Both the position numbers and the translations under genes were made by a program. A stretch of DNA of 64,000 nucleotides from Flavobacteriaceae bacterium (GTDB lineage Bacteria > Bacteroidota > Bacteroidia > Flavobacteriales > Flavobacteriaceae). Shown one piece after another: positions 1 to 64,000 of the stretch. Positions within the stretch are counted from its first letter, which is position 1. The number at the start of each line of letters is the position of its first letter. Below the pieces are notes generated by a model that had not been told where the DNA came from, ran no database searches, and saw nothing but the letters and a program-made list of their open reading frames with translations. The DNA is taken from assembly GCA_965224465.1 (NCBI GenBank), contig OZ245049.1, positions 3,185,895-3,249,894 of the forward strand. Reading direction: 5' to 3'.

Positions 1-1
1 T

Positions 2-1000
2 GATAACGATGGTGTATTTATAAGTGGTGTTGGGTTTAGAAATGATAAAAGTATTGAGAACGAATTGTCTTATACAAAAAACAGAACCCTCACGGTAAAA
101 ACACTAAAACTAGGTGATATTGATGAAACTAATATGTATGCTTTTGTAGATAGCAGGTTTAATATCGGTAAGTGGACCGTAAATCCAGGATTGAGATTGG
201 ATTATTTTAAGTTTAATTATCACGATCATTTGAAAGTAGCATACAGTGTAGAGTCAGCGCAAAAATCTATTCTGAGCCCCAAGTTAAATTTCTTATTTAA
301 TTATTCTAACAACCTACAGTTGTTTTTAAAAACAGGGAAAGGTTTTCATTCAAATGATACCAGAGTTGTTGTACAGTCAGTTGGACATAAAACGTTGCCA
401 GCTGCCTATGGAAGTGATATAGGTATGGTTTGGAAGCCAAGTCCAAAAGTAATTCTAAGCACTGCTTTTTGGTACTTGTTTTCTGAGCAAGAATTTGTTT
501 ACGTCGGGGACGAAGCTGTGGTGGAATCCATAGGTAATACACAAAGATTAGGTGTAGATCTTGGATGGATGTATTACCCCTTAGATTGGTTAAGTCTAAA
601 TGTAGATCTTAACTACGCAAAGCCAAAAGCGATTGAAGAACCAAAAGGACAAGATTTTGTGCCATTGGCGCCTGATCTAACAGTTGCAGGAGGCATTAGG
701 CTAAATCATCCGTCTGGATTGTTTGGAGCAGCTAAATTCTTATTTGTAAAAGACAGACCCGCAAATGAAGATAATTCTATTGTAGCTAAGGGCTATTCTT
801 TATTGGATGTAAATATAGGTTACAGATGGAGTAAAATCACCTTGGGAATTGAGCTTAGAAATGTACTAGATACAACATGGAATGAAACCCAGTTTGCTAC
901 CGAATCAAGGTTGAAAAATGAAGTAGCACCCGTTACTGAAATTCACTTTACACCAGGGAATCCTTTTAATGTTAAAGGCTCAATTACGTATAGTTTTTAA
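2..1000 (+). CDS. TonB-dependent receptor, C-terminal fragment (5' end outside window)
   Basis: Frame 2 is open from the first window base, so the listed start at 65 (TTG) is not the true start. Beta-barrel-like C-terminus ending ...GSITYSF with a terminal aromatic. The stop lies 30 bp upstream of ureE. Confidence 0.65.
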   Translation, partial: DNDGVFISGVGFRNDKSIENELSYTKNRTLTVKTLKLGDIDETNMYAFVDSRFNIGKWTVNPGLRLDYFKFNYHDHLKVAYSVESAQKSILSPKLNFLFNYSNNLQLFLKTGKGFHSNDTRVVVQSVGHKTLPAAYGSDIGMVWKPSPKVILSTAFWYLFSEQEFVYVGDEAVVESIGNTQRLGVDLGWMYYPLDWLSLNVDLNYAKPKAIEEPKGQDFVPLAPDLTVAGGIRLNHPSGLFGAAKFLFVKDRPANEDNSIVAKGYSLLDVNIGYRWSKITLGIELRNVLDTTWNETQFATESRLKNEVAPVTEIHFTPGNPFNVKGSITYSF

Positions 1001-1030
1001 TGTGTAATTCGTTTAAAACACAATACTTAT

Positions 1031-1543
1031 ATGAAGATTATCTCAAAAATAATAGGGAATTTAAAAAACAGTGACTTTAGTTCAAAAGAGATAGATTTCT
1101 TTGATATAGAGTGGTATGAGACAACGCGAAAAGTGCTTAGAAAAGAAACCAGAAATGGAGAAGAGATCGCATTGAGGATATTGAAAGAAAAGTTTAGAAT
1201 TAAACACCTCGATATTTTATTTGAAGACGATACTTCTATGATTGTAGCCAGTGTCTTGCCAGCAGAAGCTGTAATTGTACAACCAGATTCTATGAGAGAA
1301 ATGGGTACTATTTGTTACGAAATAGGAAATCAGCACATTCCTATTTTTATAGAAAAAAACGAAATAATTATACCATTCGAAGATCCTATATACAATTTAT
1401 TAAATAGCGCTGGTTATAGGCCTTTAAAAGGGAAAAGAATATTTGAAAACATGCTAAAAGCAGTGCCGGATCATTCAAAGACTACGGATACTTGTATTGA
1501 TATGGATCGCTTATTTAGCAAAGTATTAGCCGATAAAAACTAA
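1031..1543 (+). CDS. ureE: urease accessory protein UreE
   Basis: 170 aa with a GNQH motif (GNRH-like). It lies immediately upstream of ureF/ureG in canonical order. Confidence 0.7.
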   Translation: MKIISKIIGNLKNSDFSSKEIDFFDIEWYETTRKVLRKETRNGEEIALRILKEKFRIKHLDILFEDDTSMIVASVLPAEAVIVQPDSMREMGTICYEIGNQHIPIFIEKNEIIIPFEDPIYNLLNSAGYRPLKGKRIFENMLKAVPDHSKTTDTCIDMDRLFSKVLADKN

Positions 1544-1547
1544 AATT

Positions 1548-2237
1548 ATGAAAATTAATGCACTCTTGAGTTTGTTACATGTAGCCGATCCTAATTTACC
1601 TATTGGTGGATATTCTCACTCCAATGGTTTGGAAACGTATGTTCAAAAAGAAATTGTAAATGATCAAAAAAGTACCTTGAGGTTTTTAATAAATATGATG
1701 AGTAACAATGTATTGCATAACGATGCTTCTTATGTGAAACTGGTTTATGAAGCGTTGGAATCCAATAATTTTAAAGAGGTAATCTCTTTAGATTTGGAGT
1801 GTACAGCCTTAAAAAGCCCTAAGGAAATACGAGAAGGAAGCCATAAGTTAGGTGCGCGCTTATTTAAAATTTTTAAAAACAAAAATGAACACCCTATGTT
1901 AAAAGTTTTAGGGGAATATGTTTTTAAAAAGAAAGAAGTGGGGAATTATGCTATCGTGTATAGTGTGGTGTGTTTTGTAAGTGGGATTTCCTTAAAAGAA
2001 GCCTTGGCAGCATTTTATTTTTCTTCTGCTGCTGGGATGATTACTAATGCCGTTAAATTAGTGCCTCTTGGGCAATTACAAGGGCAAGAGATCTTATTTG
2101 AAATTCAGGGAAAGATAGATGTTTGGGTAGAAAAAACCATTGCGTTGGACAGAAGTCTTGTTGGGATTTCTAATGTAGGTTTTGATTTGCGTTCCATGCA
2201 ACACGAGCGCTTGTATTCAAGGCTGTACATGAGTTAA
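1548..2237 (+). CDS. ureF: urease accessory protein UreF
   Basis: 229 aa, 4 bp after ureE. Size and position between ureE and ureG fit UreF. Confidence 0.7.
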   Translation: MKINALLSLLHVADPNLPIGGYSHSNGLETYVQKEIVNDQKSTLRFLINMMSNNVLHNDASYVKLVYEALESNNFKEVISLDLECTALKSPKEIREGSHKLGARLFKIFKNKNEHPMLKVLGEYVFKKKEVGNYAIVYSVVCFVSGISLKEALAAFYFSSAAGMITNAVKLVPLGQLQGQEILFEIQGKIDVWVEKTIALDRSLVGISNVGFDLRSMQHERLYSRLYMS

Positions 2238-2246
2238 GGAGTCCAG

Positions 2247-2282
2247 ATTATTTATATCGGTCATTTTGGATTGCATTGGTAT
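2247..2282 (+). repeat. Solo 3'-terminal fragment (about 36 bp) of the 160-bp MITE-like repeat family
   Basis: The sequence ttatttatatcggtcattttggattgcattggtat matches the 3' end and terminal inverted repeat of full copies such as 6297-6456. Confidence 0.6.
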
Positions 2283-2327
2283 TAAATGGATGTAGAGGTA
2301 AAAATTATATAATTAAAAGAATAGAGC

Positions 2328-2960
2328 ATGAGAAAATATGTTAAAATAGGAATTTCAGGGCCTGTAGGTGCTGGGAAAACAGCGTTGATAGAAACCCTGT
2401 CTAGAAAAATGGCTAAAAACTATTATATAGGTGTCATAACCAATGATATTTATACCCGAGAAGATCAAATATTCTTACAAAAAAATAGTCTTTTAGATGC
2501 GGATAGAATTATTGGTGTAGAAACGGGAGGTTGTCCTCATACCGCTATTAGAGAGGATGCGAGTATGAACCTAGAAGCGGTGGATGAGTTAGCAGAAAGA
2601 CATCCTGATATGGCACTTTTATTTATTGAGAGTGGTGGTGATAACCTGGCAGTAACCTTTAGCCCAGAACTGGTAGATTTAACCATTTTTGTTACAGATA
2701 CTGCCGCAGGAGAAGACATTCCTAGAAAAGGTGGCCCTGGGAACACTCGCTCTGATTTATTATTGATTAATAAATTTGATTTGGCACCCTATGTTGGTGT
2801 TAACTTAGATAATATGAGGCGAGATGCTCTAAAAATGCGAAAAGGAAAACCATTTGTTTTCACCAATTTAAAAACGGGTGAAGGTGTAGATGCAGTTATT
2901 GGTTGGATTCGAAAATATGCACTCTTAGAAGATATTAAAGAACCAGCACTTATAAAATAA
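2328..2960 (+). CDS. ureG: urease accessory GTPase UreG
   Basis: P-loop [15 protein letters not shown] and NKFDL motifs typical of UreG/HypB-type GTPases; 210 aa. Confidence 0.9.
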
Positions 2961-3051
2961 TTTGTAACAATTAGAAAGACCTTTTTGTGACCTATACTGA
3001 ACAGTTAGAAACAGGGGGCTTGATACTTGTTTTTAGAATACTTTTTTGAGG

Positions 3052-3114
3052 CATATGATACATCCATTTCAACCATTTTATTCGGCTAGAGTTTGGTTGA
3101 ATGGGTGTCATATG
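3052..3114. promoter_or_regulatory. Imperfect inverted repeat (about 20-bp arms, about 23-nt spacer) in the ureG-ureD intergenic region; candidate operator
   Basis: CATATGATACATCCATTTCAACC ... GGTTGAATGGGTGTCATATG; the arms pair with two single-base bulges. It sits about 115 bp upstream of the ureD start. Confidence 0.3.
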
Positions 3115-3228
3115 TAACTTCTTATTAAAGCTTTTGATTAAAATAATATAGTATGACAGATGAGACAACCATGTATTTTTATAAGTAGGATGTTTCATTT
3201 GCTCGAATTGATAAAATAGAATATACAG

Positions 3229-4038
3229 ATGAAAAATTTATGTGAATTGAAAATATCAACAGGAATTGTTGATGGTTTTCATAGGTTGATGAATCCTTAT
3301 TTTACAGTACCATTTGGTTTGCTGCGTTTTGATGCTAGAACTCCTCATGATCCTTGGTTGCGTTATATGATTAGAAGTTCATCCCCCGGAATATTGGCGG
3401 GAGACGTTTACGACATGATAATAAACGTAGATAAAAACACGACTCTTGGCTTAGAAACACAAGCGTATCAACGAATTTATGAAATGAACGAAGGAGGCAA
3501 AGCAGTGCAAAAAATGACAGTGACAGTTCAAGATAATGGGTTCTTACATTATATTCCGCACCCTTTAGTCCCTCATAAAGACTCCGACTATGCTGCCAGT
3601 AATACAATTCATTTAAAAAGTTCTTCACAACTAATTTGGGGGGAAGTAATTACTTGTGGAAGAAAACTGTATGGTGAGGTATTTGATTTTAAAAAATTTA
3701 TAAACCACACGGAGATCTTTGTAGATAAACAACTTATTTTTAAAGATAAAATACTGTTTGAACCAAAAAAAACGGATGTTTCTGGTTTAGGTCAGTTAGA
3801 AGGGTACACCCATCAGGCAACACTGTTTTCTTATAGCGAAAATCTTAATTCGGAGTTGATTTATGATTTTTTATTAGCAAGTATTAAAGAGGAAGAAGAG
3901 GTTGAATATGGTATGAGTACTACTTTACGTGGAGGTGTTATTATTCGGATAGTTGGCAATAGTGGAGAGCAATTATATCATTTAATTAAACAGATAGAAA
4001 ATCGAATTTTGGAGGTTTCTATTCCTGAATTAGTATAA
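3229..4038 (+). CDS. ureD: urease accessory protein UreD (UreH)
   Basis: 269 aa, follows ureEFG. Size and cluster context fit UreD. Confidence 0.65.
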   Translation: MKNLCELKISTGIVDGFHRLMNPYFTVPFGLLRFDARTPHDPWLRYMIRSSSPGILAGDVYDMIINVDKNTTLGLETQAYQRIYEMNEGGKAVQKMTVTVQDNGFLHYIPHPLVPHKDSDYAASNTIHLKSSSQLIWGEVITCGRKLYGEVFDFKKFINHTEIFVDKQLIFKDKILFEPKKTDVSGLGQLEGYTHQATLFSYSENLNSELIYDFLLASIKEEEEVEYGMSTTLRGGVIIRIVGNSGEQLYHLIKQIENRILEVSIPELV

Positions 4039-4043
4039 TTATT

Positions 4044-4748
4044 ATGGAGTATTCTTTTCCTTTTATTGCGGGTGTCTTAGCGGCTGTTTTACATGTTATT
4101 TCTGGTCCAGATCACCTCGCTGCGGTTGCGCCATTTGCTATAGAAAGAGTAAAAAAGGCATGGAAAGTAGGTCTTTTATGGGGGCTAGGGCATTTGTCTG
4201 GAATGCTTTTGATAGGGCTGTTGTTTTTAGTTTTTAAAGACGTGATTCCAATTGAGAAAATTTCTAAGCATAGCGAAAAACTTGTTGGTTTTGTGCTTAT
4301 TTTATTAGGTGTTTGGATTTTGACTAAAATCTTTATATCTAATAAAAAAAGGCATAAGCATGTTCATGTACATGTAAAAGGTGCCCCAGCAATTCATAAG
4401 CATGAGCACTCTCATTATGCGAATGATGTACATATCCATGATCATAAAGAAATTAAAAAAGGCAATGTGACTACTTTTTTTGTGGGTCTTGTTCACGGGT
4501 TGGCAGGGATTGCACATTTTTTAATTTTCCTGCCAGTTATTGGATTTGTATCCAAAATAGATTCCATAAAATACATCCTTGGTTTTGGTGTGGGAACCCT
4601 TTTAGCTATGACCTCTTTTGCAATTGTGATGGGGCGTATTGCTGCGTATTCAAAAAAAGATCACAATCATTCTGTTTTTCAAGGGATTCGTATTGCAAGT
4701 GCAGTTTTTGCGTTTTTGTTCGGGATATACTGGGTCTTGGTTAATTAA
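4044..4748 (+). CDS. HupE/UreJ-family nickel transporter with a His-rich loop
   Basis: N-terminal HxxxGxDH signature (HVISGPDH) and polytopic membrane profile. Central loop HKHVHVHVKGAPAIHKHEHSHYANDVHIHDHKE. It lies 5 bp after ureD. Confidence 0.7.
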   Translation: MEYSFPFIAGVLAAVLHVISGPDHLAAVAPFAIERVKKAWKVGLLWGLGHLSGMLLIGLLFLVFKDVIPIEKISKHSEKLVGFVLILLGVWILTKIFISNKKRHKHVHVHVKGAPAIHKHEHSHYANDVHIHDHKEIKKGNVTTFFVGLVHGLAGIAHFLIFLPVIGFVSKIDSIKYILGFGVGTLLAMTSFAIVMGRIAAYSKKDHNHSVFQGIRIASAVFAFLFGIYWVLVN

Positions 4749-4854
4749 CAAAGCTCTTGAGGAAAATAAGTTAAAAATAAATAGTTAGAATCAAGAGTGC
4801 CTTCAGGTACTATTGATTGACAGTTACGTATTATTAAATTTGAAATTCACACTT

Positions 4855-6039
4855 ATGAAAAAACAATTTTTAACAGTATTAGTTGTAATATTTGCAACAG
4901 TACAATTTGGTTATGGCCAAGATAGGAAAGAAGAAAAATCAGTTGCAGTTAACTGGGGAGGATACGTGAAAGCGGATTTTATCTATGATACCCGCCATAC
5001 TTCAGATGCGAGAGAAGGAAATTTTTTAGTATATCCAGCACCAGAAGTTTTTGTAGATGGAAGGGATGTCAATGACGAAGCTAGTTTTAATGGATATGCG
5101 ATTGAGTCTCGGTTGAATGCATCTGTTAAGGGGCCTGATTTTTTCGGAATGAAAACTTTTGGATTCATTGAAGGTCATTTTTTCGGAAACCGTGGAGATG
5201 ATATTAATGGTTTCAGTTTAAGGCATGCTTTTTTAAAGTTATCGAATGATAAAGTGGATATTTTAATTGGTCAATATTGGCATCCGACCTTTGTTACAAA
5301 TGTATCTCCTGGTACTTATGGTTTCAATGCAGGTGTTCCATATCAGGCATTTAATAGAAGTCCACAAATTCGTGTCTCTACAAAAGGAAATGTGAGGTTT
5401 ATTGGAGTTATTTTGACAGAAAGAGATTTTCAAACAGCGGGTAGAGCGAGTGTAAGGTATGCTGCTTTGCCAACTTTACATGCGCAGCTACAGGTTGGTA
5501 GTGATTTAGGTTTCTTAGGTGGTTTTGGGATAAATGTAAAAACTGTTGATACCAAACCCGGATTTAATGAAAACCTAACAAGTATGTCTGTTTTAGCTTA
5601 TGCAAAGGCACAATTAAGCGATAATATTACATGGAAATTACAGGGACTCTATGGAGGGAATATGACAGAGCTTATTCAAGCAGGTGGTTATGGATTAGAT
5701 ATGAACAATGATCCAATTGCTAATAAAACACTATCGGTTTGGACGGAGTTTAGTGGGGATTTTACAAACACCGTAGAATGGGGTCTGTTTGCTGGCTATA
5801 GTGTGGATAATGGCTATGGAGAGCAAGTTGTGGTCGTCCAAAATTCGTCCGTAGAGAGTTCGTATAGAATTTCGCCTAGAATTGGATGGAAATCTGGAAA
5901 AGTAAGGTTAGGGATAGAATTAGATTATTCGGAAGCTCAATATGGGAAGGTAAATCCTACCACAGGAGATTTTGATACTACAGGTATAAAGAGTGTTGGG
6001 AACTTTAGAACAGCTTTGTCTGCGAAGTACAGCTTTTAA
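4855..6039 (+). CDS. putative outer-membrane beta-barrel protein / porin
   Basis: Signal peptide MKKQFLTVLVVIFATVQFGYGQ, Gly/Tyr/aromatic-rich alternating pattern and C-terminal YSF. Start chosen at the in-frame ATG at 4855 inside ORF 4813..6039. Confidence 0.45.
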   Translation: MKKQFLTVLVVIFATVQFGYGQDRKEEKSVAVNWGGYVKADFIYDTRHTSDAREGNFLVYPAPEVFVDGRDVNDEASFNGYAIESRLNASVKGPDFFGMKTFGFIEGHFFGNRGDDINGFSLRHAFLKLSNDKVDILIGQYWHPTFVTNVSPGTYGFNAGVPYQAFNRSPQIRVSTKGNVRFIGVILTERDFQTAGRASVRYAALPTLHAQLQVGSDLGFLGGFGINVKTVDTKPGFNENLTSMSVLAYAKAQLSDNITWKLQGLYGGNMTELIQAGGYGLDMNNDPIANKTLSVWTEFSGDFTNTVEWGLFAGYSVDNGYGEQVVVVQNSSVESSYRISPRIGWKSGKVRLGIELDYSEAQYGKVNPTTGDFDTTGIKSVGNFRTALSAKYSF

Positions 6040-6171
6040 TATTTAGAGAGCTTTGTAAATTTATTGAAAAGGAATCGGAAGATTCCTTTTTTTTATGCCT
6101 TAATTTTAAAGGTATTCCTAAAGGACTGTTTAGGAATCAATACCGAATCGAGTATAGACTTGGTTTTTGTC

Positions 6172-6260
6172 TCGTTTAGATGGAGCATATTAGAGTAGCC
6201 GTAGCTGCCGTTCTGGTTTTAAGAACAAATAAAGGGAAGACTTGAATAAATGTATAGTAA
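6172..6260 (+). repeat. Degenerate partial copy of the MITE-like repeat
   Basis: gtagctgccgttctggtttt matches the family core gtagctatcgttctgttttt (16/20). It lies directly 5' of full copies A and B. Confidence 0.4.
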
Positions 6261-6296
6261 TAATAGGGAACTACTTTATGGATGCGTCTTATTCTT

Positions 6297-6456
6297 ATAC
6301 CAAATACATTTCCAAGAGACGGTTTAGAAATGGAATTATTTTTTATTTTAGCTAGGCGAAAAAAAGAAGGATAGTGTAGCTATCGTTCTGTTTTTCAACA
6401 ACGCTAGAAGGTAAAATAAACTATTTATATCGGTTATTTTGGATTGTAATTGGTAT
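6297..6456 (+). repeat. MITE-like repeat copy A (160 bp, about 30-bp imperfect TIRs)
   Basis: Begins ATACCAAATACATTTCCAAG and ends TTGGATTGTAATTGGTAT (reverse-complementary termini). Internal GATAG-N5-CTATC and CGTTCT...AGAAGG hairpins. Nearly identical to copy B. Confidence 0.85.
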
Positions 6457-6457
6457 C

Positions 6458-6615
6458 ATACCAACTACATTTCCAAGAGACGGTTTAGAAATGGAATTAT
6501 TTTTTGTTTTAGCTAGGCAAAAAAAAGAAGGATAGTGTAGCTATCGTTCTGTTTTTAAACAACGCTAGAAGGTAAAATAAACTATTTATATCGGTTGTTT
6601 TGGATTGTGTGGTAT
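6458..6615 (+). repeat. MITE-like repeat copy B, tandem to copy A with a 1-bp gap
   Basis: Near-identical to copy A. Confidence 0.85.
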
Positions 6616-6962
6616 TATTTATCAATACAGACTAATTTATTAAGAGGTGTCTTTTACATGTCAAAACCACAAGGACTCATTTTGCTTAAACACATTTCAA
6701 CTTGTCATCGCTGTCTATAGTTATGGTTTTGTTTTATAGACAAAAAAAACCAAAAGGATTGGTTCAATCTAATGTGTAGCGTTTTTTTAAGTGCTAAAGG
6801 TTTTGGTTGCGTTTGAAATAGGGATAGGAAATACCAATTGTGGAATGTTTTGTAATTGGGATAAGGAAGTCTATAGAAAAAGAGTCTGTTTTAAAAGCAC
6901 GGTGCTTTTAAAACAGACTCTCGAGAAAAAAAGTGTAAATTATTTTAGGAATAAATAAATTA

Positions 6963-8270
6963 TTAATCCACTATTTCTTCTGGTTTAAATGTAGGTTTCT
7001 TTAAAAATGCGACTAAAACTACCGATATGAGTATTAATACAATGGCAGCATAATAAGCATAGGTATAAGAACCTGTTGCTGCTTTTACACTCGAGGAGAT
7101 TTGAGGACCAATAATTAAAGAAATTCCCCATCCATAATACACCAATCCGTAGTTAGCTCCGTAGTTTTTTAAACCGAAGTAATCGGCAACAATTGAAGGG
7201 GTTACACTAAGTGCAGAACCGTAAGCTACACAGGCAACAACAACTCCAAATACTACCAAAGCTGGAGTAGTGTAGAATGGGAATAAGAACATATTTATAG
7301 CTGCTACCGCATGGATAATATAGTAGGTGTTTTTTCTGCCTATCTTATCCGAAATAATACCACCAGATGCTCTACCAGAAGCATTTGAGATAGAGGCAAT
7401 AGGAACCATTATAGCTAGTAAAGCTGCCACTGTAATAGCGTATTCGCCTGTAGCACCACCTGTTTGGACTTTCATAATATCTGTTACGTTGCTAATGACC
7501 AATGCTCCCGCAGAACAAAAGAATGCATATATTACTAACAGCATCCATGCTTGTGGAGTTTTTGCTACAGTTTTTAAAGCTACACTCGGAGATTTTATTT
7601 GAGTCTCTCTTAAAGGTATAGATTCATCTCTAATAGGTTCTGGTGGTACATATCCTTCTGGAGGGTTTTTTACCATCATTGCCATAGGAAGTCCTATTAT
7701 TAAAATTAAGCCACCTAAGATCATAAGTGTTTGCTCTAGTGTAAAACCTAAGTTTTTCAAGAATAAAACCTCTAATGGGCCTAACCATAAAGCGCCTAAA
7801 CCAAATCCTGCAACCACCAATCCGTTTATCATTCCTTTCTTAGAAGGATGGAACCATTTCATTGCTGCTGGTCGAGGACAAGCATATACGAATCCAATTC
7901 CTAAACCTACAATACCTCCAAAGGTTATAAAGAAAAAATAGGGAGAATGTGTGGCAAAACCAGAAAGTATAGTTCCGATTCCTACCATACATATTCCTAA
8001 AAGCATTACTCTTTTTGGTCCAATTTTGTCTTGTAAGGCACCAGCCAGTATGAGTACCATCGCAAATAACATTCCTCCTATTGAATAGGGCAAGCTTAAT
8101 TGGTCAATGGCCCACTCGTGATATAGTCTACTTCCAGTAGCAGGATCTATAGTGTATTCTAGCGCGTCTTTTAAGTTACTCCAAGTATATAAAATACCGA
8201 CACTAAAGTTAGATAAGACACCCGCGATGAGTACCATTTTTGCGTTTTTTCGAGCTTCTGTAGCTTCCAT
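6963..8270 (-). CDS. MFS transporter (oxalate/formate-antiporter-like)
   Basis: 435 aa with 12 predicted TM helices and an MFS-type charge-loop pattern. Confidence 0.8.
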   Translation of the reverse strand: MEATEARKNAKMVLIAGVLSNFSVGILYTWSNLKDALEYTIDPATGSRLYHEWAIDQLSLPYSIGGMLFAMVLILAGALQDKIGPKRVMLLGICMVGIGTILSGFATHSPYFFFITFGGIVGLGIGFVYACPRPAAMKWFHPSKKGMINGLVVAGFGLGALWLGPLEVLFLKNLGFTLEQTLMILGGLILIIGLPMAMMVKNPPEGYVPPEPIRDESIPLRETQIKSPSVALKTVAKTPQAWMLLVIYAFFCSAGALVISNVTDIMKVQTGGATGEYAITVAALLAIMVPIASISNASGRASGGIISDKIGRKNTYYIIHAVAAINMFLFPFYTTPALVVFGVVVACVAYGSALSVTPSIVADYFGLKNYGANYGLVYYGWGISLIIGPQISSSVKAATGSYTYAYYAAIVLILISVVLVAFLKKPTFKPEEIVD

Positions 8271-8576
8271 AAATAATTATTTTAAGTTAATAAGAGATTT
8301 TTCAGGTTTTTAAAGCAGAATTAAATTTTTCACGACGCTATAGTCAAAGCTATAGAGCCGTAAAAAATTTGTTTTAGGCTTATTTTCAATTATCTATGAA
8401 CAAAGGAACATACAATATGAGCAGCTCTTAAAAGTGAAGTAATAAATGATGATTTTACCGTGGAAATGTAACTTTTAAGGATCAAAAATGAATCAAGAGA
8501 CACTGTTTATTGATGCTTATTGATGGGGATCTGTTTTGAGATTGTAATTTAAACGCTGTTAAAGGTGGTGTTTTGT

Positions 8577-8738
8577 TATCCCAATTAAATTTCCAAGTGA
8601 AGGTTTAGAAATGGAATTATTTTTTGTTTTAGTTAGGTGGAAAATGGAAGGAGAACCTTAGCTATTGTTCTGTTTTTTAACAACACTAGAACGTAAAACA
8701 ACCTATTTATATCGGTCATTTTGAATTGTAATTGGTAT
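8577..8738 (+). repeat. MITE-like repeat copy C
   Basis: Diverged copy (atcccaattaaatttccaag ... ttgaattgtaattggtat). Flanked on both sides by a roughly 57-bp direct repeat (8519-8575 and 8741-8800). Confidence 0.75.
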
Positions 8739-8794
8739 TATTGATGGGCAGCTGTTTTTAGATTGTAATTTAAACACTACTGAAGGAGGTATTT

Positions 8795-8870
8795 TGTTTA
8801 GGCTAAAAATTAGATGGATTCTCATAGCTGCCCTTCTGTTTTTTAACGACTAAGTCGATTCGTTAGAATT
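8795..8870 (+). repeat. Degenerate partial copy of the MITE-like repeat
   Basis: catagctgcccttctgttttttaacgactaag resembles the family core hairpin region; the 5' TIR is missing. Confidence 0.4.
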
Positions 8871-9036
8871 GTATTTCTCTCTCTGAAATGCTGCTCCCGA
8901 TAGAAAATTAATTTTTGGGAAGTATAAACGTGTACTCTTAAAATGAGTTTGTTGATTTAAGAGTGTCGTTTTTTCCTAAAGTTAGGGAAAGGAATGCACG
9001 TTCTGATATAGATGAGTTTTCAAGTAATACCAACTA

Positions 9037-9184
9037 TATTTCCAAGTGACGATTTAGAAATGGAAATATTTTTTGTTTTAGCTAGGCGAAAACTGGAAGG
9101 ATAGCTCCGCTATCGTTCTGTTTTTCAATAACGCTAGAACGTAAAACAACCTATTTATATCGGTTATTTTGCATTGTAATTAGT
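9037..9184 (+). repeat. MITE-like repeat copy D
   Basis: ataccaactatatttccaagtgacg ... ttttgcattgtaattagt, with a GGATAG-ctccg-CTATCG hairpin. Confidence 0.75.
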
Positions 9185-9319
9185 CTAACTGGATAGGAAA
9201 GAAATGCCGGTTGGTTTGAATGCAAGCATCTTCTGTTTTATCTAGGAGGAAAAAACGGAGAAGTATTGATGATTGTGCAGTGTTTGGAGCTGCTATAATC
9301 CAGTAAGATGGTACGGTTT

Positions 9320-11116
9320 TTATTTGTCTCCTCTACTTTCCAGTTCCTTTTGGAATTCTTCCATTACAGGTTTTACAGTGCTTTCTGGGATGTCTGATAC
9401 ACGTATGTACATTAATCCATCTACAGCATTGTTAAATTTAGGGTCTACATTAAAAGCGACCAATCGAGCGTTTTGTTTTACGTATTTTTTTATCAATACA
9501 GGAATTCTAAGATTCCCAGGTTCAATTTCGTCTATAAATTTATCGAATTTTTGCATGTCTGCATTGGCTTCGTCGAAAACAAAATCTTTATCAGCATCTT
9601 TTAACTTTACTTTAAATTCTTTTTTAGGCTGAATGTACTGTGCCACATAAGGATCGTAGTAATGTGATTTCATAAATTCAATCATCAGTGATTTTGAAAA
9701 CTCCGAAAATTGGTTGCTGATACTTACCCCTCCAATTAAGTATTTGTACTCAGGATAACGTAGGGTGGTATGAACAATTCCCTTCCACAACAAGAAAAGA
9801 GGCATTGGTTTTTGTTGGTACTCTTTGATGATAAAAGCACGCCCCATTTCTATAGAGTCCTCCATCATTCCAAATAATTCTGGTTCGAATTTGAATAAAG
9901 TATGAATGTAAAATCCTTTAATTCCGTACTTTTTGAAAATAGATTTCCCGAGCCCCATACGGTAGGCACCTGCCAATTTATTAGCTTCTTTATCCCATAA
10001 AAATAGGTGGTGATAGTAGGTGTCAAATTCATCTAAATCGATGGCTAAATTTGTGCCTTCTCCTACCTCTCTAAAGGTTATTTCTCTAAGTCGTCCTATT
10101 TCTTGTAATAATTTAGGAATGGCATCACTAGGAGCGAAAAAAACCTCGTAATTTTTACTTTGTAAAAGTCTACCTTCATTTTCCCTCAAGGTGTCTACCT
10201 CTTTTATGATTGCGCCTATATCGCCTTGAGCTACTATTTTTTTAGGTGATCGAGGTATTTTTAAAGAGGAAACATTTAGAGAGGTTGATTTCTCTTTTTC
10301 GAACGGATTTGATAATAAATATGTTTTAGTTCGGATAAAATCACCTAAATCTTTGATGTTTTTGTATTCGTCTAATTGTTTTACAGAAATAGCTTTTCCG
10401 ATTCGTACTTTAACTACCCTTTCTTTTTGAGAAAGTAATTCTGAAGGTAATTTAGCGGTTCTTAGTTTGTCGCTTATTTTTGAAAGTATATAAAAATATC
10501 GGCTGTTTTTTGCGTGAAAATAAATAGGGATTACAGGTACTCTCGCTTTTTTAATTAATTTGATAGCTCCTTCTGCCCATGGTTTGTCTATGATTAGTTT
10601 TCCGTCTTTGTATGTAGAAACTTCTCCTGCAGGAAAAATCCCTAATGGATATCCGTCTTTTAGATGTTGTAACGCTTCTTTAATCCCCGTCAAACTAGAC
10701 TTCGTGTCTTTGTGGTTTTCAAAAGGGTTTACAGCCAGAACATAGGGTTTTAAAGGCTTGATGCGGTGCAGTAGAAAATTGGCGATAATTTTATAATCGG
10801 TACGTCTTTCTATTAAAAGTTTTAACAAGAGTACACCATCAATACCACCTAAAGGGTGGTTTGAGACGGTTATAAAAGGTCCATTTTTCGGGATTCTTTT
10901 AAGGTCGCTTTCAGGAACTTCAAACTTAATTTGCAAATCGTTTAAAAGAGACGTGAAAAATTCGATTCCTTTTAAATGTTTGTGTGTATTGTAAATTTTA
11001 TTAATGGTTGAAATTCTCAATATTTTTAAAAGAGACCAACCTATAAAAGTACCTAAAAAACCGTACTTTTCTACCTTGATCGCTTTGGCAACTTCTTTAG
11101 CTGTTACTAAACTCAT
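9320..11116 (-). CDS. bifunctional acyltransferase, OlsF-like: N-terminal PlsC-type O-acyltransferase plus C-terminal OlsB/hemolysin-like N-acyltransferase
   Basis: 598 aa. N-terminal domain carries NHPLGGIDG (PlsC-like HX4-5D box) and a PAGE-like motif (FPAGEVS). The C-terminal half is OlsB/GNAT-like. The domain order matches the OlsF described for Serratia and Flavobacterium ornithine-lipid synthesis. Confidence 0.55.
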   Translation of the reverse strand: MSLVTAKEVAKAIKVEKYGFLGTFIGWSLLKILRISTINKIYNTHKHLKGIEFFTSLLNDLQIKFEVPESDLKRIPKNGPFITVSNHPLGGIDGVLLLKLLIERRTDYKIIANFLLHRIKPLKPYVLAVNPFENHKDTKSSLTGIKEALQHLKDGYPLGIFPAGEVSTYKDGKLIIDKPWAEGAIKLIKKARVPVIPIYFHAKNSRYFYILSKISDKLRTAKLPSELLSQKERVVKVRIGKAISVKQLDEYKNIKDLGDFIRTKTYLLSNPFEKEKSTSLNVSSLKIPRSPKKIVAQGDIGAIIKEVDTLRENEGRLLQSKNYEVFFAPSDAIPKLLQEIGRLREITFREVGEGTNLAIDLDEFDTYYHHLFLWDKEANKLAGAYRMGLGKSIFKKYGIKGFYIHTLFKFEPELFGMMEDSIEMGRAFIIKEYQQKPMPLFLLWKGIVHTTLRYPEYKYLIGGVSISNQFSEFSKSLMIEFMKSHYYDPYVAQYIQPKKEFKVKLKDADKDFVFDEANADMQKFDKFIDEIEPGNLRIPVLIKKYVKQNARLVAFNVDPKFNNAVDGLMYIRVSDIPESTVKPVMEEFQKELESRGDK

Positions 11117-11215
11117 TAAATCGAAATTAATAGTAACTACAAAGGTACAACTTCTAGGTGGCTTTTAATAATGAATGCTTGTAAAGGGTAGTAATTTAAC
11201 GATTTTTTAGCTTAT

Positions 11216-12466
11216 TCAAGGATTTTGTATTAGTACTTGTACCGTTTGTTTGGTTGCTTGTTTTAATAAAACGGATCCTTTTTTTTCTATCAGTTCTACC
11301 GCTTTTTTTGTGGCGTATCTAATGGTGTAAAGTGTTATGTTTGAGTTGTAGTACACGGTGTAGTTTTCTTGAAGTTTTTTGATAAACATTTTAAATCTAT
11401 CGTGGTTGTCTTCCACGCAAACCGAAAAACTTAGGGCAGAATTTTGAATCAAATTTACGGTGAGTTTATAGTCATCTAAAAGTTGAAAAACATGCCTTAA
11501 GTTGGACGTGACCATAAAAGAAAAATCTTTTGCAGAAATGGAAACGAGGTATTGCTGTTTCTTTTGAATAAAACAAGGTGTTTCTGGACTTAAGGCGATT
11601 CCTTTTTGTACAACAGTTCCTGTTGTGTTTAAATTTTCAAAAGACCTTACGTGTAAAGGTATGTTTTTGTTTTCTAATGGTTTTAGCGTTTTAGGATGTA
11701 TCACAGTGGCGCCGTAAAAGGCCATTTCAGTAGCTTCTTTATAAGAGATTTTAGTTAAAAGAACAGTGTTTTTGAATGCCCTAGGGTCTGCATTTAGTAC
11801 GCCATCTACGTCTTTCCAAATAGTTACACTTTTTGCATTTAAACAGAAAGCAAAAATTGCTGCGGTAAAATCAGAGCCCTCTCTTCCCAGTGTGGTTGTT
11901 TGGTTGGTGACACCTCCTGCTACAAATCCCTGGGTGATACACAGTTTGTGCTGTATGTTTTGTTGGATGTTTTTTTCTGTCGTCTCCCAGTCTACGTTGG
12001 CTGCTCTAAAATTAGAATCTGTACGGATACAGGTTCGTACGTCTATCCAAGTATTTGGTATGTCCTGACTTTGGAGGTATGAGCTTACTATTTTTGTTGA
12101 TAATAGTTCCCCAAAGGATACGATCTGATCATAAATATAATCATAATTCTGAGACCTGTTACGAACTAAAAACCCACTTAGTTTTCCGAAAAGTAATTCG
12201 TTTTCCATAAAAATAGCAGCATCTTTTTGAAATAAGTCCGTACAAATTTGAGCGTGATAATCTCTGATTACATCAATAGAATGATTTAAAGTGTCGGATT
12301 TGCTCACATAGTCGTCTACTACTTTTTCAAATGCATTGGTCATCTTTCCCATTGCTGAGAGAATCACTACGGTATTTTGATACCCTTCATGTTTTAATAC
12401 GTGTACTATATTTTTAATAGCATCGGCACTTTTTACAGAAGCGCCTCCAAACTTAAATACTTTCAT
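11216..12466 (-). CDS. aspartate kinase
   Basis: N-terminal KFGGASV motif, amino-acid-kinase fold and C-terminal ACT-like region; 416 aa. Confidence 0.9.
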   Translation of the reverse strand: MKVFKFGGASVKSADAIKNIVHVLKHEGYQNTVVILSAMGKMTNAFEKVVDDYVSKSDTLNHSIDVIRDYHAQICTDLFQKDAAIFMENELLFGKLSGFLVRNRSQNYDYIYDQIVSFGELLSTKIVSSYLQSQDIPNTWIDVRTCIRTDSNFRAANVDWETTEKNIQQNIQHKLCITQGFVAGGVTNQTTTLGREGSDFTAAIFAFCLNAKSVTIWKDVDGVLNADPRAFKNTVLLTKISYKEATEMAFYGATVIHPKTLKPLENKNIPLHVRSFENLNTTGTVVQKGIALSPETPCFIQKKQQYLVSISAKDFSFMVTSNLRHVFQLLDDYKLTVNLIQNSALSFSVCVEDNHDRFKMFIKKLQENYTVYYNSNITLYTIRYATKKAVELIEKKGSVLLKQATKQTVQVLIQNP

Positions 12467-12469
12467 TTG

Positions 12470-12946
12470 TTATTGGTCTAAAAAGGATTTCATAGCAGTG
12501 CTGTCCATTTGTACATTGCACCATTCATTCATTACATTTGCACCTGTATTTTTATAAAAGTCTACTGCGGGAGTATTCCAATCCAGGACATTCCATTCAA
12601 TGCGTTTGACTCCTAAAGTATAGGCGTGTTCAATTACTTTCTTGTAAAGTTTCCCTCCTATTTTTAATTGGCGCTTGTCTTGTTGGACTATTAAATCTTC
12701 TAAATGAATCGTGGGACCTTTCCACGTAGAATATCGTGCATAAAACAAAGCCAGACCAACAATCTCCCCTTCGAGTTCTGCAACGTAGCATTCAAACAAA
12801 GGAGTTGTCCCGAAACCATGTTTTTCTAATTCTTGAATACTGATTTCTACGGCATCAGGTTCTTTTTCGAAGGTTGCTAATTCTTTAATTAATGAGAAAG
12901 CACTTGGCATGTCTGTTTTTTTTCCTTTTCTAATGATAAGATTCAT
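12470..12946 (-). CDS. GNAT-family N-acetyltransferase
   Basis: 158 aa with an acetyl-CoA-binding-like motif. Separated from aspartokinase by 3 bp, so likely an operon. Confidence 0.7.
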   Translation of the reverse strand: MNLIIRKGKKTDMPSAFSLIKELATFEKEPDAVEISIQELEKHGFGTTPLFECYVAELEGEIVGLALFYARYSTWKGPTIHLEDLIVQQDKRQLKIGGKLYKKVIEHAYTLGVKRIEWNVLDWNTPAVDFYKNTGANVMNEWCNVQMDSTAMKSFLDQ

Positions 12947-13009
12947 TTTTTTTTAAATTTTACACAAATTTACACGATATTTGTCAAAACACACAACAAC
13001 AAAAATTAA

Positions 13010-14047
13010 ATGAAACAAAGTAGAACTACCTTAGGAGAGTATATAATTGAAAATCAAAAACATTATAAGTCTACTTCTGGTGAGTTTTCGCGCTTAATCA
13101 GCTCTATTAGGCTCGCAGCGAAAATTGTAAATCACAAAGTAAATAAAGCAGGATTAAGTAATATTTTAGGTGCTGCAGGGGATGTTAATATTCAAGGAGA
13201 AGCACAGCAAAAGCTGGATGTTTTTGCCAATGAAATATTTATGCAAACCTTGATTAATCGTGAAATTGTTTGTGGAATAGCCAGTGAAGAAGAAGACAAA
13301 TTTGTTACAATTAAAGGAAAACATCAAACCAATGAAAACAAATATGTAGTTCTAATAGATCCTTTAGACGGCTCTTCTAATATAGACGTAAACGTATCTG
13401 TAGGGACTATTTTTTCTATTTATAGACGGATTACCCCTATAGGAACGCCCGTTGATGAAATGGATTTTTTACAGCGAGGGAGTCAGCAAGTTTGTGCTGG
13501 ATATGTAGTATATGGAACGTCAACAATGCTTGTTTATACTTCTGGGCATGGAGTGAATGGATTTACATTGAATCCAGCTATTGGCTCATTTTACCTGTCA
13601 CATCCCAATATGAAATTCCCTGAAAAAGGAAATATCTATTCGGTTAACGAAGGGAACTATGTGCATTTTCCTCAAGGCGTAAAAGATTATTTAAAATATT
13701 GTCAAGAAGAGGTTGATGACAGGCCGTACACATCACGTTATATCGGTTCCTTGGTGTCAGATTTTCATAGAAATATGATTAAGGGAGGAATTTATATGTA
13801 TCCTACCAGTACAAAAGCACCAAAAGGAAAATTGAGAATTTTATATGAATGTAATCCCATGGCATTTTTAGCAGAACAAGCGGGCGGGAAGGCTTCAGAT
13901 GGTTATATGAGAATTATGGACATTAAACCTACAGAATTGCATCAACGTGTTCCTTTTTTCTGTGGTTCAATAACCATGGTGGAAAAGGCAGAATCGTTTA
14001 TGTCTAAGTATCCAGAAGGTGCAAATTACAACGAAGAAGAAGTGTAA
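13010..14047 (+). CDS. fbp: fructose-1,6-bisphosphatase class I
   Basis: 345 aa with FBPase class I-like motifs. Confidence 0.9.
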
Positions 14048-14391
14048 ACTCTACGAGTTTTAGGAGCATCCTTAGGAGCAACGTGCAGTTTTGGCATATT
14101 TTTAAGAAGGTTTTTCTACCTTAAAAACAGGTCATAAAAAGGAATAAATAACGTCCATGGTAGTATAATAGCTATTGTGGGCGTTTTTTGTGATGCATTC
14201 TTTTTGGTGCTATTGTAACTTAATTTTAAAAGAATTGCTTGCGCCAGCCGTAGGGGATTGTTTTTAGGGTTAAGAACGGCTGCTTATCCGCTATTATAAT
14301 CATCATCAATATCATTATAAAGACAATCAATTTAATAGTGGAGTAAAATTGCATATCTTTAGGTACATTTACAAAACAAAAAATAGATATT

Positions 14392-15000
14392 ATGGCTTTT
14401 GAACTACCTAAATTACCTTACGCTTACGATGCGTTGGAACCACATATAGATGCAAGAACTATGGAAATTCACCACAGTAAGCATCACCAAGGATATACAA
14501 ATAATTTAAATAATGCGATTGCAGGAACCGATTTAGAAGGAAAATCAATCGAAGATATATTGGCTGGTTTAGACATGTCAAATGGAGCTGTTCGAAATAA
14601 CGGAGGTGGTTTTTATAATCATAGGTTATTTTGGGAAGTAATGTCTCCAAATGGAGGAGGAGAACCTACAGGTGAGTTGGCTACAGCTATTAATGATGCT
14701 TTTGGTTCGTTTGAATCATTTAAAGATGCGTTCTCTAAAGCAGCAGCTACGCAATTCGGATCTGGATGGGCATGGTTGTGTGTACATGCAGGTGGTAAAG
14801 TTTCTGTGTGTTCTACGCCAAATCAAGACAATCCGCTAATGGAAGAAGTTAATTGTGATGGACATCCTGTGTTGGGCTTAGATGTTTGGGAGCACGCTTA
14901 TTACTTAAATTACCAAAATCGCAGACCAGACTATATCAATGCATTTTTTAATGTAATTAATTGGGCGGAAGTTTCAAAACGGTACGCTTCAAACAAATAA
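14392..15000 (+). CDS. Fe/Mn superoxide dismutase
   Basis: [26 protein letters not shown] and DVWEHAYY metal-ligand motifs; 202 aa. Confidence 0.92.
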
Positions 15001-15084
15001 TTTAGAGTTTCTGATTATTTACTAACAAATTAAGAGGTCCAATAGAAGTGAAAGCTATTATTGGATCTTTTTTTATTTGAGAAT

Positions 15085-15717
15085 TTATTTACGTCCAAAA
15101 TCGGCTGGGATCTCTCCCCAAGCTTTGGTTTCCCATTTTAATATTGTCGTGTTGTAATTGTTATTTCTTAGCCATGCTTCCGCACGTTTAATCAAGTCGA
15201 AAAGCGCTTTGTTTTCTTGAGTGATAGGAAGGTTTGTTCGGCATTGTTTTTTTTGAACCCAGCTCATTGCTATTCTCGAGTCAGAATAAATGGGGACATT
15301 GGATTTATGAATTTTTAAAAAACCTAGACCATGTACCAATGCTAAAAATTCACCTATGTTATTTGTTCCTTTTTTGTAAGGACCTTGAGTAAAATATTGT
15401 TTTTTTGATTTAGAGTCAACGCCTCTATATTCCATAACTCCTGGATTTCCTGCGCAAGCGGCATCTACAGAAATGGAAGGATATACAGGAAGTCCTATTT
15501 TTTTAAGCTCTTCTCTCGATAGAATTACTTTTTTGGTGTCTTTTCCTACGTAATCAAAATAGTTTTCTTTTAAGGCTTTTTCTGCTTCGTTTTTAGAAAC
15601 AAAAGATTTGTATTGTGCTCCTTTAAAATCAGTAATGTGTTTTTTACAGACTTTCCAAGAGGTGAAAACACCTGTTTTATGACCTTGCCATACTACATAG
15701 TACTTTTTCTTTCCCAT
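15085..15717 (-). CDS. rnhA: ribonuclease HI with an N-terminal hybrid-binding domain
   Basis: N-terminal YYVVWQGHKTGVF...W (HBD-type), then an RNase H fold with conserved acidic residues. Confidence 0.8.
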   Translation of the reverse strand: MGKKKYYVVWQGHKTGVFTSWKVCKKHITDFKGAQYKSFVSKNEAEKALKENYFDYVGKDTKKVILSREELKKIGLPVYPSISVDAACAGNPGVMEYRGVDSKSKKQYFTQGPYKKGTNNIGEFLALVHGLGFLKIHKSNVPIYSDSRIAMSWVQKKQCRTNLPITQENKALFDLIKRAEAWLRNNNYNTTILKWETKAWGEIPADFGRK

Positions 15718-15720
15718 AGG

Positions 15721-16293
15721 CTAGTTTTTCATTTTTAAAAGTACGGATTCAATAACCTGAGGAAAGTTGTTTTGCTCTAGGATGTGAATTTTTGCAGCTA
15801 CATCAGCGGCAGTGTCATTTGGAGAAAGACTTGTTTTACATTGAAAAATGATGGCTCCTTCGTCATAATGTTCATTTACATAGTGGATGGTAATTCCTGT
15901 TTCAATTTCTTTATTTGCGACCACCGCTTGGTGAACATTGCTCCCAAACATGCCTTTTCCTCCGTATTTAGGAAGCAGTGCAGGGTGGATGTTAATCACC
16001 TTATTTGGGAAGTTTTCTAATAAATTACTTGGAACTTTCCATAAAAAACCAGCTAAAATTATAATGTCTGCTTCTTTTTTTAGCAACTCTAAAACACGAG
16101 TACCTGTAAAAAAGTCAGCTTTACCGAATGTTAAGTTACTTACATTAAGTCTTTTAGCTCTGATCAAAACTTTGGCATCCTTGTTGTTAGATAAAACATA
16201 AGTAACACGTGCGATGTTACTGTTTTGAAAATAGGTAATGATGTTTTCGGCATTGGATCCAGATCCAGAAGCCAGAATTACAATTCTTCTCAT
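15721..16293 (-). CDS. purN: phosphoribosylglycinamide formyltransferase
   Basis: 190 aa with the formyltransferase core motif HPSLLP-like (HPALLPKYGG); 3 bp from rnhA. Confidence 0.88.
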   Translation of the reverse strand: MRRIVILASGSGSNAENIITYFQNSNIARVTYVLSNNKDAKVLIRAKRLNVSNLTFGKADFFTGTRVLELLKKEADIIILAGFLWKVPSNLLENFPNKVINIHPALLPKYGGKGMFGSNVHQAVVANKEIETGITIHYVNEHYDEGAIIFQCKTSLSPNDTAADVAAKIHILEQNNFPQVIESVLLKMKN

Positions 16294-16479
16294 AATAGTT
16301 TGGTTGCATTTGTTGCAAAATAAAACAAAAATACTAACAAATACAGGGTGTAGACGAAAAACTTAAGGGTTTGAAATAACTTTAAATTAGAGTTAATTTG
16401 ATTTATTATGGATAAAAGATTTTCAATTAGAGAAAGTTTTTTATTTTTGCCGTGTAATTAAATTTAAAATTAAAAAATT

Positions 16480-16716
16480 ATGTCAGACATTTCATCAAGA
16501 GTAAAAGCCATTATCGTAGATAAATTAGGCGTTGACGAAAATGAAGTAACAATTGAAGCGAGCTTCACAAATGATTTAGGAGCAGATTCACTTGACACTG
16601 TTGAACTAATCATGGAATTCGAAAAAGAATTTGATATTCAAATTCCAGATGACCAAGCTGAAAACATTGGAACTGTAGGTCAAGCAATTAGCTATATAGA
16701 AGACGCAAAAAAGTAA
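16480..16716 (+). CDS. acpP: acyl carrier protein
   Basis: 78 aa with the DSLD phosphopantetheine attachment motif ([16 protein letters not shown]). Confidence 0.95.
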
Positions 16717-16722
16717 TTTTAT

Positions 16723-17973
16723 ATGGAATTAAAACGAGTTGTAGTAACTGGACTTGGTGCATTAACACCAATTGGCAACAATGTAGAAGAGTATTGGAAA
16801 GGTTTAATTAACGGTGTTAGTGGAGCTGCTCCCATTACTCATTTTGATGCCTCCAAGTTCAAGACTCGTTTTGCTTGCGAGCTAAAGAATTTTAATGTTA
16901 ATGATTTCATTAACAGGAAAGATGCTCGAAAAATGGACAAGTTTACTCAGTATGCTATGGTAGCTGCTGATGAAGCTGTCCTAAATTCTAAGTTAGACTT
17001 AGAAAAAGTAGATAAAGACAGGGTTGGTGTAATTTGGGGAGCCGGAGTTGGTGGATTGGAAACATTTCAGAACGAAGTGTTGAATTTTGCGAAAGGCGAT
17101 GGTACTCCTAAATTTAACCCCTTCTTTATTCCTAAGATGATTCCAGATATTGCCCCAGGGTATATCTCGATTAAATATGGATTTAGAGGGCCAAACTTTA
17201 CCACGGTTTCTGCTTGTGCCTCCTCTGCCAATGCTATTATAGATGCTTTGAATTATATCCGTTTAGGATATGCAGATGTGATGGTTACGGGAGGGTCAGA
17301 ATCAGCAGTTATTGAATCTGGTATGGCTGGGTTTAATGCAATGCATGCTTTGTCTACAAGAAACGATGATCCAGCAACAGCCTCACGACCTTTTGACAAA
17401 GGAAGAGACGGTTTTGTGCTAGGAGAAGGTGCTGGAGCATTAATCTTAGAGGAATATGAACATGCGATGGCTAGGGGTGCTAAAATCTACGCAGAAGTAG
17501 GTGGAGGTGGACTGTCGGCAGATGCACATCATATCACTGCGCCTCATCCAGAAGGATTGGGAGCGAAGCTTGTAATGTTAAATTGTATCAAAGATGCTGG
17601 CTTAAAACCAGAAGATGTAGATGCCATCAATATGCATGGGACTTCTACACCACTTGGTGATATTGCAGAATCAAAAGCAATTAAAGCAGTTTTTGGAGAA
17701 CATGCTTATAAAATAAATATAAATTCTACCAAATCAATGACAGGTCATTTGTTAGGTGCAGCCGGAGCTATAGAAGCAATTGCTTCTATTTTATCAATAA
17801 ATAACGGAATCGTACCTCCAACAATTAATCATTTTGAAGATGATGATCAGATCGATAGCAAGTTAAACTTTACGTTTAATAAGCCTCAGAAACGTGTTAT
17901 AAAAGTTGCGATGAGCAATACATTTGGATTTGGAGGGCACAATGCCTGTGTGCTTTTCAAAAAATTTGATTAA
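16723..17973 (+). CDS. fabF: 3-oxoacyl-ACP synthase II
   Basis: 416 aa with active-site Cys context (TVSACASS) and HGTST / GHLLGAAG motifs. Confidence 0.95.
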   Translation: MELKRVVVTGLGALTPIGNNVEEYWKGLINGVSGAAPITHFDASKFKTRFACELKNFNVNDFINRKDARKMDKFTQYAMVAADEAVLNSKLDLEKVDKDRVGVIWGAGVGGLETFQNEVLNFAKGDGTPKFNPFFIPKMIPDIAPGYISIKYGFRGPNFTTVSACASSANAIIDALNYIRLGYADVMVTGGSESAVIESGMAGFNAMHALSTRNDDPATASRPFDKGRDGFVLGEGAGALILEEYEHAMARGAKIYAEVGGGGLSADAHHITAPHPEGLGAKLVMLNCIKDAGLKPEDVDAINMHGTSTPLGDIAESKAIKAVFGEHAYKININSTKSMTGHLLGAAGAIEAIASILSINNGIVPPTINHFEDDDQIDSKLNFTFNKPQKRVIKVAMSNTFGFGGHNACVLFKKFD

Positions 17974-17988
17974 GCAGGATAATTTTGA

Positions 17989-18726
17989 ATGAACTTCATT
18001 CGTAAAATAATAAAATCTCGGTCTCCCGAAGATGAGGCGTTTTATAATGATTTAAAACTTATTATGGGTTTTGGACCTAAGAATTTGAATTATTATAGAA
18101 AGGCTTTCTTACATCGTTCTTTAAAAAAGTTAGATGATATTGGGAATCCGAGAAATTATGAACGCTTAGAATTTTTAGGCGATGCCATGTTGGGCGGTGT
18201 AATCGCTTCTTACTTATTTAAAAAAGTTCCCGCTGGAGATGAAGGCTATTTGACTCAAATGAGGTCAAAAATTGTAAGTCGTGATCACTTGAACGAATTG
18301 GGACGTGATTTAAATTTAACGAAATTTGTCGAAAGCAATATTTCACGTAAAAAATTTGGAGAAAATATTCATGGAAATATTTTCGAAGCTTTAGTTGGAG
18401 CCATCTATTTGGATAGAGGCTACAATTATTGTAAAAGATTTGTATACCATTGCGTAATCAAACCTTATGTAGATATTCCTAAACTAGAAGGTAAAATTAC
18501 AAGTTATAAAAGTCTTTTTATAGAGTGGTGTCAGAAAGAAAAACATAGTTTCGAATTTCAAATATACGATGATACTGGGATAGAAAATCTCAAGTACTTT
18601 GGAGTTCGTTTGTTTTTAAATGGAAAAGTTATTTCTAAAGGAAGAGGTACCTCTAAAAAGAAAGCAGAAGAAGTTGCTGCCAAGCGTGGCTATTTTGTAT
18701 TTCAAGAGGATATTTCTAAAATGTAA
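17989..18726 (+). CDS. rnc: ribonuclease III
   Basis: ERLEFLGDA RNase III signature plus a C-terminal dsRBD. Confidence 0.9.
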   Translation: MNFIRKIIKSRSPEDEAFYNDLKLIMGFGPKNLNYYRKAFLHRSLKKLDDIGNPRNYERLEFLGDAMLGGVIASYLFKKVPAGDEGYLTQMRSKIVSRDHLNELGRDLNLTKFVESNISRKKFGENIHGNIFEALVGAIYLDRGYNYCKRFVYHCVIKPYVDIPKLEGKITSYKSLFIEWCQKEKHSFEFQIYDDTGIENLKYFGVRLFLNGKVISKGRGTSKKKAEEVAAKRGYFVFQEDISKM

Positions 18727-18810
18727 CCTACTGCACTAAAACGGTTTCGTAGAAAAAACCGTAGAGTCTCCTAACAATCCGTAACTTTGCCGTCAGTTTA
18801 ATAGAGATAT

Positions 18811-19269
18811 ATGCCTGTATTAACATTGGAAATGCCAGAGGATTATGTACTAGTCGGAATTCACTCAGTAGAGGAGGGTTATAGACTAGCGTACTTGTTT
18901 AATCAATGTTTAAACAGCTCATTTGTACTGTCTAAGATAAGTTTAGACTTTAAAAATAATACCGTACAGTTTCCTATATTTGAATGGGAGGACGCAGAAA
19001 ATTTTTCCAGTCAATATTTGATTGGAAATAAACAAATTACAAACTCAGAACCGTCAGAAGGTTTTGATTTGTTTAGTGGTCATATTAATACCATCCATTA
19101 TTTGATACCAGAGAAAAGAAAAATTGACTATTTCTTAAAGATAGAAGGTGACATTTGTGATAAAAAATTACGTAATTTCATGAAGCAAATAAATCAAATA
19201 CCTCAGGTACAATCTGCATATTTTGTAGATACAAACACAATAAAATCAACAAAAAATTTAATATTTTAA
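18811..19269 (+). CDS. IPExxxVDY-family protein (Bacteroidota-specific)
   Basis: 152 aa containing the motif IPEKRKIDY. The conserved position between rnc and pyk matches this family. Confidence 0.55.
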   Translation: MPVLTLEMPEDYVLVGIHSVEEGYRLAYLFNQCLNSSFVLSKISLDFKNNTVQFPIFEWEDAENFSSQYLIGNKQITNSEPSEGFDLFSGHINTIHYLIPEKRKIDYFLKIEGDICDKKLRNFMKQINQIPQVQSAYFVDTNTIKSTKNLIF

Positions 19270-19272
19270 TAC

Positions 19273-20700
19273 ATGTCAAATAACAGAAAAAAAACAAAAA
19301 TAGTTGCCACTTTAGGTCCAGCTTGCGATTCACCAGGGTTAATTGAAAAGATGATGACCGAAGGGGTAAACGTATTTAGAATAAATTTTTCTCATGCGGT
19401 ATACGAAGACGTAAAAACACGTGTGGATCTTATTAGAGAAATTAATGTACGACGTGGTTTTAACGTTGCAATATTAGCCGATTTACAAGGGCCTAAGCTT
19501 AGAGTAGGGGTAATGCAAGAAGGTGTGTTTTTAAATAAAGGAGACGAATTTATATTTACTACAGAAAAATGTGAAGGAACCAATAAAAAGGCCTTTATGA
19601 CCTATCAACAGTTTCCTCAAGATGTAAGTGTAGGTGAACATATCTTAGTAGATGACGGAAAATTAATGTTTGAAGTTACAGCTACTGATGGTAAAACCAA
19701 TGTTGTTTCAAAAGTATTAAGAGGAGGTAAATTAGGTTCTAAAAAAGGAGTGAATTTACCAAATACTAATATCTCTCAACCTGCATTGACAGAAAAAGAT
19801 ATTCAAGATGCATTATTTGCAATTAGTATAGAAGCAGATTGGATTGCCCTGTCCTTCGTTAGAACAGCTGATGATTTAAAACTATTAAATAAATTAATAG
19901 CTGATAATTCTGATTATAAAATTCCAGTAATTGCAAAAATAGAAAAGCCAGAAGCGTTAAGAAATATCAACGAAATTACAGTTCACTGTGATGGTTTGAT
20001 GGTTGCTCGTGGTGATTTAGGTGTAGAAGTTCCAATGGCAAAAGTTCCATTGATTCAAAAACGATTGGTTTTGGCTGCTAAAAAAGCGAGAATACCTGTT
20101 ATTATTGCTACACAAATGATGGAAAGCATGATTACGAGTCAAGTTCCTACAAGAGCTGAGGTAAATGATGTTGCCAATTCTATTATGGATGGTGCAGATG
20201 CAGTAATGCTTTCTGGAGAAACTGCCATGGGAGAATTTCCATTAGAAGTGATTCAACAAATGCGTACCATTATTGAAAGCGTTGAGAATTCACCTTTAAT
20301 TACAGTTCCAGAAACACAGACACGTTGTCTAAATAATAGATATATATCTAAAATTATTTGTCATCAAGCAGCCATTACTGCAAACAGTGTGAATGCAGAG
20401 ATGATTTCAACACTTACAAATTCTGGATATACAGCATTCCAAATTTCTGCTTGGAGACCTAAATCTAATATTGTAGCCTTTACATCTAATAGAAGAATTT
20501 TAGCAATGTTAAACTTGCTATGGGGTGTGAAAGCTGTCTATTATGATAAACTTGTAAGTACAGATGATACCATAGAAGACATTAACAAATTAGCCGAAGA
20601 AAAAGGGTTTGTTAAAAAAGGAGATTTCGTCGTAAATTTATCTTCTATGCCTGTAGAGGAAAAAGGAATGGTAAACACACTACGTATTTCTGAGATTTAA
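19273..20700 (+). CDS. pyk: pyruvate kinase
   Basis: 475 aa with IVATLGP and MVARGDLG motifs. Confidence 0.95.
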   Translation: MSNNRKKTKIVATLGPACDSPGLIEKMMTEGVNVFRINFSHAVYEDVKTRVDLIREINVRRGFNVAILADLQGPKLRVGVMQEGVFLNKGDEFIFTTEKCEGTNKKAFMTYQQFPQDVSVGEHILVDDGKLMFEVTATDGKTNVVSKVLRGGKLGSKKGVNLPNTNISQPALTEKDIQDALFAISIEADWIALSFVRTADDLKLLNKLIADNSDYKIPVIAKIEKPEALRNINEITVHCDGLMVARGDLGVEVPMAKVPLIQKRLVLAAKKARIPVIIATQMMESMITSQVPTRAEVNDVANSIMDGADAVMLSGETAMGEFPLEVIQQMRTIIESVENSPLITVPETQTRCLNNRYISKIICHQAAITANSVNAEMISTLTNSGYTAFQISAWRPKSNIVAFTSNRRILAMLNLLWGVKAVYYDKLVSTDDTIEDINKLAEEKGFVKKGDFVVNLSSMPVEEKGMVNTLRISEI

Positions 20701-21782
20701 TCATCTAGTAAAGCATATAGCGCAAAAGACGCTAACCAATGGGCTCCAGCATATTCGCTTGAGTCCATTTTTTTGTAACTATGGTTAAAGTGTGCATTGC
20801 CTAAGGCAATCATTTTGTTGTTATTTAAGCTTTTTCCTAATTCGAATAAACACCAAGCTCTGCTGTAATTTAAGCCGTCTAAATGTGCTAATTTTCCGTC
20901 TGAACGATCTGTGACTTCAGCTATTTGAAGCAATGCGGATGGGTTTTTTCTAAATCCAGGTAAAAATGAATCTAACCATGGTAGGAATTCTTCTTTAGAG
21001 AGTATCTTTTGCATCAAGGCTGCTTCTTGTAAGCAAGGTGATAAAAAATCAAAACCTCCAGGTTCCCAAGAAATTGGACATTGACTGTCTTCTAAGTAGT
21101 ATTCTTTGGCTTTTGATATAATTATTTGCTCTAATTTTGAATTGTATTTATGGGCATAGTCAAATGCAAAGGAGAGTCCAAAAGCGGTGTTTGGATGTTC
21201 ACCTACACGTATTGGGTGATTTAATTTTTGTAAAAAAGAAATGTATTTTGTTTCTATAAGTGAGACCAAGGGTTGTAAGTTTTTTGCCATCAGTTTTGCT
21301 TCGGGGATGTCCCAGTCATTCAGTGATTCAGCTACTTTTAAAAGCCATGCCCAACCATAAGTGCGTTCAAAATGTTTGGCAGATGCAGCGTTAAAATAGG
21401 CGACTTCTTGTTGGATATTCTCTGCGGTTAAACTCGCTTGTAATTTCTTTAAAATAGCGTCTCTATGTCCGAATTTCGGAAACGTTTTTAGAATGTTAAT
21501 TAGTGTCCAATGACCATGTACAGCAGAGTGCCAATCAAAACAGCCATAAAAAGCAGGATGTAACGTTGCGGGCTCTTTTAAATCGTTGGCGTTTTCTAAG
21601 ACTTGTCCTAACTTGTTTGGGTATTCTTGATCCATACATTCATAGGCAAAATGATAGAGGTAATTAGCACGTTCCACAGTGAGTTCTGGTGTGTTTAGAA
21701 GAACAGTTTTTACTTCTTTTTGGACATCACTACACCCATTTAATACTAAGAGAATGGTGCAAACAGCTGCTATTTTTTTCAT
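20697..21782 (-). CDS. lipoprotein of unknown function (DUF2891-like size)
   Basis: Lipobox-type signal peptide (LVLNGCSD); 361 aa. Convergent with pyk, with a 4-bp overlap. Confidence 0.45.
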   Translation of the reverse strand: MKKIAAVCTILLVLNGCSDVQKEVKTVLLNTPELTVERANYLYHFAYECMDQEYPNKLGQVLENANDLKEPATLHPAFYGCFDWHSAVHGHWTLINILKTFPKFGHRDAILKKLQASLTAENIQQEVAYFNAASAKHFERTYGWAWLLKVAESLNDWDIPEAKLMAKNLQPLVSLIETKYISFLQKLNHPIRVGEHPNTAFGLSFAFDYAHKYNSKLEQIIISKAKEYYLEDSQCPISWEPGGFDFLSPCLQEAALMQKILSKEEFLPWLDSFLPGFRKNPSALLQIAEVTDRSDGKLAHLDGLNYSRAWCLFELGKSLNNNKMIALGNAHFNHSYKKMDSSEYAGAHWLASFALYALLDD

Positions 21783-21813
21783 GGTAGGAATCTTCTTTGT
21801 TGGTTTATTTAAA

Positions 21814-24186
21814 TTATTTAGACGCTTTTACTTTCGTTAGCTCTATGTGCTTTTTTAAAATAATGGCATCATTCAATACAAAAGGCATGGGCATCATGTA
21901 TGCCTCCCTTGGTTTGATAGTGAATTGAGGATTTGAAAGTAAATCAAAACTAGCTTCTAATACCGTCAAATTTAATGTTTCCTTTTTAGAAACAATCATT
22001 TTTAGGTCGATTATTTCGTTGGGGTCGGTTAAATAATAGGAAAGAATTGTTCCATAACTTTTAATTGGAACTTTTGTCTTTTTCATAACAACATCATTTA
22101 TAACAAACAATTTTAAGTCAATCGGATTTTTACTTATCAATTCAATCCGATTTGCATTCCGCTCGCTTCTTATACGGAGATGTACAAATCGATTGTTTCC
22201 TCTAATAGTATCTGTAATAATGTTGATTGTAGGTGCTTTAAATAATTTAACTTCCGCATTTTGATGCCAGTGAATTGCTGTTTTGTACTTGCTTTTAATT
22301 AGTGTAGAATCATAACTTCCTAAAAGGGCTTGCTCTCCTATAAATTGTTTTGTAAAAGAATCTGTATGTCTATTGTAAGTGGACCAGTATGCTTTTTGGC
22401 TGTCCGTTTCTAGTGTGTAAATAATGCTGTTTGGTTGCCTGTTATTTACGCTATAGCCAGCAGTGTAAAAGGCAGTAGCAAAGGCAAGGCATGCTATTAA
22501 AAAAGCAAGGTTTCCTAGGGGTTTTCTAAAAGTAAATGAATGTATTATTGGGATAGCCAGTCCTAGGAGTAAGATGGTGAAAAGAGCACTTAGACCTATC
22601 ATTTTTAAACCCAATCCTACAGGGAACATTTTTATTAGAGGGACAAAGATAAGAAGTGTTGGAATGAGTAGTACACTCCATAAGAGCGGTGTCCATTTGT
22701 TGTTTTTAGTCGAAAAAATAAGGTGTATAAGCATTAGAATTCCTGTACTTAATGGAATACTAAAAAAACCTGCTCCTTTTAAGTAATATGCAATAGTAAA
22801 ATTTATAATAATCCACACAATCAAAGGTGCAACAAGCAAATTCTGAATGTTGATTTTAAGAAAATAAGAACGGTAAAACCGTAAAAATATAGCGACACTT
22901 AATGCTACGAATAATAGGATGTAATAATACCCATTATACGTAAATCCATGCAGTATGTCTTGGTATTGTGGGTGTATAATAAGCAATAGTTTCCACCCGA
23001 AAAAAGCAACTGAGACGGAGCTAATTAATGCGCCTAAAAAAGGGATAAACCCTTTTAATATTTCAAGAACAGCTAATTTTCTTTTAGACAGTCCAATGGC
23101 TAAAATAACCAGAAAAATAAAAAAGAGTATATAAATAATAGGCTGTACCCAAGCAAATGGATACAGGGCAAGACCTATTCCTGGGAAATTAAAATAAACC
23201 AGGTCTTTACTGCTGTTTAAATTATTTAAATCGGTATTTGCATAGTAATTGATTAATGGGATTATGTAAGAGGCTTGATGTTTGAACGTGTTTATATCCA
23301 ATCGTTCGTATGAATCTTGTACAGTGTGATAATCAAAATGATCTCCAATAAAGGCGAAATTGAAGCCGTTGATGTCTCCGTCTTCTCTAAAAATAGTTAA
23401 ATCGGTATCGTTAGGTAGCATTTTGTAAATACTATACATTAGTGAATTCGCTACTGGATAGGGAGTATTTGCCTTGTTAAATGTCTTTATAAGTTTTTCG
23501 TTCCCTCCATTTGTTTCTAATAACATATAACTAGGACCTCCACTTCCTCTGGCTTCTAAATTAAGGACAAGTCCTATGTTTTTTCCCCAAGCATGGTTGT
23601 TTACAAATGCACTTGCTCCTAATAAACCGAGCTCTTCTGCATCGGAAATACAGATGATAATATCGTTTTTATAGCTTGTTTTTTGTGCTAAAATAGCCCT
23701 TACAGATTCCAAAATGGTTACCACGCCACTGGCTGCATCGCTGGCGCCAAGGGAAGAATGAGGGTTAGAATCATAATGAGAAAGCAATAGTAATGGTTTT
23801 GTAGAATTGGTTCCAGGAATACGTGCGATGATATTCTTTGTGTGTGTAGCGGCTCTCCATTTACTGTTTACAGCTACTTGTGATTGGATCTCAACCTCTA
23901 AACCCATTTCCTGTAGCGCTGTTTTGATGTAATTTAATACAAAATCATGATTTTTACTTCCTGTAAAGTGAGGAGTGTGAGTTATCTTTTTAAGATGGAA
24001 TAAGGCTTTTTCGGTAGAAAATTCCGTATTTTTCACTGTTATAGGAATGGAATTATCAGGCATTAACGATTGAAAACTTAGATAGGAAATGCTGCAAATT
24101 AATAAGAGTGAAAACAGGGAAATATAACGAGGTTTAGATCTAGGCATGGGTTGTAGTATTTTGTTAAATAGTGATAAAATGTTCAA
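21814..24186 (-). CDS. M28-family zinc peptidase fused to a polytopic membrane domain
   Basis: N-terminal peptidase core with candidate M28-type metal ligands (HYDS, DAEELG) and zinc-aminopeptidase architecture, followed by about 9 predicted TM helices; 790 aa. Confidence 0.7.
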   Translation of the reverse strand: MNILSLFNKILQPMPRSKPRYISLFSLLLICSISYLSFQSLMPDNSIPITVKNTEFSTEKALFHLKKITHTPHFTGSKNHDFVLNYIKTALQEMGLEVEIQSQVAVNSKWRAATHTKNIIARIPGTNSTKPLLLLSHYDSNPHSSLGASDAASGVVTILESVRAILAQKTSYKNDIIICISDAEELGLLGASAFVNNHAWGKNIGLVLNLEARGSGGPSYMLLETNGGNEKLIKTFNKANTPYPVANSLMYSIYKMLPNDTDLTIFREDGDINGFNFAFIGDHFDYHTVQDSYERLDINTFKHQASYIIPLINYYANTDLNNLNSSKDLVYFNFPGIGLALYPFAWVQPIIYILFFIFLVILAIGLSKRKLAVLEILKGFIPFLGALISSVSVAFFGWKLLLIIHPQYQDILHGFTYNGYYYILLFVALSVAIFLRFYRSYFLKINIQNLLVAPLIVWIIINFTIAYYLKGAGFFSIPLSTGILMLIHLIFSTKNNKWTPLLWSVLLIPTLLIFVPLIKMFPVGLGLKMIGLSALFTILLLGLAIPIIHSFTFRKPLGNLAFLIACLAFATAFYTAGYSVNNRQPNSIIYTLETDSQKAYWSTYNRHTDSFTKQFIGEQALLGSYDSTLIKSKYKTAIHWHQNAEVKLFKAPTINIITDTIRGNNRFVHLRIRSERNANRIELISKNPIDLKLFVINDVVMKKTKVPIKSYGTILSYYLTDPNEIIDLKMIVSKKETLNLTVLEASFDLLSNPQFTIKPREAYMMPMPFVLNDAIILKKHIELTKVKASK

Positions 24187-24285
24187 TTATAGCAGGTGAA
24201 ATTTAGTTAAAAGTACTAAAAATTCAAAAGAAAGTGTGAATATAAACTTATTTTACTATATTGGAAGAACACAAAACCAACTATA

Positions 24286-24735
24286 ATGTCAATAAAACAT
24301 CTAAAACCAGTAAAAGGAAGCGTAGTAGAATCAAAAGAACGTAAGATCTTAGTAGCAGATTATATGATTACAAATATAGTGACGTTTTCACCAGATCAAT
24401 TAATTGTTAATGTTATGGATATATTGATAAAAAATAATATTTCAGGAGGACCTGTTGTGAATGAGAAAAACGAATTGCTCGGTATTGTTTCTGAGAGGGA
24501 TTGTATGAAACAAATTAGTGAAAGTCGATATTTCAACATGCCTATTCCTGATGCTATTGTAGACAATCACATGGCAAAAGATGTAGATACGATGGATAAA
24601 AACATGACCATTTTTGATGCCGCTAATATTTTTTATTCTTCTGGAAGGAAACGGTTTCCAATTGTGGAAAATGGTAAATTGATAGGTCAAATAAGTAGAA
24701 GAGATATTGTAAAAGCAGCATTAGATATGATGTAA
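24286..24735 (+). CDS. CBS domain pair protein
   Basis: 149 aa with two CBS repeats. The stop codon abuts MITE-like copy E. Confidence 0.8.
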   Translation: MSIKHLKPVKGSVVESKERKILVADYMITNIVTFSPDQLIVNVMDILIKNNISGGPVVNEKNELLGIVSERDCMKQISESRYFNMPIPDAIVDNHMAKDVDTMDKNMTIFDAANIFYSSGRKRFPIVENGKLIGQISRRDIVKAALDMM

Positions 24736-24893
24736 TATCAACTACATTTCCAAGTGACGGTTTAGAAATCGAATTATTTTTTGTTTTAGCTAGGTGAGAA
24801 ATCTTAGGATAGTTAGCCTATCGTTCTATTTTTAACAACGTTAGAACGTAAAATAAACTATTTATATCGGTCATTTTGGGTTGTATTTGGTGT
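24735..24893 (+). repeat. MITE-like repeat copy E
   Basis: atatcaactacatttccaagtgacgg ... ttttgggttgtatttggtgt. It starts at the last base of the CBS gene stop codon. Confidence 0.8.
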
Positions 24894-24920
24894 AATAAGA
24901 GTTTTTATTGGTTTTATCCA

Positions 24921-25016
24921 ATAAAAAAAACCGTTCAAAGATGAACGGTTTTTTTATCTCTTACCGAAGTAAGTTAGATTGAAACTTTCCCCAAATTTTC
25001 AATTTCTCTAATAAGT
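24921..25016 (-). ncRNA. candidate small RNA, copy a of a 3-copy family
   Basis: On the minus strand: -7 box TATCTTTG (TAnnTTTG); 7-bp hairpin ATTGAAA-N12-TTTCAAT; hairpin CTTAC-UUCG-GTAAG; intrinsic terminator CCGTTCA-tctt-TGAACGG followed by U8. Ends are approximate. Confidence 0.5.
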
Positions 25017-25211
25017 ATGGTACAAAGATATAGATGTTTTAGAATAGCATTGTTCGGGAAAACACATGATTAATTGTGGTTTTGCATAAAACAGAAGTTT
25101 TACTTTTTTTATCCCACTTGAAGGGTTTAATCCTATGAGGATAGGTCTTTAAAAACGAATTAGTTACCGTTTTCTTGGGGCAAATTTTTGAGGGATTATG
25201 TGGTTGGTATT

Positions 25212-25370
25212 ATACCAAATACATTCCCAAGTGATGGTTTAGAAATGGAATTATTTTTTGTTTTAGTTGTCGAAATGGATGGATAGCCTTGCTATTGGTA
25301 TATTTTTTAACAATGCTAGAACGTGAAATGAACTATTTATATCGATAATTTGGGATTGGAATTACTTGGT
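25212..25370 (+). repeat. MITE-like repeat copy F
   Basis: ataccaaatacattcccaagtgatgg ... tttgggattggaattacttggt. Confidence 0.75.
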
Positions 25371-25389
25371 TAAAATTATTTTTTTCAAC

Positions 25390-25485
25390 AAAAAAAACCG
25401 TTCAAAGATGAACGGTTTTTTTATCTCTTACCGAAGTAAGTTAGATTGAAACTTTCCCCAAATTTTCAATTTCTCTAATAAGTAT
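25390..25485 (-). ncRNA. candidate small RNA, copy b
   Basis: Identical core to copy a, with -7 box TATCTTTG on the minus strand at about 25490-25497. Confidence 0.5.
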
Positions 25486-25770
25486 GGTACAAAGATAGGA
25501 ATGTTATAGGATGTATTTGTTCGGTAAAGCGCAGGTAAGACTGTGGGTTTTCGTATTGGATTGAATTTTTTTTTCTGTGCGTTTGTAAAGTTGAGATCTA
25601 TGTATGCTTTACACTCATTTGATTTGTTAAATCTGTATTATTATATTGAATTATTTTTTGCAAGATAAAAGCTAAAATAGCTAGCATAGCTTTTTTATGG
25701 AAAGTTGGTTTTGAAAATTGGTTGTGAAAAGGAACCCCTATAATGCGACATTATAAAGTCAAATGAGGCT

Positions 25771-25915
25771 AATACCAACTATATTTCCATATGACGGTCT
25801 ATAAATTAAATTGTTTTTTGTTTTAGCTAGGCGAAAAATTTAAAGATAGCCTTCGCTATCGTTCTATTTTTTAACAACGTTAGAACGTAAAACAAACTAT
25901 TTATATCGGTGATTT
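25771..25915 (+). repeat. MITE-like repeat copy G, 5' part; interrupted by IS66 and resumes at 27923-27950
   Basis: ataccaactatatttccatatgacgg ... ctatttatatcggtgattt | IS | ggtgattttgattgtaattgtatac. Confidence 0.8.
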
Positions 25916-25994
25916 GTAAGCGTACGGAGAACTACATCTTGTAAGAAGTTAAAAATAATCTAATTTTTGCATCTAAACAAAAACGAAAATATAA

Positions 25995-26348
25995 ATGTTA
26001 GGATTAGGTACAGAACACACGTATTATTATCACTTATCTGCAGTTGATATGCGAAAAGGATTTAATGGATTAAGTGGATTAGTTAGTGAGCACATGGAAC
26101 AAGAGCGAGATAGAAATAGTGTTTATGCATTTATCAATAAGCAAAAAAATAAACTAAAACTTCTTCATTGGCGACCTGGAGGATTTGTACTGTATTATAA
26201 ACGATTGGAACGAGGTATTTTTGAGCTTCCAAAATACGACATTGAAGATGGATTAGTAGTTTTGAGTTATACCCAAATGGTTATGGTTTTAGACGGAATT
26301 AGTATTATAAATACTCAGAAAAACGAACGTTATTTAGAGGCTAAATAA
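25995..26348 (+). CDS. tnpB: IS66-family accessory protein TnpB (Orf2-like)
   Basis: 117 aa with the GFNGLSGLV motif typical of IS66 Orf2. Confidence 0.85.
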   Translation: MLGLGTEHTYYYHLSAVDMRKGFNGLSGLVSEHMEQERDRNSVYAFINKQKNKLKLLHWRPGGFVLYYKRLERGIFELPKYDIEDGLVVLSYTQMVMVLDGISIINTQKNERYLEAK

Positions 26349-26391
26349 TTCAATAAAACTGTAGGTTTTACCTGCTATTTAGTCTTGTTTT

Positions 26392-27894
26392 TTGTATATT
26401 TATAGTGTGGAAAACAATACAATAGACATACAAAAAGAGCTGGTAATTTTAAAGATTGAACTTGAAAAAACAGCTCAAGAACTAGCTGAAATTAAGCAGC
26501 AATACGAGCAGCTTAAAAGAATGGTTTTCGGGTCTAAAAGCGAACGTTTTATCCCTGTTGACACAAATCAATTGTCGCTTTTCGGAAAAATAATAGCTGA
26601 GAAAGAAGAGGCATACAAAAAACATATTGTAATCTACGAAAGAAAACAAAAGAAGAAAGGAAAGAAAAAACCTGTTCGCTCTTCTATACCTGCGCATTTT
26701 CCGCGAGTAGAAGAGATTATAGAGCCTAAGCACATAGAAGAAGGAGCTGTAAAAATAGGAGAAGAAGTTACAGAACTTTTAGAAATAACGCCTCTTTCCG
26801 TTTTTGTAAGACGAATTGTAAGACCTAAATATGCACTTCCGGAAGAAAAAGGCGTTGTTATAGCAGAATTACCAAGCTTACCGATACCTAAAGGAAATGC
26901 ATCAGCAAGTTTATTGGCCTTTATACTTATTTCAAAATTTGTAGACCATTTACCACTTTACAGATTAATTCAAATTTTTAAACGACAAGATTTAAAAGTA
27001 AGTAAATCAACAATTGGAGGATGGGTATCTAAAAGTTCGGAGCTTATCGCTCCTTTATACGATACATTTAAGGCTCAGTTTTTAGAAAATGCCAATTATA
27101 TTCAAGCAGACGAATCTCCTATAAAGGTTTTAGATAAAGACAAGAAAAAATCAACACACAGAGGGTATATGTGGGTGTATCGAAATCCTGTTAAAAATTT
27201 AGTTCTTTTTGAATACAATAAAGGGAGAGGAAAAGTTGTTCCAGAAGAGTTTTTTAAAGATTTCAATGGGACACTACAGTCCGATGGGTATGCTGCATAC
27301 CAAAACTTAACAACAAAAGGAGAAATTACTCTTTTAGGTTGCATGGCTCATGCTAGGCGGTATTTTGAGAAGGCGCTGGATAATGATCCTAAAAGAGCGG
27401 ATGTTGTTTTGTTGGAAATTCAAAAGCTATACAAGATAGAACGTAAAATAAAAGAACAAGAATTAACTATTGAGCAAACTAAAGCATATAGAGAAAAACA
27501 TGCATCACCTGTTTTAGACGGAATAGAAATTTATCTTACAAAAGAGCGAAAAAACGTACTGCCTAAAAGTGCCATAGGAAAAGCAATTGCTTATACTCTT
27601 AAAATATGGCAAAACCTAAAACTATACATCGATGATGGCAGGTTTGAAATAGACAACAATAATATAGAAAATGCCATAAGACCTTTAGCTATTGGCAGAA
27701 AAAATTATCTCTTTGCTGGCAGTCATGAGTCCGCACAAAACATAGCTCTATTTTATAGCTTTTTTGCTACTTGCAAAAAGAATAACGTAAACCCACATAC
27801 GTGGCTATGTGATGTCCTTAATAGATTACCAGAACATAAGGCTAATAAACTTTCGGAGTTACTGCCTCAAAATTGGAAGCCTGTTGATAAATAA
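26392..27894 (+). CDS. IS66-family transposase
   Basis: 500 aa with an N-terminal leucine-zipper-like region and central DDE region; LFAGS and CMAHARR motifs. Confidence 0.88.
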   Translation: MYIYSVENNTIDIQKELVILKIELEKTAQELAEIKQQYEQLKRMVFGSKSERFIPVDTNQLSLFGKIIAEKEEAYKKHIVIYERKQKKKGKKKPVRSSIPAHFPRVEEIIEPKHIEEGAVKIGEEVTELLEITPLSVFVRRIVRPKYALPEEKGVVIAELPSLPIPKGNASASLLAFILISKFVDHLPLYRLIQIFKRQDLKVSKSTIGGWVSKSSELIAPLYDTFKAQFLENANYIQADESPIKVLDKDKKKSTHRGYMWVYRNPVKNLVLFEYNKGRGKVVPEEFFKDFNGTLQSDGYAAYQNLTTKGEITLLGCMAHARRYFEKALDNDPKRADVVLLEIQKLYKIERKIKEQELTIEQTKAYREKHASPVLDGIEIYLTKERKNVLPKSAIGKAIAYTLKIWQNLKLYIDDGRFEIDNNNIENAIRPLAIGRKNYLFAGSHESAQNIALFYSFFATCKKNNVNPHTWLCDVLNRLPEHKANKLSELLPQNWKPVDK

Positions 27895-27992
27895 TCAAGG
27901 GTGTACTTTACCGTACGCTTACGGTGATTTTGATTGTAATTGTATACGTTGTTCTTTAGAAATAGATTCTCTAATCAAAATGTTATTAACCA

Positions 27993-28090
27993 AAAAAAAC
28001 CATTCATAGCTGAATGGTTTTTTTAGTGCTTACCTAAATAAGCATTAGATTGAAACTTTCCCCAAATTTTCAATTTCTCTAATAAGTATG
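27993..28090 (-). ncRNA. candidate small RNA, copy c (diverged)
   Basis: -7 box TATATTTG with TTG 19 nt upstream. Hairpin 1 is identical. Hairpin 2 is GCTTA-N6-TAAGC and the terminator is CCATTCA...TGAATGG; both keep pairing through compensatory changes relative to copies a and b. Confidence 0.5.
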
Positions 28091-28179
28091 GTACAAATAT
28101 ATACATATAGGTAGCATAGTCAATTCGGGTTAACACAGGTTAAATTGTGGTTTTCTGTAAATTAAAAACGCATCGTTTT

Positions 28180-29937
28180 TTATGTAGTTTTTATATTTAA
28201 TTGTAAGCTTAGTTCTTTTAGTTGATCTTCTGCTATTTTTGATGGAGCGTCAATCATTACATCTCTTCCACTGTTGTTTTTAGGGAAAGCTATAAAATCT
28301 CTAATGGTCTCTTGACCTCCTAAAATAGCAACCAATCTGTCCAGTCCAAAAGCCAAACCACCGTGTGGCGGTGCTCCATAAGTAAAGGCATTCATTAAAA
28401 AACCAAATTGCTCTTGTGCTTCTTCAGGAGAAAACCCTAAGTATTTGAACATCATTGCTTGCGTGTCTTTATCAAAAATCCTGATAGATCCTCCTCCAAT
28501 TTCGTTACCGTTTAATACCAAATCGTAGGCATTTGCTCTTACTTTTCCAGGGTCTGTTGCTAATAAGTGCATATCTTCTGGTTTTGGTGATGTAAATGGA
28601 TGGTGCATGGCGTGGTAGCGTTTGCTTTCTTCATCCCATTCTAACAACGGAAAGTCTACGACCCATAAAGGTGCAAATTCATCTGGTTTGCGCAGGCCTA
28701 GCGTTTCTGCCATTTCCATACGTAAAGCACTCATTTGACTGCGAACTTTGTCCGTTTCGCCACACATTACTAAAATTAAATCACCTGGTTTAGCACCCGT
28801 AGCATCTGCCCATTTTTGTAAATCTTCTTGCGTAAAGAATTTATCTACAGAAGATTTAAATGTTCCGTCTGCTAAATATTTAGCAAAGATCAAACCGCTA
28901 GCTCCTACCTGTGGTCTTTTTACCCATTTGATTAATTTGTCGGTTTGTTTTCTTGAATAATCAGCACATCCAGGAACCGCAATACCAATTACCATTTCTT
29001 GACTGTCAAAAACGGCAAAGTCTTTTCCTTGTGTAATATTGTTGATTTCGGAAAACTCCATTCCAAAACGAATGTCTGGTTTGTCGTTTCCGTATTTTTT
29101 TAAGGCATCCGCATAGGTCATTCTTGGGAATTCTGCTACGTCTACATTTTTTAACTCTTTTAATAAGTGGCGTGTCAACCCTTCAAATACTTTTAAGATG
29201 TCCTCTTGGTCTACAAAGGCCATTTCGCAGTCTATTTGTGTGAATTCTGGTTGTCTGTCTGCACGTAGATCCTCGTCTCTAAAACATTTTACAATCTGGA
29301 AATACTTGTCCATTCCACCTATCATTAACAATTGTTTAAAGGTTTGTGGTGATTGTGGTAAGGCGTAAAACTGACCTTGATTCATACGGCTTGGCACTAC
29401 AAAATCTCGTGCCCCTTCTGGAGTAGATTTAATCAAATAAGGAGTCTCAATTTCGATAAACTCTTGATCTGATAAATATTTACGAACCTCCATTGCCACT
29501 TTATGGCGGAAAATAAGATTATTTTTTACAGGGTTTCTTCGGATGTCTAAATACCTGTATTTCATACGGATATCTTCTCCTCCGTCTGTTTTGTCCTCAA
29601 TCGTAAATGGAGGAGTTACAGATTTGTTTAATACAGTAATCTTTGATGCTAGAATTTCAATAGCTCCTGTTGGCATTTTATCATTCTTAGCCACACGTTC
29701 AATAACTTCACCAGTCACTTGAATTACAAATTCACGTCCTAAGTCTTTTACTTGATCAATAAGTGCTTTATCACTGCGTTCTTCATCAATTATAATTTGA
29801 GTAATCCCATAACGATCACGTAGATCTATCCAAATCATAAATCCTTTGTCTCGTATTTTTTGTACCCAACCAGAAAGTATCACTTCTTGTCCTTTATGCG
29901 CTATTCGTAATTCTCCGTTCGTATGACTTCTGTACAT
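28180..29937 (-). CDS. aspS: aspartate--tRNA ligase
   Basis: 585 aa class II aaRS with an N-terminal anticodon-binding OB fold and FRDEDLR / GGGSIR motifs. Confidence 0.95.
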
Positions 29938-30131
29938 TTTGTAAATTTTTGTTGCAAATTTAAGGAAATCCTACGTATCTGTGCTTTTTTTTTAAGGGAA
30001 TGTCTTGTGTCTATATTTAGTTTGGCTATAAAAATCATTGAGAGTGCTTAAATTAGCGGCAAAACAATTAAATGGCAAATTCTATTCCTATTGATTAATT
30101 TGTATCTTTGTAATCTAAAATTGTTAAAAGC

Positions 30132-30407
30132 ATGTTTTTATTTATTAGTGGAGCAGAGATTTTTGTGGTCATAGCATTAGCTGTAATGCTTTTTGGAGCC
30201 GACAAATTACCGGAAATTGCACGTGGCTTAGGAAAGGGTATGCGTCAAGTAAAAGATGCTACAAACGATATAAAACGAGAAATTAAAACCAGTGCTAAAG
30301 ATGCAAATTTAGATATTGATGTTGTGACTGATATAAAAGAGCAAGTAAATAAGGTACGTGATAATTTCGAGGATTTTACAGGGCCTATCAAACGTAATTT
30401 TAAATAA
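30132..30407 (+). CDS. tatA: twin-arginine translocase subunit TatA/E
   Basis: 91 aa with an N-terminal TM helix followed by FG..KLPE and an amphipathic helix. Confidence 0.85.
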   Translation: MFLFISGAEIFVVIALAVMLFGADKLPEIARGLGKGMRQVKDATNDIKREIKTSAKDANLDIDVVTDIKEQVNKVRDNFEDFTGPIKRNFK

Positions 30408-30412
30408 TATTT

Positions 30413-30964
30413 TTGTTAGAAAAATTAGAATACTTAGATTCGAATTTACTTATTTTCCTAAATAATTTAGGGAGTCAATTTTGGGACGGTTTTTGGTTAT
30501 TAGTAACAAAGCCTCTTACGTGGTTGCCTGTTTTATTGCTGTTTGTTTTTTTGTGTGTCAAGGCTTTTAAATTCAAACGTGCATTTTTAGTTCTTTTAGC
30601 TATGGGCTTAGGTACTTTTTCCATTTTAACTATTGTCAACTTTATCAAAAACAACGTGCAGCGGTTACGCCCTGTGAACGATGTTTCTATGCATTCGAAA
30701 TTAAGAGTTTTGATAGAACCAACCGATTTTAGTTTTCTTTCAGGACATGCAACCGTTTCGTGTTTTGTAGCGGTGTATTTGTATCTTTTATTTAGAAATT
30801 ATTATAAGTTTCCTTTTCTAGTGTTTGTATTTCCAATTGTTTTTGGATACAGTCGATTGTATTTAGCAGTACATTACCCGAGTGATATTCTTGCAGGAAC
30901 TCTTCTAGGAGGAATTGCAGGGCTGTTTGTATATAAAGGTGTGAAAAGAGTTGTGTTTCGATAA
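30413..30964 (+). CDS. PAP2-family phosphatase
   Basis: KxxxxxxRP-like RLRP, SGH (LSGHATVS) and SR...H acid-phosphatase motifs; TTG start per the ORF track. Confidence 0.7.
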   Translation: MLEKLEYLDSNLLIFLNNLGSQFWDGFWLLVTKPLTWLPVLLLFVFLCVKAFKFKRAFLVLLAMGLGTFSILTIVNFIKNNVQRLRPVNDVSMHSKLRVLIEPTDFSFLSGHATVSCFVAVYLYLLFRNYYKFPFLVFVFPIVFGYSRLYLAVHYPSDILAGTLLGGIAGLFVYKGVKRVVFR

Positions 30965-30984
30965 TAAACAGCGAAGGGCTTATG

Positions 30985-31075
30985 ATACCAATTACAATCC
31001 CAAATGATCGATATAAATAGTTTATTTTACGTTTAGCGTTGTTGAAAAACAGAACACTTTTCTTAGGTTTTTTAT
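30985..31075 (-). repeat. Truncated, degenerate copy of the MITE-like repeat, minus orientation
   Basis: ataccaattacaatcccaaatgatcgatataaatagtttattttacgtttagcgttgttgaaaaacagaac, then decays. It lies just 3' of the PAP2 gene. Confidence 0.6.
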
Positions 31076-31183
31076 GTAGAAGCTCTTACGTGTTATTTTT
31101 GGGTATAAAAAAACTCCCACCTAAGTGAGAGTTTTAATACTGTATTCTATAATCTTTCATCGAAGGTTTAATTCCCCGAGGCT

Positions 31184-32827
31184 TTAGATTTCTTCTGATT
31201 CTTCTGTCTCAGTATCTTTTGTGATTACGGTTGGAATTTCTTTTTTTATGTTTTCACCTTTTAAGTAGTTTGGCAATTGCATTCCTGCCATATCAAACAT
31301 TTCTTGCAGTGGAGGTACAGATTTGTACATACCAGAAATAAAGTTAGAGGTGGCTGTTTTTCCATCTTTTCCTCCTCCGTTTTCCCAAACAGTAATCTTG
31401 TCAATTTTAATATTTTTGATAGCTTCTGCTTGTGTTTTTACAAGTTCAGGTAATTTGTCAGCAACCAATAATAGTACGGCATCTTTAGGACTGTTTCCAG
31501 ATGCTTTTACAATACGGTCAAAACCTTCCGCTTGCTTGGTCAATATTTCAAAGATACCTTTTGCTTCCGCTTCTTTTTTCATAAAGATGGCATCTGCTTC
31601 TCCTTTGGCAATCCTTCTAATTTGTTCTGCCTCAGCCTCTGCGTCAATTTCTACTTTTCGCTTGCTTATTTGTGCAGGTACTATAATATCTGCTCCTTGT
31701 TCTGCTTCTTTTCGTTTTGCTCTAGCTTCTTCTGCTATTTTTTCTGCTGCATAGGCTTCTTCTAATGCTTTGGCTGCCTGAACTTTTTCTGCTGAAATGG
31801 CGCGTTTGTCTGCCTCTGCTTCTCGTTCTCTTCTCAAGGCATCGGATTCGGCAATTTCTATTTTAGAAATATTTTCTCCTTCAATAGCCTTGGCGTTTGC
31901 ATTGGCGGTTTTTACACGTTCTCTTTGTTTTGCATCTGCTTCACCAATTTTTGCTAGTGCATCGGCATTGGCTGTTTGTACGCGTTCGTTTTGTTCTGCG
32001 TTTGCTTCTCCAATCACGGCGGTAGCATTCATTGATGCGACTTCTACACGTTCTAATTGATTAGCATCTGCTTCCCCGATTTTTGCTTTGGCTACGGCGT
32101 CAGCAACTTTAATTCGTTGATCTTGAACGGCTATAGCCTCTCCAATTGCTCCGTCTCTGTTTTTTTGTGATACAGAAATTTTAGCGTCATTTATGGCTTT
32201 TGCAGCGGCTTCTTTTCCTAAAGCTTCTATATAACCAGATTCATCATGAATATCAGTGATATTTACGTTGATCAGTTTGAGCCCTACTTTTTTTAATTCC
32301 GCTTCTACACTGTTGGTAATATGAGATAAAAACTTATCTCTATCAGAGTTTATTTCTTCAATGTCCATAGAAGCTACGACCAAACGTAATTGACCAAAAA
32401 TAATTTCCTGAGCCAAACTTTCAATATCATCATGAACTAAACCAAGTAAACGTTCTGCTGCATTTTGCATCACGCTAGGTTCTGTAGAGATACCAATGGT
32501 AAATCTAGAAGGTACATTTACACGGATGTTTTGCTTGCTTAAAGCATTGGTTAAATTTACTTCAATAGACATAGGTGTTAAGGTCAAAAAGGCGTAGTCT
32601 TGTATGATAGGCCAAATAAATGCCGCTCCACCATGTACACAACGGGCTGATTTTCCACCGCCAGTTTTTCCGTAGATTACTAATATTTTATCCGAAGGAC
32701 AACGTTTGTAACGTCGCATCATCGAGAATAAAAAGACAACAAAAATTAAAATAATTGCACCCACTAAGGAGACTCCTGTAAGTGCGGAGGATTGCAATGG
32801 TAACATAAGTATATTCATAGTATTCAA
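31184..32827 (-). CDS. flotillin-family (SPFH/band-7) protein
   Basis: 547 aa with an N-terminal TM helix, an SPFH domain and a long Ala/Glu/Lys-rich coiled coil (EAEADKRAISAEKVQAAKALEE...). Confidence 0.85.
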   Translation of the reverse strand: MNTMNILMLPLQSSALTGVSLVGAIILIFVVFLFSMMRRYKRCPSDKILVIYGKTGGGKSARCVHGGAAFIWPIIQDYAFLTLTPMSIEVNLTNALSKQNIRVNVPSRFTIGISTEPSVMQNAAERLLGLVHDDIESLAQEIIFGQLRLVVASMDIEEINSDRDKFLSHITNSVEAELKKVGLKLINVNITDIHDESGYIEALGKEAAAKAINDAKISVSQKNRDGAIGEAIAVQDQRIKVADAVAKAKIGEADANQLERVEVASMNATAVIGEANAEQNERVQTANADALAKIGEADAKQRERVKTANANAKAIEGENISKIEIAESDALRREREAEADKRAISAEKVQAAKALEEAYAAEKIAEEARAKRKEAEQGADIIVPAQISKRKVEIDAEAEAEQIRRIAKGEADAIFMKKEAEAKGIFEILTKQAEGFDRIVKASGNSPKDAVLLLVADKLPELVKTQAEAIKNIKIDKITVWENGGGKDGKTATSNFISGMYKSVPPLQEMFDMAGMQLPNYLKGENIKKEIPTVITKDTETEESEEI

Positions 32828-33403
32828 TTATAATTTTTTGACTAATAATATTTCGGAACTCACTACTTCCACTACCTTAATTACGGTTCCTGTGGCAAGC
32901 TCATCTTCACTGTCGGTTAATGCTTCTAACTCTCGCAAAGCTCCTTGTACTTTGATGGATATTTTCCCTATTTTAGATCGGTTTGCTCCAATGGGTAAAT
33001 AAACCTCTCCAACGGCATCTATAGCGTTATTTATTCTCAAAATTCCGTTTTCTGCCAAGGTACTCATCCAATAAAATAGAGCGGATGTAGCAACCATCAT
33101 TGCCAATCCCGAAGCGGTTGCAATGATTAAGGTGAGCATCGTACTCAGTCCGTTTTCTGCACAAATAATTCCTGTCCAACCGAAAATGGTAAAAAACGCA
33201 ATGGTGTTTTTAAAAGTGAAAAATTGAAATCCTACGCCTCCATCATCTGCCTCAAATTCTGCGGCATCTATTTCTACATCCGAGTCCATATCTCCACCTA
33301 TAAAAGTAGTGATAAAAATAAGGAGAAATATAAACGAGCCGATCAAAGCGACACTCCAATATGCAATCTCTATCTGACTTAAATTATTGTAAAATTCATT
33401 CAT
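32828..33403 (-). CDS. NfeD/YqiJ-like membrane protein, flotillin operon partner
   Basis: 191 aa with 3-4 TM helices and a C-terminal OB-like segment. Its stop is adjacent to the flotillin start. Confidence 0.5.
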   Translation of the reverse strand: MNEFYNNLSQIEIAYWSVALIGSFIFLLIFITTFIGGDMDSDVEIDAAEFEADDGGVGFQFFTFKNTIAFFTIFGWTGIICAENGLSTMLTLIIATASGLAMMVATSALFYWMSTLAENGILRINNAIDAVGEVYLPIGANRSKIGKISIKVQGALRELEALTDSEDELATGTVIKVVEVVSSEILLVKKL

Positions 33404-33710
33404 GATTTTATGTTTTTGGTCTTTGTAAACGAATGGATCAATAGGGTGTTTATTTACAGCATTCTATTGATTAGTAGCGTTACATTTTAATTTGTTACAA
33501 AAAAGACCTTGTTCTTGACATTTTGAGTACAAGGTAGTCATTATTTATGGAGACATGTTGTTTTTTTTCTTGAATAGGCTTCCATTTCTATGCTATATAA
33601 ATTCGATATTCTTATAATTATTGCTGTTTTGTTGCTGTTTTTATGTAACTTTATTGTTTATTAACTCAAATCTTGTGCATTTTACTGCCTAAGAGAACAT
33701 TTAGAATCCA

Positions 33711-34724
33711 ATGAAAATTAGTTTACATTCTTTTGAATTAGCTTTACAGCATCCTTTTACTATTTCTAGACGGACATTTAATACCCAGTCGTCCTTAGTA
33801 TTAGAGTTACAGTATAATGGTTTTTCTGGTTTTGGAGAGGCCACTTCAAATCCTTATTATAATTGTACCGTAGAGACTATGCGTAGTGATTTGGAAGCGG
33901 TTCGCGAGCTCGTGGAAAGGTCTCATTTAGAACTCATACCTTCTGAATTTTGGAAACAAGCCAAAGGGCTGTTAAAAAATAGTATGTTTGCTTTGTGTGC
34001 ATTGGATCAGGCTTATCACGATTTGTATGCAAGGAGTAAGGGTATGAAATTGTACGAATTTTGGGGTTATTCTATTGATAAGAATCCACAGACTGATTTT
34101 ACAATAGGTATCGATAGCATTGAAAAGATGTGTTCTAAAATGACAGAAGTTACGTGGCCTATTTATAAAATAAAATTAGGAACAAAGGAGGATATTGCCA
34201 TTGTTAAAGCACTTCGAAAACATACAGATGCTGTTTTTAGAATTGATGCCAATTGTGGATGGACTGCGGATGAGACGATTGAAAACGCAAAAATCTTAAA
34301 GACCTTGGGTGTTGAGTTTCTAGAGCAACCGCTTCCTGCAGATGATTGGGAAGGAGCTAAAAAAGTATTTGAGCATTCCGTATTGCCGATTGTAGCCGAT
34401 GAGAGTTGTATTGTAGAAACAGATGTTGAAAAGTGCGCTGGGTATTTTCATGGTGTAAACATAAAATTGATGAAGTGTGGAGGGCTCACACCTGCACGTA
34501 GGATGTTAAAAAAAGCAAGGGATTTAGGATTAAAAACTATGGTGGGCTGTATGACGGAATCTACCGTTGGAATATCAGCTATTGCACATTTATTGCCTGA
34601 GTTGGATTACGTAGATATGGATGGGCCTTTATTATTGGCTCAAGACATTGCGAAAGGAGTGCGAATAGAGAATGGAAACATTATATATGCCGATGGGAAT
34701 GGGACAGGAGTAGAATTGTTGTAA
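33711..34724 (+). CDS. dipeptide epimerase (enolase superfamily, MR/MLE type)
   Basis: 337 aa with the pattern KIKLG...IDANCGW...EQP...ADES...KLMKCGG, giving catalytic Lys and metal ligands. Confidence 0.7.
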   Translation: MKISLHSFELALQHPFTISRRTFNTQSSLVLELQYNGFSGFGEATSNPYYNCTVETMRSDLEAVRELVERSHLELIPSEFWKQAKGLLKNSMFALCALDQAYHDLYARSKGMKLYEFWGYSIDKNPQTDFTIGIDSIEKMCSKMTEVTWPIYKIKLGTKEDIAIVKALRKHTDAVFRIDANCGWTADETIENAKILKTLGVEFLEQPLPADDWEGAKKVFEHSVLPIVADESCIVETDVEKCAGYFHGVNIKLMKCGGLTPARRMLKKARDLGLKTMVGCMTESTVGISAIAHLLPELDYVDMDGPLLLAQDIAKGVRIENGNIIYADGNGTGVELL

Positions 34725-34800
34725 ATCAAATGTATCTCAAAATAAAAGTTGAGAGAGTAGATGCACTTATTAAATATAGTGGAAGTATTCTCTGTATGTG

Positions 34801-35472
34801 TTATTCTACTTTCTCAATCATGTTATTAATGTCTAATTTGTATTTAGGTAAAAAGCCTTTTAGAATTAAAACTACGCCAAAAATCACGAGGATAATTCCC
34901 ATAGTACGCTGTATTTTATGAATCACTTTGGAGGTTAATCGTTTTTTGAGCTGTTTTGCCAATAGTATTTTTCCTAGATCTGTAAGGAAATAACTGAGTA
35001 GAATTACGCCAAAATAATTAAATATTTTTCCCGAATCCATGTCTAATTCTGGTCCTACAACCAAAATCATTCCTAGCCAAAAAGCCAAGACTCCTATATT
35101 GATAAAGTTGAGTAAAAATCCTTTTAATAGCAATCCAAAATAATTTGATTTCTCAGGGACTTCTACAGCCTTGTTATCGTTGGGTTTTTCCTTTTTAGAA
35201 AAATAGGTAACGAGTCCATAAACAACCAATATAATACCGCCTATAAAGAATAAGCGTGGGTCGTCTTTTATTTTTTCTAGCAGGGTTCTACTTCCGAAAT
35301 AAGCAATTAAAATAAAGGAAATATCACCTAGAACAACGCCTATATCAAATACAATCGCTGCTCGGGCACCTTTGATAATACTCGTTTGAAGTAGGGTGAA
35401 AAATACAGGGCCAATCATAAACGAAAGGAAAAAACCAATAAAAATAGCATCTTTTAACTCAAGTAAACTCAT
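34801..35472 (-). CDS. LysE/RhtB-family amino acid exporter
   Basis: 223 aa with 6 TM helices and an N-terminal GPVFF-like motif. Confidence 0.75.
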   Translation of the reverse strand: MSLLELKDAIFIGFFLSFMIGPVFFTLLQTSIIKGARAAIVFDIGVVLGDISFILIAYFGSRTLLEKIKDDPRLFFIGGIILVVYGLVTYFSKKEKPNDNKAVEVPEKSNYFGLLLKGFLLNFINIGVLAFWLGMILVVGPELDMDSGKIFNYFGVILLSYFLTDLGKILLAKQLKKRLTSKVIHKIQRTMGIILVIFGVVLILKGFLPKYKLDINNMIEKVE

Positions 35473-35525
35473 AGTATATTTTTGTGATGGTGAAAGTACT
35501 GCTTTTCCACCACATAAGGGATTTA

Positions 35526-35692
35526 CACCAATAATTACAATCCAAAATGACCGATATAAATGGTTTGTTTTACGTTCTAGCGTTGTTAAAAAATAGAACG
35601 ATAGCTATCCTTAGATTTTTCGCCTAGCTAAAACAAAAAATAATTACATTTCTAAACCTTCACTTGGAAATGTATTTGGTATTAGTGGCTTC
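35526..35692 (-). repeat. MITE-like repeat copy H (minus orientation)
   Basis: Reverse complement of the family consensus, with a GATAGCTATC core palindrome. It lies between the LysE gene and the PadR gene. Confidence 0.8.
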
Positions 35693-35814
35693 TAATCTCT
35701 GTTTTGTACCACGCAACAACGGTTTGTGTGTCTTGGCTAATACATGTAATATACATAATATTATTATGCATAAGAAAATTATGTATATATTTACAAAATA
35801 AGAATAGACGAAAT

Positions 35815-36165
35815 ATGGGGAATCAAAAATTATATAAAGGCTCGTTACAAACAATCATTTTAAAACTATTATCAGAAAATGATAAGATGTACGGCTACGA
35901 AATCACGCAAAAGGTAAAGGCATTAACCAAAGGTGAATTACAAATTACCGAGGGCGCTTTGTATCCAGCTTTGCATAAGTTGGAAGCCGAAGGGTTATTG
36001 GATGCAGAAGTGGAGAGAGTAGATAATAGGTTGCGAAAATATTACAAACTTACAGAAAGTGGCACCAAGGAAACGGTGAATCGCTTGGTGCAATTAGAGG
36101 AGTTTATCCAAACCATGCAGCATTTGTTACATCCTAAACTTATACCAACCTACAATCCAAAATAA
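35815..36165 (+). CDS. PadR-family transcriptional regulator
   Basis: Winged-helix PadR motifs (YGYEI...GALYPALHKLE). Start chosen at the in-frame ATG at 35815. The last 8 codons are encoded by MITE-like copy I. Confidence 0.8.
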   Translation: MGNQKLYKGSLQTIILKLLSENDKMYGYEITQKVKALTKGELQITEGALYPALHKLEAEGLLDAEVERVDNRLRKYYKLTESGTKETVNRLVQLEEFIQTMQHLLHPKLIPTYNPK

Positions 36166-36302
36166 CCGATACAAATAGTTTATTTTACGTTTTAGCGTTG
36201 TTAAAAAATAGAACGATTGCTAAGCTATCCTTAGGTTTTTTTGCCAGCTAAAACAAAAAATAATTACATTTCTAAACCTTCACTTGGAAATGTATTTGGT
36301 AT
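36142..36302 (-). repeat. MITE-like repeat copy I (minus orientation), overlapping the PadR 3' end
   Basis: ataccaacctacaatccaaaataaccgat ... cacttggaaatgtatttggtat. Confidence 0.8.
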
Positions 36303-36318
36303 TACTTAATTTTTTACT

Positions 36319-36984
36319 ATGAAAAAGATGAAATTCACTAAACAGGAAATAAATGAGGTCTCCAAATATTTGGATAAAAAAGAGCTGTATTATGCGGACT
36401 TACGATATGAAATACTGGACCATATACTCTTAGATATTGAACATGAAATAACCGTAGAAAAGGTGTCTTTTGATGAAGCTTTTGAAAATTCTTGTGATAA
36501 ATGGAAGGGGAGTTTTTATAGAGAAAGTTCTTATTGGTTAGGTATAATGTATAGAGGTCCAAGAATATTTATTGATCGGTGTGTTAAAATACAAAGACCG
36601 TTTTTGATGCTGTTTTTTGTTTCATTCTTGTTTTTTGCAATACTTTCTTTTTTGATAAAACCTGTAATGGACTTTGAATTATTGTTTTATTTTACTTTAG
36701 GAGTTTCTCCTATTTATATAAGCTGTGTTTTGTATTGGTGGATAAAAATAAAAATTTCAAGAACAAAAACCTCTTTTAGTTTTTTGTTTTATAGATATAT
36801 TGTTATAAATTTTCTAATGAATTTTATTGTTTTAAATCAGCTTTATGAAACTCAGGCAGGAGAATTAAATTTAGCTGATTTTTACTATTTAATTTTTGGT
36901 TTTAATGTGCTCTATCATGGTTATTATTTATATAAAAACCATCAGAGGGAAGTGTTGCAATTAAAAAAATATAAGGACTTATGA
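36319..36984 (+). CDS. PadR-associated membrane protein with an N-terminal helical cytoplasmic domain (HAAS/DUF1700-like)
   Basis: 221 aa. N-terminal about 90 aa is soluble helical (EILDHILLDIEHE), followed by 3-4 TM helices. Typical partner of PadR regulators. Confidence 0.45.
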   Translation: MKKMKFTKQEINEVSKYLDKKELYYADLRYEILDHILLDIEHEITVEKVSFDEAFENSCDKWKGSFYRESSYWLGIMYRGPRIFIDRCVKIQRPFLMLFFVSFLFFAILSFLIKPVMDFELLFYFTLGVSPIYISCVLYWWIKIKISRTKTSFSFLFYRYIVINFLMNFIVLNQLYETQAGELNLADFYYLIFGFNVLYHGYYLYKNHQREVLQLKKYKDL

Positions 36985-37682
36985 TTCCACAAAAGATAAC
37001 AGAGATAGAACTAGAAGAACTCTACAAATTTACGAGGAAACACTTTGTGGAGCATTATGATGTGCAAACCGAGTTGGTAGACCATTTAGCCAATGATATA
37101 GAACAACTATGGCAGGAAAAACCATGTTTATCATTTGAGGAAGCGCGGGTTATTTCCTTTAAAAAGTTTGGGGTGTTTGGCTTTCTGGAAGTGGTAGAAT
37201 CTCAGTCCAAAGCCATGAGTAGAAAATATTATAAAATTATGTTTTCTATTTTGAAGGATTTTTTTAGACTTCCTCAAATTTTGATTACACTTGCTGTTTT
37301 CGGTGTTGTTTTTGGTGCTTTAACGCGATTTTCTTCGCATCAATCCTATACAATAACAGCGTTATTTTTGTTAGTTATATTGGTAATGATAGTTCGTTTG
37401 TTTGAATTGCGTAATATAAAGAAAAGAAGACGTAAATCCTCTGGGAAAAAATGGATGTTTGAAGAGATGATTTTGAATACAGGCGGATTTGCTTCATTTT
37501 CATACCTACCGCTTCAATTTATTTCGACTTCTGATGGAAGTCATGGGGTTTACTGGATGGTTTTTATGAGTAGTTTTTTTACGGTTTTTATGATTGTAAA
37601 TTATATAGTTGCCTTTATCATCCCTTCAAAAATGGAAGAATTGTTAGCCGCACAATACCCAGCATATAAAATAAAGTCTTAA
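36981..37682 (+). CDS. Paralogous PadR-associated membrane protein
   Basis: 233 aa with the same architecture and a related N-terminus (ELVDHLANDIEQ). 4-bp overlap with the upstream gene. Confidence 0.45.
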   Translation: MIPQKITEIELEELYKFTRKHFVEHYDVQTELVDHLANDIEQLWQEKPCLSFEEARVISFKKFGVFGFLEVVESQSKAMSRKYYKIMFSILKDFFRLPQILITLAVFGVVFGALTRFSSHQSYTITALFLLVILVMIVRLFELRNIKKRRRKSSGKKWMFEEMILNTGGFASFSYLPLQFISTSDGSHGVYWMVFMSSFFTVFMIVNYIVAFIIPSKMEELLAAQYPAYKIKS

Positions 37683-37741
37683 TTGTGTAACATTTTTATC
37701 TTAATGATTACTAATATTTTATTAAGTCTAAAATTTATCCA

Positions 37742-39220
37742 ATGATTACACGTTTTTTAAACTTGGAATGGAAGCAGTTTTTCCGTTCGTCTTATTGGCA
37801 AAAAAGCATCGCAATAAATGTGTTGATGGTGTTTTTTGCATTGTATTTTATCGCTATATTTTTTGGACTGGGAATGGCCTTGTTTCCGATGCTTAAAAAG
37901 CTGTATCCTACTGTAGATCCATTTGTGAAAGTAAATACATTTGTGTTTTATTGGGTATTGGCTGATTTAATGATGCGGTTTTTTCTACAAAAACTTCCCG
38001 TACTAAATGTGAAGCCATTATTGGTGTTGCCACTTAAAAAGAGCAGTATAGTCCATTTTGTGTTGGGGAAATCGGTGTTTTCGTTTTTTAATCTGCTGCC
38101 TTTATTTGCCATTATGCCCTTTGCGGCAGTTCTTGTTTTTGAGGGGTATGATATGGCAAGTGTTTTTGTTTGGTCTTTGATAATTATGCTGTACGCATTA
38201 ATTATTAATTTTGTCAATTTTATGATCGAGAGTAAATCTTCGGAATCGGAGTTTTCGTTTATACCAATGCTGCTTAGTATATCTGGATTGCTTGCATTGA
38301 ATTATTTTAATGTTATTTCGTTTTCAGACCTGACAGCTACAAGTGTGAATTATATGGTGATAAATCCTTGGCTAATTTTGATTCCAATGGTGGTATTGAT
38401 AGTTGTTTATATATTTAATTTTAAGCTGCTTATTAATAAGTTGTACATAGATGGGGGCTTGAAAAAATCCACGAAGGAAGTTGTTACAAGTGATTTGTCT
38501 TGGGTGCGTAAATTTGGAGACATTGCCCCATTCTTACAGTTGGATTTAAAATTGATATGGCGTAATAAACGTCCACGATCTACGCTTTTGATGTTGGTAA
38601 TGAGTTTGTTTTACGGTTTGATTTTTTACCCGAACCCTACTTATCAAGGGATGCCGGCGATGTATGTTTTTGTAGGTATTTTTGTTACGGGTATTTTTAT
38701 GATTAATTTCGGACAGTTTATTCCTGCGTGGGACAGTGGTTATTATAGTATGTTGATGAGTCAAAATATCAAATACAAACAATATTTGAATTCAAAATAC
38801 AAGTTGATGATGGTAAGTGCCGTAGCTCTGTTTGTTCTTAGTATTCCTTATGTCTATTTTGGGTGGGAGGTACTATTGGTTCATTTTGCGGCGATGGTAT
38901 ATAATATAGGAGTGAATACACATGTATTGTTGTACGGAGGTTCCTTTAATCGAAAAAAAATAAATTTAAACGAGCGAGCTGCTTTTAATTATCAAGGAAC
39001 GGGTGCTGTACAATGGCTGATTGGTTTTCCGTTGATGGCATTGCCTGTCTTATTGTTTTATATTACCTATAAGTTTATCAATTTTGAAGCAGGGATTGCC
39101 ATTCTTATTATGCTTGGGGTTCTAGGTGTTGTTTTTCATCAGAAATTAATGAAGGCAATAGTAAAGCGATATAAAAATAAAAAGTACGAGATGATTGCAG
39201 CATTTAATCAATCTAATTAA
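37742..39220 (+). CDS. polytopic membrane protein, putative ABC transporter permease partner (DUF5687-like)
   Basis: 492 aa with about 12 TM helices. It lies 8 bp upstream of an ABC ATPase gene. Confidence 0.45.
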   Translation: MITRFLNLEWKQFFRSSYWQKSIAINVLMVFFALYFIAIFFGLGMALFPMLKKLYPTVDPFVKVNTFVFYWVLADLMMRFFLQKLPVLNVKPLLVLPLKKSSIVHFVLGKSVFSFFNLLPLFAIMPFAAVLVFEGYDMASVFVWSLIIMLYALIINFVNFMIESKSSESEFSFIPMLLSISGLLALNYFNVISFSDLTATSVNYMVINPWLILIPMVVLIVVYIFNFKLLINKLYIDGGLKKSTKEVVTSDLSWVRKFGDIAPFLQLDLKLIWRNKRPRSTLLMLVMSLFYGLIFYPNPTYQGMPAMYVFVGIFVTGIFMINFGQFIPAWDSGYYSMLMSQNIKYKQYLNSKYKLMMVSAVALFVLSIPYVYFGWEVLLVHFAAMVYNIGVNTHVLLYGGSFNRKKINLNERAAFNYQGTGAVQWLIGFPLMALPVLLFYITYKFINFEAGIAILIMLGVLGVVFHQKLMKAIVKRYKNKKYEMIAAFNQSN

Positions 39221-39228
39221 AAAAATAT

Positions 39229-39924
39229 ATGATACACGTAAAAAACATATCAAAAGTATACGGTGCAAATACTGTATTAAATATAAAAAACTTAGAGATT
39301 CCAAAAGGACAATGTATTGGACTTGTTGGAAATAATGGTGCAGGTAAAACTACGTTTTTTAATTTATTATTGGATTTAATAAAGGCGAGTACGGGAAAGA
39401 TTATTACACAAGAAATTCAGGTGGATACGAATGAAGATTGGAAAACATTTACAGGGTCGTTTATAGACGAAACCTTTTTAATTGGGTATTTGATTCCAGA
39501 AGAATATTTTTACTTTGTAGGTGAGTTGAGAGGGATGAATAAAGCGGATATAGATGCTTTTTTGATTCAGTTTCACGATATTTTTAATAACGAAATCTTA
39601 GGAACAAAAAAATATTTACGTGATTTGTCTAAGGGGAATCAGAAAAAAGTGGGGATTATAGCCGCTTTGATTGGGAGTCCAGAAGTAATTGTATTGGACG
39701 AGCCCTTTGCCAATATAGATCCTACAACTCAGATTAGGTTAAAAAAAATGCTCAAGAGTTTTGTCGAAAATCAAGAAGTGACCTTGTTAATTTCTAGTCA
39801 CGATCTAGGACATATAACAGAGGTATGTGATAGAATTGTAGTGTTAGAGAAAGGATGTATTGTAAAGGATTTAGCGACTTCCACAGAGACATTACAAGAG
39901 TTAGAAACGTATTTTACGGTATAG
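39229..39924 (+). CDS. ABC transporter ATP-binding protein
   Basis: Walker A GNNGAGKTT, signature LSKGNQKKV, Walker B VIVLDEP and an H-loop. Confidence 0.88.
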   Translation: MIHVKNISKVYGANTVLNIKNLEIPKGQCIGLVGNNGAGKTTFFNLLLDLIKASTGKIITQEIQVDTNEDWKTFTGSFIDETFLIGYLIPEEYFYFVGELRGMNKADIDAFLIQFHDIFNNEILGTKKYLRDLSKGNQKKVGIIAALIGSPEVIVLDEPFANIDPTTQIRLKKMLKSFVENQEVTLLISSHDLGHITEVCDRIVVLEKGCIVKDLATSTETLQELETYFTV

Positions 39925-39943
39925 GTCCAAATATATTTAGTGT

Positions 39944-39972
39944 AAAACGCACCTATATACTGCGTTTTTTTA
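39944..39972 (+). terminator. intrinsic terminator after the ABC ATPase gene
   Basis: AACGCA-N9-TGCGTT followed by T7. Confidence 0.6.
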
Positions 39973-40063
39973 TAGTGTAGAATAATAAAGTAAGACACTT
40001 GTGGTTGTCCTATTTTTTTATGAGTTATTTTGAAAAACTAATATGTTTTATTGTAAAAAGAGC

Positions 40064-40095
40064 ACAAAAAAAGAGGCCTACCCCAGGCCTCTTTT
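40064..40095. terminator. bidirectional intrinsic terminator between convergent genes
   Basis: A7-GAGGCC-taccccag-GGCCTC-T4. Confidence 0.65.
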
Positions 40096-40288
40096 CGTAA
40101 TGATAAGTTATTAACCCCTTAATAACATATTCTAGTAAGAAAAGTTTCGTTTTCTTATGCTAAAACTAATCAGATGACTGCAATTTACGTTTTTTTTTAA
40201 GGTTAAACACCCTTAACTATCGATGAGTGACGCTTATCTAAGGATGTCTGTTGTGTGCAAAATGGAATAGTGCTTGATTTTTAGCCTT

Positions 40289-42418
40289 TTATTTTTCTGA
40301 AAGTTTTTTAAATCCCATATTAAACAGTGTGAAGCCAAAAATATCTGCATATTGTTCTATGGTTTTAGAAACAGGAGTTCCTGCTCCATGACCTGCATTT
40401 GTTTCTATCCGTATAAGCACAGGGTTGTTTCCAGATTGTTTGTCTTGGAGCTCTGCTGCAAATTTAAAAGAGTGTGAGGGAACTACTCTATCGTCATGAT
40501 CTCCTGTGGTGATCATTGTAGCGGGATAATGAATGCCTTTTTTTACATTGTGTACAGGAGAATATCCTTTTAGGTATTCAAACATTTCTTTGGAGTCTTC
40601 TGCGGTTCCATAGTCATACGCCCATCCAGCTCCTGCTGTAAATGTATGGTAGCGTAACATATCTAGAACGCCCACAGCAGGAAGTGCTACTTTTATTAGT
40701 TTGGGTCTTTGCGTCATGGTGGCTCCTATTAATAAGCCTCCGTTAGATCCTCCTTGGATTGCTAGGAAATCAGGAGAGGTATATTTTTTTTTAATTAGAT
40801 ATTCTGCAGCGGCTATAAAATCGTCAAATACATTTTGTTTTTTTAGTTTTATTCCTGCGTCATGCCATTTTTTACCGTATTCGCCACCCCCTCTTAAATT
40901 GGGGACAGCATAAATACCTCCTTGTTCCATCCATACGGCGTTTGCAATGCTAAAACTTGGTGTAAGGCTAATATTGAATCCGCCATAACCGTATAGTATT
41001 GTTGGGTTTTTACCATTAAGTTCCAACCCTTTTTTATGTGTAATAAGCATAGGGATTTTGGTACCGTCTTTAGAGGTGTAAAATACTTGTTTTGTCAGAT
41101 AGTTATCTGGGTTAAAATCAATGGATGGTTTTATATATAGTTTAGAGTCTCCTGTATGTGGGTCAAAACTATAGATAGATCCTGGTGTTTTATAATTTGT
41201 GAATGAGTAGTACAATAGTGTTGCTTCTTTTTTTCCTCCAAAACCTGATATGGTACCTATTCCTGGTAATGTTATTTCTCTGATTAGTTTTCCTTCAAAG
41301 TCGTATTGTTTTGCTTTTGAAACGGCATCTACCATATATTTCGCAAAAATAAAGCCTCCTGCTATTGATACATCTAAAACATGGTCTGTTTCTGGGAGCA
41401 CATCTATCCAATTCTCTGGCGTAGGATTGTTGGCATTCACTTTTACAATACGCTTGTTTGGAGCATTTAAATTGGTTATCAAATACAAAGTGTCCTCGTT
41501 GTTTTCTATGAGATACGTGTCGCTGTCAAAATTAGTTACGATGGCAATTAGTTTTGCTGCTGGATTTTTTAAATCTAATAGGTATAATTCGTTCCCCGAG
41601 GTAGATTTGGCGGCAGAAATACTCAAAAATCTATGATCTTTAGTAATGCTACTCCCCACATATCTACGTTTATGAGTTTCTCCAAATAGGACAGGGTCAT
41701 TCTTTTGAGCGGTTCCTAGTTTGTGATAAAACAACCGATGTTGATCTGTTTTGGCTGACAGTTCGCTGCCTAGTGGTTTTTCATAACTAGAATAGTAAAA
41801 GCCATCATTTTTTTTCCAGGTAAGTCCAGAGAATTTAACATCAACCAGCGTGTCTTCTACAATTTTTTTAGTTGCTACATCCATTATAATTACTTTACGC
41901 CAGTCGGATCCTCCTTCGGAAATAGAGTAGGCTACTTTACTTCCATCTTCTGAAAATGAAACAGCTCCAAGCGACGTCGTCCCATCTTTTGAAAACGTGT
42001 TTGGGTCTAGAAAAACACTTGGTTGTTCGTTTATCTTTTGACGGTACAAAACGTTGTGGTTTTGAAGACCATCATTTTTGTAAAAATAGGTGTCATTTCC
42101 TTCTGTAAACGGAGCACCTATTTTTTCGTAATTCCATAATTTCTTTAGCCTGTTTTTAAGTGCATTCCGATAGGGGATAGTGTTTAGGTAGTTAGAAGTA
42201 ACGTTGTTCTGGTCGCTTACCCAAGCACCTGTTTCTTCGGACATGTCATCTTCTAGCCATCTGTAAGGATCCTTTGTTTCAGTATCAAAATAGGTTGTAA
42301 CACTGTCTACTTTTTTTGTGGTTGGATAGGTCAATTTCATTGCTAATTTATCGTGATTTAAAGAGTTACAACTGCTCATTATTATGGCAGTGGTAAACAT
42401 AATTATAAGGTGTTTCAT
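40289..42418 (-). CDS. prolyl oligopeptidase (S9A family)
   Basis: 709 aa with signal peptide, beta-propeller, and a C-terminal alpha/beta hydrolase domain with GGSNGG and catalytic Ser/Asp/His context. Confidence 0.85.
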   Translation of the reverse strand: MKHLIIMFTTAIIMSSCNSLNHDKLAMKLTYPTTKKVDSVTTYFDTETKDPYRWLEDDMSEETGAWVSDQNNVTSNYLNTIPYRNALKNRLKKLWNYEKIGAPFTEGNDTYFYKNDGLQNHNVLYRQKINEQPSVFLDPNTFSKDGTTSLGAVSFSEDGSKVAYSISEGGSDWRKVIIMDVATKKIVEDTLVDVKFSGLTWKKNDGFYYSSYEKPLGSELSAKTDQHRLFYHKLGTAQKNDPVLFGETHKRRYVGSSITKDHRFLSISAAKSTSGNELYLLDLKNPAAKLIAIVTNFDSDTYLIENNEDTLYLITNLNAPNKRIVKVNANNPTPENWIDVLPETDHVLDVSIAGGFIFAKYMVDAVSKAKQYDFEGKLIREITLPGIGTISGFGGKKEATLLYYSFTNYKTPGSIYSFDPHTGDSKLYIKPSIDFNPDNYLTKQVFYTSKDGTKIPMLITHKKGLELNGKNPTILYGYGGFNISLTPSFSIANAVWMEQGGIYAVPNLRGGGEYGKKWHDAGIKLKKQNVFDDFIAAAEYLIKKKYTSPDFLAIQGGSNGGLLIGATMTQRPKLIKVALPAVGVLDMLRYHTFTAGAGWAYDYGTAEDSKEMFEYLKGYSPVHNVKKGIHYPATMITTGDHDDRVVPSHSFKFAAELQDKQSGNNPVLIRIETNAGHGAGTPVSKTIEQYADIFGFTLFNMGFKKLSEK

Positions 42419-42597
42419 GGCCGTTTAATCATTGATTGAGATACAAATGTATAAAAAAAAGATATATTTGATGAATGACTGTTTTAGAAAAGTAATTTGT
42501 AACAATTATCACTTTGGATGTGATTGTTTTTATGTCAATTTGTCAAAATTAATAAAGGCATAAAATTTGTGTATAAGTGTCTATAAAAAAAACGGAT

Positions 42598-42954
42598 ATG
42601 ACAGAGTTATTGACCAAAGAAACCTTTTTAGAAAAGGTGTTTAATTTTGATAAAAATACGGAGTGGAAATACGAAGGGGAATTGCCTTGTATTATAGATT
42701 TTTATGCAGATTGGTGTGGACCATGTAAAATGGTAGCTCCTGTTTTAGAAACCTTGAGTGAAGAATATGAAGGAAAAGTTCTTATTTACAAAGTAAATAC
42801 GGAAATAGAGCAGGAATTAGCCGCAGCTTTTGGTGTGCGTAGTATTCCTACGATGTTGTTTTGTCCTAAAGAAGGAGAGCCTCAAATGGCACAAGGAGCA
42901 TTGCCTATTACGGAGTTTAGGAAATTATTTAAAGATGTTTTACTTGTAGAATAA
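42598..42954 (+). CDS. thioredoxin
   Basis: WCGPCK active site. Start taken at the ATG at 42598, which is in frame with the ORF beginning at 42577. Confidence 0.85.
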   Translation: MTELLTKETFLEKVFNFDKNTEWKYEGELPCIIDFYADWCGPCKMVAPVLETLSEEYEGKVLIYKVNTEIEQELAAAFGVRSIPTMLFCPKEGEPQMAQGALPITEFRKLFKDVLLVE

Positions 42955-42985
42955 GAAATGAAACAGCTGAAATAAATAGATAAAA

Positions 42986-43023
42986 GTAAAAAAGAGCTGA
43001 TACATATGTATCAGCTCTTTTTT
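42986..43023. terminator. bidirectional intrinsic terminator: perfect 26-bp palindrome flanked by A and T tracts
   Basis: AAAAAAA-AGAGCTGATACAT|ATGTATCAGCTCT-TTTTT, between thioredoxin (+) and the dehydrogenase (-). Confidence 0.7.
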
Positions 43024-43201
43024 GTACTTACGGCCCTTCTGAAATAGCGATTCGCCAAAATTAATAGTGTAATGAAAACATCCGATACACTACGTATGTG
43101 AAGCGTAGTCAAAAAGACCATTCGGTTACTTTTTTGAGGATGTTGTTACGGCAATGTATTTCCTTGATTGTCGATTATATCCATAATTGAGTACGTTTAG
43201 T

Positions 43202-44137
43202 CTAGATTATTTTCGATATTTTATCTACAATGGTTTCTGATAGTTTTATATTAGATTCCTCAGTCCATCCTGCTATATGTGGTGATAGTAAAACATTTGA
43301 TGCTTGTATCAAAAAGCTAAAAGCAGGGGGTAATTCCTTGTTTTCGAATAAGTTTTCAAAACTTAATTTTTCATATTCTAATACATCTAAACAGGCTCCA
43401 AGAATTTTTTTAGAACGTAGAGCTGTGACCAAATCATCTGTTTTAACGGCAGAACCACGTGCTGTATTTATCAAATAAAAAGGTTTTTTAAACTGATTGA
43501 TAAACGCAGTGTTAAGCATGTTGTGAGAATGTTTATTAAAAGGTGTGTGAAAACTAATTACATCTGCAGTGTTTTGTAATTCGCTCAAACTTACCTGTTT
43601 AGAGTATATATCTCCCATGTTGGGTAAAAGATCATAGCAAATTACATGTACGTCAAAACCTTGTAGTTTTTTTGCAAATGCTTGTCCCATGTTTCCATAT
43701 CCTATAATACCTACGGTTTTACCTTCGAGTTCTATTCCTCTGTTTTTTTCTCTATTCCACATACCTTTTCTGATTTCTAAGTCTGCTTGTTTGAGATTAT
43801 TAAAAAGAGCTAAAAGCATTCCTAATGCGTGTTCGCCTACCGCATTTCTATTTCCTTCGGGAGCAGAAATTAATGCAATTCCTTTAGATGCAGCATAATC
43901 TACGTCTATACTTTCAAGTCCCGCTCCAACACGGGCAATGAATTTTAATTGCGTGGCTTTATCAATAAAATCCTTGTAAATATTAAATCTACTACGGATA
44001 ATAATTCCGTCATATAGGTGAATTGTGTTTTCGATTTCTTCTTTAGAAGTTGTATAGGCTTCCACACAGTGACAACCCAGTTTTTCGAGTCTAGCTTTTA
44101 GTAGTTCATGATTTTTGTCAATAAAAAGAACCTTCAT
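43202..44137 (-). CDS. D-isomer-specific 2-hydroxyacid dehydrogenase (NAD-binding)
   Basis: GIIGYGNMG Rossmann motif with catalytic R/E/H pattern; 311 aa. Confidence 0.8.
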   Translation of the reverse strand: MKVLFIDKNHELLKARLEKLGCHCVEAYTTSKEEIENTIHLYDGIIIRSRFNIYKDFIDKATQLKFIARVGAGLESIDVDYAASKGIALISAPEGNRNAVGEHALGMLLALFNNLKQADLEIRKGMWNREKNRGIELEGKTVGIIGYGNMGQAFAKKLQGFDVHVICYDLLPNMGDIYSKQVSLSELQNTADVISFHTPFNKHSHNMLNTAFINQFKKPFYLINTARGSAVKTDDLVTALRSKKILGACLDVLEYEKLSFENLFENKELPPAFSFLIQASNVLLSPHIAGWTEESNIKLSETIVDKISKII

Positions 44138-44956
44138 TTAATACTGTTCTTTATCATTTGGAAAATCACCACTTTTTACGTCGGCACTGTACTTTTGAAA
44201 AGCTTCTTTCATTTGGTCGTACATATCTAAGTATCTACGTAAAAAACGAGGATTAAATTCGTGCGTCATTCCAAGCATGTCATGTGTCACCAATACTTGT
44301 CCGTCAACGCCATTTCCAGCACCAATACCAATGACAGGGATAGAAATACTTTCTGCTACTTTTTGAGCCAAACTTGCAGGTACTTTTTCTATGACTAACG
44401 CAAAACAGCCTAGTTTTTCTAACAACTTGGCGTCTTTCATTAATTTAATGGCTTCTTCTTCCTCTTTGGCACGTACGGTATAGGTTCCAAATTTGTAGAT
44501 GGACTGTGGGGTAAGTCCCAAGTGACCCATTACAGGAATTCCAGCATTTAGAATCCGTTTTATAGATTGTTTAATTTCTGAACCACCTTCCATTTTCACT
44601 GCATGACCTCCAGATTCCTTCATAATTCTAATCGCAGAGCGTAGGGCTAGTTTAGGATCTGATTGGTAATTCCCAAATGGTAAGTCTACAACAACTAAAC
44701 TTCGGGTAATTCCTCGCACCACAGAACTGGCATGATAAATCATCTGATCTAGCGTAATAGGGAGCGTGGTTTCGTGACCAGCCATCACATTTGAGGCTGA
44801 ATCTCCAACCAAGATAACATCAATATTGGCACCATCAACTATTTTTGCCATGGTGTAGTCGTATGCTGTAAGCATTGAGATTTTTTGACCATGAGCTTTC
44901 ATATCCACAAGGGATTTGGTGGTAATTCTTTTGTATTTTTTTTTTGTGACAGACAT
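44138..44956 (-). CDS. panB: 3-methyl-2-oxobutanoate hydroxymethyltransferase
   Basis: 272 aa with PanB motifs ([14 protein letters not shown]); adjacent to the dehydrogenase. Confidence 0.9.
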
Positions 44957-45252
44957 AATTCTGTATTTTATATATTTGGTAAAAATACAAAAAATAGTGT
45001 TGGTAATTTTAAACAGGATAATTATTTTAATGTCTTAAAATTTGCGTATTATAAATAAAATGATGTATTTTGTTCATGTCTTTATGGTTTTTAAAGATTT
45101 GGATGTATACTTTCCCTTTTAGAATTTATGTTCTATTCTCTAATTTTATTTTATTAAAATTATTATTTGCTAAAGTTGTCTTTTATAGGGGTTTGGCTGT
45201 AACACTATTCGTATATTTATTTGTGTATATGGAATAGACTAAAGAAAAAAAT

Positions 45253-48200
45253 ATGAAAAGAGAAAACAATCAGTTATCGGAACGGTTTTTTTCAATACCT
45301 AATTTTATGGGTAAAGGAGATGAAAGTGAGGGAGAGTCTTCTGTTTTTGATGCATTGCCAACAGCTATTTGGGTTTTGGATCTTGAAAAGGTGGTTTTTA
45401 CTACAGAAATTATGTTGAAAGAACTCAATACAGATTTAAAATCCTTATTAAATTCCACAAAATATTATTTGAAATTAATTTCTCTTATTCAGGTTAAGTC
45501 TGTAAATATTGCTGCGGTTCAGCTGTATAAAGCTTCAAGTAAAATGGAACTTAAGAATCAGTTTTTAACGGTATTTATTGATTTTACTAGCGGTGAATTT
45601 AAACTATTTATGTTAAATGTATTGTCTCGTAAATTGGGAGGTGAGTATGTGGGAAAGCATAAAAATGTAGGAGGAGGTATTCTTAATGTTAATGTAAACT
45701 ATAAAATAGAAGAGATTGAGAAGAATATCGTTTTTTGTTCGGTAGTAGAAAATAAAGAAATGGTGTCAGAGATTTCTAAACCATTGATGCGGGTGGTTCA
45801 AAATACACCCCAAGAAGCAGGTTGGGTTTATGATGTTCGTACGCGAAAAATTGAATGGTCGGAGGAAGTTTTTGAACTTTTAGAAAGGAGTTCTGATCAA
45901 GATTCAACGGGCGTGTCTCGGATTATGAGTATTGTGCATCCTAGGGATAAAGTAAGATTATTAGAACATTATGTTTCTTTATTTAAACTGGAAAAAATAA
46001 AACCAGTTTGTTTTACAGTTGTTTTAAAAAACGAAGTCGAATTAAACATTGAGGAGCGTTACACCGTTGTTAAAAATGCGACTTATGGAAACATAGAAAC
46101 AATTCTTGCTGTTATGCATGTTGTAAGTCCAAAAGTAGAATTAAATATAGAAAAAGAAATGTCTTATGAATATATGACTTCTGGGAAGCGGGCTTCTTTT
46201 TTATGGAAAACAAGTGAAGGTTGGCCAGTAGAGCAAGTTTCGGATGGCGTGGAAGCAATCTTAGGATATTCAACAAAAGATTTTTTGAAGGACGGATTAT
46301 TGTACAAAGATATCATTCATAAAGATGATTTAAAATGGATGTCAGAGAAACGTGATTATATATGGTCCACTGCAGAGGAAACTGATTCTTTAAGACCTTA
46401 TAGAATTATTTCTAAATCGGGGAATATAAAATGGATAGTTGCTAGATATATCTTACATAGAAATAAGAATGGAGATGTAACACATTATAATGGATTTATA
46501 GAAGATGTTACTAAGAGCAAATGCTTGGACATTGTTTTTGAAAAAATAAAAGTAACTACGATTGGATTGACATGTCAAGCATATTTAGATGCAGTAGGAA
46601 AGGGGATTGCGAATGCTATAGGTGCTGATTATTTGATGATTGGTTATCGCAATGATAAACTTTTAAATCGCATTGAGCTTGTTACAAATTATGCCAACGG
46701 TGCATTTTTAGAGAAGTATACGTATTCTGATAAAGATACTCCTTGTGGTTTAGTTTCAACGGATAAAGCAAAAGTTTATAAGAAAGATGTAGTAAACCTT
46801 TTCCCAAAGGATACTTCATTAAAGGAGATGGAGGCAGAGGGCTATATTGGTTTAAATATAAAAAATAATGAGTACAAAGCCATAGGGCTTATTTCAGCAG
46901 TATTTAAAAAGCCTTTAGAAAATGCAGAATTTGACGTGGCTGTAATGGAGCAATTTGTAAACAGAATTGGTCCAGAAATTCAGGAGTTAAAACTGAAAGA
47001 GTTACTTGTAAAGAAAGAAGAAGAAGCAAGAGCCTTGTTTACAGATTCTCCTATTGCGATGTGGATAGAAGATTACTCAGAGGTATACCGTTTTTTAAAA
47101 GAGATTAAAAAAGAAAAAATTGTTAATTTTAGAGCGTATCTTGAAAAAGATCCAAAAACACTTTCTAAGATACGAAAGCTGATTAAAATAGTTGGAATAA
47201 ACGATAAATGTATTGAGTTGTCAAAAGCAAAAGACAAGCAAGAACTCTTGGATAGGTTTCATGAAACGGTGACCAAGAGCACCTTGGATACGCTAAAAGA
47301 AATTGTAACAGCTTTTTATAATAATAAGTACACCTATACTGGAGAGATGACGGTTAGGAATTTAAAAGGAGCCTACAGGGATGTCGCAGTAAGTCTATTG
47401 GTTCCACCAATGAATAGAGAATTGTACGACAAGGTGATTGTTACAGTTGTTGATGTTACGATTAGAAAAAAAACAGTAGAATCTCTCGCTCAAAAAAAAT
47501 TGTATTTAGAAAATTATATAGATAGTATTCCTTTGCCTTCAATGATGTGGGATACAAATTATAGATGTATTAAATGGAATAAGACCGCCGAGGTTATGTT
47601 TGGTTATTCCGAGAAAGAAATGCTGGGGGAACATTTTAAGACATTGTTTTTTAATAAAATTAATTTTGAAGACACTAAAGAAAGTTGGTTGATTGCAATT
47701 GCTAAATATGGGAAGTTTCAAAAAACAACGGACAATGCGACAAAATCTGGAGAAATAATTAGTTGTAGTTGGAATGTTATGGCCGTGAAGAATGATAAAT
47801 CACAGGTGATAGGGTATATTACCTTGGCAGAAAATATTACAGAACGCATTAAAGAAGAAAGAAGAAAAGAAGCCATATTAAGAATTTCAAAAGCCGCCAT
47901 ATCAAATATCTCTTTAAAAGATTTTTATAAATTAACCCATCAAGAGATGTCTAGATTCTTAGATGCAGAAAATTGTTTTATTGCGGTATGTGATATAGAA
48001 TCTAACCTTATACATAAAGATTTTAGGGTTTCTACAAAAGACACCATTATTGTAGACTTAGAAATGGATGCCAGCTTGACGGGTTTGGTAATTAAGAAAA
48101 AGAAATCTATGTTGCTTAAAACTCAAGAGATTATAGATTTAAAGGTGCAGCACGGAATTGCAACAATAGGTGAAGAAACAAAAACATGGATAGGAACTCC

Positions 48201-49509
48201 GCTTATTGTAAAAGATAAATGTATAGGAGCTATTGTAGTGAAGAACTTTGAAAACGAAGTTGCTTATACGCAAAAAGATGTGGAGAATTTAGAGTTGATT
48301 GCAAATTCTATAAGTGGTGTTATCGAGCGGAAAAGAGCCGCAAAGAAACTCAAAATTGCACTCAAAAAAGCACTGCAATCAGAGTCGTTAAAAACATCTT
48401 TTTTGGCAAATATGAGCCATGAAATTAGAACTCCTATGAATGGAATTGTTGGGTTTTCTGAATTGTTAAGTGATTCTGAATTACAAGAAGAGGACCGTAA
48501 ACATTATACCCAACTAATTATAGATAGTAGTAAACAATTGTTAAATATTGTAAATGATATTTTAGATATTTCTCAGATAGAAGCAGGGATGATTCATTTA
48601 AAACCCGAAATTTTTGACATAAATAGCCTTTTGAAACATTTGATAGAGTTACACCAAGTAAAAGCAAATGTGAAGGGAATAGAATTAATATTAGATCCTT
48701 TTTTGAATACAGAATTAAGGATAAATACAGATAAAACGAAATTACTTCAGGTATTTTCAAACTTGGTTTCAAATGCCATTAAATTTACAAATAAGGGTTT
48801 TGTTAGAGTTGGGTATCACTTAAAAGGGGAGATGTTGGAGTTTTATGTAGAGGATTCTGGTATCGGGATTCCAGAAAAATTCCATTTAAAAATATTCAAT
48901 AGGTTTATTCAAACCAATGAAAAAACCAAAAAACAATCCAAGGGAAATGGCTTAGGATTGGCTATTTGTAAATCGTTTGTAGAACTGTTTGGAGGAGAGA
49001 TTTGGATTGATAGATCTAATGATGAGGGGACAAAAATTTGTTTTAATTTACCTTATAAGTTTATTGCTCCAAAATTAAAAACAACAGTATCTGTTAATGT
49101 TTCTAGCGTAGAGGAAGTGAAAAAGAAGGATGTAACATTGTTAATTGCAGAAGACGAGATTAATAACATGGTGTTTTTAGAAGAGGTTTTTTCTAGAACA
49201 ACCTACACAATTTTACAGGTTGAAAACGGAAGGGACGCAGTGGAAGCTTGTGCTAAGAATAAGGATATAGATATTGTGTTGATGGATGTTAAGATGCCTA
49301 TTATGAACGGGCTAGATGCTTCGGAAATCATAAAAAAGAACAGGCCTAATTTGCCTATTATCGCCTTGTCTGCTTTTGCTATGGAGTCCGACATTAAATA
49401 TGCCTTGAGTAAAGGATGTGACACGTACATTTCAAAACCAATTAACAGAAAATTATTATTAAAAACTATTGTAGAACTGGTTTCCAATGCCAAGGAAAAT
49501 AAAATGTAA
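45253..49509 (+). CDS. cytoplasmic multi-PAS/GAF hybrid sensor histidine kinase with C-terminal receiver
   Basis: 1418 aa with no obvious TM segment. Repeated PAS-like regions; HisKA H-box SHEIRTPMNGI; HATPase boxes DSGIGI and GNGLGL; receiver with the motifs DDE...D...SAF...K. Confidence 0.85.
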   Translation: MKRENNQLSERFFSIPNFMGKGDESEGESSVFDALPTAIWVLDLEKVVFTTEIMLKELNTDLKSLLNSTKYYLKLISLIQVKSVNIAAVQLYKASSKMELKNQFLTVFIDFTSGEFKLFMLNVLSRKLGGEYVGKHKNVGGGILNVNVNYKIEEIEKNIVFCSVVENKEMVSEISKPLMRVVQNTPQEAGWVYDVRTRKIEWSEEVFELLERSSDQDSTGVSRIMSIVHPRDKVRLLEHYVSLFKLEKIKPVCFTVVLKNEVELNIEERYTVVKNATYGNIETILAVMHVVSPKVELNIEKEMSYEYMTSGKRASFLWKTSEGWPVEQVSDGVEAILGYSTKDFLKDGLLYKDIIHKDDLKWMSEKRDYIWSTAEETDSLRPYRIISKSGNIKWIVARYILHRNKNGDVTHYNGFIEDVTKSKCLDIVFEKIKVTTIGLTCQAYLDAVGKGIANAIGADYLMIGYRNDKLLNRIELVTNYANGAFLEKYTYSDKDTPCGLVSTDKAKVYKKDVVNLFPKDTSLKEMEAEGYIGLNIKNNEYKAIGLISAVFKKPLENAEFDVAVMEQFVNRIGPEIQELKLKELLVKKEEEARALFTDSPIAMWIEDYSEVYRFLKEIKKEKIVNFRAYLEKDPKTLSKIRKLIKIVGINDKCIELSKAKDKQELLDRFHETVTKSTLDTLKEIVTAFYNNKYTYTGEMTVRNLKGAYRDVAVSLLVPPMNRELYDKVIVTVVDVTIRKKTVESLAQKKLYLENYIDSIPLPSMMWDTNYRCIKWNKTAEVMFGYSEKEMLGEHFKTLFFNKINFEDTKESWLIAIAKYGKFQKTTDNATKSGEIISCSWNVMAVKNDKSQVIGYITLAENITERIKEERRKEAILRISKAAISNISLKDFYKLTHQEMSRFLDAENCFIAVCDIESNLIHKDFRVSTKDTIIVDLEMDASLTGLVIKKKKSMLLKTQEIIDLKVQHGIATIGEETKTWIGTPLIVKDKCIGAIVVKNFENEVAYTQKDVENLELIANSISGVIERKRAAKKLKIALKKALQSESLKTSFLANMSHEIRTPMNGIVGFSELLSDSELQEEDRKHYTQLIIDSSKQLLNIVNDILDISQIEAGMIHLKPEIFDINSLLKHLIELHQVKANVKGIELILDPFLNTELRINTDKTKLLQVFSNLVSNAIKFTNKGFVRVGYHLKGEMLEFYVEDSGIGIPEKFHLKIFNRFIQTNEKTKKQSKGNGLGLAICKSFVELFGGEIWIDRSNDEGTKICFNLPYKFIAPKLKTTVSVNVSSVEEVKKKDVTLLIAEDEINNMVFLEEVFSRTTYTILQVENGRDAVEACAKNKDIDIVLMDVKMPIMNGLDASEIIKKNRPNLPIIALSAFAMESDIKYALSKGCDTYISKPINRKLLLKTIVELVSNAKENKM

Positions 49510-49574
49510 TTGTATTTTGTTAAAAATTGTATATTGCGGTAGCCAACATTAATTTCTATAAAGTACGCTCACAA

Positions 49575-50144
49575 ATGTCCCTTGATAAAATACACAGTTT
49601 AAATCCAAATAAATGGGTAGAATTATACGCAGATTACTTGTTTAATTATACCATTTCTAGAGTTGATGATCATGATATTTCGAAAGATATAATTCAAGAA
49701 ACATTTTATTCAGCACTTAAGTCTGTACCTAATTTTAAAGGTTTGGCGAGTGAAAGAACTTGGTTGATTTCTATCTTAAAAAGAAAAATAATTGATTATT
49801 ATAGAAAAATAAATTCTATAAAAGGAAAATCTGAGATTCGTATAAGTTTTTATCAGGCAGGTGAGCAAGAAGGAAATTGGATTGAAGAAAGGGTGCCTGC
49901 AAAATGGGAGAACACTAGTGATTATGACTTGGAACAAGAAGAACTCTCCCAAACATTGGTTCATTGTATTGGTGGCTTGCCAGAAAAATATGCAATGGTA
50001 TTTAAAATGAAAACAGTCCAGAAAATGGAAACAGAAGATATTTGTAAGGACTTGGACATAACTCCGTCAAATCTATGGGTTATAATACATAGAGCTCGGA
50101 CACAATTACGTGCTTGTATGGAGAAGAATTGGTTTAATAAATAA
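49575..50144 (+). CDS. ECF-subfamily RNA polymerase sigma factor
   Basis: Sigma-70 regions 2 and 4. Start set at the ATG at 49575 within ORF 49527..50144. Confidence 0.8.
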   Translation: MSLDKIHSLNPNKWVELYADYLFNYTISRVDDHDISKDIIQETFYSALKSVPNFKGLASERTWLISILKRKIIDYYRKINSIKGKSEIRISFYQAGEQEGNWIEERVPAKWENTSDYDLEQEELSQTLVHCIGGLPEKYAMVFKMKTVQKMETEDICKDLDITPSNLWVIIHRARTQLRACMEKNWFNK

Positions 50145-50158
50145 CAACAATTGTAAAG

Positions 50159-50413
50159 ATGAAATTTAAGTTAACCTGTGATGAAGCAACTGCTATTTGT
50201 ACTAAAAACCAATATGGAGAAGCTTCTTTTGGAGAGAAATTCAGGATGTTATTTCACGTCATCTTTTGTCCTGTTTGTCGATTGTATTCAAAGCAAAACA
50301 GCATTGTTACAACATGTGTGTCTCAAATAAAAAAGAAGAAGCTACCACGTAGTTGCCTAAATGCCTTAGAAAAGCAAGAAATGGATTTAAAAATTAAAGA
50401 ACAAGTAGAATAG
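50159..50413 (+). CDS. putative zinc-finger anti-sigma factor
   Basis: 84 aa with a C-x7-C ... CPVC pattern (zf-HC2-like), immediately downstream of the ECF sigma gene. Confidence 0.45.
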   Translation: MKFKLTCDEATAICTKNQYGEASFGEKFRMLFHVIFCPVCRLYSKQNSIVTTCVSQIKKKKLPRSCLNALEKQEMDLKIKEQVE

Positions 50414-50441
50414 TATATCTTTGTACTCTTAAATTTTTACC

Positions 50442-51083
50442 ATGCACTTTTTATCAGAGGAATTGGATGATTATATTGTAGATCATTCAGAAAACGAGCC
50501 GAAATTATTAAGAGAGTTAAATAGAGAGACTTGGCAAAAAGTGTTGAATCCACGTATGCTGAGTGGCGTGTACCAAGGGCGAGTCTTGTCTATATTATCC
50601 AAATTAATTCGTCCAAAAAACATCTTAGAGTTAGGGACTTATACAGGTTATTCTGCTCTGTGCTTAGCCGAGGGAATGCGAAATGATGGAGTGCTACATA
50701 CGATAGATCACAATGAAGAATTGTATGATTTACAACAAAAATATTTTAAAAAATCAGAATTTACGGAGCAGATTGTACAACATTTAGGGACAGCTGTTGA
50801 TATAATCCCAACCATAGATTGTACTTTTGATTTGGTATTTATAGATGCAGATAAACCAAATTATGTAAATTATTTTAATCTTATTATTGGAAAGATGAAC
50901 CCTGGAGGTGTCATTCTTTCAGACAACGTGCTTTGGACAGGTAAAGTCATAGAACCTTTAGACCCAAAGGATCAATCTACAAAAGTACTTTTAGAGTACA
51001 ATAAATTGTTGAAAAATGATCCTCGCATAGAAACAGTTCTATTGCCTATTCGTGATGGGTTAACTATAAGTAGGGTACGGTAA
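50442..51083 (+). CDS. class I SAM-dependent O-methyltransferase (family 3)
   Basis: LELGTYTGYSALCLAEG and FIDADK motifs; 213 aa. Confidence 0.8.
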   Translation: MHFLSEELDDYIVDHSENEPKLLRELNRETWQKVLNPRMLSGVYQGRVLSILSKLIRPKNILELGTYTGYSALCLAEGMRNDGVLHTIDHNEELYDLQQKYFKKSEFTEQIVQHLGTAVDIIPTIDCTFDLVFIDADKPNYVNYFNLIIGKMNPGGVILSDNVLWTGKVIEPLDPKDQSTKVLLEYNKLLKNDPRIETVLLPIRDGLTISRVR

Positions 51084-51087
51084 ATGT

Positions 51088-51756
51088 TTATTTTCCAGCT
51101 ACGATTAAAACAAATTCTCCTCTTGGAGCTTTTATTTCGAAATGATTGATTACTTCTACAAGTGTGCCTCTTACGGTTTCTTCGTATAGTTTTGTAAGCT
51201 CTCTTGAAACAGATATTTGCCTGTCTTCTCCGAAATATTCTATAAAGTGAGTCAGTGTTTTTAATAGTTTATGTGGAGATTCATAAAAAATGATTGTACG
51301 TGTTTCTTCCGCTAAAAAAAGCAATCTTGTTTGACGTCCTTTTTTTACAGGTAAAAAACCTTCAAAGACAAATTTATCGTTGGGAAGGCCACTGTTTACA
51401 AGTGCAGGGACAAAAGCAGTTGCGCCAGGTAAACACTCGATAGCGATCCCTTCTTTTACACAGGCTCTTGTTAATAAAAATCCAGGGTCTGAAATGGCGG
51501 GAGTTCCAGCATCGGATATCATTGCAATGGATTCACCACCTTTCAATCGATCTATAATACGCATTAAAACTTTATGCTCATTGTGCATGTGGTAACTTTG
51601 CATTTGAGTACTTATTTCATAATGTTTTAAAAGTTTCCCAGAGGTACGTGTGTCTTCCGCAAGAATCAAGTCTACCTCGTTTAAAATTTCAACAGCCCTA
51701 AAAGTCATGTCTTTTAAATTTCCAATAGGGGTGGGTACTAAATATAATTTTGACAT
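51088..51756 (-). CDS. rsmI: 16S rRNA (cytidine1402-2'-O)-methyltransferase
   Basis: Tetrapyrrole-methylase fold, LYLVPTPIGN N-terminus; 222 aa. Confidence 0.85.
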   Translation of the reverse strand: MSKLYLVPTPIGNLKDMTFRAVEILNEVDLILAEDTRTSGKLLKHYEISTQMQSYHMHNEHKVLMRIIDRLKGGESIAMISDAGTPAISDPGFLLTRACVKEGIAIECLPGATAFVPALVNSGLPNDKFVFEGFLPVKKGRQTRLLFLAEETRTIIFYESPHKLLKTLTHFIEYFGEDRQISVSRELTKLYEETVRGTLVEVINHFEIKAPRGEFVLIVAGK

Positions 51757-51762
51757 AAGGTT

Positions 51763-54381
51763 TTATTTTTTAACAAGCATTCGTTTAATTTCGTTCAATT
51801 TCATCAAGGCTTCAATAGGGGTTAATGTATCAATATTAGTAGCTAATATTTCTTCTTTTATACCTTCTAGTAAAGGGTCGTCTAGCTTAAAAAAGCTCAA
51901 CTGCATAGCATCCTCTTCTACTGTTTTTGCTAGGGTATTTTTAATGTCTTCCGAAGTGTGATTTTTTTCTAATTGTTGAAGCATTTTACTGGCTCTATTA
52001 ACTACAGAAGTAGGCATCCCAGCAAGTTTAGCTACATATATACCAAAACTGTGAGCGCTACCTCCAGGGACTAGTTTACGTAAAAATAACACTTTGTCTT
52101 TTAGTTCTTTTACGGATACGTTAAAGTTTTTGATGCGGTTAAATGTGTTGGACATATCATTTAACTCATGGTAATGCGTAGCAAAGAGTGTCTTAGCGTT
52201 GGAAGGGTGTTCGTGCAAGTATTCTGCAATTGCCCATGCGATAGAAATACCATCATAAGTACTGGTTCCTCTACCAATTTCATCTAATAAAACCAAGCTG
52301 CGTTCAGAAATATTATTCAAAATACTAGCCGTTTCATTCATTTCAACCATAAAAGTAGATTCTCCTAAAGAGATATTATCACTAGCGCCAACCCTAGTAA
52401 AAATTTTGTCTACAATTCCTATTCGGGCGCTTTCTGCGGGGACATAACTCCCCATTTGAGCTAATAATACAATAAGTGCTGTTTGTCTTAAGATGGCTGA
52501 TTTCCCACTCATGTTGGGCCCTGTAATCATGATGATTTGCTGTTGATTTCGATTTAAAATCACATTATTGGCAATATAATCTTCACCAATAGGCAGTTGT
52601 TTTTCAATTACAGGATGTCGTCCATTTTTTATATCAATGTCTGTAGTATCGTCTATTTGAGGTTGAACATAATTATTATCCATAGCCGTTTTTGCAAACG
52701 AGCACAAGCAATCTACCTGTGCAATTAATTGCGCATTTAGTTGGATAGGTTGTATAAAATCGATGAGGTAACTGGTTAAATCGTTGAAAATTTGATGTTC
52801 TAAAACACTTATTTTTTCCTCAGCACCTAATATTTTAGACTCGTATTCTTTTAGCTCTTCCGTGATATAACGTTCTGCGTTTACCAATGTTTGCTTTCGA
52901 ATCCATTCTTCTGGCACCTTATCTTTATGAGTATTTCTGACCTCAATATAATAGCCAAATACATTGTTAAAAGCTATTTTAAGTGAAGAGATTCCAGTGC
53001 GTTCTCTCTCTCTAGCTACCATGTCGTCCAAATAGGATTTTCCTGAATTTGAAATGGATCGCAAGTCATCTAACTCTTGTGAAACACCAGTAGCAATGGC
53101 ATTCCCTTTGTTTATGTTTACGGGGGCATCTTCAAATAAAGTACTTGTTATTTTTTCTCTAAGTAAGCTGCATTCTTGTAACTGTTCTCCTATTATTTTT
53201 AACGATTCATTGTCGCTTTTCATCGCTGCTTCTTTGATAGGAATAATAGCATTCAGCGAGTTTTTAAGAAGTATTACCTCTCTTGGATTTACTTTTTCTG
53301 TAGCTACTTTAGAAACCAAGCGTTCAATATCACTGATCTGTTTTATTTGATAATTTGTAGTTTCGAAAAAGGATTCGTTTTTTGTAAAGTAATCTACTAC
53401 ATTGTGTCGTTTTTTTATCTGTGCGATTTCCTTTAGAGGTAAGGCGAGCCAACGTTTTAAAAGACGTGAGCCCATAGGGGAAATGGTTTGATCTATAATG
53501 TCTAGTAAAGTAACTGCATGTGCGCTGGTTCCTTGGTGTAATTCTAAATTTCTGATGGTGAATTTATCCATCCATACATAGTGATCCTCTTCTATTCTGT
53601 TAATAGTAGTGATGTGTTTGAGTTTGGTATGCTGTGTTTCTGATAGATAGTACAAGGCAACTCCAGAGGCTATAACTCCTTCGTTCAAGTCTTGTACTCC
53701 AAAACCTTTAAGAGAAGCAACTTTAAAATGATTGGTCAATGTTTCTATTGCGTAATCTATTTGAAACACCCAGTCATCTAAATAAAAGGTGTAAAAAGAG
53801 CTGCCAAAGCATTCGTTAAATTTAGTTTTAAATTGTTTTTGAACCAATACCTCACTAGGCTTGAAGTTTTGCAGTAATTTATCAATGTATTCTTTGGATC
53901 CTTGAGCTGTTAAAAACTCTCCAGTAGATACATCTAGAAAAGCAATTCCTAGTTGTTTTTTTCCAAAATGTACGGTGGCTAAAAAATTATTATTTTTGGC
54001 TTGTAATACCTCGTCATTTAAAGCGACTCCTGGAGTAATGAGCTCTGTAACACCACGTTTTACGATGGTCTTTGTCATTTTAGGATCTTCCAATTGGTCA
54101 CAAATTGCTACCCGCAAACCTGCTTTTACTAGTTTTGGTAAGTAGGTATTTAAGGAATGATGCGGAAAGCCAGCCAAGGCAGTTTCACTTTCACTACCAG
54201 CGCCTCTTTTTGTGAGGATTATTCCTAAAATTTTTGATGCTTTTTTTGCGTCTTCACCAAAAGTTTCATAAAAATCTCCAACTCTAAATAATAGCATTGC
54301 ATCGGGGTATTTAACCTTAATGCTGTTGTATTGTTTCATTAAAGGGGTCACTTTTTTAACTTTTTCCTTAGATTTTGCCAA
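51763..54381 (-). CDS. mutS: DNA mismatch repair protein MutS
   Basis: 872 aa with the mismatch-binding domain motif GDFYE, Walker A GPNMSGKS and STFMVEM. Confidence 0.95.
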
Positions 54382-54535
54382 TTTTTAAGCTTTTAAATTA
54401 CGAGGCAAAGTTATGCATTTGGAACAAGGCACACAAGCAGGGAAGTTGATGTTCTCAGATTTGTAGTTTGTCTTAATTTAGACAGCTTAATGAGTACAAA
54501 ATTATACCTTTGTAAAAGTTTTAAAAACGGATAGG

Positions 54536-55066
54536 ATGAGGAAGTTAAAAAACAGTGAATTGGGAAGGTTGGATGTGGACGAATTTAAACATTCAGAAAA
54601 AGTACCTTTAATTGTTGTTTTAGATAATATTAGAAGCCTAAACAATGTAGGTTCTGTTTTTAGAACAAGTGATGCCTTTTTAATAAAAAAAATCTACTTA
54701 TGTGGAATTACTGCAACGCCACCAAATAAAGAAATTCATAAAACTGCACTGGGAGCTACCGAGTCTGTAGATTGGGAGTATAGAGAAAGCACGGTTGAAT
54801 TACTACACGAATTGAAATCGAATGATGTGAAAATTGCGTCCATTGAACAAGCCGAAAACAGTGTGAGTTTACAGGATTTTGAGCTGGATTCTAAAGACAC
54901 CTATGCTATTGTGTTTGGCAATGAAGTAAAAGGAGTACAACAGGAAGTAGTTTCTATGTCAGACTATTGTATTGAAATACCACAATTCGGAACAAAGCAT
55001 TCCTTAAATATATCGGTGTGTTGTGGACTTGTACTTTGGGACTTATTCAAAAAAATAAGATTTTAA
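54536..55066 (+). CDS. SpoU/TrmH-family RNA 2'-O-methyltransferase
   Basis: SPOUT motifs (NVGSVFRTSDAF, VFGNEVKGV, NISV); 176 aa. Confidence 0.8.
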   Translation: MRKLKNSELGRLDVDEFKHSEKVPLIVVLDNIRSLNNVGSVFRTSDAFLIKKIYLCGITATPPNKEIHKTALGATESVDWEYRESTVELLHELKSNDVKIASIEQAENSVSLQDFELDSKDTYAIVFGNEVKGVQQEVVSMSDYCIEIPQFGTKHSLNISVCCGLVLWDLFKKIRF

Positions 55067-55236
55067 CGAAAATTGCGGATTTAGGTAAAATAAAATGTGT
55101 ATTTTCACATTTAAATTGCAAACTTTACCCAAAAAGACAATGTAATTAATTCACAAACGAATAAAAATTTGTGTCTTTTTTACGATATAAAACACGACTG
55201 TTGTTGTTGTGGAACTATAAGTATATCAAATTTTAA

Positions 55237-57192
55237 TTGATAATCTCAAAAATAAATGATATGTTGAGAGGTATTATTGTACTGATATTTGTACAGTTTT
55301 ATTGTTCCATAAGTGCTTGTAATAAGTTGTTTGTAAAAAAAACAGACAGCGTTTTGTATTGTGATTCTAAATCTAAAAAACTAGAATTCTCACAAAATAA
55401 ACAATTGTTCTTTGTTAAAAAGCCTTATGATTTTGCGATTGAGGAACGTGAAACTCCGAGGGTATTAAAAACTGAATTAAATGTTAGTGACATTTATTTT
55501 CGGGGTCTTGATACGTTCCAAACTACCAAGCATCATTTGTTAGATCTGCACAGAAAGGGTTCTAAAAATAAGGATACAGTTTTTGAGATTCGCAGACTGT
55601 ATAAAATTGGCGATTATTATAGGTTTAGGAATTTTGGAGATAGTGCTTATACGTATTTTAGAGAAGGAAAAACAAAGAGCTTGAATTTAGATGATAAATT
55701 CTATGCGCAACTTGGTCTTTCTAAAATTGCGGAACTTCTTTTTGAATATGAGGATTACAAAGAGGCAGAAAATAACATTATCAAAGCAATAGCTATTTCA
55801 AGAGAGAATGATTCGTTGACAACAAAATTGTATTTTTTACAGGCAGCTGTTTATAGTGAAATGTCTGACTATGATGCCGCTTTAAATATCCTTGATCTAG
55901 TTCTCTTTAATGCAAATGAGCGTACGGATCTTTTTCTGAAAAGTGAAGTGCTTTTAAGGGAAGGAGCTATTTATCTGAAAAAAGGGGATCATAAAACGGC
56001 TTTACAGGTTTTTAACCAGGGACTTGCTTTAAAGAAGCAAGAAAACGTTCAGGATAAAACGTATGTGAAATTGATGGTAAATAGGGCGTTTTTAATGTCT
56101 AGTAAAGGTTTATCTCAAGTAGGATTACTTGAGTATGAGCTAGGCTTATCCATTGCTAAAGAAAAAGGGTACACTCAGTTGTTTTCCTTTGTTTACTTGA
56201 AAATGGCAAGACGTTTTAAGGAACTTAATAAATTGAAGGAGGCATTTAAATTCGGGAAATTAGCAATAGAATCCTCCGAAAAACAGGGGCAAGCTCCTGA
56301 ATTATTAGCGGCTATTTTGTTTACGGCATCGTTGGATAAACAAGAGGTATTGAAGTACACTGCTTTGTATTTAAAACAGCTAGATAGTATAAAGAGTTTT
56401 AAAAAAAACATGAGGACTAAAGTTGCTAAATTGAAATTTGACATCGAAGGAAAAACAAAGGAAAATCAGCTTTTAAAAAAACACAATATATTGAAAAACG
56501 AACGGTTAGAAAAAGAGCGTTTTAGAAATTTAACATCCTTGTTTATACTGTTTATTGTTCTGTTGTCTATTCTTGTAATTAGTTATGTGATTGCACAGGA
56601 ACGAAAAAAATTGATGTATAAAAACAGATTGGCTAGGGTGGTGGTAAGGGTAGAAGAACGACAAGAGTTAGCTAAAAAATTACATGATGAAATAGCAGGT
56701 GATTTAAGAGTTTTATGTTTGCAGCTCGAAAAATCAGAGAATATAGAAGTAGCAAATAGGGTTGATAAAATAAAAGAAGTAATCAGAGATTTATCTCACG
56801 AATTAACTTCAGAAAGCTTTCAAGAGGTGAGTTTTGTAGATCAGGTTGTTAATATAATTGCTGAAAATCACAGCCCTTCGCGCGTAGTTAAAGTTGTAAA
56901 TATTAAAGATGTGATGTGGATAGAAATTGAGCCGTCTATTAAAAGGGTGTTGTTTTTTTCTATGAGAGAACTTATTAAAAAATGCAATTACAATTCTTTA
57001 ACCTTTACATTTTTTATAAGTAAATATGCATTAGAAACAAGAATAACAATAGATAAAGAGCATCTAAAAAATAGTTTCCAAGATAATCAATGGGAACAGA
57101 TTAAACAGCGTGTAGCAGAAATTAATGGAGATTTGTTATGGCTAGAACTAGAGGAAGAATTTAGAATCACATTACCTATTTTAAACGTATGA
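55237..57192 (+). CDS. TPR-repeat membrane sensor with an HisKA_3-type dimerisation domain but a degenerate or absent ATPase domain (putative pseudokinase)
   Basis: 651 aa with N-terminal TPR-like repeats, one TM helix (LTSLFILFIVLLSILVISYVIA) and H-box LAKKLHDEIAGDL. The C-terminus lacks DxGxG/GxGL boxes. Stop overlaps the start of the next gene. Confidence 0.55.
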   Translation: MIISKINDMLRGIIVLIFVQFYCSISACNKLFVKKTDSVLYCDSKSKKLEFSQNKQLFFVKKPYDFAIEERETPRVLKTELNVSDIYFRGLDTFQTTKHHLLDLHRKGSKNKDTVFEIRRLYKIGDYYRFRNFGDSAYTYFREGKTKSLNLDDKFYAQLGLSKIAELLFEYEDYKEAENNIIKAIAISRENDSLTTKLYFLQAAVYSEMSDYDAALNILDLVLFNANERTDLFLKSEVLLREGAIYLKKGDHKTALQVFNQGLALKKQENVQDKTYVKLMVNRAFLMSSKGLSQVGLLEYELGLSIAKEKGYTQLFSFVYLKMARRFKELNKLKEAFKFGKLAIESSEKQGQAPELLAAILFTASLDKQEVLKYTALYLKQLDSIKSFKKNMRTKVAKLKFDIEGKTKENQLLKKHNILKNERLEKERFRNLTSLFILFIVLLSILVISYVIAQERKKLMYKNRLARVVVRVEERQELAKKLHDEIAGDLRVLCLQLEKSENIEVANRVDKIKEVIRDLSHELTSESFQEVSFVDQVVNIIAENHSPSRVVKVVNIKDVMWIEIEPSIKRVLFFSMRELIKKCNYNSLTFTFFISKYALETRITIDKEHLKNSFQDNQWEQIKQRVAEINGDLLWLELEEEFRITLPILNV

Positions 57193-59192
57193 TAGTTGCT
57201 AAATATAAAAACATACAGCTTATTTTGTTTTTGGTTTTTGGACTTGTTTTTTCGGTTTTTGGGCAGGAAAAATCGGATAAAGACGCTTTAATAGATAGCA
57301 TGTATTATTACCTTGACAGGTCTTATAAAGAAAAATATTCTTTTGATAAGAGTTTGTTTTTTTTAAATAAAGCGGTGGATGTTTCGGACTATTTAATGTT
57401 GGACAGTTTACAAATAGAATCCAGAGTTGTTTTTGCGGAGTTTTATCAATACAATAGATTATTTCCAGAGATGAAAAACAGTTTAGACGAAGTTTTTAAA
57501 CTGTTTAAACCAGATACATCTAAACAATTTGTATATGCCAATATATTATTGGGAAATTATTTTGAAAGAACACAAAAATTAGACAGTGCTTATTATTCAT
57601 ATAATAAAGCGAAGAAGATTTCTTTGGCTTTAAAAGACTCTTTGTTAGGGGGTGATGTATCATTAAATATCGCTAGGTTTTATTGTAAAGTACGGGATTT
57701 TGTTTCCGCAGAACATGAAATAATTCAAGGCTTAAAATACTTGGAGCCAGGAGATAAGGGTCCGTGGATTATCAATTCTTTATATGTGTTGCTTGCCAGC
57801 TGTAAATTTGAGCAGTATGATGAGGAAGAGGCGATGAATCTTTATAGGAAGTCCTACAATATTGCAGTCAAAGAGAAAGATACATTGATTATGTTAAATG
57901 CCTTAAATAACATGTCTTATACAAGTTCTTATTGTAAAAATAAAGACTCTGTAATGCTGTATTTGGAAAAGGGATTGGCGTTTAAAGGAGTTGATGTTAC
58001 GTTTCCAGAGTTTTATGGAATGATGTTAGCCAATTTGACGTATGAGAAATTTCTTGTAGGGGATACGAAAGACCTGTTGGAAAATTATCAAAAAAGTTAT
58101 GAAATAGCAGAAAAAATAAGTCATTTTAGACTGCGAATAATGATTCATAACTTTAGAGGGCACTTTTACAAAAAGAAAGGTGATACAAAAAAGGCTATTC
58201 AACAGGGCTTGTTATCTTTAAAAATGTCGAGAGCTAACAGCTCTAATGATTGGTTGCTTAAAAACTTAAAATTACTGGCTGTATTGGACAAAGAAAATGC
58301 TGTTAATTATATAAATCAGTTTAATAGCCTGTCTGATAGTTTACAAAAAAATGAATATAAATATGTAAATAGACTTGCAGGTATTGCTTACGAAACACAA
58401 AAAAAAGATAAAGAAAACAGAAATCTAAAAGAGGACAACAAGTTGAAATCTTTGGATTATGAAAGAGTAAAATATAAAAAAACGGTTATAGTCTTATTGT
58501 TGATATTAAGTATTTTGGGCTTTGTAATTATGTATATGAGGTTTAGGAATAGAAATGCTAAGATAATTTATGAAGCAGAATTATCCAGGGCAGATGTCAA
58601 AGAAGAAGAGCGAGATAGAGTAGTAAGAAAACTCAATAAAGAGATTTCTAATGAATTATTTGAAATAGAGGGTCTTTTAAAAAAAGCTGGAAATTTAAAA
58701 TTAGCGGTTCAAACAAGAAGAGTTACGGAAATTATTGGTGAGATAGCCACGGAATTAAGTATCAAGAATTTTGATGATATTTCCTTTAATGATCAAGTGA
58801 AAGATTTAATCAAAAGTTATGAAACCGAAAATTTTAAACTATGTTTGATTGGTTTAGATAAAGTAAAATTGAAAAAGATTACAGACCTCCAAAAACAAGC
58901 CCTGTATTTAGGGATTAGAGAGAGTATACATAATTCAGTGAAACATGCTGAGGCAACTAGGATTACAGTGAAGTTTTCTCATAAAAAAACCAAACTGAAA
59001 GTTGTAATTACAGACAATGGTCGTGGATTTAATACCGATAGTAAACGAAACGGAATTGGTCTAAAGAATATAAAAGAAAGGATACTTAGGTTAAAAGGAA
59101 CGTTTTTAATTCAAAGTAAAATAAATGAGGGGACGAGAACACAAATTAGTGTAGAATTTAAAAAAAGAGGAAAAGAACATGAAACGAATTAG
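57189..59192 (+). CDS. TPR-repeat sensor histidine kinase (NarL/LytS-type HisKA_3 + HATPase_c)
   Basis: 667 aa with signal/TM, TPR repeats, a second TM helix, H-box, N-box HNSVKHA, G1 ITDNGRGF and G2 GIGLKNIKER. Confidence 0.75.
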   Translation: MIVAKYKNIQLILFLVFGLVFSVFGQEKSDKDALIDSMYYYLDRSYKEKYSFDKSLFFLNKAVDVSDYLMLDSLQIESRVVFAEFYQYNRLFPEMKNSLDEVFKLFKPDTSKQFVYANILLGNYFERTQKLDSAYYSYNKAKKISLALKDSLLGGDVSLNIARFYCKVRDFVSAEHEIIQGLKYLEPGDKGPWIINSLYVLLASCKFEQYDEEEAMNLYRKSYNIAVKEKDTLIMLNALNNMSYTSSYCKNKDSVMLYLEKGLAFKGVDVTFPEFYGMMLANLTYEKFLVGDTKDLLENYQKSYEIAEKISHFRLRIMIHNFRGHFYKKKGDTKKAIQQGLLSLKMSRANSSNDWLLKNLKLLAVLDKENAVNYINQFNSLSDSLQKNEYKYVNRLAGIAYETQKKDKENRNLKEDNKLKSLDYERVKYKKTVIVLLLILSILGFVIMYMRFRNRNAKIIYEAELSRADVKEEERDRVVRKLNKEISNELFEIEGLLKKAGNLKLAVQTRRVTEIIGEIATELSIKNFDDISFNDQVKDLIKSYETENFKLCLIGLDKVKLKKITDLQKQALYLGIRESIHNSVKHAEATRITVKFSHKKTKLKVVITDNGRGFNTDSKRNGIGLKNIKERILRLKGTFLIQSKINEGTRTQISVEFKKRGKEHETN

Positions 59193-59856
59193 AATAATTG
59201 CTGTAGATGATCACAATTTTTTACTAGAAGGAATTGTAAATGCTTTAGATAAGCACGACGAAATAGAAATTGTTGTAAAGAGCAAATGTGACGAAGCGTA
59301 TAAAGAGATATTGAGTGCTATTGCAAAAAAGACCCCTTTTGATATTGTATTTACAGATTTGAGTTTTGAAAACACAACAGATTCCGATGAAATTTTAGGA
59401 GGAGAGGATTTATTAAGGAAATTAAACAGTGAAAATATAGCGATTAAAAAAGGGGTAATTACAGGGCATTCTTCCATTAATAGGGTGTTTAATGTCATAC
59501 ATAATTTAAAACCTCAAGCCTATATTTTAAAAAGCAACTGTTCTTCTGACGAACTTTATTTTGCAGTTCGGAAAATGCTGAAAAACGAATATTTTTATAC
59601 ACATTCTATTCATGAGAAACTTATGAGACGTAGAATTGTAGAAATTCAAATGGACGATGTTGCTATTCAAATTTTAAAAGAATTACCAAGGCATTCAAAA
59701 ATTAAAAATATGGTGGGTGTAATTAACAACTCAAAAGGTGTAGCGTTAAGTCTACGAACTATAGAAAATAAATTGAGCAATCTTCGCATAGATCTAGATG
59801 CAAATAACAATATCGATTTATTTACCATCGCCAAAGAGTTAGGGATTGTAGATTAA
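59179..59856 (+). CDS. response regulator, receiver plus divergent LuxR-type HTH
   Basis: Receiver residues AVDDH, FTDLSF (phospho-acceptor Asp), ITGHSS and a conserved Lys. C-terminal TIENKLSNLRIDL is LuxR-like. 14-bp overlap with the kinase gene. Confidence 0.65.
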   Translation: MKRIRIIAVDDHNFLLEGIVNALDKHDEIEIVVKSKCDEAYKEILSAIAKKTPFDIVFTDLSFENTTDSDEILGGEDLLRKLNSENIAIKKGVITGHSSINRVFNVIHNLKPQAYILKSNCSSDELYFAVRKMLKNEYFYTHSIHEKLMRRRIVEIQMDDVAIQILKELPRHSKIKNMVGVINNSKGVALSLRTIENKLSNLRIDLDANNNIDLFTIAKELGIVD

Positions 59857-60103
59857 AGGGTGTAAATGATGGTAGATGGACTGAAATACAGCAAGAGTCT
59901 TAGATTTAAATCTAATAATTACCTAGCATAGAACTTAGGTTCTTATACTTTTATCTTTAATTCTCAGTCATTTCAGAAAAGCACACGTGTAAATGTGTTT
60001 TACCGTTACTGATTTATAGGATACTATGTATATTTGTAAGGTACTTGATATATAAATTGCTAGTTTGAAGTTATTATAAGTACTAAAATTGAAATGAAAA
60101 AGG

Positions 60104-60139
60104 GAAAAAAGCTATCTTTTAAAGATGGCTTTTTTTTTT
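60104..60139 (+). terminator. orphan intrinsic-terminator-like hairpin inside the 470-bp intergenic region
   Basis: A6-GCTATCTTT-t-AAAGATGGC-T10. It lies about 250 bp downstream of the regulator stop and about 190 bp upstream of the TBDR start. Confidence 0.45.
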
Positions 60140-60328
60140 GTTTAAAATTCACGTAGAATCATTCCGAGGTTCCATAATTATTTGAGGGTTAAATTCATGT
60201 TATTTAACTGATAATTATCCTTGATATGGCTAACATTAAATTAACGCTTTTATCATAAATGAATAACTTCATGGTAACCTGTTGTTTTTATTACTGCCCT
60301 TTATTTGCGGTAGAAATAATTAATAAAA

Positions 60329-63145
60329 ATGAAAAAAATAATTACAGTTATATTGATGTTTACATGTATGATTTCTTTCGCTCAGGAAAAAGGAATTATA
60401 AAAGGGACAATCTACGACAAGGAGTTCAATAATGAGCCTTTGCCATTTGCAAATATCTATATAGAAGGGACTACCATGGGTACAACTTCAGAAATGGATG
60501 GAACGTATGCTTTTGATATTGTTCCAGGAACCTACACTGTTGTTTTTAGTTTTTTGGGATATGATACCGAAAAAAAAGTAGGGCTTACTATTAAGAAAGG
60601 AGAAACAATTGTTTTGAATCAAACTTTGAGTGCGAGTGCAGGCGTTGCTCTAAACGAAATATTGATTCAAGGAGCTGTAAAAAAAGAATCTGTTTCTGCA
60701 TTGCTTGCCGAGCAGAAGAAAGCGGTGGCGATCAAGCAAAGTATTGGAGCGGAGGAATTGTCTCAAAAAGGAATAGGGGATGCAGCATCTGCTGTTTCTA
60801 AGATCTCAGGAATTTCGAAAGAAGGATCTTCAAATGTCTATGTGCGTGGTTTAGGAGATCGTTATTTGAATACGACCTTAAATGGTTTGTCTCTTCCTTC
60901 TAATGATATCAACAAAAAAAATATAGATTTAAATTTATTTTCTACAGACATTATTCAGAATGTAAGTGTTAGTAAAGCCTATGCGGCTCATTTATACGGA
61001 GATTTTGCTGCGGGGAATATCAATATAAAAACAAAAGAGTACAGTGGGGATGGTATGTTAGAAATTACTGTTGGAACTGGACAGAATTCGGCGGTGAATG
61101 GAACGGATTTTAAACAGTCCGAAGGAACAGGAAATTTTGGGTTCTACAATCGCTATAATCACAATCCGTATGCGGTAGTACTATCTCATAAAGTAGATCC
61201 TGTAAGGGGATGGAATCCTATCAATGCTTCTGCAAGCATTGTGATGGGGAAATCGTTTCGTTTTTCTGAAGAGCGTCGACTAAGTGTGTTTGCAACGGTT
61301 GCATTTGATAAAAAATATGCCTTTGTCTCGGGGACAGAAGTGGACTATACCACGGTAGAGAAAAAGAAATTTCCTCATGTAGATTCTTATGAAACATCCA
61401 ATACCACCACAGCGATGCTAAATTCCTCTTATCGTATTGATGACCGCAATAAACTGTCTTATAATGCGCTTTTCGTGAATGCAGCAAAGGATCAAGTAGG
61501 ATATTACGGAACACAAGGATTAGGGTCAAATAGAGATGCAAAACTAAATACTGATACGGGCTTTTATCAAATGAATGTGCAGTTTAACCAAGATATGATT
61601 TATGTGAATCAGCTTGTAGGAACACATAGTTCTGAAGATCAAAAATTAGCATTAGACTGGGGGGTAGGTTTCAATAAAGTGTTGTCTCGTGAGCCAGATC
61701 GCAAACGATTTTCTCTAGAGAATTACCACTATTTTTTGGATGATGACGCAACAACCAATCCGAGTGTTTTTCAAAATAATTCTTTTGACAATCAGCGCTA
61801 TTTCGAAACCATTAGAGATGCCGAGTATACCTCTCGAATTCAGTTTGCCTATACAGCATCGGATCAGTTTAAGGTATTTGTTGGGTATGATGGAAAATAT
61901 AAGAAACGTTATTTCGAAAATGTGAGATATGGTTATAAAAATGTAGCAAAAAGCATAGTGGTTGACCCTTCTAATTTTGATGCCATTTTTAATCTTCAAA
62001 ACATAGCAGGCGGATTGGTGGAAACGGATGTTTTTAATCCTATTTATCCAGAAGGCGGTATTGGACCAACCAATTTTCCAGGGTTGTTAGAAAACACGTA
62101 TAACGGGAAATCTACGGTTGTTGCACCGTATACATCGGCAGAAATTAAAGCAGGGAAATGGCTGTTTGTTCCAGGAGTAAGAATGGAATTGTTTGATCAA
62201 GAAATTTCTTGGGACGTAATTAATTTATTAAACAACCCTGGAGAAGCCCAAATCAAGGAAACCTTGTACTTGCCTAGTTTAAATATTAAATATAGTTTAA
62301 ATAAAAATCAAAACCTTCGTTTGGCTATGAGTTCTACTGTTTCTTTTCCTGAATTTAAAGAAATGGCTCCTTATGTATATGAAGGTGTAACAAGTAGGAC
62401 AGGAGGGAATCCAGATTTATTAGGGCGTCAGGAAGGTATAAAATACACCAATGTAAAGGAGGTGTCCTATTCGGATATATTAAATATAGATCTTAAATAC
62501 GAATGGTTTATTTCTTCTGATGAGTTGATTTCAATTGCAGGGTTTGCAAAGCAAATTAAAGATCCTGTCAACTTAGTTGTTGCGAATGATGCTACTGGGA
62601 CACAACGTTATTTCAGAACAGGAGAAAAGGCGAACATTATGGGAATTGAGTTAGAAGTAAAGAAGAATATCTTTAAAAACAGTCAAGGAAAAACCCTTTT
62701 AGGTGCAGGGTTTAACGTGTCTTATATGCATACAGAACAAGATTTGTATGCGACAGTGAGTGGTACTTTTAGTACAGGTTTCGATCGTGATAAAGAAGCG
62801 TTACAAGGAGCATCACCATTATTGGTCAATGCGGATATTAGTTACCATCCATCATTTGGAGATTTTGTAAGCTCGGATATTAATGTGATTGCCAGTTATT
62901 TTTCAGATCGCATTTATGCCTTAGGGTCAGGGAGATTAGGAAATAAAATTGAAAAGGGGTTTGCCACCTTAGATTTGGTATGGAAAAATAAGTTTGGAAC
63001 CCATTTCGAATTTAATATGAGTGCAAAAAATCTCTTAAACCCAGCCGTTGAGGTGGTAAGAGAATTAGCAAACGATAAAAGCGTAGCAATTAAATCATAT
63101 AAATATGGAATTGATTTTGGATTCCAACTAAAGTATAAATTTTAA
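60329..63145 (+). CDS. TonB-dependent receptor with N-terminal carboxypeptidase-regulatory-like domain
   Basis: 938 aa with signal peptide, CarboxypepD_reg-like segment (IKGTIYDKEF...PLPFANIYIEGTTMGTTSEMDGTY), plug and barrel. The C-terminal residue is Phe. Confidence 0.85.
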   Translation: MKKIITVILMFTCMISFAQEKGIIKGTIYDKEFNNEPLPFANIYIEGTTMGTTSEMDGTYAFDIVPGTYTVVFSFLGYDTEKKVGLTIKKGETIVLNQTLSASAGVALNEILIQGAVKKESVSALLAEQKKAVAIKQSIGAEELSQKGIGDAASAVSKISGISKEGSSNVYVRGLGDRYLNTTLNGLSLPSNDINKKNIDLNLFSTDIIQNVSVSKAYAAHLYGDFAAGNINIKTKEYSGDGMLEITVGTGQNSAVNGTDFKQSEGTGNFGFYNRYNHNPYAVVLSHKVDPVRGWNPINASASIVMGKSFRFSEERRLSVFATVAFDKKYAFVSGTEVDYTTVEKKKFPHVDSYETSNTTTAMLNSSYRIDDRNKLSYNALFVNAAKDQVGYYGTQGLGSNRDAKLNTDTGFYQMNVQFNQDMIYVNQLVGTHSSEDQKLALDWGVGFNKVLSREPDRKRFSLENYHYFLDDDATTNPSVFQNNSFDNQRYFETIRDAEYTSRIQFAYTASDQFKVFVGYDGKYKKRYFENVRYGYKNVAKSIVVDPSNFDAIFNLQNIAGGLVETDVFNPIYPEGGIGPTNFPGLLENTYNGKSTVVAPYTSAEIKAGKWLFVPGVRMELFDQEISWDVINLLNNPGEAQIKETLYLPSLNIKYSLNKNQNLRLAMSSTVSFPEFKEMAPYVYEGVTSRTGGNPDLLGRQEGIKYTNVKEVSYSDILNIDLKYEWFISSDELISIAGFAKQIKDPVNLVVANDATGTQRYFRTGEKANIMGIELEVKKNIFKNSQGKTLLGAGFNVSYMHTEQDLYATVSGTFSTGFDRDKEALQGASPLLVNADISYHPSFGDFVSSDINVIASYFSDRIYALGSGRLGNKIEKGFATLDLVWKNKFGTHFEFNMSAKNLLNPAVEVVRELANDKSVAIKSYKYGIDFGFQLKYKF

Positions 63146-63178
63146 CAATTAAAAATAAAAATTGAAAAACTAATAACA

Positions 63179-64000
63179 ATGAAAAATACAATTAAAATAG
63201 CAGTAGTAGTATTTCTAGCCGTCTTTGTGATATCATGTGCAGAAGATGATACTTCAGACATTATTATCAATTCTACAATCACCAATAATACGACTAATAA
63301 TAGTGGTTCTGGAAACGGAAATACCTCGAAAACCGTATACCTTTCAGGGACTTATGTGGTGGATTTGAGTTTGGAAGCTGAGAATAAATATATTTTAAAT
63401 GGAGCATTGGTAATGTCTCAAGGGACTACTTTAAATATTGAGCCAGGAACGGTAATTAAAGCATTGGCTGCTGGATCTGATATTTATGTTGCAATTTCTC
63501 AAGGAGCAAAAATTAATGCAATTGGTACCGTGGCGAATCCTATCGTATTTACTTCTGATGCTACTGTACCTAAAGCTGGAGATTGGGGAGGTTTAATATT
63601 ACTTGGAAAAGCACCCATCAATTCTGTAACAGGAGGAGACTTAACGTCTACTTCAGAAATTGGAGCATTGCCTTATGGAGGTGCTGTTGTTGCGGATAAT
63701 TCAGGAACTTTAAAATATGTTCGGGTAGAATATTCTGGAGGGAAAGCAGATGGTCAGTCAGAGAATAATGGCTTTTCTTTTTATGGAGTAGGGAATGGAA
63801 CTACCGTATCTTATATTCAGATGTTTGAAGGATTGGATGACGGAATTGAGTTCTTCGGAGGGACTGTAAATGTTGATTTTTTATCGGTTGTAAATGCACA
63901 GGACGATTCTATTGACTGGACGGAAGGTTTTTCTGGGAACATCACCAATGCCTATGTAAAACACGGTGTAAATCATGATAAAGGGATAGAAGCAGATGGA
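63179..64000 (+). CDS. lipoprotein, 5' partial (runs off the window end), downstream partner of the TonB-dependent receptor
   Basis: MKNTIKIAVVVFLAVFVISC lipobox. Frame stays open to position 64000. Gly/Thr-rich segments with repetitive beta-strand-like patterns. It is not SusD-like. Confidence 0.5.
   Translation, partial: MKNTIKIAVVVFLAVFVISCAEDDTSDIIINSTITNNTTNNSGSGNGNTSKTVYLSGTYVVDLSLEAENKYILNGALVMSQGTTLNIEPGTVIKALAAGSDIYVAISQGAKINAIGTVANPIVFTSDATVPKAGDWGGLILLGKAPINSVTGGDLTSTSEIGALPYGGAVVADNSGTLKYVRVEYSGGKADGQSENNGFSFYGVGNGTTVSYIQMFEGLDDGIEFFGGTVNVDFLSVVNAQDDSIDWTEGFSGNITNAYVKHGVNHDKGIEADG

Follow-up and report, generated by a model that had tools for sequence, protein, structure and literature searches.

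A dispersed family of palindromic, MITE-like elements of about 158 bp with 3-bp target-site duplications in marine Flavobacteriaceae

The window analysed here is the whole stretch of 64,000 nucleotides from a Flavobacteriaceae bacterium, in which an element of about 160 bp fills the spacers by aspS, the urease operon, an MFS transporter gene and a set of tandem sRNA-like genes. An nhmmer profile built from eight copies, run alongside repeat detection and TRF, recovered nine near-full copies with E-values from 1e-35 to 1e-49, plus partial ones; decayed copies were assessed by their local alignment score against 200 shuffles. The inventory comprises nine near-full copies of about 160 bp, including one interrupted by an IS66-family element, together with five or more that are truncated or decayed. 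All fall within five intergenic regions, on both strands and spread over 34 kb, and the element takes up roughly 3% of the window. The copies fall into overlapping families D1-D9 in the repeat detection, and TRF reports a head-to-tail pair at 6297-6608 with a period of 161 and 96% matches. The features, in order of position, are as follows.

2247-2279, plus strand: isolated 3'-terminal fragment with TTA after it, 10 bp past the ureF stop codon (Pfam UreF); repeat family D7; weak nhmmer match (E 0.0015).
6154-6256, plus strand: decayed copy, element positions 34-134; local alignment score 47.5 against a maximum of 41 in 200 shuffles.
6297-6456, plus strand: full copy, first of the head-to-tail pair; nhmmer E 8e-49; core 6298-6455; flanks TTA and TCA.
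6458-6615, plus strand: full copy (nhmmer), 96% identical to the 6297 copy, with a gap of exactly 3 bp (TCA) between the two; right flank TTA.
8578-8738, plus strand: full copy (nhmmer) within a 221-bp local duplication; target-site duplication (TSD) TTA/TTA.
8782-8850, plus strand: decayed copy with an internal deletion, covering element positions 31-107; local alignment score 53, above the highest shuffle (50.5); nhmmer E 0.016.
9027-9186, plus strand: full copy (nhmmer); TSD TAA/TAA.
9202-9306 (about), plus strand: decayed copy, element positions 18-119; local alignment score 43.5, with no shuffle above 37.5; 9219-9257 matched by nhmmer at E 0.011.
24735-24893, plus strand: full copy (nhmmer); TSD TAA/TAA, the left one coinciding with the stop codon (TAA) that ends the CBS-domain gene at 24286-24735.
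25212-25369, plus strand: full copy (nhmmer), the most diverged (73-83% identity to the others), preceded by TTA.
25771-25915, plus strand: 5' 145 bp of the split copy (nhmmer).
25916-27922, plus strand: IS66-family element with 21-nt inverted repeats beginning GTAAGCGTACGG, Pfam TnpB_IS66 and DDE_Tnp_IS66 domains and an 8-bp TSD.
27931-27945, plus strand: 3' end of the split copy, following the second copy of the IS66 TSD at 27923-27930.
30987-31057, minus strand: truncated copy, element positions 87-158; nhmmer E 2e-16.
35526-35682, minus strand: full copy (nhmmer); TSD TAA/TAA; upstream of the LysE-type gene at 34801-35472.
36142-36302, minus strand: full copy (nhmmer); TSD TAA/TAA; ends 17 bp before the start of the ORF at 36319-36984.

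The repeated element of about 160 bp is thus a genuine, dispersed family, which confirms the observation from which this work started. Repeat detection, TRF and nhmmer together recovered every full copy of the original prediction, with small changes to the boundaries of three of them. The copy placed at 9037-9184 is present and starts 10 nt earlier, at 9027; the one placed at 35526-35692 is likewise present and ends at about 35682; and the copy at 25771 does resume beyond an insertion, at 27931 and not at 27923. The two partial copies proposed at 2247 and 30985 were both found, the latter solid at 30987-31057 and the former weak but real at 2247-2276, and the degenerate copies proposed at 6172 and 8795 appear at 6154-6256 and 8782-8850, with scores that beat all 200 shuffles. 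The decayed copy at about 9202-9306 is an addition to that list. The description of the copies as intergenic or at gene 3' ends holds in its first part for all of them, but the copies at 35526 and 36142 are located between the starts of divergently oriented genes. Immediately before the copy at 25212, the bases 25199-25211 (TGTGGTTGGTA) look by eye like a possible 3'-end remnant of another copy; a local alignment of 25089-25211 against the element gave a score not above those of shuffles.

The consensus of the family is 161 nt long (ATACCAATTACATTTCCAAGTGACGG...CGGTTATTTTGGATTGTAATTGGTAT), and the element itself is a non-coding sequence of about 158 bp, TACCAAnTACATTTCCAAGTGAC...GGTnATTTTGGATTGTAATTGGTA, which ranges from 151 to 184 bp over the copies. 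Its terminal inverted repeats (TIRs) are imperfect and about 25-30 bp long, with the first 12 nt (TACCAATTACA-) perfect in the consensus. Imperfect inverted repeats of some 30 bp had been described before; we see them too, and the palindromy extends over the whole element, with about 55 of the ~80 positions of an arm Watson-Crick complementary to the opposite arm. When 20 copies are folded as RNA, the plus strand of the element is the more stable of the two in 19 of them, and the mean energies are -41.4 kcal/mol for this strand and -30.7 kcal/mol for its complement. The copy at 6297-6456 folds to -50.4 kcal/mol (z -7.0) on the plus strand and to -32.8 kcal/mol on the other. Sequence variation among the copies points to subfamilies: the variants at loci L004 and L016 have an extra internal module, ACTCAACTsGATTGGGT, in common, and the variant at L023 carries an apical insertion.

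The earlier statement that the element encodes no protein stands. A small peptide gene was considered for the only candidate frame, which lies in the 5' arm (..IPNTFPxDGLEMELFFVLARRKxEG) and is open in three copies; it is interrupted by a stop codon in the copy at 25771 and by a frameshift in the L023 variant, and its sole internal ATG is lost in at least five copies. A known RNA family was rejected as well: there were no Rfam matches in the whole window at gathering thresholds, and a permissive Rfam scan of 24700-25800, a sub-region with two complete copies, returned only weak terminator-like matches.

Identity between copies in the window is 76-90%, save for the 96% of the tandem pair at 6297 and 6458, and the nearest relative of a copy is generally not its neighbour; most copies therefore go back to separate insertions, with two local duplications in addition. 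The first of these is the tandem pair. In the second, a 221-bp unit at 8517-8738, made up of a 61-bp flank and a copy of the element, is repeated at 8738-8850 (repeat D10, in which 8517-8577 equals 8738-8798). Both events are what would be expected if a single intergenic sequence had multiplied by local tandem or segmental duplication, the pair having a period of 161 and the larger unit carrying its flank along. As the sole mechanism we consider this extremely improbable and reject it, as the copies extend over 34 kb on both strands between unrelated flanks, neighbours are mostly not the closest relatives, and further copies occur in three other metagenome-assembled genomes (MAGs) and three metagenome contigs; duplication explains only the two local events. 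The concern that the family might be restricted to a single locus is thereby removed. Decayed copies and better-preserved ones share the same spacers side by side, a sign that a few permissive 'nests' have been hit again and again over a long time. With copies that differ by 10-25%, the family may no longer be active.

One copy records a later event. The IS66-family element at 25916-27922 is flanked by an 8-bp TSD, GGTGATTT, whose second copy occupies 27923-27930, and the interrupted element proper therefore resumes at 27931. It had also been asked whether the copies might be fragments of one known insertion sequence (IS), and they are not: the only IS in the window is this IS66 element, which is inserted into a copy and has its own 8-bp duplication. 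A derivation of the repeat from IS66 was likewise rejected, as the repeat has ends TACCAA...TTGGTA and a 3-bp duplication, whereas the IS66 element has ends GTAAGCG... and an 8-bp duplication. Within the same aspS-CBS spacer, the three copies of the element are separated by a second repeat of 177 bp (D5). This repeat resembles a minus-strand small-RNA gene, and there are three of it in the window and two in the related genome NORP167.

Outside the window, a scan of one genome per species (GTDB representatives) with an exact pattern found only seven loci, all of them in Flavobacteriaceae MAGs, namely NORP129, NORP150 and NORP167 from the North Pond subseafloor aquifer. A looser pattern applied to a metagenome collection returned 25 loci, with the element in just three contigs; the other 22 were rejected as chance matches to an AT-rich pattern. 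Both pattern scans were aimed at the internal block of the element. In total, there are 11 copies on 10 contigs outside the window, counting a nested pair at L007 as two, and their flanks are unrelated; the seven loci L001-L007 have no homology to the window beyond the element itself. These copies are intergenic, beside unrelated housekeeping genes that include those for cytochrome bd oxidase, peroxiredoxin, COX3, NlpC/P60 and alpha-galactosidase proteins, among others. There was no blastn match in plasmids or phages, no exact-pattern match in viral contigs, and no blastn match of the consensus (word size 11) at E<=0.01 in 5,426 complete E. coli genomes. On the strength of these searches, the family found so far would be confined to one little-studied marine or subseafloor lineage of Flavobacteriaceae. 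The MFS transporter of the source genome is 82% identical to its homologue in Gelidibacter salicanalis, where the locus is not syntenic and has no copy, and for AspRS the source genome and NORP167 show 93% identity.

The NORP167 contig NVRM01000128 (L034) is collinear with window positions 15208-34653 at about 74-82% nucleotide identity and allows the aspS-CBS spacer to be compared directly. In the window this spacer measures 3,444 bp and contains three copies together with the IS66 element; in NORP167 it measures 468 bp, and nhmmer detects no copy in it at E<=10. Around the stop codon of the CBS gene, NORP167 reads ...TAAaaagagtat... where the window reads ...TAA[MITE]TAAtaagagttt..., and the spacer has diverged such that just the TAA and about 8 nt line up. 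The difference is consistent with a precise insertion, with a copy-free site that is not base-perfect between genomes only about 80% identical. NORP167 has the family at other loci (L003 and L004), so that the two genomes differ in where the element has inserted, both lineages having the family. Further along the same collinear region, the truncated copy at 30987-31057 borders a 2.7-kb stretch that the NORP167 contig lacks.

The most direct evidence for transposition comes from the flanks. We aligned these for 17 insertions by taking TACC...GGTA (more fully, TACCAA...TTGGTA) as the core and reading three bases on each side. The two flanks are identical in 13 of the 17, with TAA/TAA in seven, TTA/TTA in five and GTA/GTA in one (L016); 12 of these were scored as a match, and the copy at 35526, read as TAA/TAA, makes the thirteenth. 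None of the insertions shows a clean discordance of TAA against TTA, and the chance probability of seven A and five T being fully concordant is about 1/792. The variable base agrees between the flanks as a direct repeat and not as the inverted repeat that would be expected of a TIR. Since it co-varies in this manner, the flanks are target-site duplications that lie outside the element. Three insertions lack a clean TSD: L005 (AAA/TTA), L031 (TAA/GCA) and L004 (TCA on the left, with an ambiguous right end). Models with duplications of 2 bp (TA), 4 bp or 5 bp misfit the flanks, and only a 3-bp duplication around the core TACC...GGTA fits. In 4 of the 17 insertions (the copy at 24735, L001, L002 and L031) the neighbouring gene ends in TAA, and this stop codon is the trinucleotide that has been duplicated. 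The spacing of the pair at 6297 and 6458 is exactly one TSD length, and this junction looks like either an insertion beside an existing end or an unequal exchange at the TSD.

A nested insertion in the MAG NORP150 (L007, 3886-4206, minus strand) displays the same behaviour. Here, positions 1-65 of an outer copy are followed by a complete inner copy and then by positions 64-158 of the outer one; the outer copy has been cut at positions 64/65, and TAA is found on each side of the inner copy.

These observations bear on the idea that the repeats are a family of sRNA genes or cis-regulatory RNAs spread by ordinary duplication, without transposition. The strong, strand-biased fold, the intergenic position of the copies and their proximity to apparently real sRNA genes at 24918-28092 would all suit such a family. 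It nonetheless seems highly unlikely to us: the 3-bp duplications and the nested insertion come close to refuting it by themselves, the flanks are unrelated at every locus, and neither a promoter nor a strong terminator belonging to the element itself was seen. Rfam provides no match, either in the whole window at gathering thresholds or in the permissively scanned sub-region, and the element is missing from the syntenic site of NORP167 although the neighbouring sRNA-like genes are conserved there.

Taken together, the matching 3-bp duplications, the nested copy, the unrelated loci elsewhere and the copy-free syntenic spacer bear out the first of the two readings in the original prediction, which named a MITE or a REP/ERIC-like structured repeat, and with high confidence we describe the copies as a non-autonomous DNA transposon, or MITE, that uses TAA and TTA targets and duplicates 3 bp. 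In the mechanism that we propose, a transposase encoded elsewhere in the genome would move the element of ~158 bp by binding its imperfect TIRs of about 25-30 bp, and would insert it at T(A/T)A through a 3-bp staggered cut, such that the target trinucleotide is duplicated on both sides. Surviving copies would then be filtered to intergenic DNA. A TAA stop codon would often serve as the target, and duplication of the TAA would leave the gene its stop codon. Any copy that came to lie within a neighbouring transcript would be expected to form a long imperfect hairpin.

The 3-bp TWA duplication suggests that the enzyme is probably a DDE transposase of the IS5-superfamily type. Members of the IS1031, IS427 and ISL2 groups of IS5, and the eukaryotic PIF/Harbinger elements, typically produce duplications of 3 bp with the sequence TNA or TWA. 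An enzyme of the IS30 family, whose members make 2-3-bp duplications and insert beside their own ends, would be a second, less likely candidate, given the end-to-end junction at 6297 and 6458. IS5-family elements of the IS1031, IS427 and ISL2 groups occur in Bacteroidetes (PMC3196728, Table 2). An IS3-type enzyme is unlikely, the TG...CA ends being absent, and enzymes of the IS630 (TA) and IS66 (8 bp) families are ruled out by the length of the TSD. A fuzzy search for the TIRs in the window and 34 fetched loci, directed at an autonomous element, found only MITE copies and no solitary or widely spaced TIRs; an inverted-repeat scan found only those of IS66, the pattern scans on the internal block brought up no such element either, and the ORFs beside copies in other genomes are housekeeping genes, with no transposases among them.

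Movement as single-stranded DNA, by a REP/RAYT-type system or as a palindromic element derived from IS200/IS605 (PATE), is another route by which a sequence that is entirely a hairpin could spread. It would be in keeping with the better folding of one strand, because G-T wobbles also stabilise hairpins of single-stranded DNA. Elements of the REP/RAYT and IS200/IS605 types produce no target-site duplication and have asymmetric ends; here the same co-varying trinucleotide is found on both flanks, and the two ends form inverted repeats. The length of 158 bp is also far above that of REP sequences, and no RAYT or TnpA(Y1) gene was seen among the scanned ORFs of the window, which are a minority of its ORFs. 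We give this route very little credence and retain the model of a MITE moved in trans by a DDE transposase.

A separate issue is whether the element has acquired a function since its arrival. Host use of a transcribed hairpin has been reported for ERIC and Correia elements. In the same way, the MITE described here may have arrived by transposition and then been kept since its transcribed hairpin serves the host, by stabilising or processing mRNA or by weakly terminating transcription. Such an exaptation would extend the MITE reading and is compatible with it, and we put it forward tentatively, as a possibility that we do not favour. The bias of the fold towards one strand in 19 of 20 copies (-41.4 against -30.7 kcal/mol) is in line with it. 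So is the nature of the mismatches: in a comparison of arm against arm in which all mismatches were treated alike, there are 107 G-T cells against 42 A-C cells, although these cells are non-independent and most of the G-U pairs are inherited from the consensus. In the consensus hairpin, 96% of the cells are paired and four pairs are changed on both sides, compared with 1.0 +/- 0.9 in shuffles, but the structure was predicted on the same alignment that was later used for scoring.

The pattern of conservation adds to this picture. Among the nine window copies, which were picked by no search pattern and are thus free of ascertainment bias, positions 27-57 diverge by 4.3% compared with 12.9% elsewhere (p about 7e-5), and the termini diverge by 10-15% from the consensus. 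The outermost termini are therefore less conserved than the internal block, which is a counter-point to constraint acting on the TIRs only. Identity between copies of different species reaches 92%, against about 80% for the flanking genes, a further point in favour of a host function. Other features argue against exaptation. The copies occur in both orientations, being co-oriented after the gene at 4813-6039 and the CBS gene and antisense between the acyltransferase and MFS genes; inspection by eye finds no Bacteroidetes promoter box (TAnnTTTG) in either strand of the consensus and no strong terminator in it, and a pattern scan flags the apical hairpin as terminator-like in only two copies; and numerous copies are decaying or truncated. 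A more specific proposal is that the subterminal block 27-57 (GGTTTAGAAATGGAATTATTTTTTGTTTTAG) and the one-strand hairpin could be under purifying selection, having been recruited as a transcribed RNA module. In the same reading, there may also be a real landing preference just past terminators and stop codons, including beside each of the three tandem sRNA genes. We judge this proposal unlikely; if it were true, the module might be a hairpin in a 3'-UTR or between cistrons, for example, and set the ends or the stability of transcripts.

The element is short and non-coding, has TIRs and TSDs, occupies dispersed, non-homologous sites and is absent from a syntenic spacer in a relative. It appears to be a new family within the well-known class of MITEs, its relation to catalogued families having been judged by a text search of the literature, and it leaves the understanding of how MITEs work unchanged. 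Its presence in the spacers listed at the outset matters for annotation and for reading the regulatory regions of a poorly known marine and subseafloor lineage of Flavobacteriaceae. Repeats of this kind can break the contigs of MAGs and are relevant to assembly; the family could also act as a lineage marker, and its 3-bp TWA signature provides a handle for tracing the transposase responsible.

Bacteroidota MITEs have been catalogued in bulk, with 81,380 clusters from 46,051 genomes (PMC11602168), and our literature search for MITEs in Flavobacteriaceae returned no named family like the one described here. MITECca01 of Cardinium, also a member of the Bacteroidota, derives from the IS982-family element ISCca4 (PMC9769881). 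Like MITECca01 and other bacterial MITEs, the present element is shorter than 300 bp, non-coding, bounded by TIRs, multicopy and mostly intergenic; it is also lineage-specific and has some copies inside other mobile elements. It differs from bacterial MITEs in being an imperfect palindrome over its full length with a 3-bp TWA duplication, and whereas a parent IS with the same ends has been identified for MITECca01, none was found here. Among the named MITEs that could be compared, none is related to it in sequence.

The Correia elements of Neisseria (CREE/NEMIS) share with it a length of about 100-160 bp, TIRs of ~26 bp, a duplicated A/T target, intergenic positions that are often beside genes and co-transcribed with them, and a parent transposase that is unknown or absent. 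Correia elements duplicate the 2-bp sequence TA; three bases are duplicated here (TAA, TTA and once GTA), the sequence and the phylum are different, and we identified no IHF site or outward promoter. As the TA model misfits the flanks and the hosts are Flavobacteriaceae and not Neisseria, identity with Correia elements can be rejected. The ERIC/IRU sequences of Enterobacteriaceae and Vibrio resemble the element in being full-length imperfect palindromes (ERIC ~127 bp) that form an RNA hairpin when transcribed and lie between genes in both orientations. They belong to other taxa, the element here has a clear 3-bp TSD, and identity with ERIC is rejected by the empty blastn search of the 5,426 complete genomes of E. 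coli, the species in which ERIC was defined. The IS5-family ends are typically GG or GA, and the termini here start with TACC; in the length and sequence of its TSD (TAA/TTA), however, the element matches those transposons of the IS5 superfamily that duplicate 3 bp (TNA/TWA), namely the IS1031, IS427 and ISL2 groups as well as PIF/Harbinger with the Tourist MITEs.

The repeat family D5, recovered by repeat search of the window, appears on the basis of its sequence to be a candidate small-RNA (sRNA) gene of about 100 nt, with three tandem copies 3' of aspS in the window and two in the syntenic contig of the metagenome-assembled genome (MAG) NORP167 (L034).

About 28092 to 27988, minus strand, window: candidate sRNA gene copy
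About 25487 to 25385, minus strand, window: candidate sRNA gene copy
About 25020 to 24918, minus strand, window: candidate sRNA gene copy
L034 4338-4446, plus strand: candidate sRNA gene copy
L034 4538-4648, plus strand: candidate sRNA gene copy

Identity across all five copies is 100% in the first 47 nt (CCATACTTATTAGAGAAATTGAAAATTTGGGGAAAGTTTCAATCTAA), against only about 80% in the flanking genes. The second hairpin carries compensatory changes (CTTAC/GTAAG, GTCTAC/GTAGAC and GCTTAT/GTAAGC), a G-C to A-U change is found in the stem of the intrinsic terminator, and a Bacteroidetes-type -7 box (TAtcTTTG) is located 5' of the candidate. An Rfam scan returned no family match. In the window, one copy of the MITE, the hairpin element of about 160 bp, lies 15-45 nt past the terminator of each candidate.

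Two perfect hairpins are present elsewhere in the window.

6881-6921, minus strand: perfect 20-bp hairpin followed by a T run
42988-43023: perfect 18-bp hairpin

The T run of the former and its position, 42 nt past the stop codon of gene 6963-8270, which encodes an MFS/OFA transporter, indicate that it is a likely intrinsic terminator.

One MITE copy has been duplicated together with neighboring sequence, and the second MITE in this duplication is decayed, with an internal deletion.

8517-8850: local tandem duplication (D10) of a 221-bp unit comprising a 61-bp flank (TTATTGATGGG...GTTTTGTT) and a MITE

Three loci from other genomes carry subfamily variants.

L004 2969-3149, minus strand: MITE subfamily variant
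L016 807-957, plus strand: MITE subfamily variant
L023 1784-1967, minus strand: MITE subfamily variant

L004 and L016 have in common an extra internal module (ACTCAACTsGATTGGGTrAryyGTTTATATC), which the window copies lack; the center of the L016 variant is wholly different, and the apical loop of L023 contains an insertion of about 25 nt. Such longer forms may stand nearer to a putative parent element. In L001 (5338-5380) and L002 (7136-7179), from two different MAGs, around 40 bp 5' of the MITE copies are also similar, giving 85% similarity across 206 bp with the element included; either both copies have a common longer 5' extension, or both are inserted in another repeat.

The NORP167 contig, collinear elsewhere, is missing about 2.7 kb of the window (30910-33601), and its PAP2 and MR_MLE genes are 188 bp apart.

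31184-32827, minus strand: Band_7/SPFH gene, within the missing stretch
32828-33403, minus strand: 191-aa ORF, within the missing stretch

The MITE copy at one edge of this stretch (30987-31057) is truncated, suggesting that an indel or a rearrangement took place at a MITE. A further fragment, in the 90-bp spacer preceding ORF 2328-2960, is a MITE remnant inside an apparent urease accessory-gene operon.

2247-2279: solo fragment of a MITE 3' end, 10 bp past the ureF stop codon and with TTA after it

Another MITE copy is interrupted by an IS66-family element.

25916-27922: IS66-family element
25995-26348: TnpB_IS66, 117 aa
26392-27894: DDE_Tnp_IS66 transposase, 500 aa

This complete element lacks the usual first ORF and has 21-nt inverted repeats beginning GTAAGCGTACGG and an 8-bp target-site duplication (GGTGATTT).

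Follow-up and report, generated by a model that had tools for sequence, protein, structure and literature searches.

Very little is known about the regulatory RNAs of Flavobacteriaceae from the sea. In the genome studied here, a MITE and a putative sRNA gene alternate three times between a CBS-domain protein gene and aspS, which raises the question of whether such an arrangement was multiplied as a unit or came about piece by piece. A preliminary description had read it as a tandemly iterated composite of the two, pointing either to a recombination or insertion hotspot or to a dedicated sRNA/repeat locus. Our analysis covered a window of 64 kb, i.e., the whole stretch of DNA presented here, out of a 5.24-Mb genome. 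We consider it likely that the locus represents a lineage-specific cluster of sibling small-RNA genes, later invaded by unrelated mobile elements; on this view, the apparent composite unit results from insertions and does not constitute a functional module.

Borders and content of the interval

The CBS-domain protein gene (24286..24735, plus strand; Pfam CBS, 3e-26) and aspS, encoding aspartate-tRNA ligase (28180..29937, minus strand; Pfam tRNA-synt_2, 1.6e-120), enclose 3,444 bp between their stops (24736-28179), with aspS being located upstream of the sRNA genes and in the same direction. The right border had been set at 28110 as the aspS stop, which is wrong, since the aspS ORF ends at 28180; a border at 28110 would cut away the upstream region of the third sRNA copy. 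As had been claimed, the interval contains no host ORF, the only ORFs of at least 100 aa being two genes of an IS66 element. It comprises three MITE copies (E, F, and G; ~160 bp), three sRNA-like copies (a, b, and c; ~100 nt), and one IS66; all described elements and the three MITE plus sRNA-like arrangements were confirmed, showing similarities far beyond chance. The linkers measured 27, 17, and 44 nt once target duplications were excluded, in agreement with the 16-45 bp given before, and are mutually unrelated. Likewise, the spacers of ~180-270 bp were measured as 179 nt (after a) and 272 nt (after b), but their partial conservation is restricted to the first ~65 nt, which hold the promoter and a palindrome.

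MITE copies and the IS66 element

Blastn and sequence inspection placed all three local MITEs on the plus strand. Copy E (24736..24892, 157 bp, with the ends TATCAAC...TTTGGTG) is flanked by TAA at 24733-24735 and 24893-24895, the left duplication being at the same time the stop codon of the CBS gene. Copy F (25213..25369) is flanked by TTA at 25210-25212 and 25370-25372, while copy G, preceded by TAA at 25770-25772, is interrupted by IS66 into a left part (25773..25915) and a right end, TGATTGTAATTGTA (27931..27944), that is followed by TAC. With E as query, F was found at 79% identity (E 2e-30) and G at 86% (E 2e-42), together with six further full copies, a 77-bp partial copy (30979-31055), and a 29-bp fragment (2249-2277). 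The 64 kb thus hold nine full, non-coding copies of 155-163 bp with imperfect terminal inverted repeats of ~25 bp (5'-TACCAAnTACAnnTCCAAnTGAC... and ...GTCATTTTGGATTGTAATTGGTA-3'), and target-site duplications of TAA or TTA surround copies C, D, E, F, I, and J. In the identity matrix, E, F, and G are 77-83% identical to one another, and each is nearest to copy I, ~10 kb away, with 84-90%, giving a star-like pattern. The empty site of copy J is preserved in the relatives L006 and L007 (AAAC[TTA]CTTAAT), and the site of copy I is likewise empty in both. Other copies reside in various contexts, J within the last codons of an ORF, A and B as a head-to-tail dimer, and C within another repeat. The three local MITEs all point the same way and are each 17-44 nt away from an sRNA terminator, a slightly more regular arrangement than expected for purely random insertion.

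MITEs with 3-bp TWA duplications are, as we assume, Tourist-like and of the IS5 / PIF-Harbinger type. The present family resembles them in its length of ~160 bp, its lack of coding capacity, the ~25-bp imperfect inverted ends, the TAA/TTA duplications, the many copies, and the presence or absence of copies compared with relatives. Its placement follows from the duplication type alone, as no autonomous element with matching ends was found within the 64-kb window.

The IS66 element announced for the third unit is real, but its host site is MITE G and not an sRNA gene. It spans 2007 bp (25916..27922, plus strand), is a single copy in the window, and carries tnpB (25995-26348; TnpB_IS66, 4e-29) and a DDE transposase gene (26392-27894; DDE_Tnp_IS66, 1e-93) between inverted repeats of at least 12 bp (GTAAGCGTACGG / CCGTACGCTTAC). 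A perfect 8-bp target duplication, GGTGATTT, is located at 25908-25915 and 27923-27930. With both proteins, the 8-bp duplication, and inverted ends starting with GTAAGCG, it agrees with the IS66 family, from which it differs by having two ORFs, without tnpA (orf1).

The sRNA genes and their structure

All three sRNA genes are encoded on the minus strand. Copy a (24923..25018, predicted 96 nt, start at 25018) matched model R1 with 126 bits, reached a fold z-score of -4.2, showed covariation, and comprises a 5' tail followed by hairpin 1 (GGGG apical loop), hairpin 2 (UUCG loop), and an intrinsic terminator. Over the predicted RNA, copy b (25390..25485, 96 nt, start at 25485) differs from a in a single position, located at the 3' border of the alignment. 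Copy c (27992..28089, 98 nt, start at 28089), recognized by its fold and model matches, shares the first 53 nt (5') with both and reveals compensatory changes in hairpin 2 and the terminator. This repeat occurs only three times in the window, with 91% identity between a and b over 150 nt (E 2e-57) and 84% between a and c (E 1e-42).

Hairpin 1 presents UUUGGGGAAAG at its apex. The stem of hairpin 2 exists in three versions (CUUAC/GUAAG, GUCUAC/GUAGAC, and CUUGC/GCAAG) and that of the terminator in the versions CCGUUCA/UGAACGG and CCAUUCA/UGAAUGG. The terminator consists of a 13-bp stem and a U run of 4-9 nt (U8 in copies a, b, and c), with all cells paired and double changes at two pairs. Over the whole structure, 97-99% of cells are paired and double changes occur at 5-9 pairs, counts that are favoured by the fitting of the A4 alignment to the model and that, at 0.96 effective sequences, reflect few events. 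None of the 500 shuffle controls and none of the slid controls reached the observed pairing and covariation, in support of a conserved fold with compensatory changes, albeit at low alignment depth; fold z-scores ranged from -3.9 to -5.1. Most homologous loci had been retrieved by an exact match inside hairpin 1, which leaves locus L009 as its independent test.

Conservation is concentrated on the RNA, with 80-99% in the RNA part vs. 45-65% in the upstream regions of the distal copies. For a and b, the RNA-coding parts are 99% identical and the upstream regions 60%, a pattern that fits gene conversion or strong selection and lends the recombination proposed before some indirect support. At gathering thresholds, no Rfam 15 family matched the 64 kb, including FopS, GibS, and Flavo-1. 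In a permissive search of 24600-28300, the sub-threshold matches over the sRNA repeats were nearly all terminator hairpins, and the few others, weaker still, fell in IS66 or MITE G. Judged from its sequence, the aspS-linked sRNA gene is thus a previously uncatalogued one and constitutes a new, comparatively supported family, cleanly defined by a predicted promoter, start, structure, and terminator. Each gene would have its own promoter and give rise to a regulatory RNA acting in trans, the invariant 5' half with its G-rich loop may contact targets or a protein, and several copies may add dosage or be kept alike by gene conversion. A duplex scan against 48 start regions of the window yielded no outlier target.

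Promoters and a shared palindrome

Every sRNA copy is preceded by the same promoter architecture. The regions of copies a (25023..25082), b (25490..25549), and c (28094..28153), all on the minus strand, contain a -7 box at 25023-25030 (TATCTTTG), 25490-25497, and 28094-28101 (TATATTTG), respectively, and a palindrome with CCGAA at 25053-25082, 25520-25549, and 28124-28153; copy c additionally shows a TTG 19 nt upstream of its box. The box, TAT(C/A)TTTG of the Bacteroidetes type TAnnTTTG, is invariant in 14/14 sRNA copies, and the invariance of the RNA body begins at the predicted +1, 5 nt past it. This gap is as expected, because the flavobacterial -7 box occupies positions -12 to -5 (PMC9723704). 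In silico, the sRNA genes accordingly possess a predicted promoter of their own at the correct distance.

The motif AATTGTGGTTTT, reported to recur after copies a and c, was indeed located at 25072-25083 and 28143-28154, and copy b carries the degenerate form ACTGTGGGTTTT. It represents one arm of the palindrome CACA-N8-TGTG, which is followed by yTTTnCCGA and, after 22-23 nt, by the -7 box. In the window, the palindrome pattern produced five matches at four sites vs. 0.01 expected, the fourth site, matched on both strands, being a distal locus at 60 kb. There, on the plus strand (59978..60139), the palindrome (59978-60007) and TATATTTG (60029-60036) precede a terminator-ended unit of ~99 nt (60041-60139), whose RNA body is different from the aspS-linked sRNA. 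The unit neighbours a two-component system (histidine kinase and response regulator) and a SusC-like gene directly downstream; the relative L020 keeps the unit together with its -7 box and the core of the palindrome. The spacing of 22-23 nt was found in 13 promoters, among them those of the 60-kb locus and of the orthologous unit in L020, and L021 has a palindrome site before a protein gene. The same palindrome is hence placed at a fixed distance from the core promoters of several unlinked genes, as in a shared operator. It would be the operator of a transcription factor driving both the aspS-linked sRNAs and the sRNA-like gene at 60.0 kb, and the NarL/FixJ-like response regulator encoded beside the latter is, by its position, a candidate for this factor. 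Alternatively, the palindrome could act as a weak terminator for the gene preceding it, which is aspS in the case of the proximal copies and the gene of the response regulator in the case of the 60-kb locus.

The repeats themselves might be aspS 3'-UTR or read-through products rather than independent genes, or else slippage might have duplicated what are simply bidirectional terminators plus protein-binding DNA. They always occur downstream of aspS on the same strand, their terminator has both an A-tract and a T-tract and is thus bidirectional, and the palindrome upstream of the proximal copy could terminate aspS. We nevertheless consider this unlikely, as the invariant TAnnTTTG box stands at a fixed distance before every copy, the distal ones included, a variable spacer of 22-23 nt is followed by invariance from +1, the same module is also located before an unrelated unit, both at 60 kb and in L020, and 53 invariant nucleotides far exceed the need of a terminator.

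Related loci and origin of the arrangement

Comparison of the CBS-aspS interval in relatives revealed eight syntenic Flavobacteriaceae loci, with intervals of 240-560 bp without any ORF, carrying one sRNA copy in L009, L012, L002, and L003, two in L001, L007, and L008, and at least one in L006, which is truncated. In every related locus recovered, the sRNA gene follows aspS and runs convergently to the CBS gene, i.e., it occupies exactly this position, which upholds the proposal of a dedicated sRNA locus. A protein gene in place of the repeats, named before as the finding that would make them pseudogene remains, was absent from all of them, and loci L001-L019 contained neither a MITE nor an IS. 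Scans of metagenome and genome collections with the core motif delivered only loci syntenic with the window and one chance match; loci L009-L013 were added by look-ups with the CBS protein. The carriers, Flavobacteriaceae from marine and subseafloor habitats, form a narrow clade with one or two copies each, compared with three in the source genome.

The MITE inserted three separate times, in the source genome only, into non-essential gaps 3' of each sRNA terminator, and IS66 came afterwards into one of the three, copy G. Independence of the insertions is deduced from the differing target-site duplications (TAA for E, TTA for F, TAA/TAC for G), the empty site in L006 and L007, the star-like identities, and the unique linkers and spacers. 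An insertion hotspot, as suggested before, is weakly indicated, with three MITEs in 956 bp of non-mobile intergenic DNA vs. 0.95 expected from the density in the remaining intergenic DNA of the window (Poisson P ~0.07). This excess, together with the short distance to the terminators and the single orientation, would also suit independent insertions by a transposase preferring sites just 3' of intrinsic terminators or of sRNA genes. Such targeting seems improbable to us, since the enrichment is not significant, copies J, E, A plus B, and C lack a terminator context (ORF end, stop codon, dimer, and other repeat, respectively), and the sole common target feature is TWA in AT-rich DNA.

Amplification of a composite unit, i.e., one MITE insertion beside an sRNA gene and subsequent tandem duplication of the whole MITE-linker-sRNA-spacer block, is very improbable, and the claim of a tandemly iterated unit is largely refuted. 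Element order and MITE orientation are alike in all three units, the first two are similarly spaced (467-477 bp), and the upstream regions of a and b (60%) are about as diverged as MITEs E and F (79%), so that divergence alone would permit an old duplication. However, homology across the junctions and shared duplications were not found, linkers and spacers are dissimilar, E, F, and G each resemble the remote copy I more than they resemble each other, and no MITE is present in those relatives that carry two sRNA copies in tandem. For readings of raw sequence, the locus holds a caution, as repeated MITE insertion into the sole dispensable gaps of a tandem array can mimic a designed composite unit. 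Weakest of all, and hardly tenable, is the idea that the repeat encodes a very small, TTG-initiated protein (MKIWGKFQSNLLR, 13-16 codons), since the short ORF across hairpin 1, though present in a-c and most relatives, has no ATG, varies in frame, C-terminus, and stop through frame-changing indels, is missing in L009, where only UUUGGGGAAAG remains, and is equally invariant at all codon positions, which argues for constraint at the RNA level.

Comparison with known sRNA systems

The sequence-based picture is that of an ordinary but new sibling-sRNA locus with a putative function, secondarily invaded by ordinary mobile elements. To our knowledge, no Hfq-type chaperone has been described for its phylum. 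The operator of the csRNAs is a direct repeat, unlike the CACA-N8-TGTG palindrome. Sets of sRNAs controlled by two-component systems, such as the csRNAs (PMC4211561) and LhrC1-5 under LisR (PMC5880928), are otherwise similar in that several sRNA genes have a repeat or palindrome in common, placed upstream at a constant distance from the core promoter; that one member here adjoins a histidine kinase and response regulator pair is a likeness by position only.

FopS/GibS of Bacteroides (PMC11697453) belong to the same phylum and are likewise multicopy sRNAs with TAnnTTTG-type promoters, an intrinsic terminator, and a seed-like conserved 5' part; mRNAs of SusC-like transporters are targets of FopS, and our distal unit is located directly upstream of a SusC-like gene. 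In contrast, FopS is included in Rfam, no Rfam 15 threshold being reached in the window, its consensus consists of a single-stranded 5' stretch and a terminator instead of three hairpins, and its copies are dispersed and not in tandem at one locus (PMC11697453). The candidate operator ties our family to a second sRNA beside a two-component system and a SusC-like transporter. A speculative extension, to which we assign a rather low probability, is that sRNAs of different structure, namely the aspS-linked siblings and the unit in front of the SusC-like receptor, make up a small regulon defined by the CACA-N8-TGTG / yTTTnCCGA module, with the neighbouring TPR-histidine kinase and NarL/FixJ-type response regulator as its activators. 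Sharing the seed AAUUGAAA...GGGRAAA, the two RNA types would control the expression of TonB-dependent transporters and represent an independently evolved functional analogue of FopS from Bacteroides.

The closest resemblance in layout is with tandem sibling sRNAs such as OmrA/OmrB, PrrF1/PrrF2, and AbcR1/AbcR2, i.e., two to three near-identical genes of ~100 nt arranged head-to-tail in one intergenic region, each with its own promoter and terminator, and differing in copy number among related genomes (PMC4211561). They differ from the aspS-linked sRNA in phylum and show no sequence or Rfam relationship to it. Invasion by a mobile element has a parallel among them as well, an insertion element being located between omrA and omrB in at least one E. 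coli strain (PMC4211561).

The predicted sRNA genes of the CBS-aspS interval

The CBS-domain ORF (24286-24735, plus strand) and aspS (28180-29937, minus strand) are separated by 3,444 bp, in which two transposase genes are the only ORFs of at least 100 aa; a tRNA and tmRNA search found none. Repeat finding and blastn (E-values 1e-30 to 1e-57) revealed a repeat of about 160 bp in three copies (E, F and G) and a second repeat, also in three copies (a, b and c), bearing out the preliminary description of this DNA as repeat-built and devoid of host ORFs. The end formerly given for the interval, 28110, lies 70 nt before the aspS stop and truncates the region upstream of copy c.

The second repeat is a predicted sRNA gene read on the minus strand, with no further copies in the window beyond a (24923-25018), b (25390-25485) and c (27992-28089). 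Aligned in minus-strand sense, the three copies share 53 invariant nucleotides, followed by a hairpin whose two stem versions, CUUAC/GUAAG (copies a and b) and GCUUAU/GUAAGC (copy c), differ in a compensatory manner, and by a terminator that likewise shows a compensatory pair (CCGUUCA/UGAACGG versus CCAUUCA/UGAAUGG). Directly upstream, the -7 box of Bacteroidetes sigma-A reads TATCTTTG or TATATTTG. Since this box occupies positions -12 to -5 in Flavobacterium (PMC9723704), the A of CAUACUUA is the predicted +1, and it is exactly there that the invariance of the sRNA starts. TAnnTTTG alone is no more frequent in the window than expected (105 occurrences against 103), so that its value as evidence lies solely in its being invariant and regularly spaced among homologs.

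For the predicted RNAs, fold prediction gives three hairpins (z-scores -4.2 to -5.0) and places GGGG, inside UUUGGGGAAAG, at the apex of hairpin 1. With a user-specified structure, 97% of the cells in an alignment of 12 sequences were paired and five pairs showed double changes, with no shuffled or slid control near these values; a model-based alignment of 14 sequences, the divergent locus L009 among them, gave 98.6% and nine pairs, figures to be read with the low diversity of the set, the use of hairpin 1 as bait for most loci and the fitting of the larger alignment to the model in mind. The L009 sRNA lacks ~24 nt at its 5' end and has no outer stem, but TATCTTTG is still present, as are the terminator, a hairpin with UUUGGGGAAAG at its apex and hairpin 2 in a third version (CUUGC/GCAAG). 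Helix 1 of our covariance model R1, pairing the -7 box with UUAGAG, was disregarded as an RNAalifold artefact because the -7 box lies upstream of the predicted start. Rfam 15 gave no match to the sRNA, gathering and permissive scans returning terminator look-alikes only. Complements of the G-rich loop were found only within the sRNA genes themselves; a target duplex scan of 48 start regions in the window gave no outlier, and this result was discarded, its output being odd.

Occurrence in related genomes

A 24-mer of hairpin 1 led to four metagenome contigs and a 20-mer to the Flavobacteriaceae MAGs NORP150, NORP167 and NORP270, with one chance match besides. All true matches are syntenic with the window, aspS and CBS displaying 72-84% nucleotide identity, and two closer relatives (protein identity 93% and 91%) were reached through CBS homologs. 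The comparison of the interval among relatives that had been proposed earlier thus revealed one sRNA copy in four loci (L009, L012, L002 and L003), two in L001, L007 and L008 and at least one in the truncated L006, in intervals of 240-560 bp without MITE, insertion sequence (IS) or ORF. This supports the earlier reading as a dedicated sRNA locus and, since the relatives carry sRNA copies without mobile elements, the array is ancestral to the clade and the mobile elements were added in this genome only. Decayed remnants of a second copy, consisting of fragments of the promoter and TTAGATTGAA, were seen in L002 (3760-3900, window orientation) and L003 (4700-4790), so that both loss and gain make copy number fluctuate.

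Copies a and b share 99% identity in the RNA part and 60% in the region upstream of it, and the hairpin-2 variants are genome-specific, not position-specific, which together suggests gene conversion among the tandem copies. Among CBS homologs of 64% identity or less the context is different and CBS-aspS synteny is lost; downstream of aspS in Aureivirga (AspS 80-81% identical) and Lutibacter (79%), R1 run with filters off gave only weak terminator-type matches. The sRNA family hence appears confined to a narrow clade.

Functionally, the aspS-linked locus is like the tandem sibling sRNAs OmrA/B, PrrF1/2 and AbcR1/2, and like the multicopy FopS family of the same phylum (PMC11697453), but by sequence or covariance model the sRNA belongs to none of them. 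An insertion element separating the siblings has been documented for OmrA/B (PMC4211561).

Mobile elements and their order in the interval

IS66 and the ~160-bp repeat are standard, ordinary mobile elements. Judging from its ends and flanks, the latter is a true MITE: all copies, aligned with their flanks, reveal termini of 5'-TACCAA...TTGGTA-3' in imperfect inverted repeats of ~25 bp, bracketed by TAA or TTA. Elsewhere in the window there are six more full copies, a 77-bp partial copy and a 29-bp fragment. Copy J lies between two copies of TTA, and in two relatives AAAC[TTA]CTTAAT stands at the orthologous position; wherever relatives cover the sites of I or J, these are empty, and no copy of the MITE was found in loci L001-L019. 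A 3-bp TWA duplication is known from elements of the IS5/PIF-Harbinger type, to which the MITE may belong. The window holds no autonomous partner, and folding of the MITE as a single-stranded RNA gave a z-score of only -1.2.

Two copies sit at gene ends: E has the CBS stop codon (24733-24735) as its target, the stop surviving as the duplicated TAA, and J occupies the last codons (36140-36165) of ORF 35704-36165, where the relatives' C-terminal ...LT* is replaced by element-encoded residues. Copies A and B (6297-6612) form a head-to-tail dimer, 96% identical, with a TCA junction and TTA outside, which looks like tandem duplication of the element rather than two separate insertions. Copy C is flanked on both sides by a direct repeat of 61 nt (8517-8577 and 8738-8798, 85% identical; region 8517-8850), followed by a degenerate copy of the MITE internal core (8799-8850); too long for a target duplication, the 61-nt repeat may represent a related, second repeat family or result from local rearrangement. 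All copies from A to G (6.3-27.9 kb) lie on the plus strand and H to J (31.0-36.3 kb) on the minus strand, a pattern not explained by a replication switch, GC skew being largely positive across the window with no durable sign change and only a slight dip at 28-34 kb.

IS66 (25916-27922), inserted in MITE G, has inverted ends, GTAAGCGTACGG, and a perfect 8-bp duplication, and encodes only tnpB (TnpB_IS66) and the DDE transposase (DDE_Tnp_IS66), tnpA being absent. Two contigs have the exact TnpB sequence on record; for the one that carries the window's CBS protein, two near-identical variants of TnpB are recorded as well, suggesting several IS66 copies in the genome.

Pairwise identity is 79% for E-F, 83% for E-G and 77% for F-G, while copy I at 35.5 kb is nearer to each (90% to E, 84% to F and 87% to G), and this star-like pattern points to separate insertions. 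The simplest reading of their positions is constraint on the sRNA units: these would be constrained from palindrome to terminator, leaving the gaps 3' of each terminator as the only tolerated landing sites. An insertion hotspot, as proposed earlier, draws on the local MITE density: at three copies in 956 bp of intergenic DNA outside mobile elements, it is roughly threefold the window average, which is not significant in a Poisson test (P ~0.07). The tandem composite of MITE and sRNA in the preliminary description was rejected: flanking trinucleotides differ (E TAA/TAA, F TTA/TTA, G TAA/TAC), the linkers from MITE to sRNA terminator (27, 17 and 44 nt) and the remaining spacers match neither each other nor anything else, E, F and G are each nearer to copy I, and the relatives' intervals are MITE-free.

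A palindrome shared with a second locus

The motif AATTGTGGTTTT, noted before as recurring after sRNA copies a and c, is real; it proved to be half of an imperfect palindrome, AAAAsCACA-N8-TGTGyTTTT, behind which stands nCCGA. The window contains four sites with five matches to this pattern, where chance would give 0.01. The fourth site (59978-60007, plus strand) is separated by 22 nt from another TATATTTG box downstream, behind which follows a second sRNA-like unit of ~99 nt (60041-60139, plus strand), terminator-ended and with a different body: a 5' hairpin (GGUACUU..AAGUACU), single-stranded AAAAUUGAAAUGAAAAAGGG and the terminator. Common to this unit and the aspS-linked RNAs is AAUUGAAA...GGGRAAA. 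The unit adjoins a TPR-histidine kinase and response regulator pair on one side, the regulator gene lying at 59179-59856, and a SusC-like TonB-dependent receptor on the other; in the related locus L020 (3342-3500) it is conserved, as are its -7 box and the palindrome core, CACA-N8-TGTG-CTTTTCCGA.

In 13 promoters, 22-23 nt separate CCG(A/T) from the -7 box, and in most of them the -33 TTG is missing, from which we infer a putative activator-dependent promoter with a shared operator. It is possible that the hairpin of the palindrome is instead a weak terminator. Taken as an operator, the palindrome makes the locus a testable lead towards an sRNA regulon of marine Flavobacteriaceae defined by that operator. 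The MAG of L009 has a further copy of the palindrome (AAAACCACA-N8-TGCGGTTTCCCGA; L021, 3317-3400), which precedes a gene for a 619-aa protein with no assigned family; the -7 box there, TATTTTTA, is imperfect, and the element is therefore not limited to sRNA promoters.

Follow-up and report, generated by a model that had tools for sequence, protein, structure and literature searches.

Three closely similar genes for a predicted small RNA (sRNA) lie on the minus strand between two housekeeping genes, aspS (aspartate--tRNA ligase) and a CBS-domain protein gene, in the window, the 64-kb stretch of DNA analyzed here, which comes from a marine-type member of the Flavobacteriaceae. Together with their counterparts in related genomes they make up, judging from comparative sequence evidence, a real, previously uncatalogued and clade-restricted family of tandem sibling sRNA genes. 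The reading of these elements as a functional, independently transcribed sRNA family is supported by conserved synteny, sharp boundaries, covariation, the absence of an open reading frame, and the absence of a match in Rfam.

Post-transcriptional regulation in the Bacteroidota is poorly mapped. Members of this phylum largely ignore Shine-Dalgarno pairing, they have, to our knowledge, no Hfq, and almost all of the characterized sRNAs that we know of come from gut Bacteroides. The candidate family described here is from Flavobacteriaceae, is cleanly delimited and backed by conservation, and offers a tractable entry into this field, with an invariant domain that carries a GGGG loop, a non-canonical promoter element whose spacing is fixed, and a natural variation from one to three gene copies. 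The promoter element could lead to a regulator, and the invariant domain to targets or to a protein partner. The reach of the finding is limited to a single genus-level clade, known mostly from metagenome bins.

Gene copies, conservation and RNA structure

The intergenic space at 24736-28179 is bounded by the CBS-domain gene (24286-24735, plus strand), a conserved convergent neighbor, and by aspS (28180-29937, minus strand), the conserved upstream neighbor transcribed in the same direction as the RNAs. Taken from the predicted +1 through the end of the U-run, copy a occupies 24923-25018 (a predicted 96-nt transcript; covariance-model score 128.6 bits), copy b 25390-25485 (96 nt, identical to the copy a transcript at 96/96 positions), and copy c, which adjoins aspS, 27992-28089 (98 nt; 122.8 bits). 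The original prediction of three minus-strand copies of a common unit of approximately 100 nt thus holds, with an offset of at most 2 nt in position: a 20-nt core is found three times in the window, for an expectation of 0.02, and a 53-nt stretch is identical across the three copies. The initial 44 nt of copy c are the same as in copies a and b. Tandem siblings are understood here as two or more adjacent, same-strand paralogs that have a promoter and a terminator each, and three such copies are present in the window.

Identity between copies a and b is 100% over the 108 nt from the -7 box to the terminator, against 80% in the flanking core promoter, 60% and 52% further upstream, and 52% in the spacer that follows the terminator; the perfect identity could come in part from gene conversion. 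The copies are embedded in larger units, A (24733-25209), B (25210-25769), and C (25770-25916 plus 27932-28195). Unit B has approximately 100 nt more than unit A (25640-25720), including a motif of an A-run, a hairpin and a T-run (AAAAGCTA...TAGCTTTTTT) that looks like a further bidirectional terminator.

Relatives were drawn from the same genus-level clade of Flavobacteriaceae, at no less than 90% AspRS identity, and comprise three NORP Flavobacteriaceae metagenome-assembled genomes (MAGs), JGI metagenome contigs, and two ENA scaffolds. Eleven copies of the RNA were found over six genome types (the window and five others), all at the same syntenic site, with the gene order PAP2, TatA, aspS, RNA(s), convergent CBS gene and M28 peptidase common to the relatives. 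Copy number ranges from one (L002/L011 and L007) through two (L003, L004 and L008) to three in the window. Over the 5' 45 nt there is no variation among 10 of the 11 copies, in genomes whose aspS genes are 85-88% identical overall and 63-70% identical at third codon positions, a pattern that indicates strong purifying selection on the 5' domain of the predicted RNA. The remaining copy belongs to L007, the closest relative by aspS (88% nucleotide identity), whose single RNA (5838-5933 of its contig) is shortened by 17 nt in the 5' domain, a loss that takes in the 5' arm of the first hairpin. Despite this loss, a 5-bp stem is re-formed as ACUUU-GGGG-AAAGU. L007 is a natural deletion variant, usable to map the functional core.

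Outside the clade, the covariance model had no match at the locus in outgroups of approximately 80% AspRS identity (Aureivirga marina, Lutibacter profundi and two further lineages), which have a different gene 16-48 nt downstream of aspS. In the genome collection, the 20-nt core matched nothing beyond three MAGs from the same clade and, by chance, one Patescibacteria MAG; a metagenome scan with a promoter-plus-seed pattern returned only contigs of the same clade and three chance matches devoid of the structure. Searches of IMG/VR and of phage and plasmid sequences gave nothing relevant. Since neither these searches nor the outgroup scans found the RNA elsewhere, the family appears to be lineage-restricted, as judged by exact-pattern searches. 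Within the window, one further weak covariance-model match (60029-60136, plus strand; 20.6 bits, E about 0.05) is probably merely an A/T-rich terminator-like region.

A comparison with Rfam had been proposed along with the original prediction, and no known family claims the RNA. The whole window has zero matches to the 4227 models of Rfam 15 at gathering thresholds, and in a permissive scan of 24600-28300 the best match, to STnc370, reached 29 bits against a cut-off of 54 and aligned the terminator only. Neither tRNA nor tmRNA genes were found in the window. It had also been allowed that the unit might be the 3' end or terminator region of a duplicated protein gene. The RNA does always follow aspS, but it has a promoter of its own and lies behind a terminator-like hairpin. 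An sRNA derived from the 3' untranslated region of aspS is unlikely: between the aspS stop codon and the RNA there is a terminator-like hairpin, with its T-run, followed by a conserved promoter, and this promoter recurs in front of the second and third copies, a long way from aspS.

The three-hairpin fold is common to all variants (z-scores from -4.2 to -5.3). The minimum free energy is -25.6 kcal/mol for copy a (z = -4.17) and -26.8 kcal/mol for copy c (z = -5.02), and these folds contain every structural element anticipated for the window copies, namely hairpin 1, hairpin 2, and a terminator with U8. In copy a, hairpin 1 spans 24978-25003, with the GGGG loop at 24989-24992, hairpin 2, of the c(UUCG)g type, spans 24960-24973, and the terminator stem at 24931-24948 is followed by the U8 run at 24923-24930, all on the minus strand. 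Hairpin 1 has an AUUGAAA/UUUCAAU stem and the loop AUUUGGGGAAAG.

Paired cells amount to 98.6% in the alignment of the family (A2), compared with 16-50% when the partners are slid, and double-sided changes occur at four base pairs, divided equally between hairpin 2 and the terminator. The observed covariation score was reached by 0 of 500 shuffles and the count of double-sided pairs by 10 of 500, although the covariation comes from only about six independent sequence types and its statistics are correspondingly weak. Compensatory changes are thus found in hairpin 2 and in the terminator, not in hairpin 1.

The terminator consists of a G+C-containing stem of 7-9 bp, in which two base pairs covary, followed by U7-U9 in 10 of the 11 copies and by UUUU in L008_2. 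The change from G-C in copies a and b to A-U in copy c, where the stem reads CCAUUCA/UGAAUGG, had been taken as compensatory, and it is a true double change. The same claim for hairpin 2 did not survive within the window: CUUAC-UUCG-GUAAG in copies a and b and GCUUAU-UUAG-GUAAGC in copy c have the core CUUA/UAAG in common, and copy c differs by an extra outer G-C pair, gained through an indel, and by a closing pair changed from C-G to U-G. True compensatory changes in hairpin 2 emerge only with the relatives, most of which have GUCUAC-UUCG-GUAGAC, while L007 has CUUGC-UACUUUG-GCAAG, a further compensatory change from CUUAC/GUAAG to CUUGC/GCAAG. Because several compensated forms exist, hairpin 2 is best described as a predicted structural module whose stem sequence is free. 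A T-box-like or aspartate-related role, suggested by GUC/GAC triplets in hairpin 2 of the relatives, was rejected, as these triplets are missing from window copies a and b.

Hairpin 1, being invariant, has zero support from covariation, and it is partly deleted in L007, so that its conservation could reflect sequence and not structure. In the RNAalifold consensus, UUU/AAA closes the GGGG loop in every copy. The common denominator of all copies is, in these models, UUUGGGGAAAGUUU displayed as a GGGG-capped hairpin, and this candidate seed is invariant in 11 of 11 copies.

Promoter and upstream element

In Flavobacterium psychrophilum, the sigma-A box TAnnTTTG is located at -12 to -5, and this position was used to place +1 of the three window copies at 25018, 25485 and 28089 (PMC9723704). 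The -7 boxes of the original prediction are present as TATCTTTG at 25023-25030 for copy a, TATCTTTG at 25490-25497 for copy b, and TATATTTG at 28094-28101 for copy c, as is the TTG located 19 nt upstream of the copy c box. In an ungapped alignment of all 11 promoters, every one of the 11 copies has the TAnnTTTG box. Variation at -4 to -1 (TACC, TATC, TAGT, CGCC, AACC, TAGA) gives way to conservation at the predicted +1, which ends with the U-run. In silico, each RNA thus has a promoter to itself, correctly spaced relative to the conserved 5' end.

Positions -13 to -34 are variable, and a second block of conservation follows upstream of them. The pentamer CCGAA at -39 to -35 is invariant and lies exactly 22 nt upstream of the -7 box in all 11 copies (25053-25057 for copy a, 25520-25524 for b and 28124-28128 for c). 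Directly upstream of CCGAA is the palindrome AAAnCCRCA-N8-TGYGnTTT, with zero indels among the 11 copies (25059-25083, 25526-25550 and 28130-28154, respectively). The promoter regions of copies a, b and c, all on the minus strand, thereby extend over 25023-25083, 25490-25550 and 28094-28154, and the whole upstream element, AAAnCCRCA-N8-TGYGnTTTnCCGAA, occupies -65 to -35 in all copies from the window and from L002-L008. No further CCGAA-N22-TAnnTTTG promoter was found in the window, where a lone match with one mismatch is within chance expectation.

The palindrome is open to two readings. Since its R and Y positions co-vary (CCACA/TGTG versus CCGCA/TGCG, with the intermediate form CCACA/TGCG), it would fit a small hairpin with A and T runs, that is, an insulating terminator; and since its geometry is strictly fixed, it would also fit an operator, bound by a regulator. 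The palindrome of copy c begins approximately 26 nt past the aspS stop codon and may double as the aspS terminator. Among the 11 promoters there is no conserved TTG at -33, and CCGAA stands in its place. For want of this TTG the promoter may depend on an activator, and the sigma factor assignment is uncertain, because the upstream element departs from the canonical -33 box.

Possible mode of action and relation to known sRNAs

The explanation that we favor as a whole, with somewhat better than even confidence, is that of independent noncoding RNA genes of approximately 96 nt whose products act in trans through the invariant 5' domain; trans action through this domain is in itself probable on the sequence data. 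Transcription would start from a sigma-A type promoter (TAnnTTTG at -12 to -5, CCGAA at -39 to -35), with the palindromic hairpin just upstream as insulating terminator or operator, and the non-canonical, strictly spaced upstream element would make it regulator-dependent. The predicted transcript begins with a short single-stranded end and an A/U-rich hairpin capped by the GGGG loop; its 3' part has a stabilizing hairpin of variable sequence, in most cases c(UUCG)g, and ends in a strong intrinsic terminator. The functional surface would be the invariant 5' 45 nt, chiefly UUUGGGGAAAGUUU, which could base-pair in trans with C-rich mRNA sites (about UCCCCAAA) and alter their translation or stability. 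Additional gene copies would give a higher dosage. Within the clade the family has expanded in tandem from one to two to three copies, always between aspS and the CBS-domain gene. The most likely mode, we infer, is pairing with C-rich sites, with protein binding as its main rival.

In a target scan of the 48 translation-initiation regions of the window, which covers about 1% of the genome, the best duplex was matched by 6% of shuffles, and the conserved neighbors (aspS, the CBS gene and the M28 peptidase gene) have no significant or convincing site. Upstream of aspS, at 29950-29975 and also in L007, L008 and L011, there is a conserved AGGAUUUCCUUAAAUUUGCAAC with a -7-box-like motif TAAATTTG approximately 22 nt before the ATG, which implies a very short aspS leader. 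As a recurrent target site it was rejected, for it overlaps the promoter-like box TAAATTTG and is probably untranscribed; the partial complementarity of AGGAUUUCCUUAAAUUUGCAAC to the hairpin 1 region of the sRNA is probably fortuitous. Two other sites in the window are within chance expectation: a near-complement of the core, AAACTTTACCCAAA, at 55120-55133, in the intergenic region before the ORF at 55237-57192, and an 11-bp complement of the core, AACUUUCCUCA, at approximately 15755-15770 on the minus strand, just upstream of the ORF at 15085-15717 and within the preceding ORF.

The rival of protein binding supposes that the RNA binds or titrates a protein, such as an RRM-type RNA-binding protein, a ribosomal component or a nuclease, through the GGGG-capped hairpin, and that extra copies raise the titration capacity. 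Multi-copy expansion is typical of titrating RNAs. The exposed GGGG-loop hairpin is found in all 11 copies and is rebuilt on a different stem in L007, which suggests a determinant of shape plus sequence; in addition, both arms of hairpin 1 are fully conserved, beyond the needs of a short seed, and no convincing mRNA target was found nearby. However, each RNA offers one candidate site and known sponges usually have several, no candidate partner is encoded at the locus, and absent targets say little when the search covers only about 1% of the genome. We regard protein binding or titration as a possible but rather unlikely function. Quite improbable, in our view, is that there is no stand-alone RNA and that the copies are duplicated terminator or intergenic DNA at the convergent aspS-CBS junction, kept alike by duplication or gene conversion, possibly with recombination between copies of the MITE-like repeat described below. 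Such a junction does require terminators, the RNA terminator is bidirectional in form (A-run, stem, T-run), and the repeats flanking each unit in the window could drive unequal crossing-over. Nevertheless, the element is kept in relatives that have no such repeat, and there the CBS gene has a separate terminator of its own. Moreover, the best conserved part is the 5' 45 nt with the -7 box and not the terminator, its conservation across genomes is far above that of aspS third codon positions, and the identity of copies a and b ends exactly at the limits of the transcription unit.

The extreme invariance of hairpin 1 in the face of its zero covariation, together with the fixed geometry of the upstream palindrome, could also be read as the mark of an untranscribed DNA-level site in the conserved 53 nt, for instance an operator or a recombination or partition site. 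This is highly improbable, given that the invariant block lies between a -7 box at the correct spacing and a strong terminator, that the two downstream helices covary, which would be meaningless for a DNA site, and that no similar site occurs elsewhere in the window. Finally, the RNA was originally described as free of ORFs, and indeed no frame of at least 20 aa is common to the copies. The sole recurrent short frame is initiated by TTG (MKIWGKFQS..., 13-22 aa depending on the copy) and is open in most copies. Its start codon is, however, buried in the hairpin 1 stem and is lost with the 17-nt deletion of L007, its C-terminus and length differ in every variant, and the compensatory changes of hairpin 2 fall inside it, so that a micro-peptide product is extremely improbable.

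A bolder variant can be imagined, in which the invariant GGGG-capped hairpin docks on a C-rich element of the translation apparatus or on a dedicated RNA-binding protein, and the RNA acts as a regulator-switched, dosage-dependent global modulator. Bacteroidota keep but sequester the CCUCC anti-Shine-Dalgarno tail of 16S rRNA, which would be an example of such an element. We consider this a long shot. If true, it would explain the selection for one, then two, then three gene copies, and the CCGAA/palindrome promoter would let a regulator switch the modulator on.

Returning to the favored reading of independent trans-acting sRNA genes, tandem siblings are well established elsewhere, as OmrA/OmrB in enterobacteria, PrrF1/PrrF2 in Pseudomonas, AbcR1/AbcR2, and LhrC1-4 in Listeria. 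Like these, the family described here consists of paralogs arranged head to tail within a single intergenic region, all of which have a promoter and an intrinsic terminator of their own; the paralogs are near-identical in one domain, which here is the 5' 45 nt, and have diverged in the rest, and copy number varies among related genomes. Unlike these, it has a Bacteroidota host and a conserved domain that forms a predicted GGGG-loop hairpin and not a linear single-stranded seed, and it shows neither sequence nor Rfam relationship to any of them.

Closer in phylogeny are GibS and FopS of Bacteroides thetaiotaomicron, multicopy sRNAs with TAnnTTTG-type promoters and a conserved 5' region that is thought to be the seed; the GibS promoter has in addition a special upstream motif for an unidentified regulator (PMC7366714; PMC11697453). 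The candidate family resembles them in phylum, promoter type, multiple copies, conserved 5' region and special upstream promoter motif. Yet the FopS consensus comprises a single-stranded 5' stretch and a terminator only, and its copies are dispersed round the genome (PMC11697453), in contrast to the three hairpins and strictly tandem arrangement at one syntenic locus found here in Flavobacteriaceae and not Bacteroidaceae. Sequence similarity and Rfam matches do not place the RNA in FopS/GibS, the architecture of which is compared as described in PMC11697453. The Rfp sRNAs of F. psychrophilum are likewise intergenic, structured and genus-restricted flavobacterial RNAs that have no Rfam matches, and the pairing region of Rfp18 is a stem-loop (PMC9723704). 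By description (PMC9723704), Rfp18 differs in belonging to another genus and in not being presented as a tandem multicopy RNA.

MITE-like repeats and an IS66 insertion

Several features of the locus go beyond the original prediction: the copies lie within larger units, a dispersed repeat of approximately 160 nt follows each of them, and an insertion sequence of the IS66 family lies between copies c and b. The repeat is found at 24733-24900, between the CBS-gene stop codon and the terminator of copy a; at 25210-25375, between copy b and the upstream region of copy a; and at 25770-25916, with its right end resuming at approximately 27932-27957 past the IS66 insertion (all plus strand). Other copies are at 6297-6460, 6458-6608, 8576-8738, 9025-9188, 30979-31055, 35523-35684 and 36140-36304, with a fragment at 2249-2282; the two at 6297-6608 are fused head to tail. 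The repeat is approximately 160-170 nt long and noncoding, and its copies, at least ten in 64 kb, or about one per 6 kb (an unusually dense arrangement), are 75-87% identical (75% between those of units A and B). It has imperfect 23-nt terminal inverted repeats (ATACCAAnTACATTTCCAAG... and ...TTGTAATTGGTAT) and an interior hairpin followed by a T-run. Short, noncoding, dispersed and bounded by terminal inverted repeats, it has the features of a MITE. It is absent from all related syntenic loci and from the plasmid collection.

The sRNA unit and the MITE-like repeat are separate entities, because the latter is dispersed in the window and absent from related loci. On the same ground, a 470-bp tandem repeat comprising both blocks was rejected as a single functional unit.

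The IS66-family element (25917-27923, plus strand; 2007 bp) was inserted in the right end of the third MITE-like copy, splitting unit C and coming between copies c and b. The terminal inverted repeats of the element begin with GTAAGCGTACGG, of the GTAAGCG type, and an 8-bp target duplication, GGTGATTT, is present at 25909-25916 and 27924-27931. By Pfam, the two ORFs within it encode TnpB_IS66 (25995-26348; E = 4e-29) and DDE_Tnp_IS66 (26392-27894; E = 1e-93), and these ORFs, the inverted repeats and the 8-bp duplication assign it to the IS66 family. The 78 nt before tnpB are too few for a tnpA-like first ORF. The TnpB of this element is also recorded on a second contig, which suggests that there are more copies of it in the genome.
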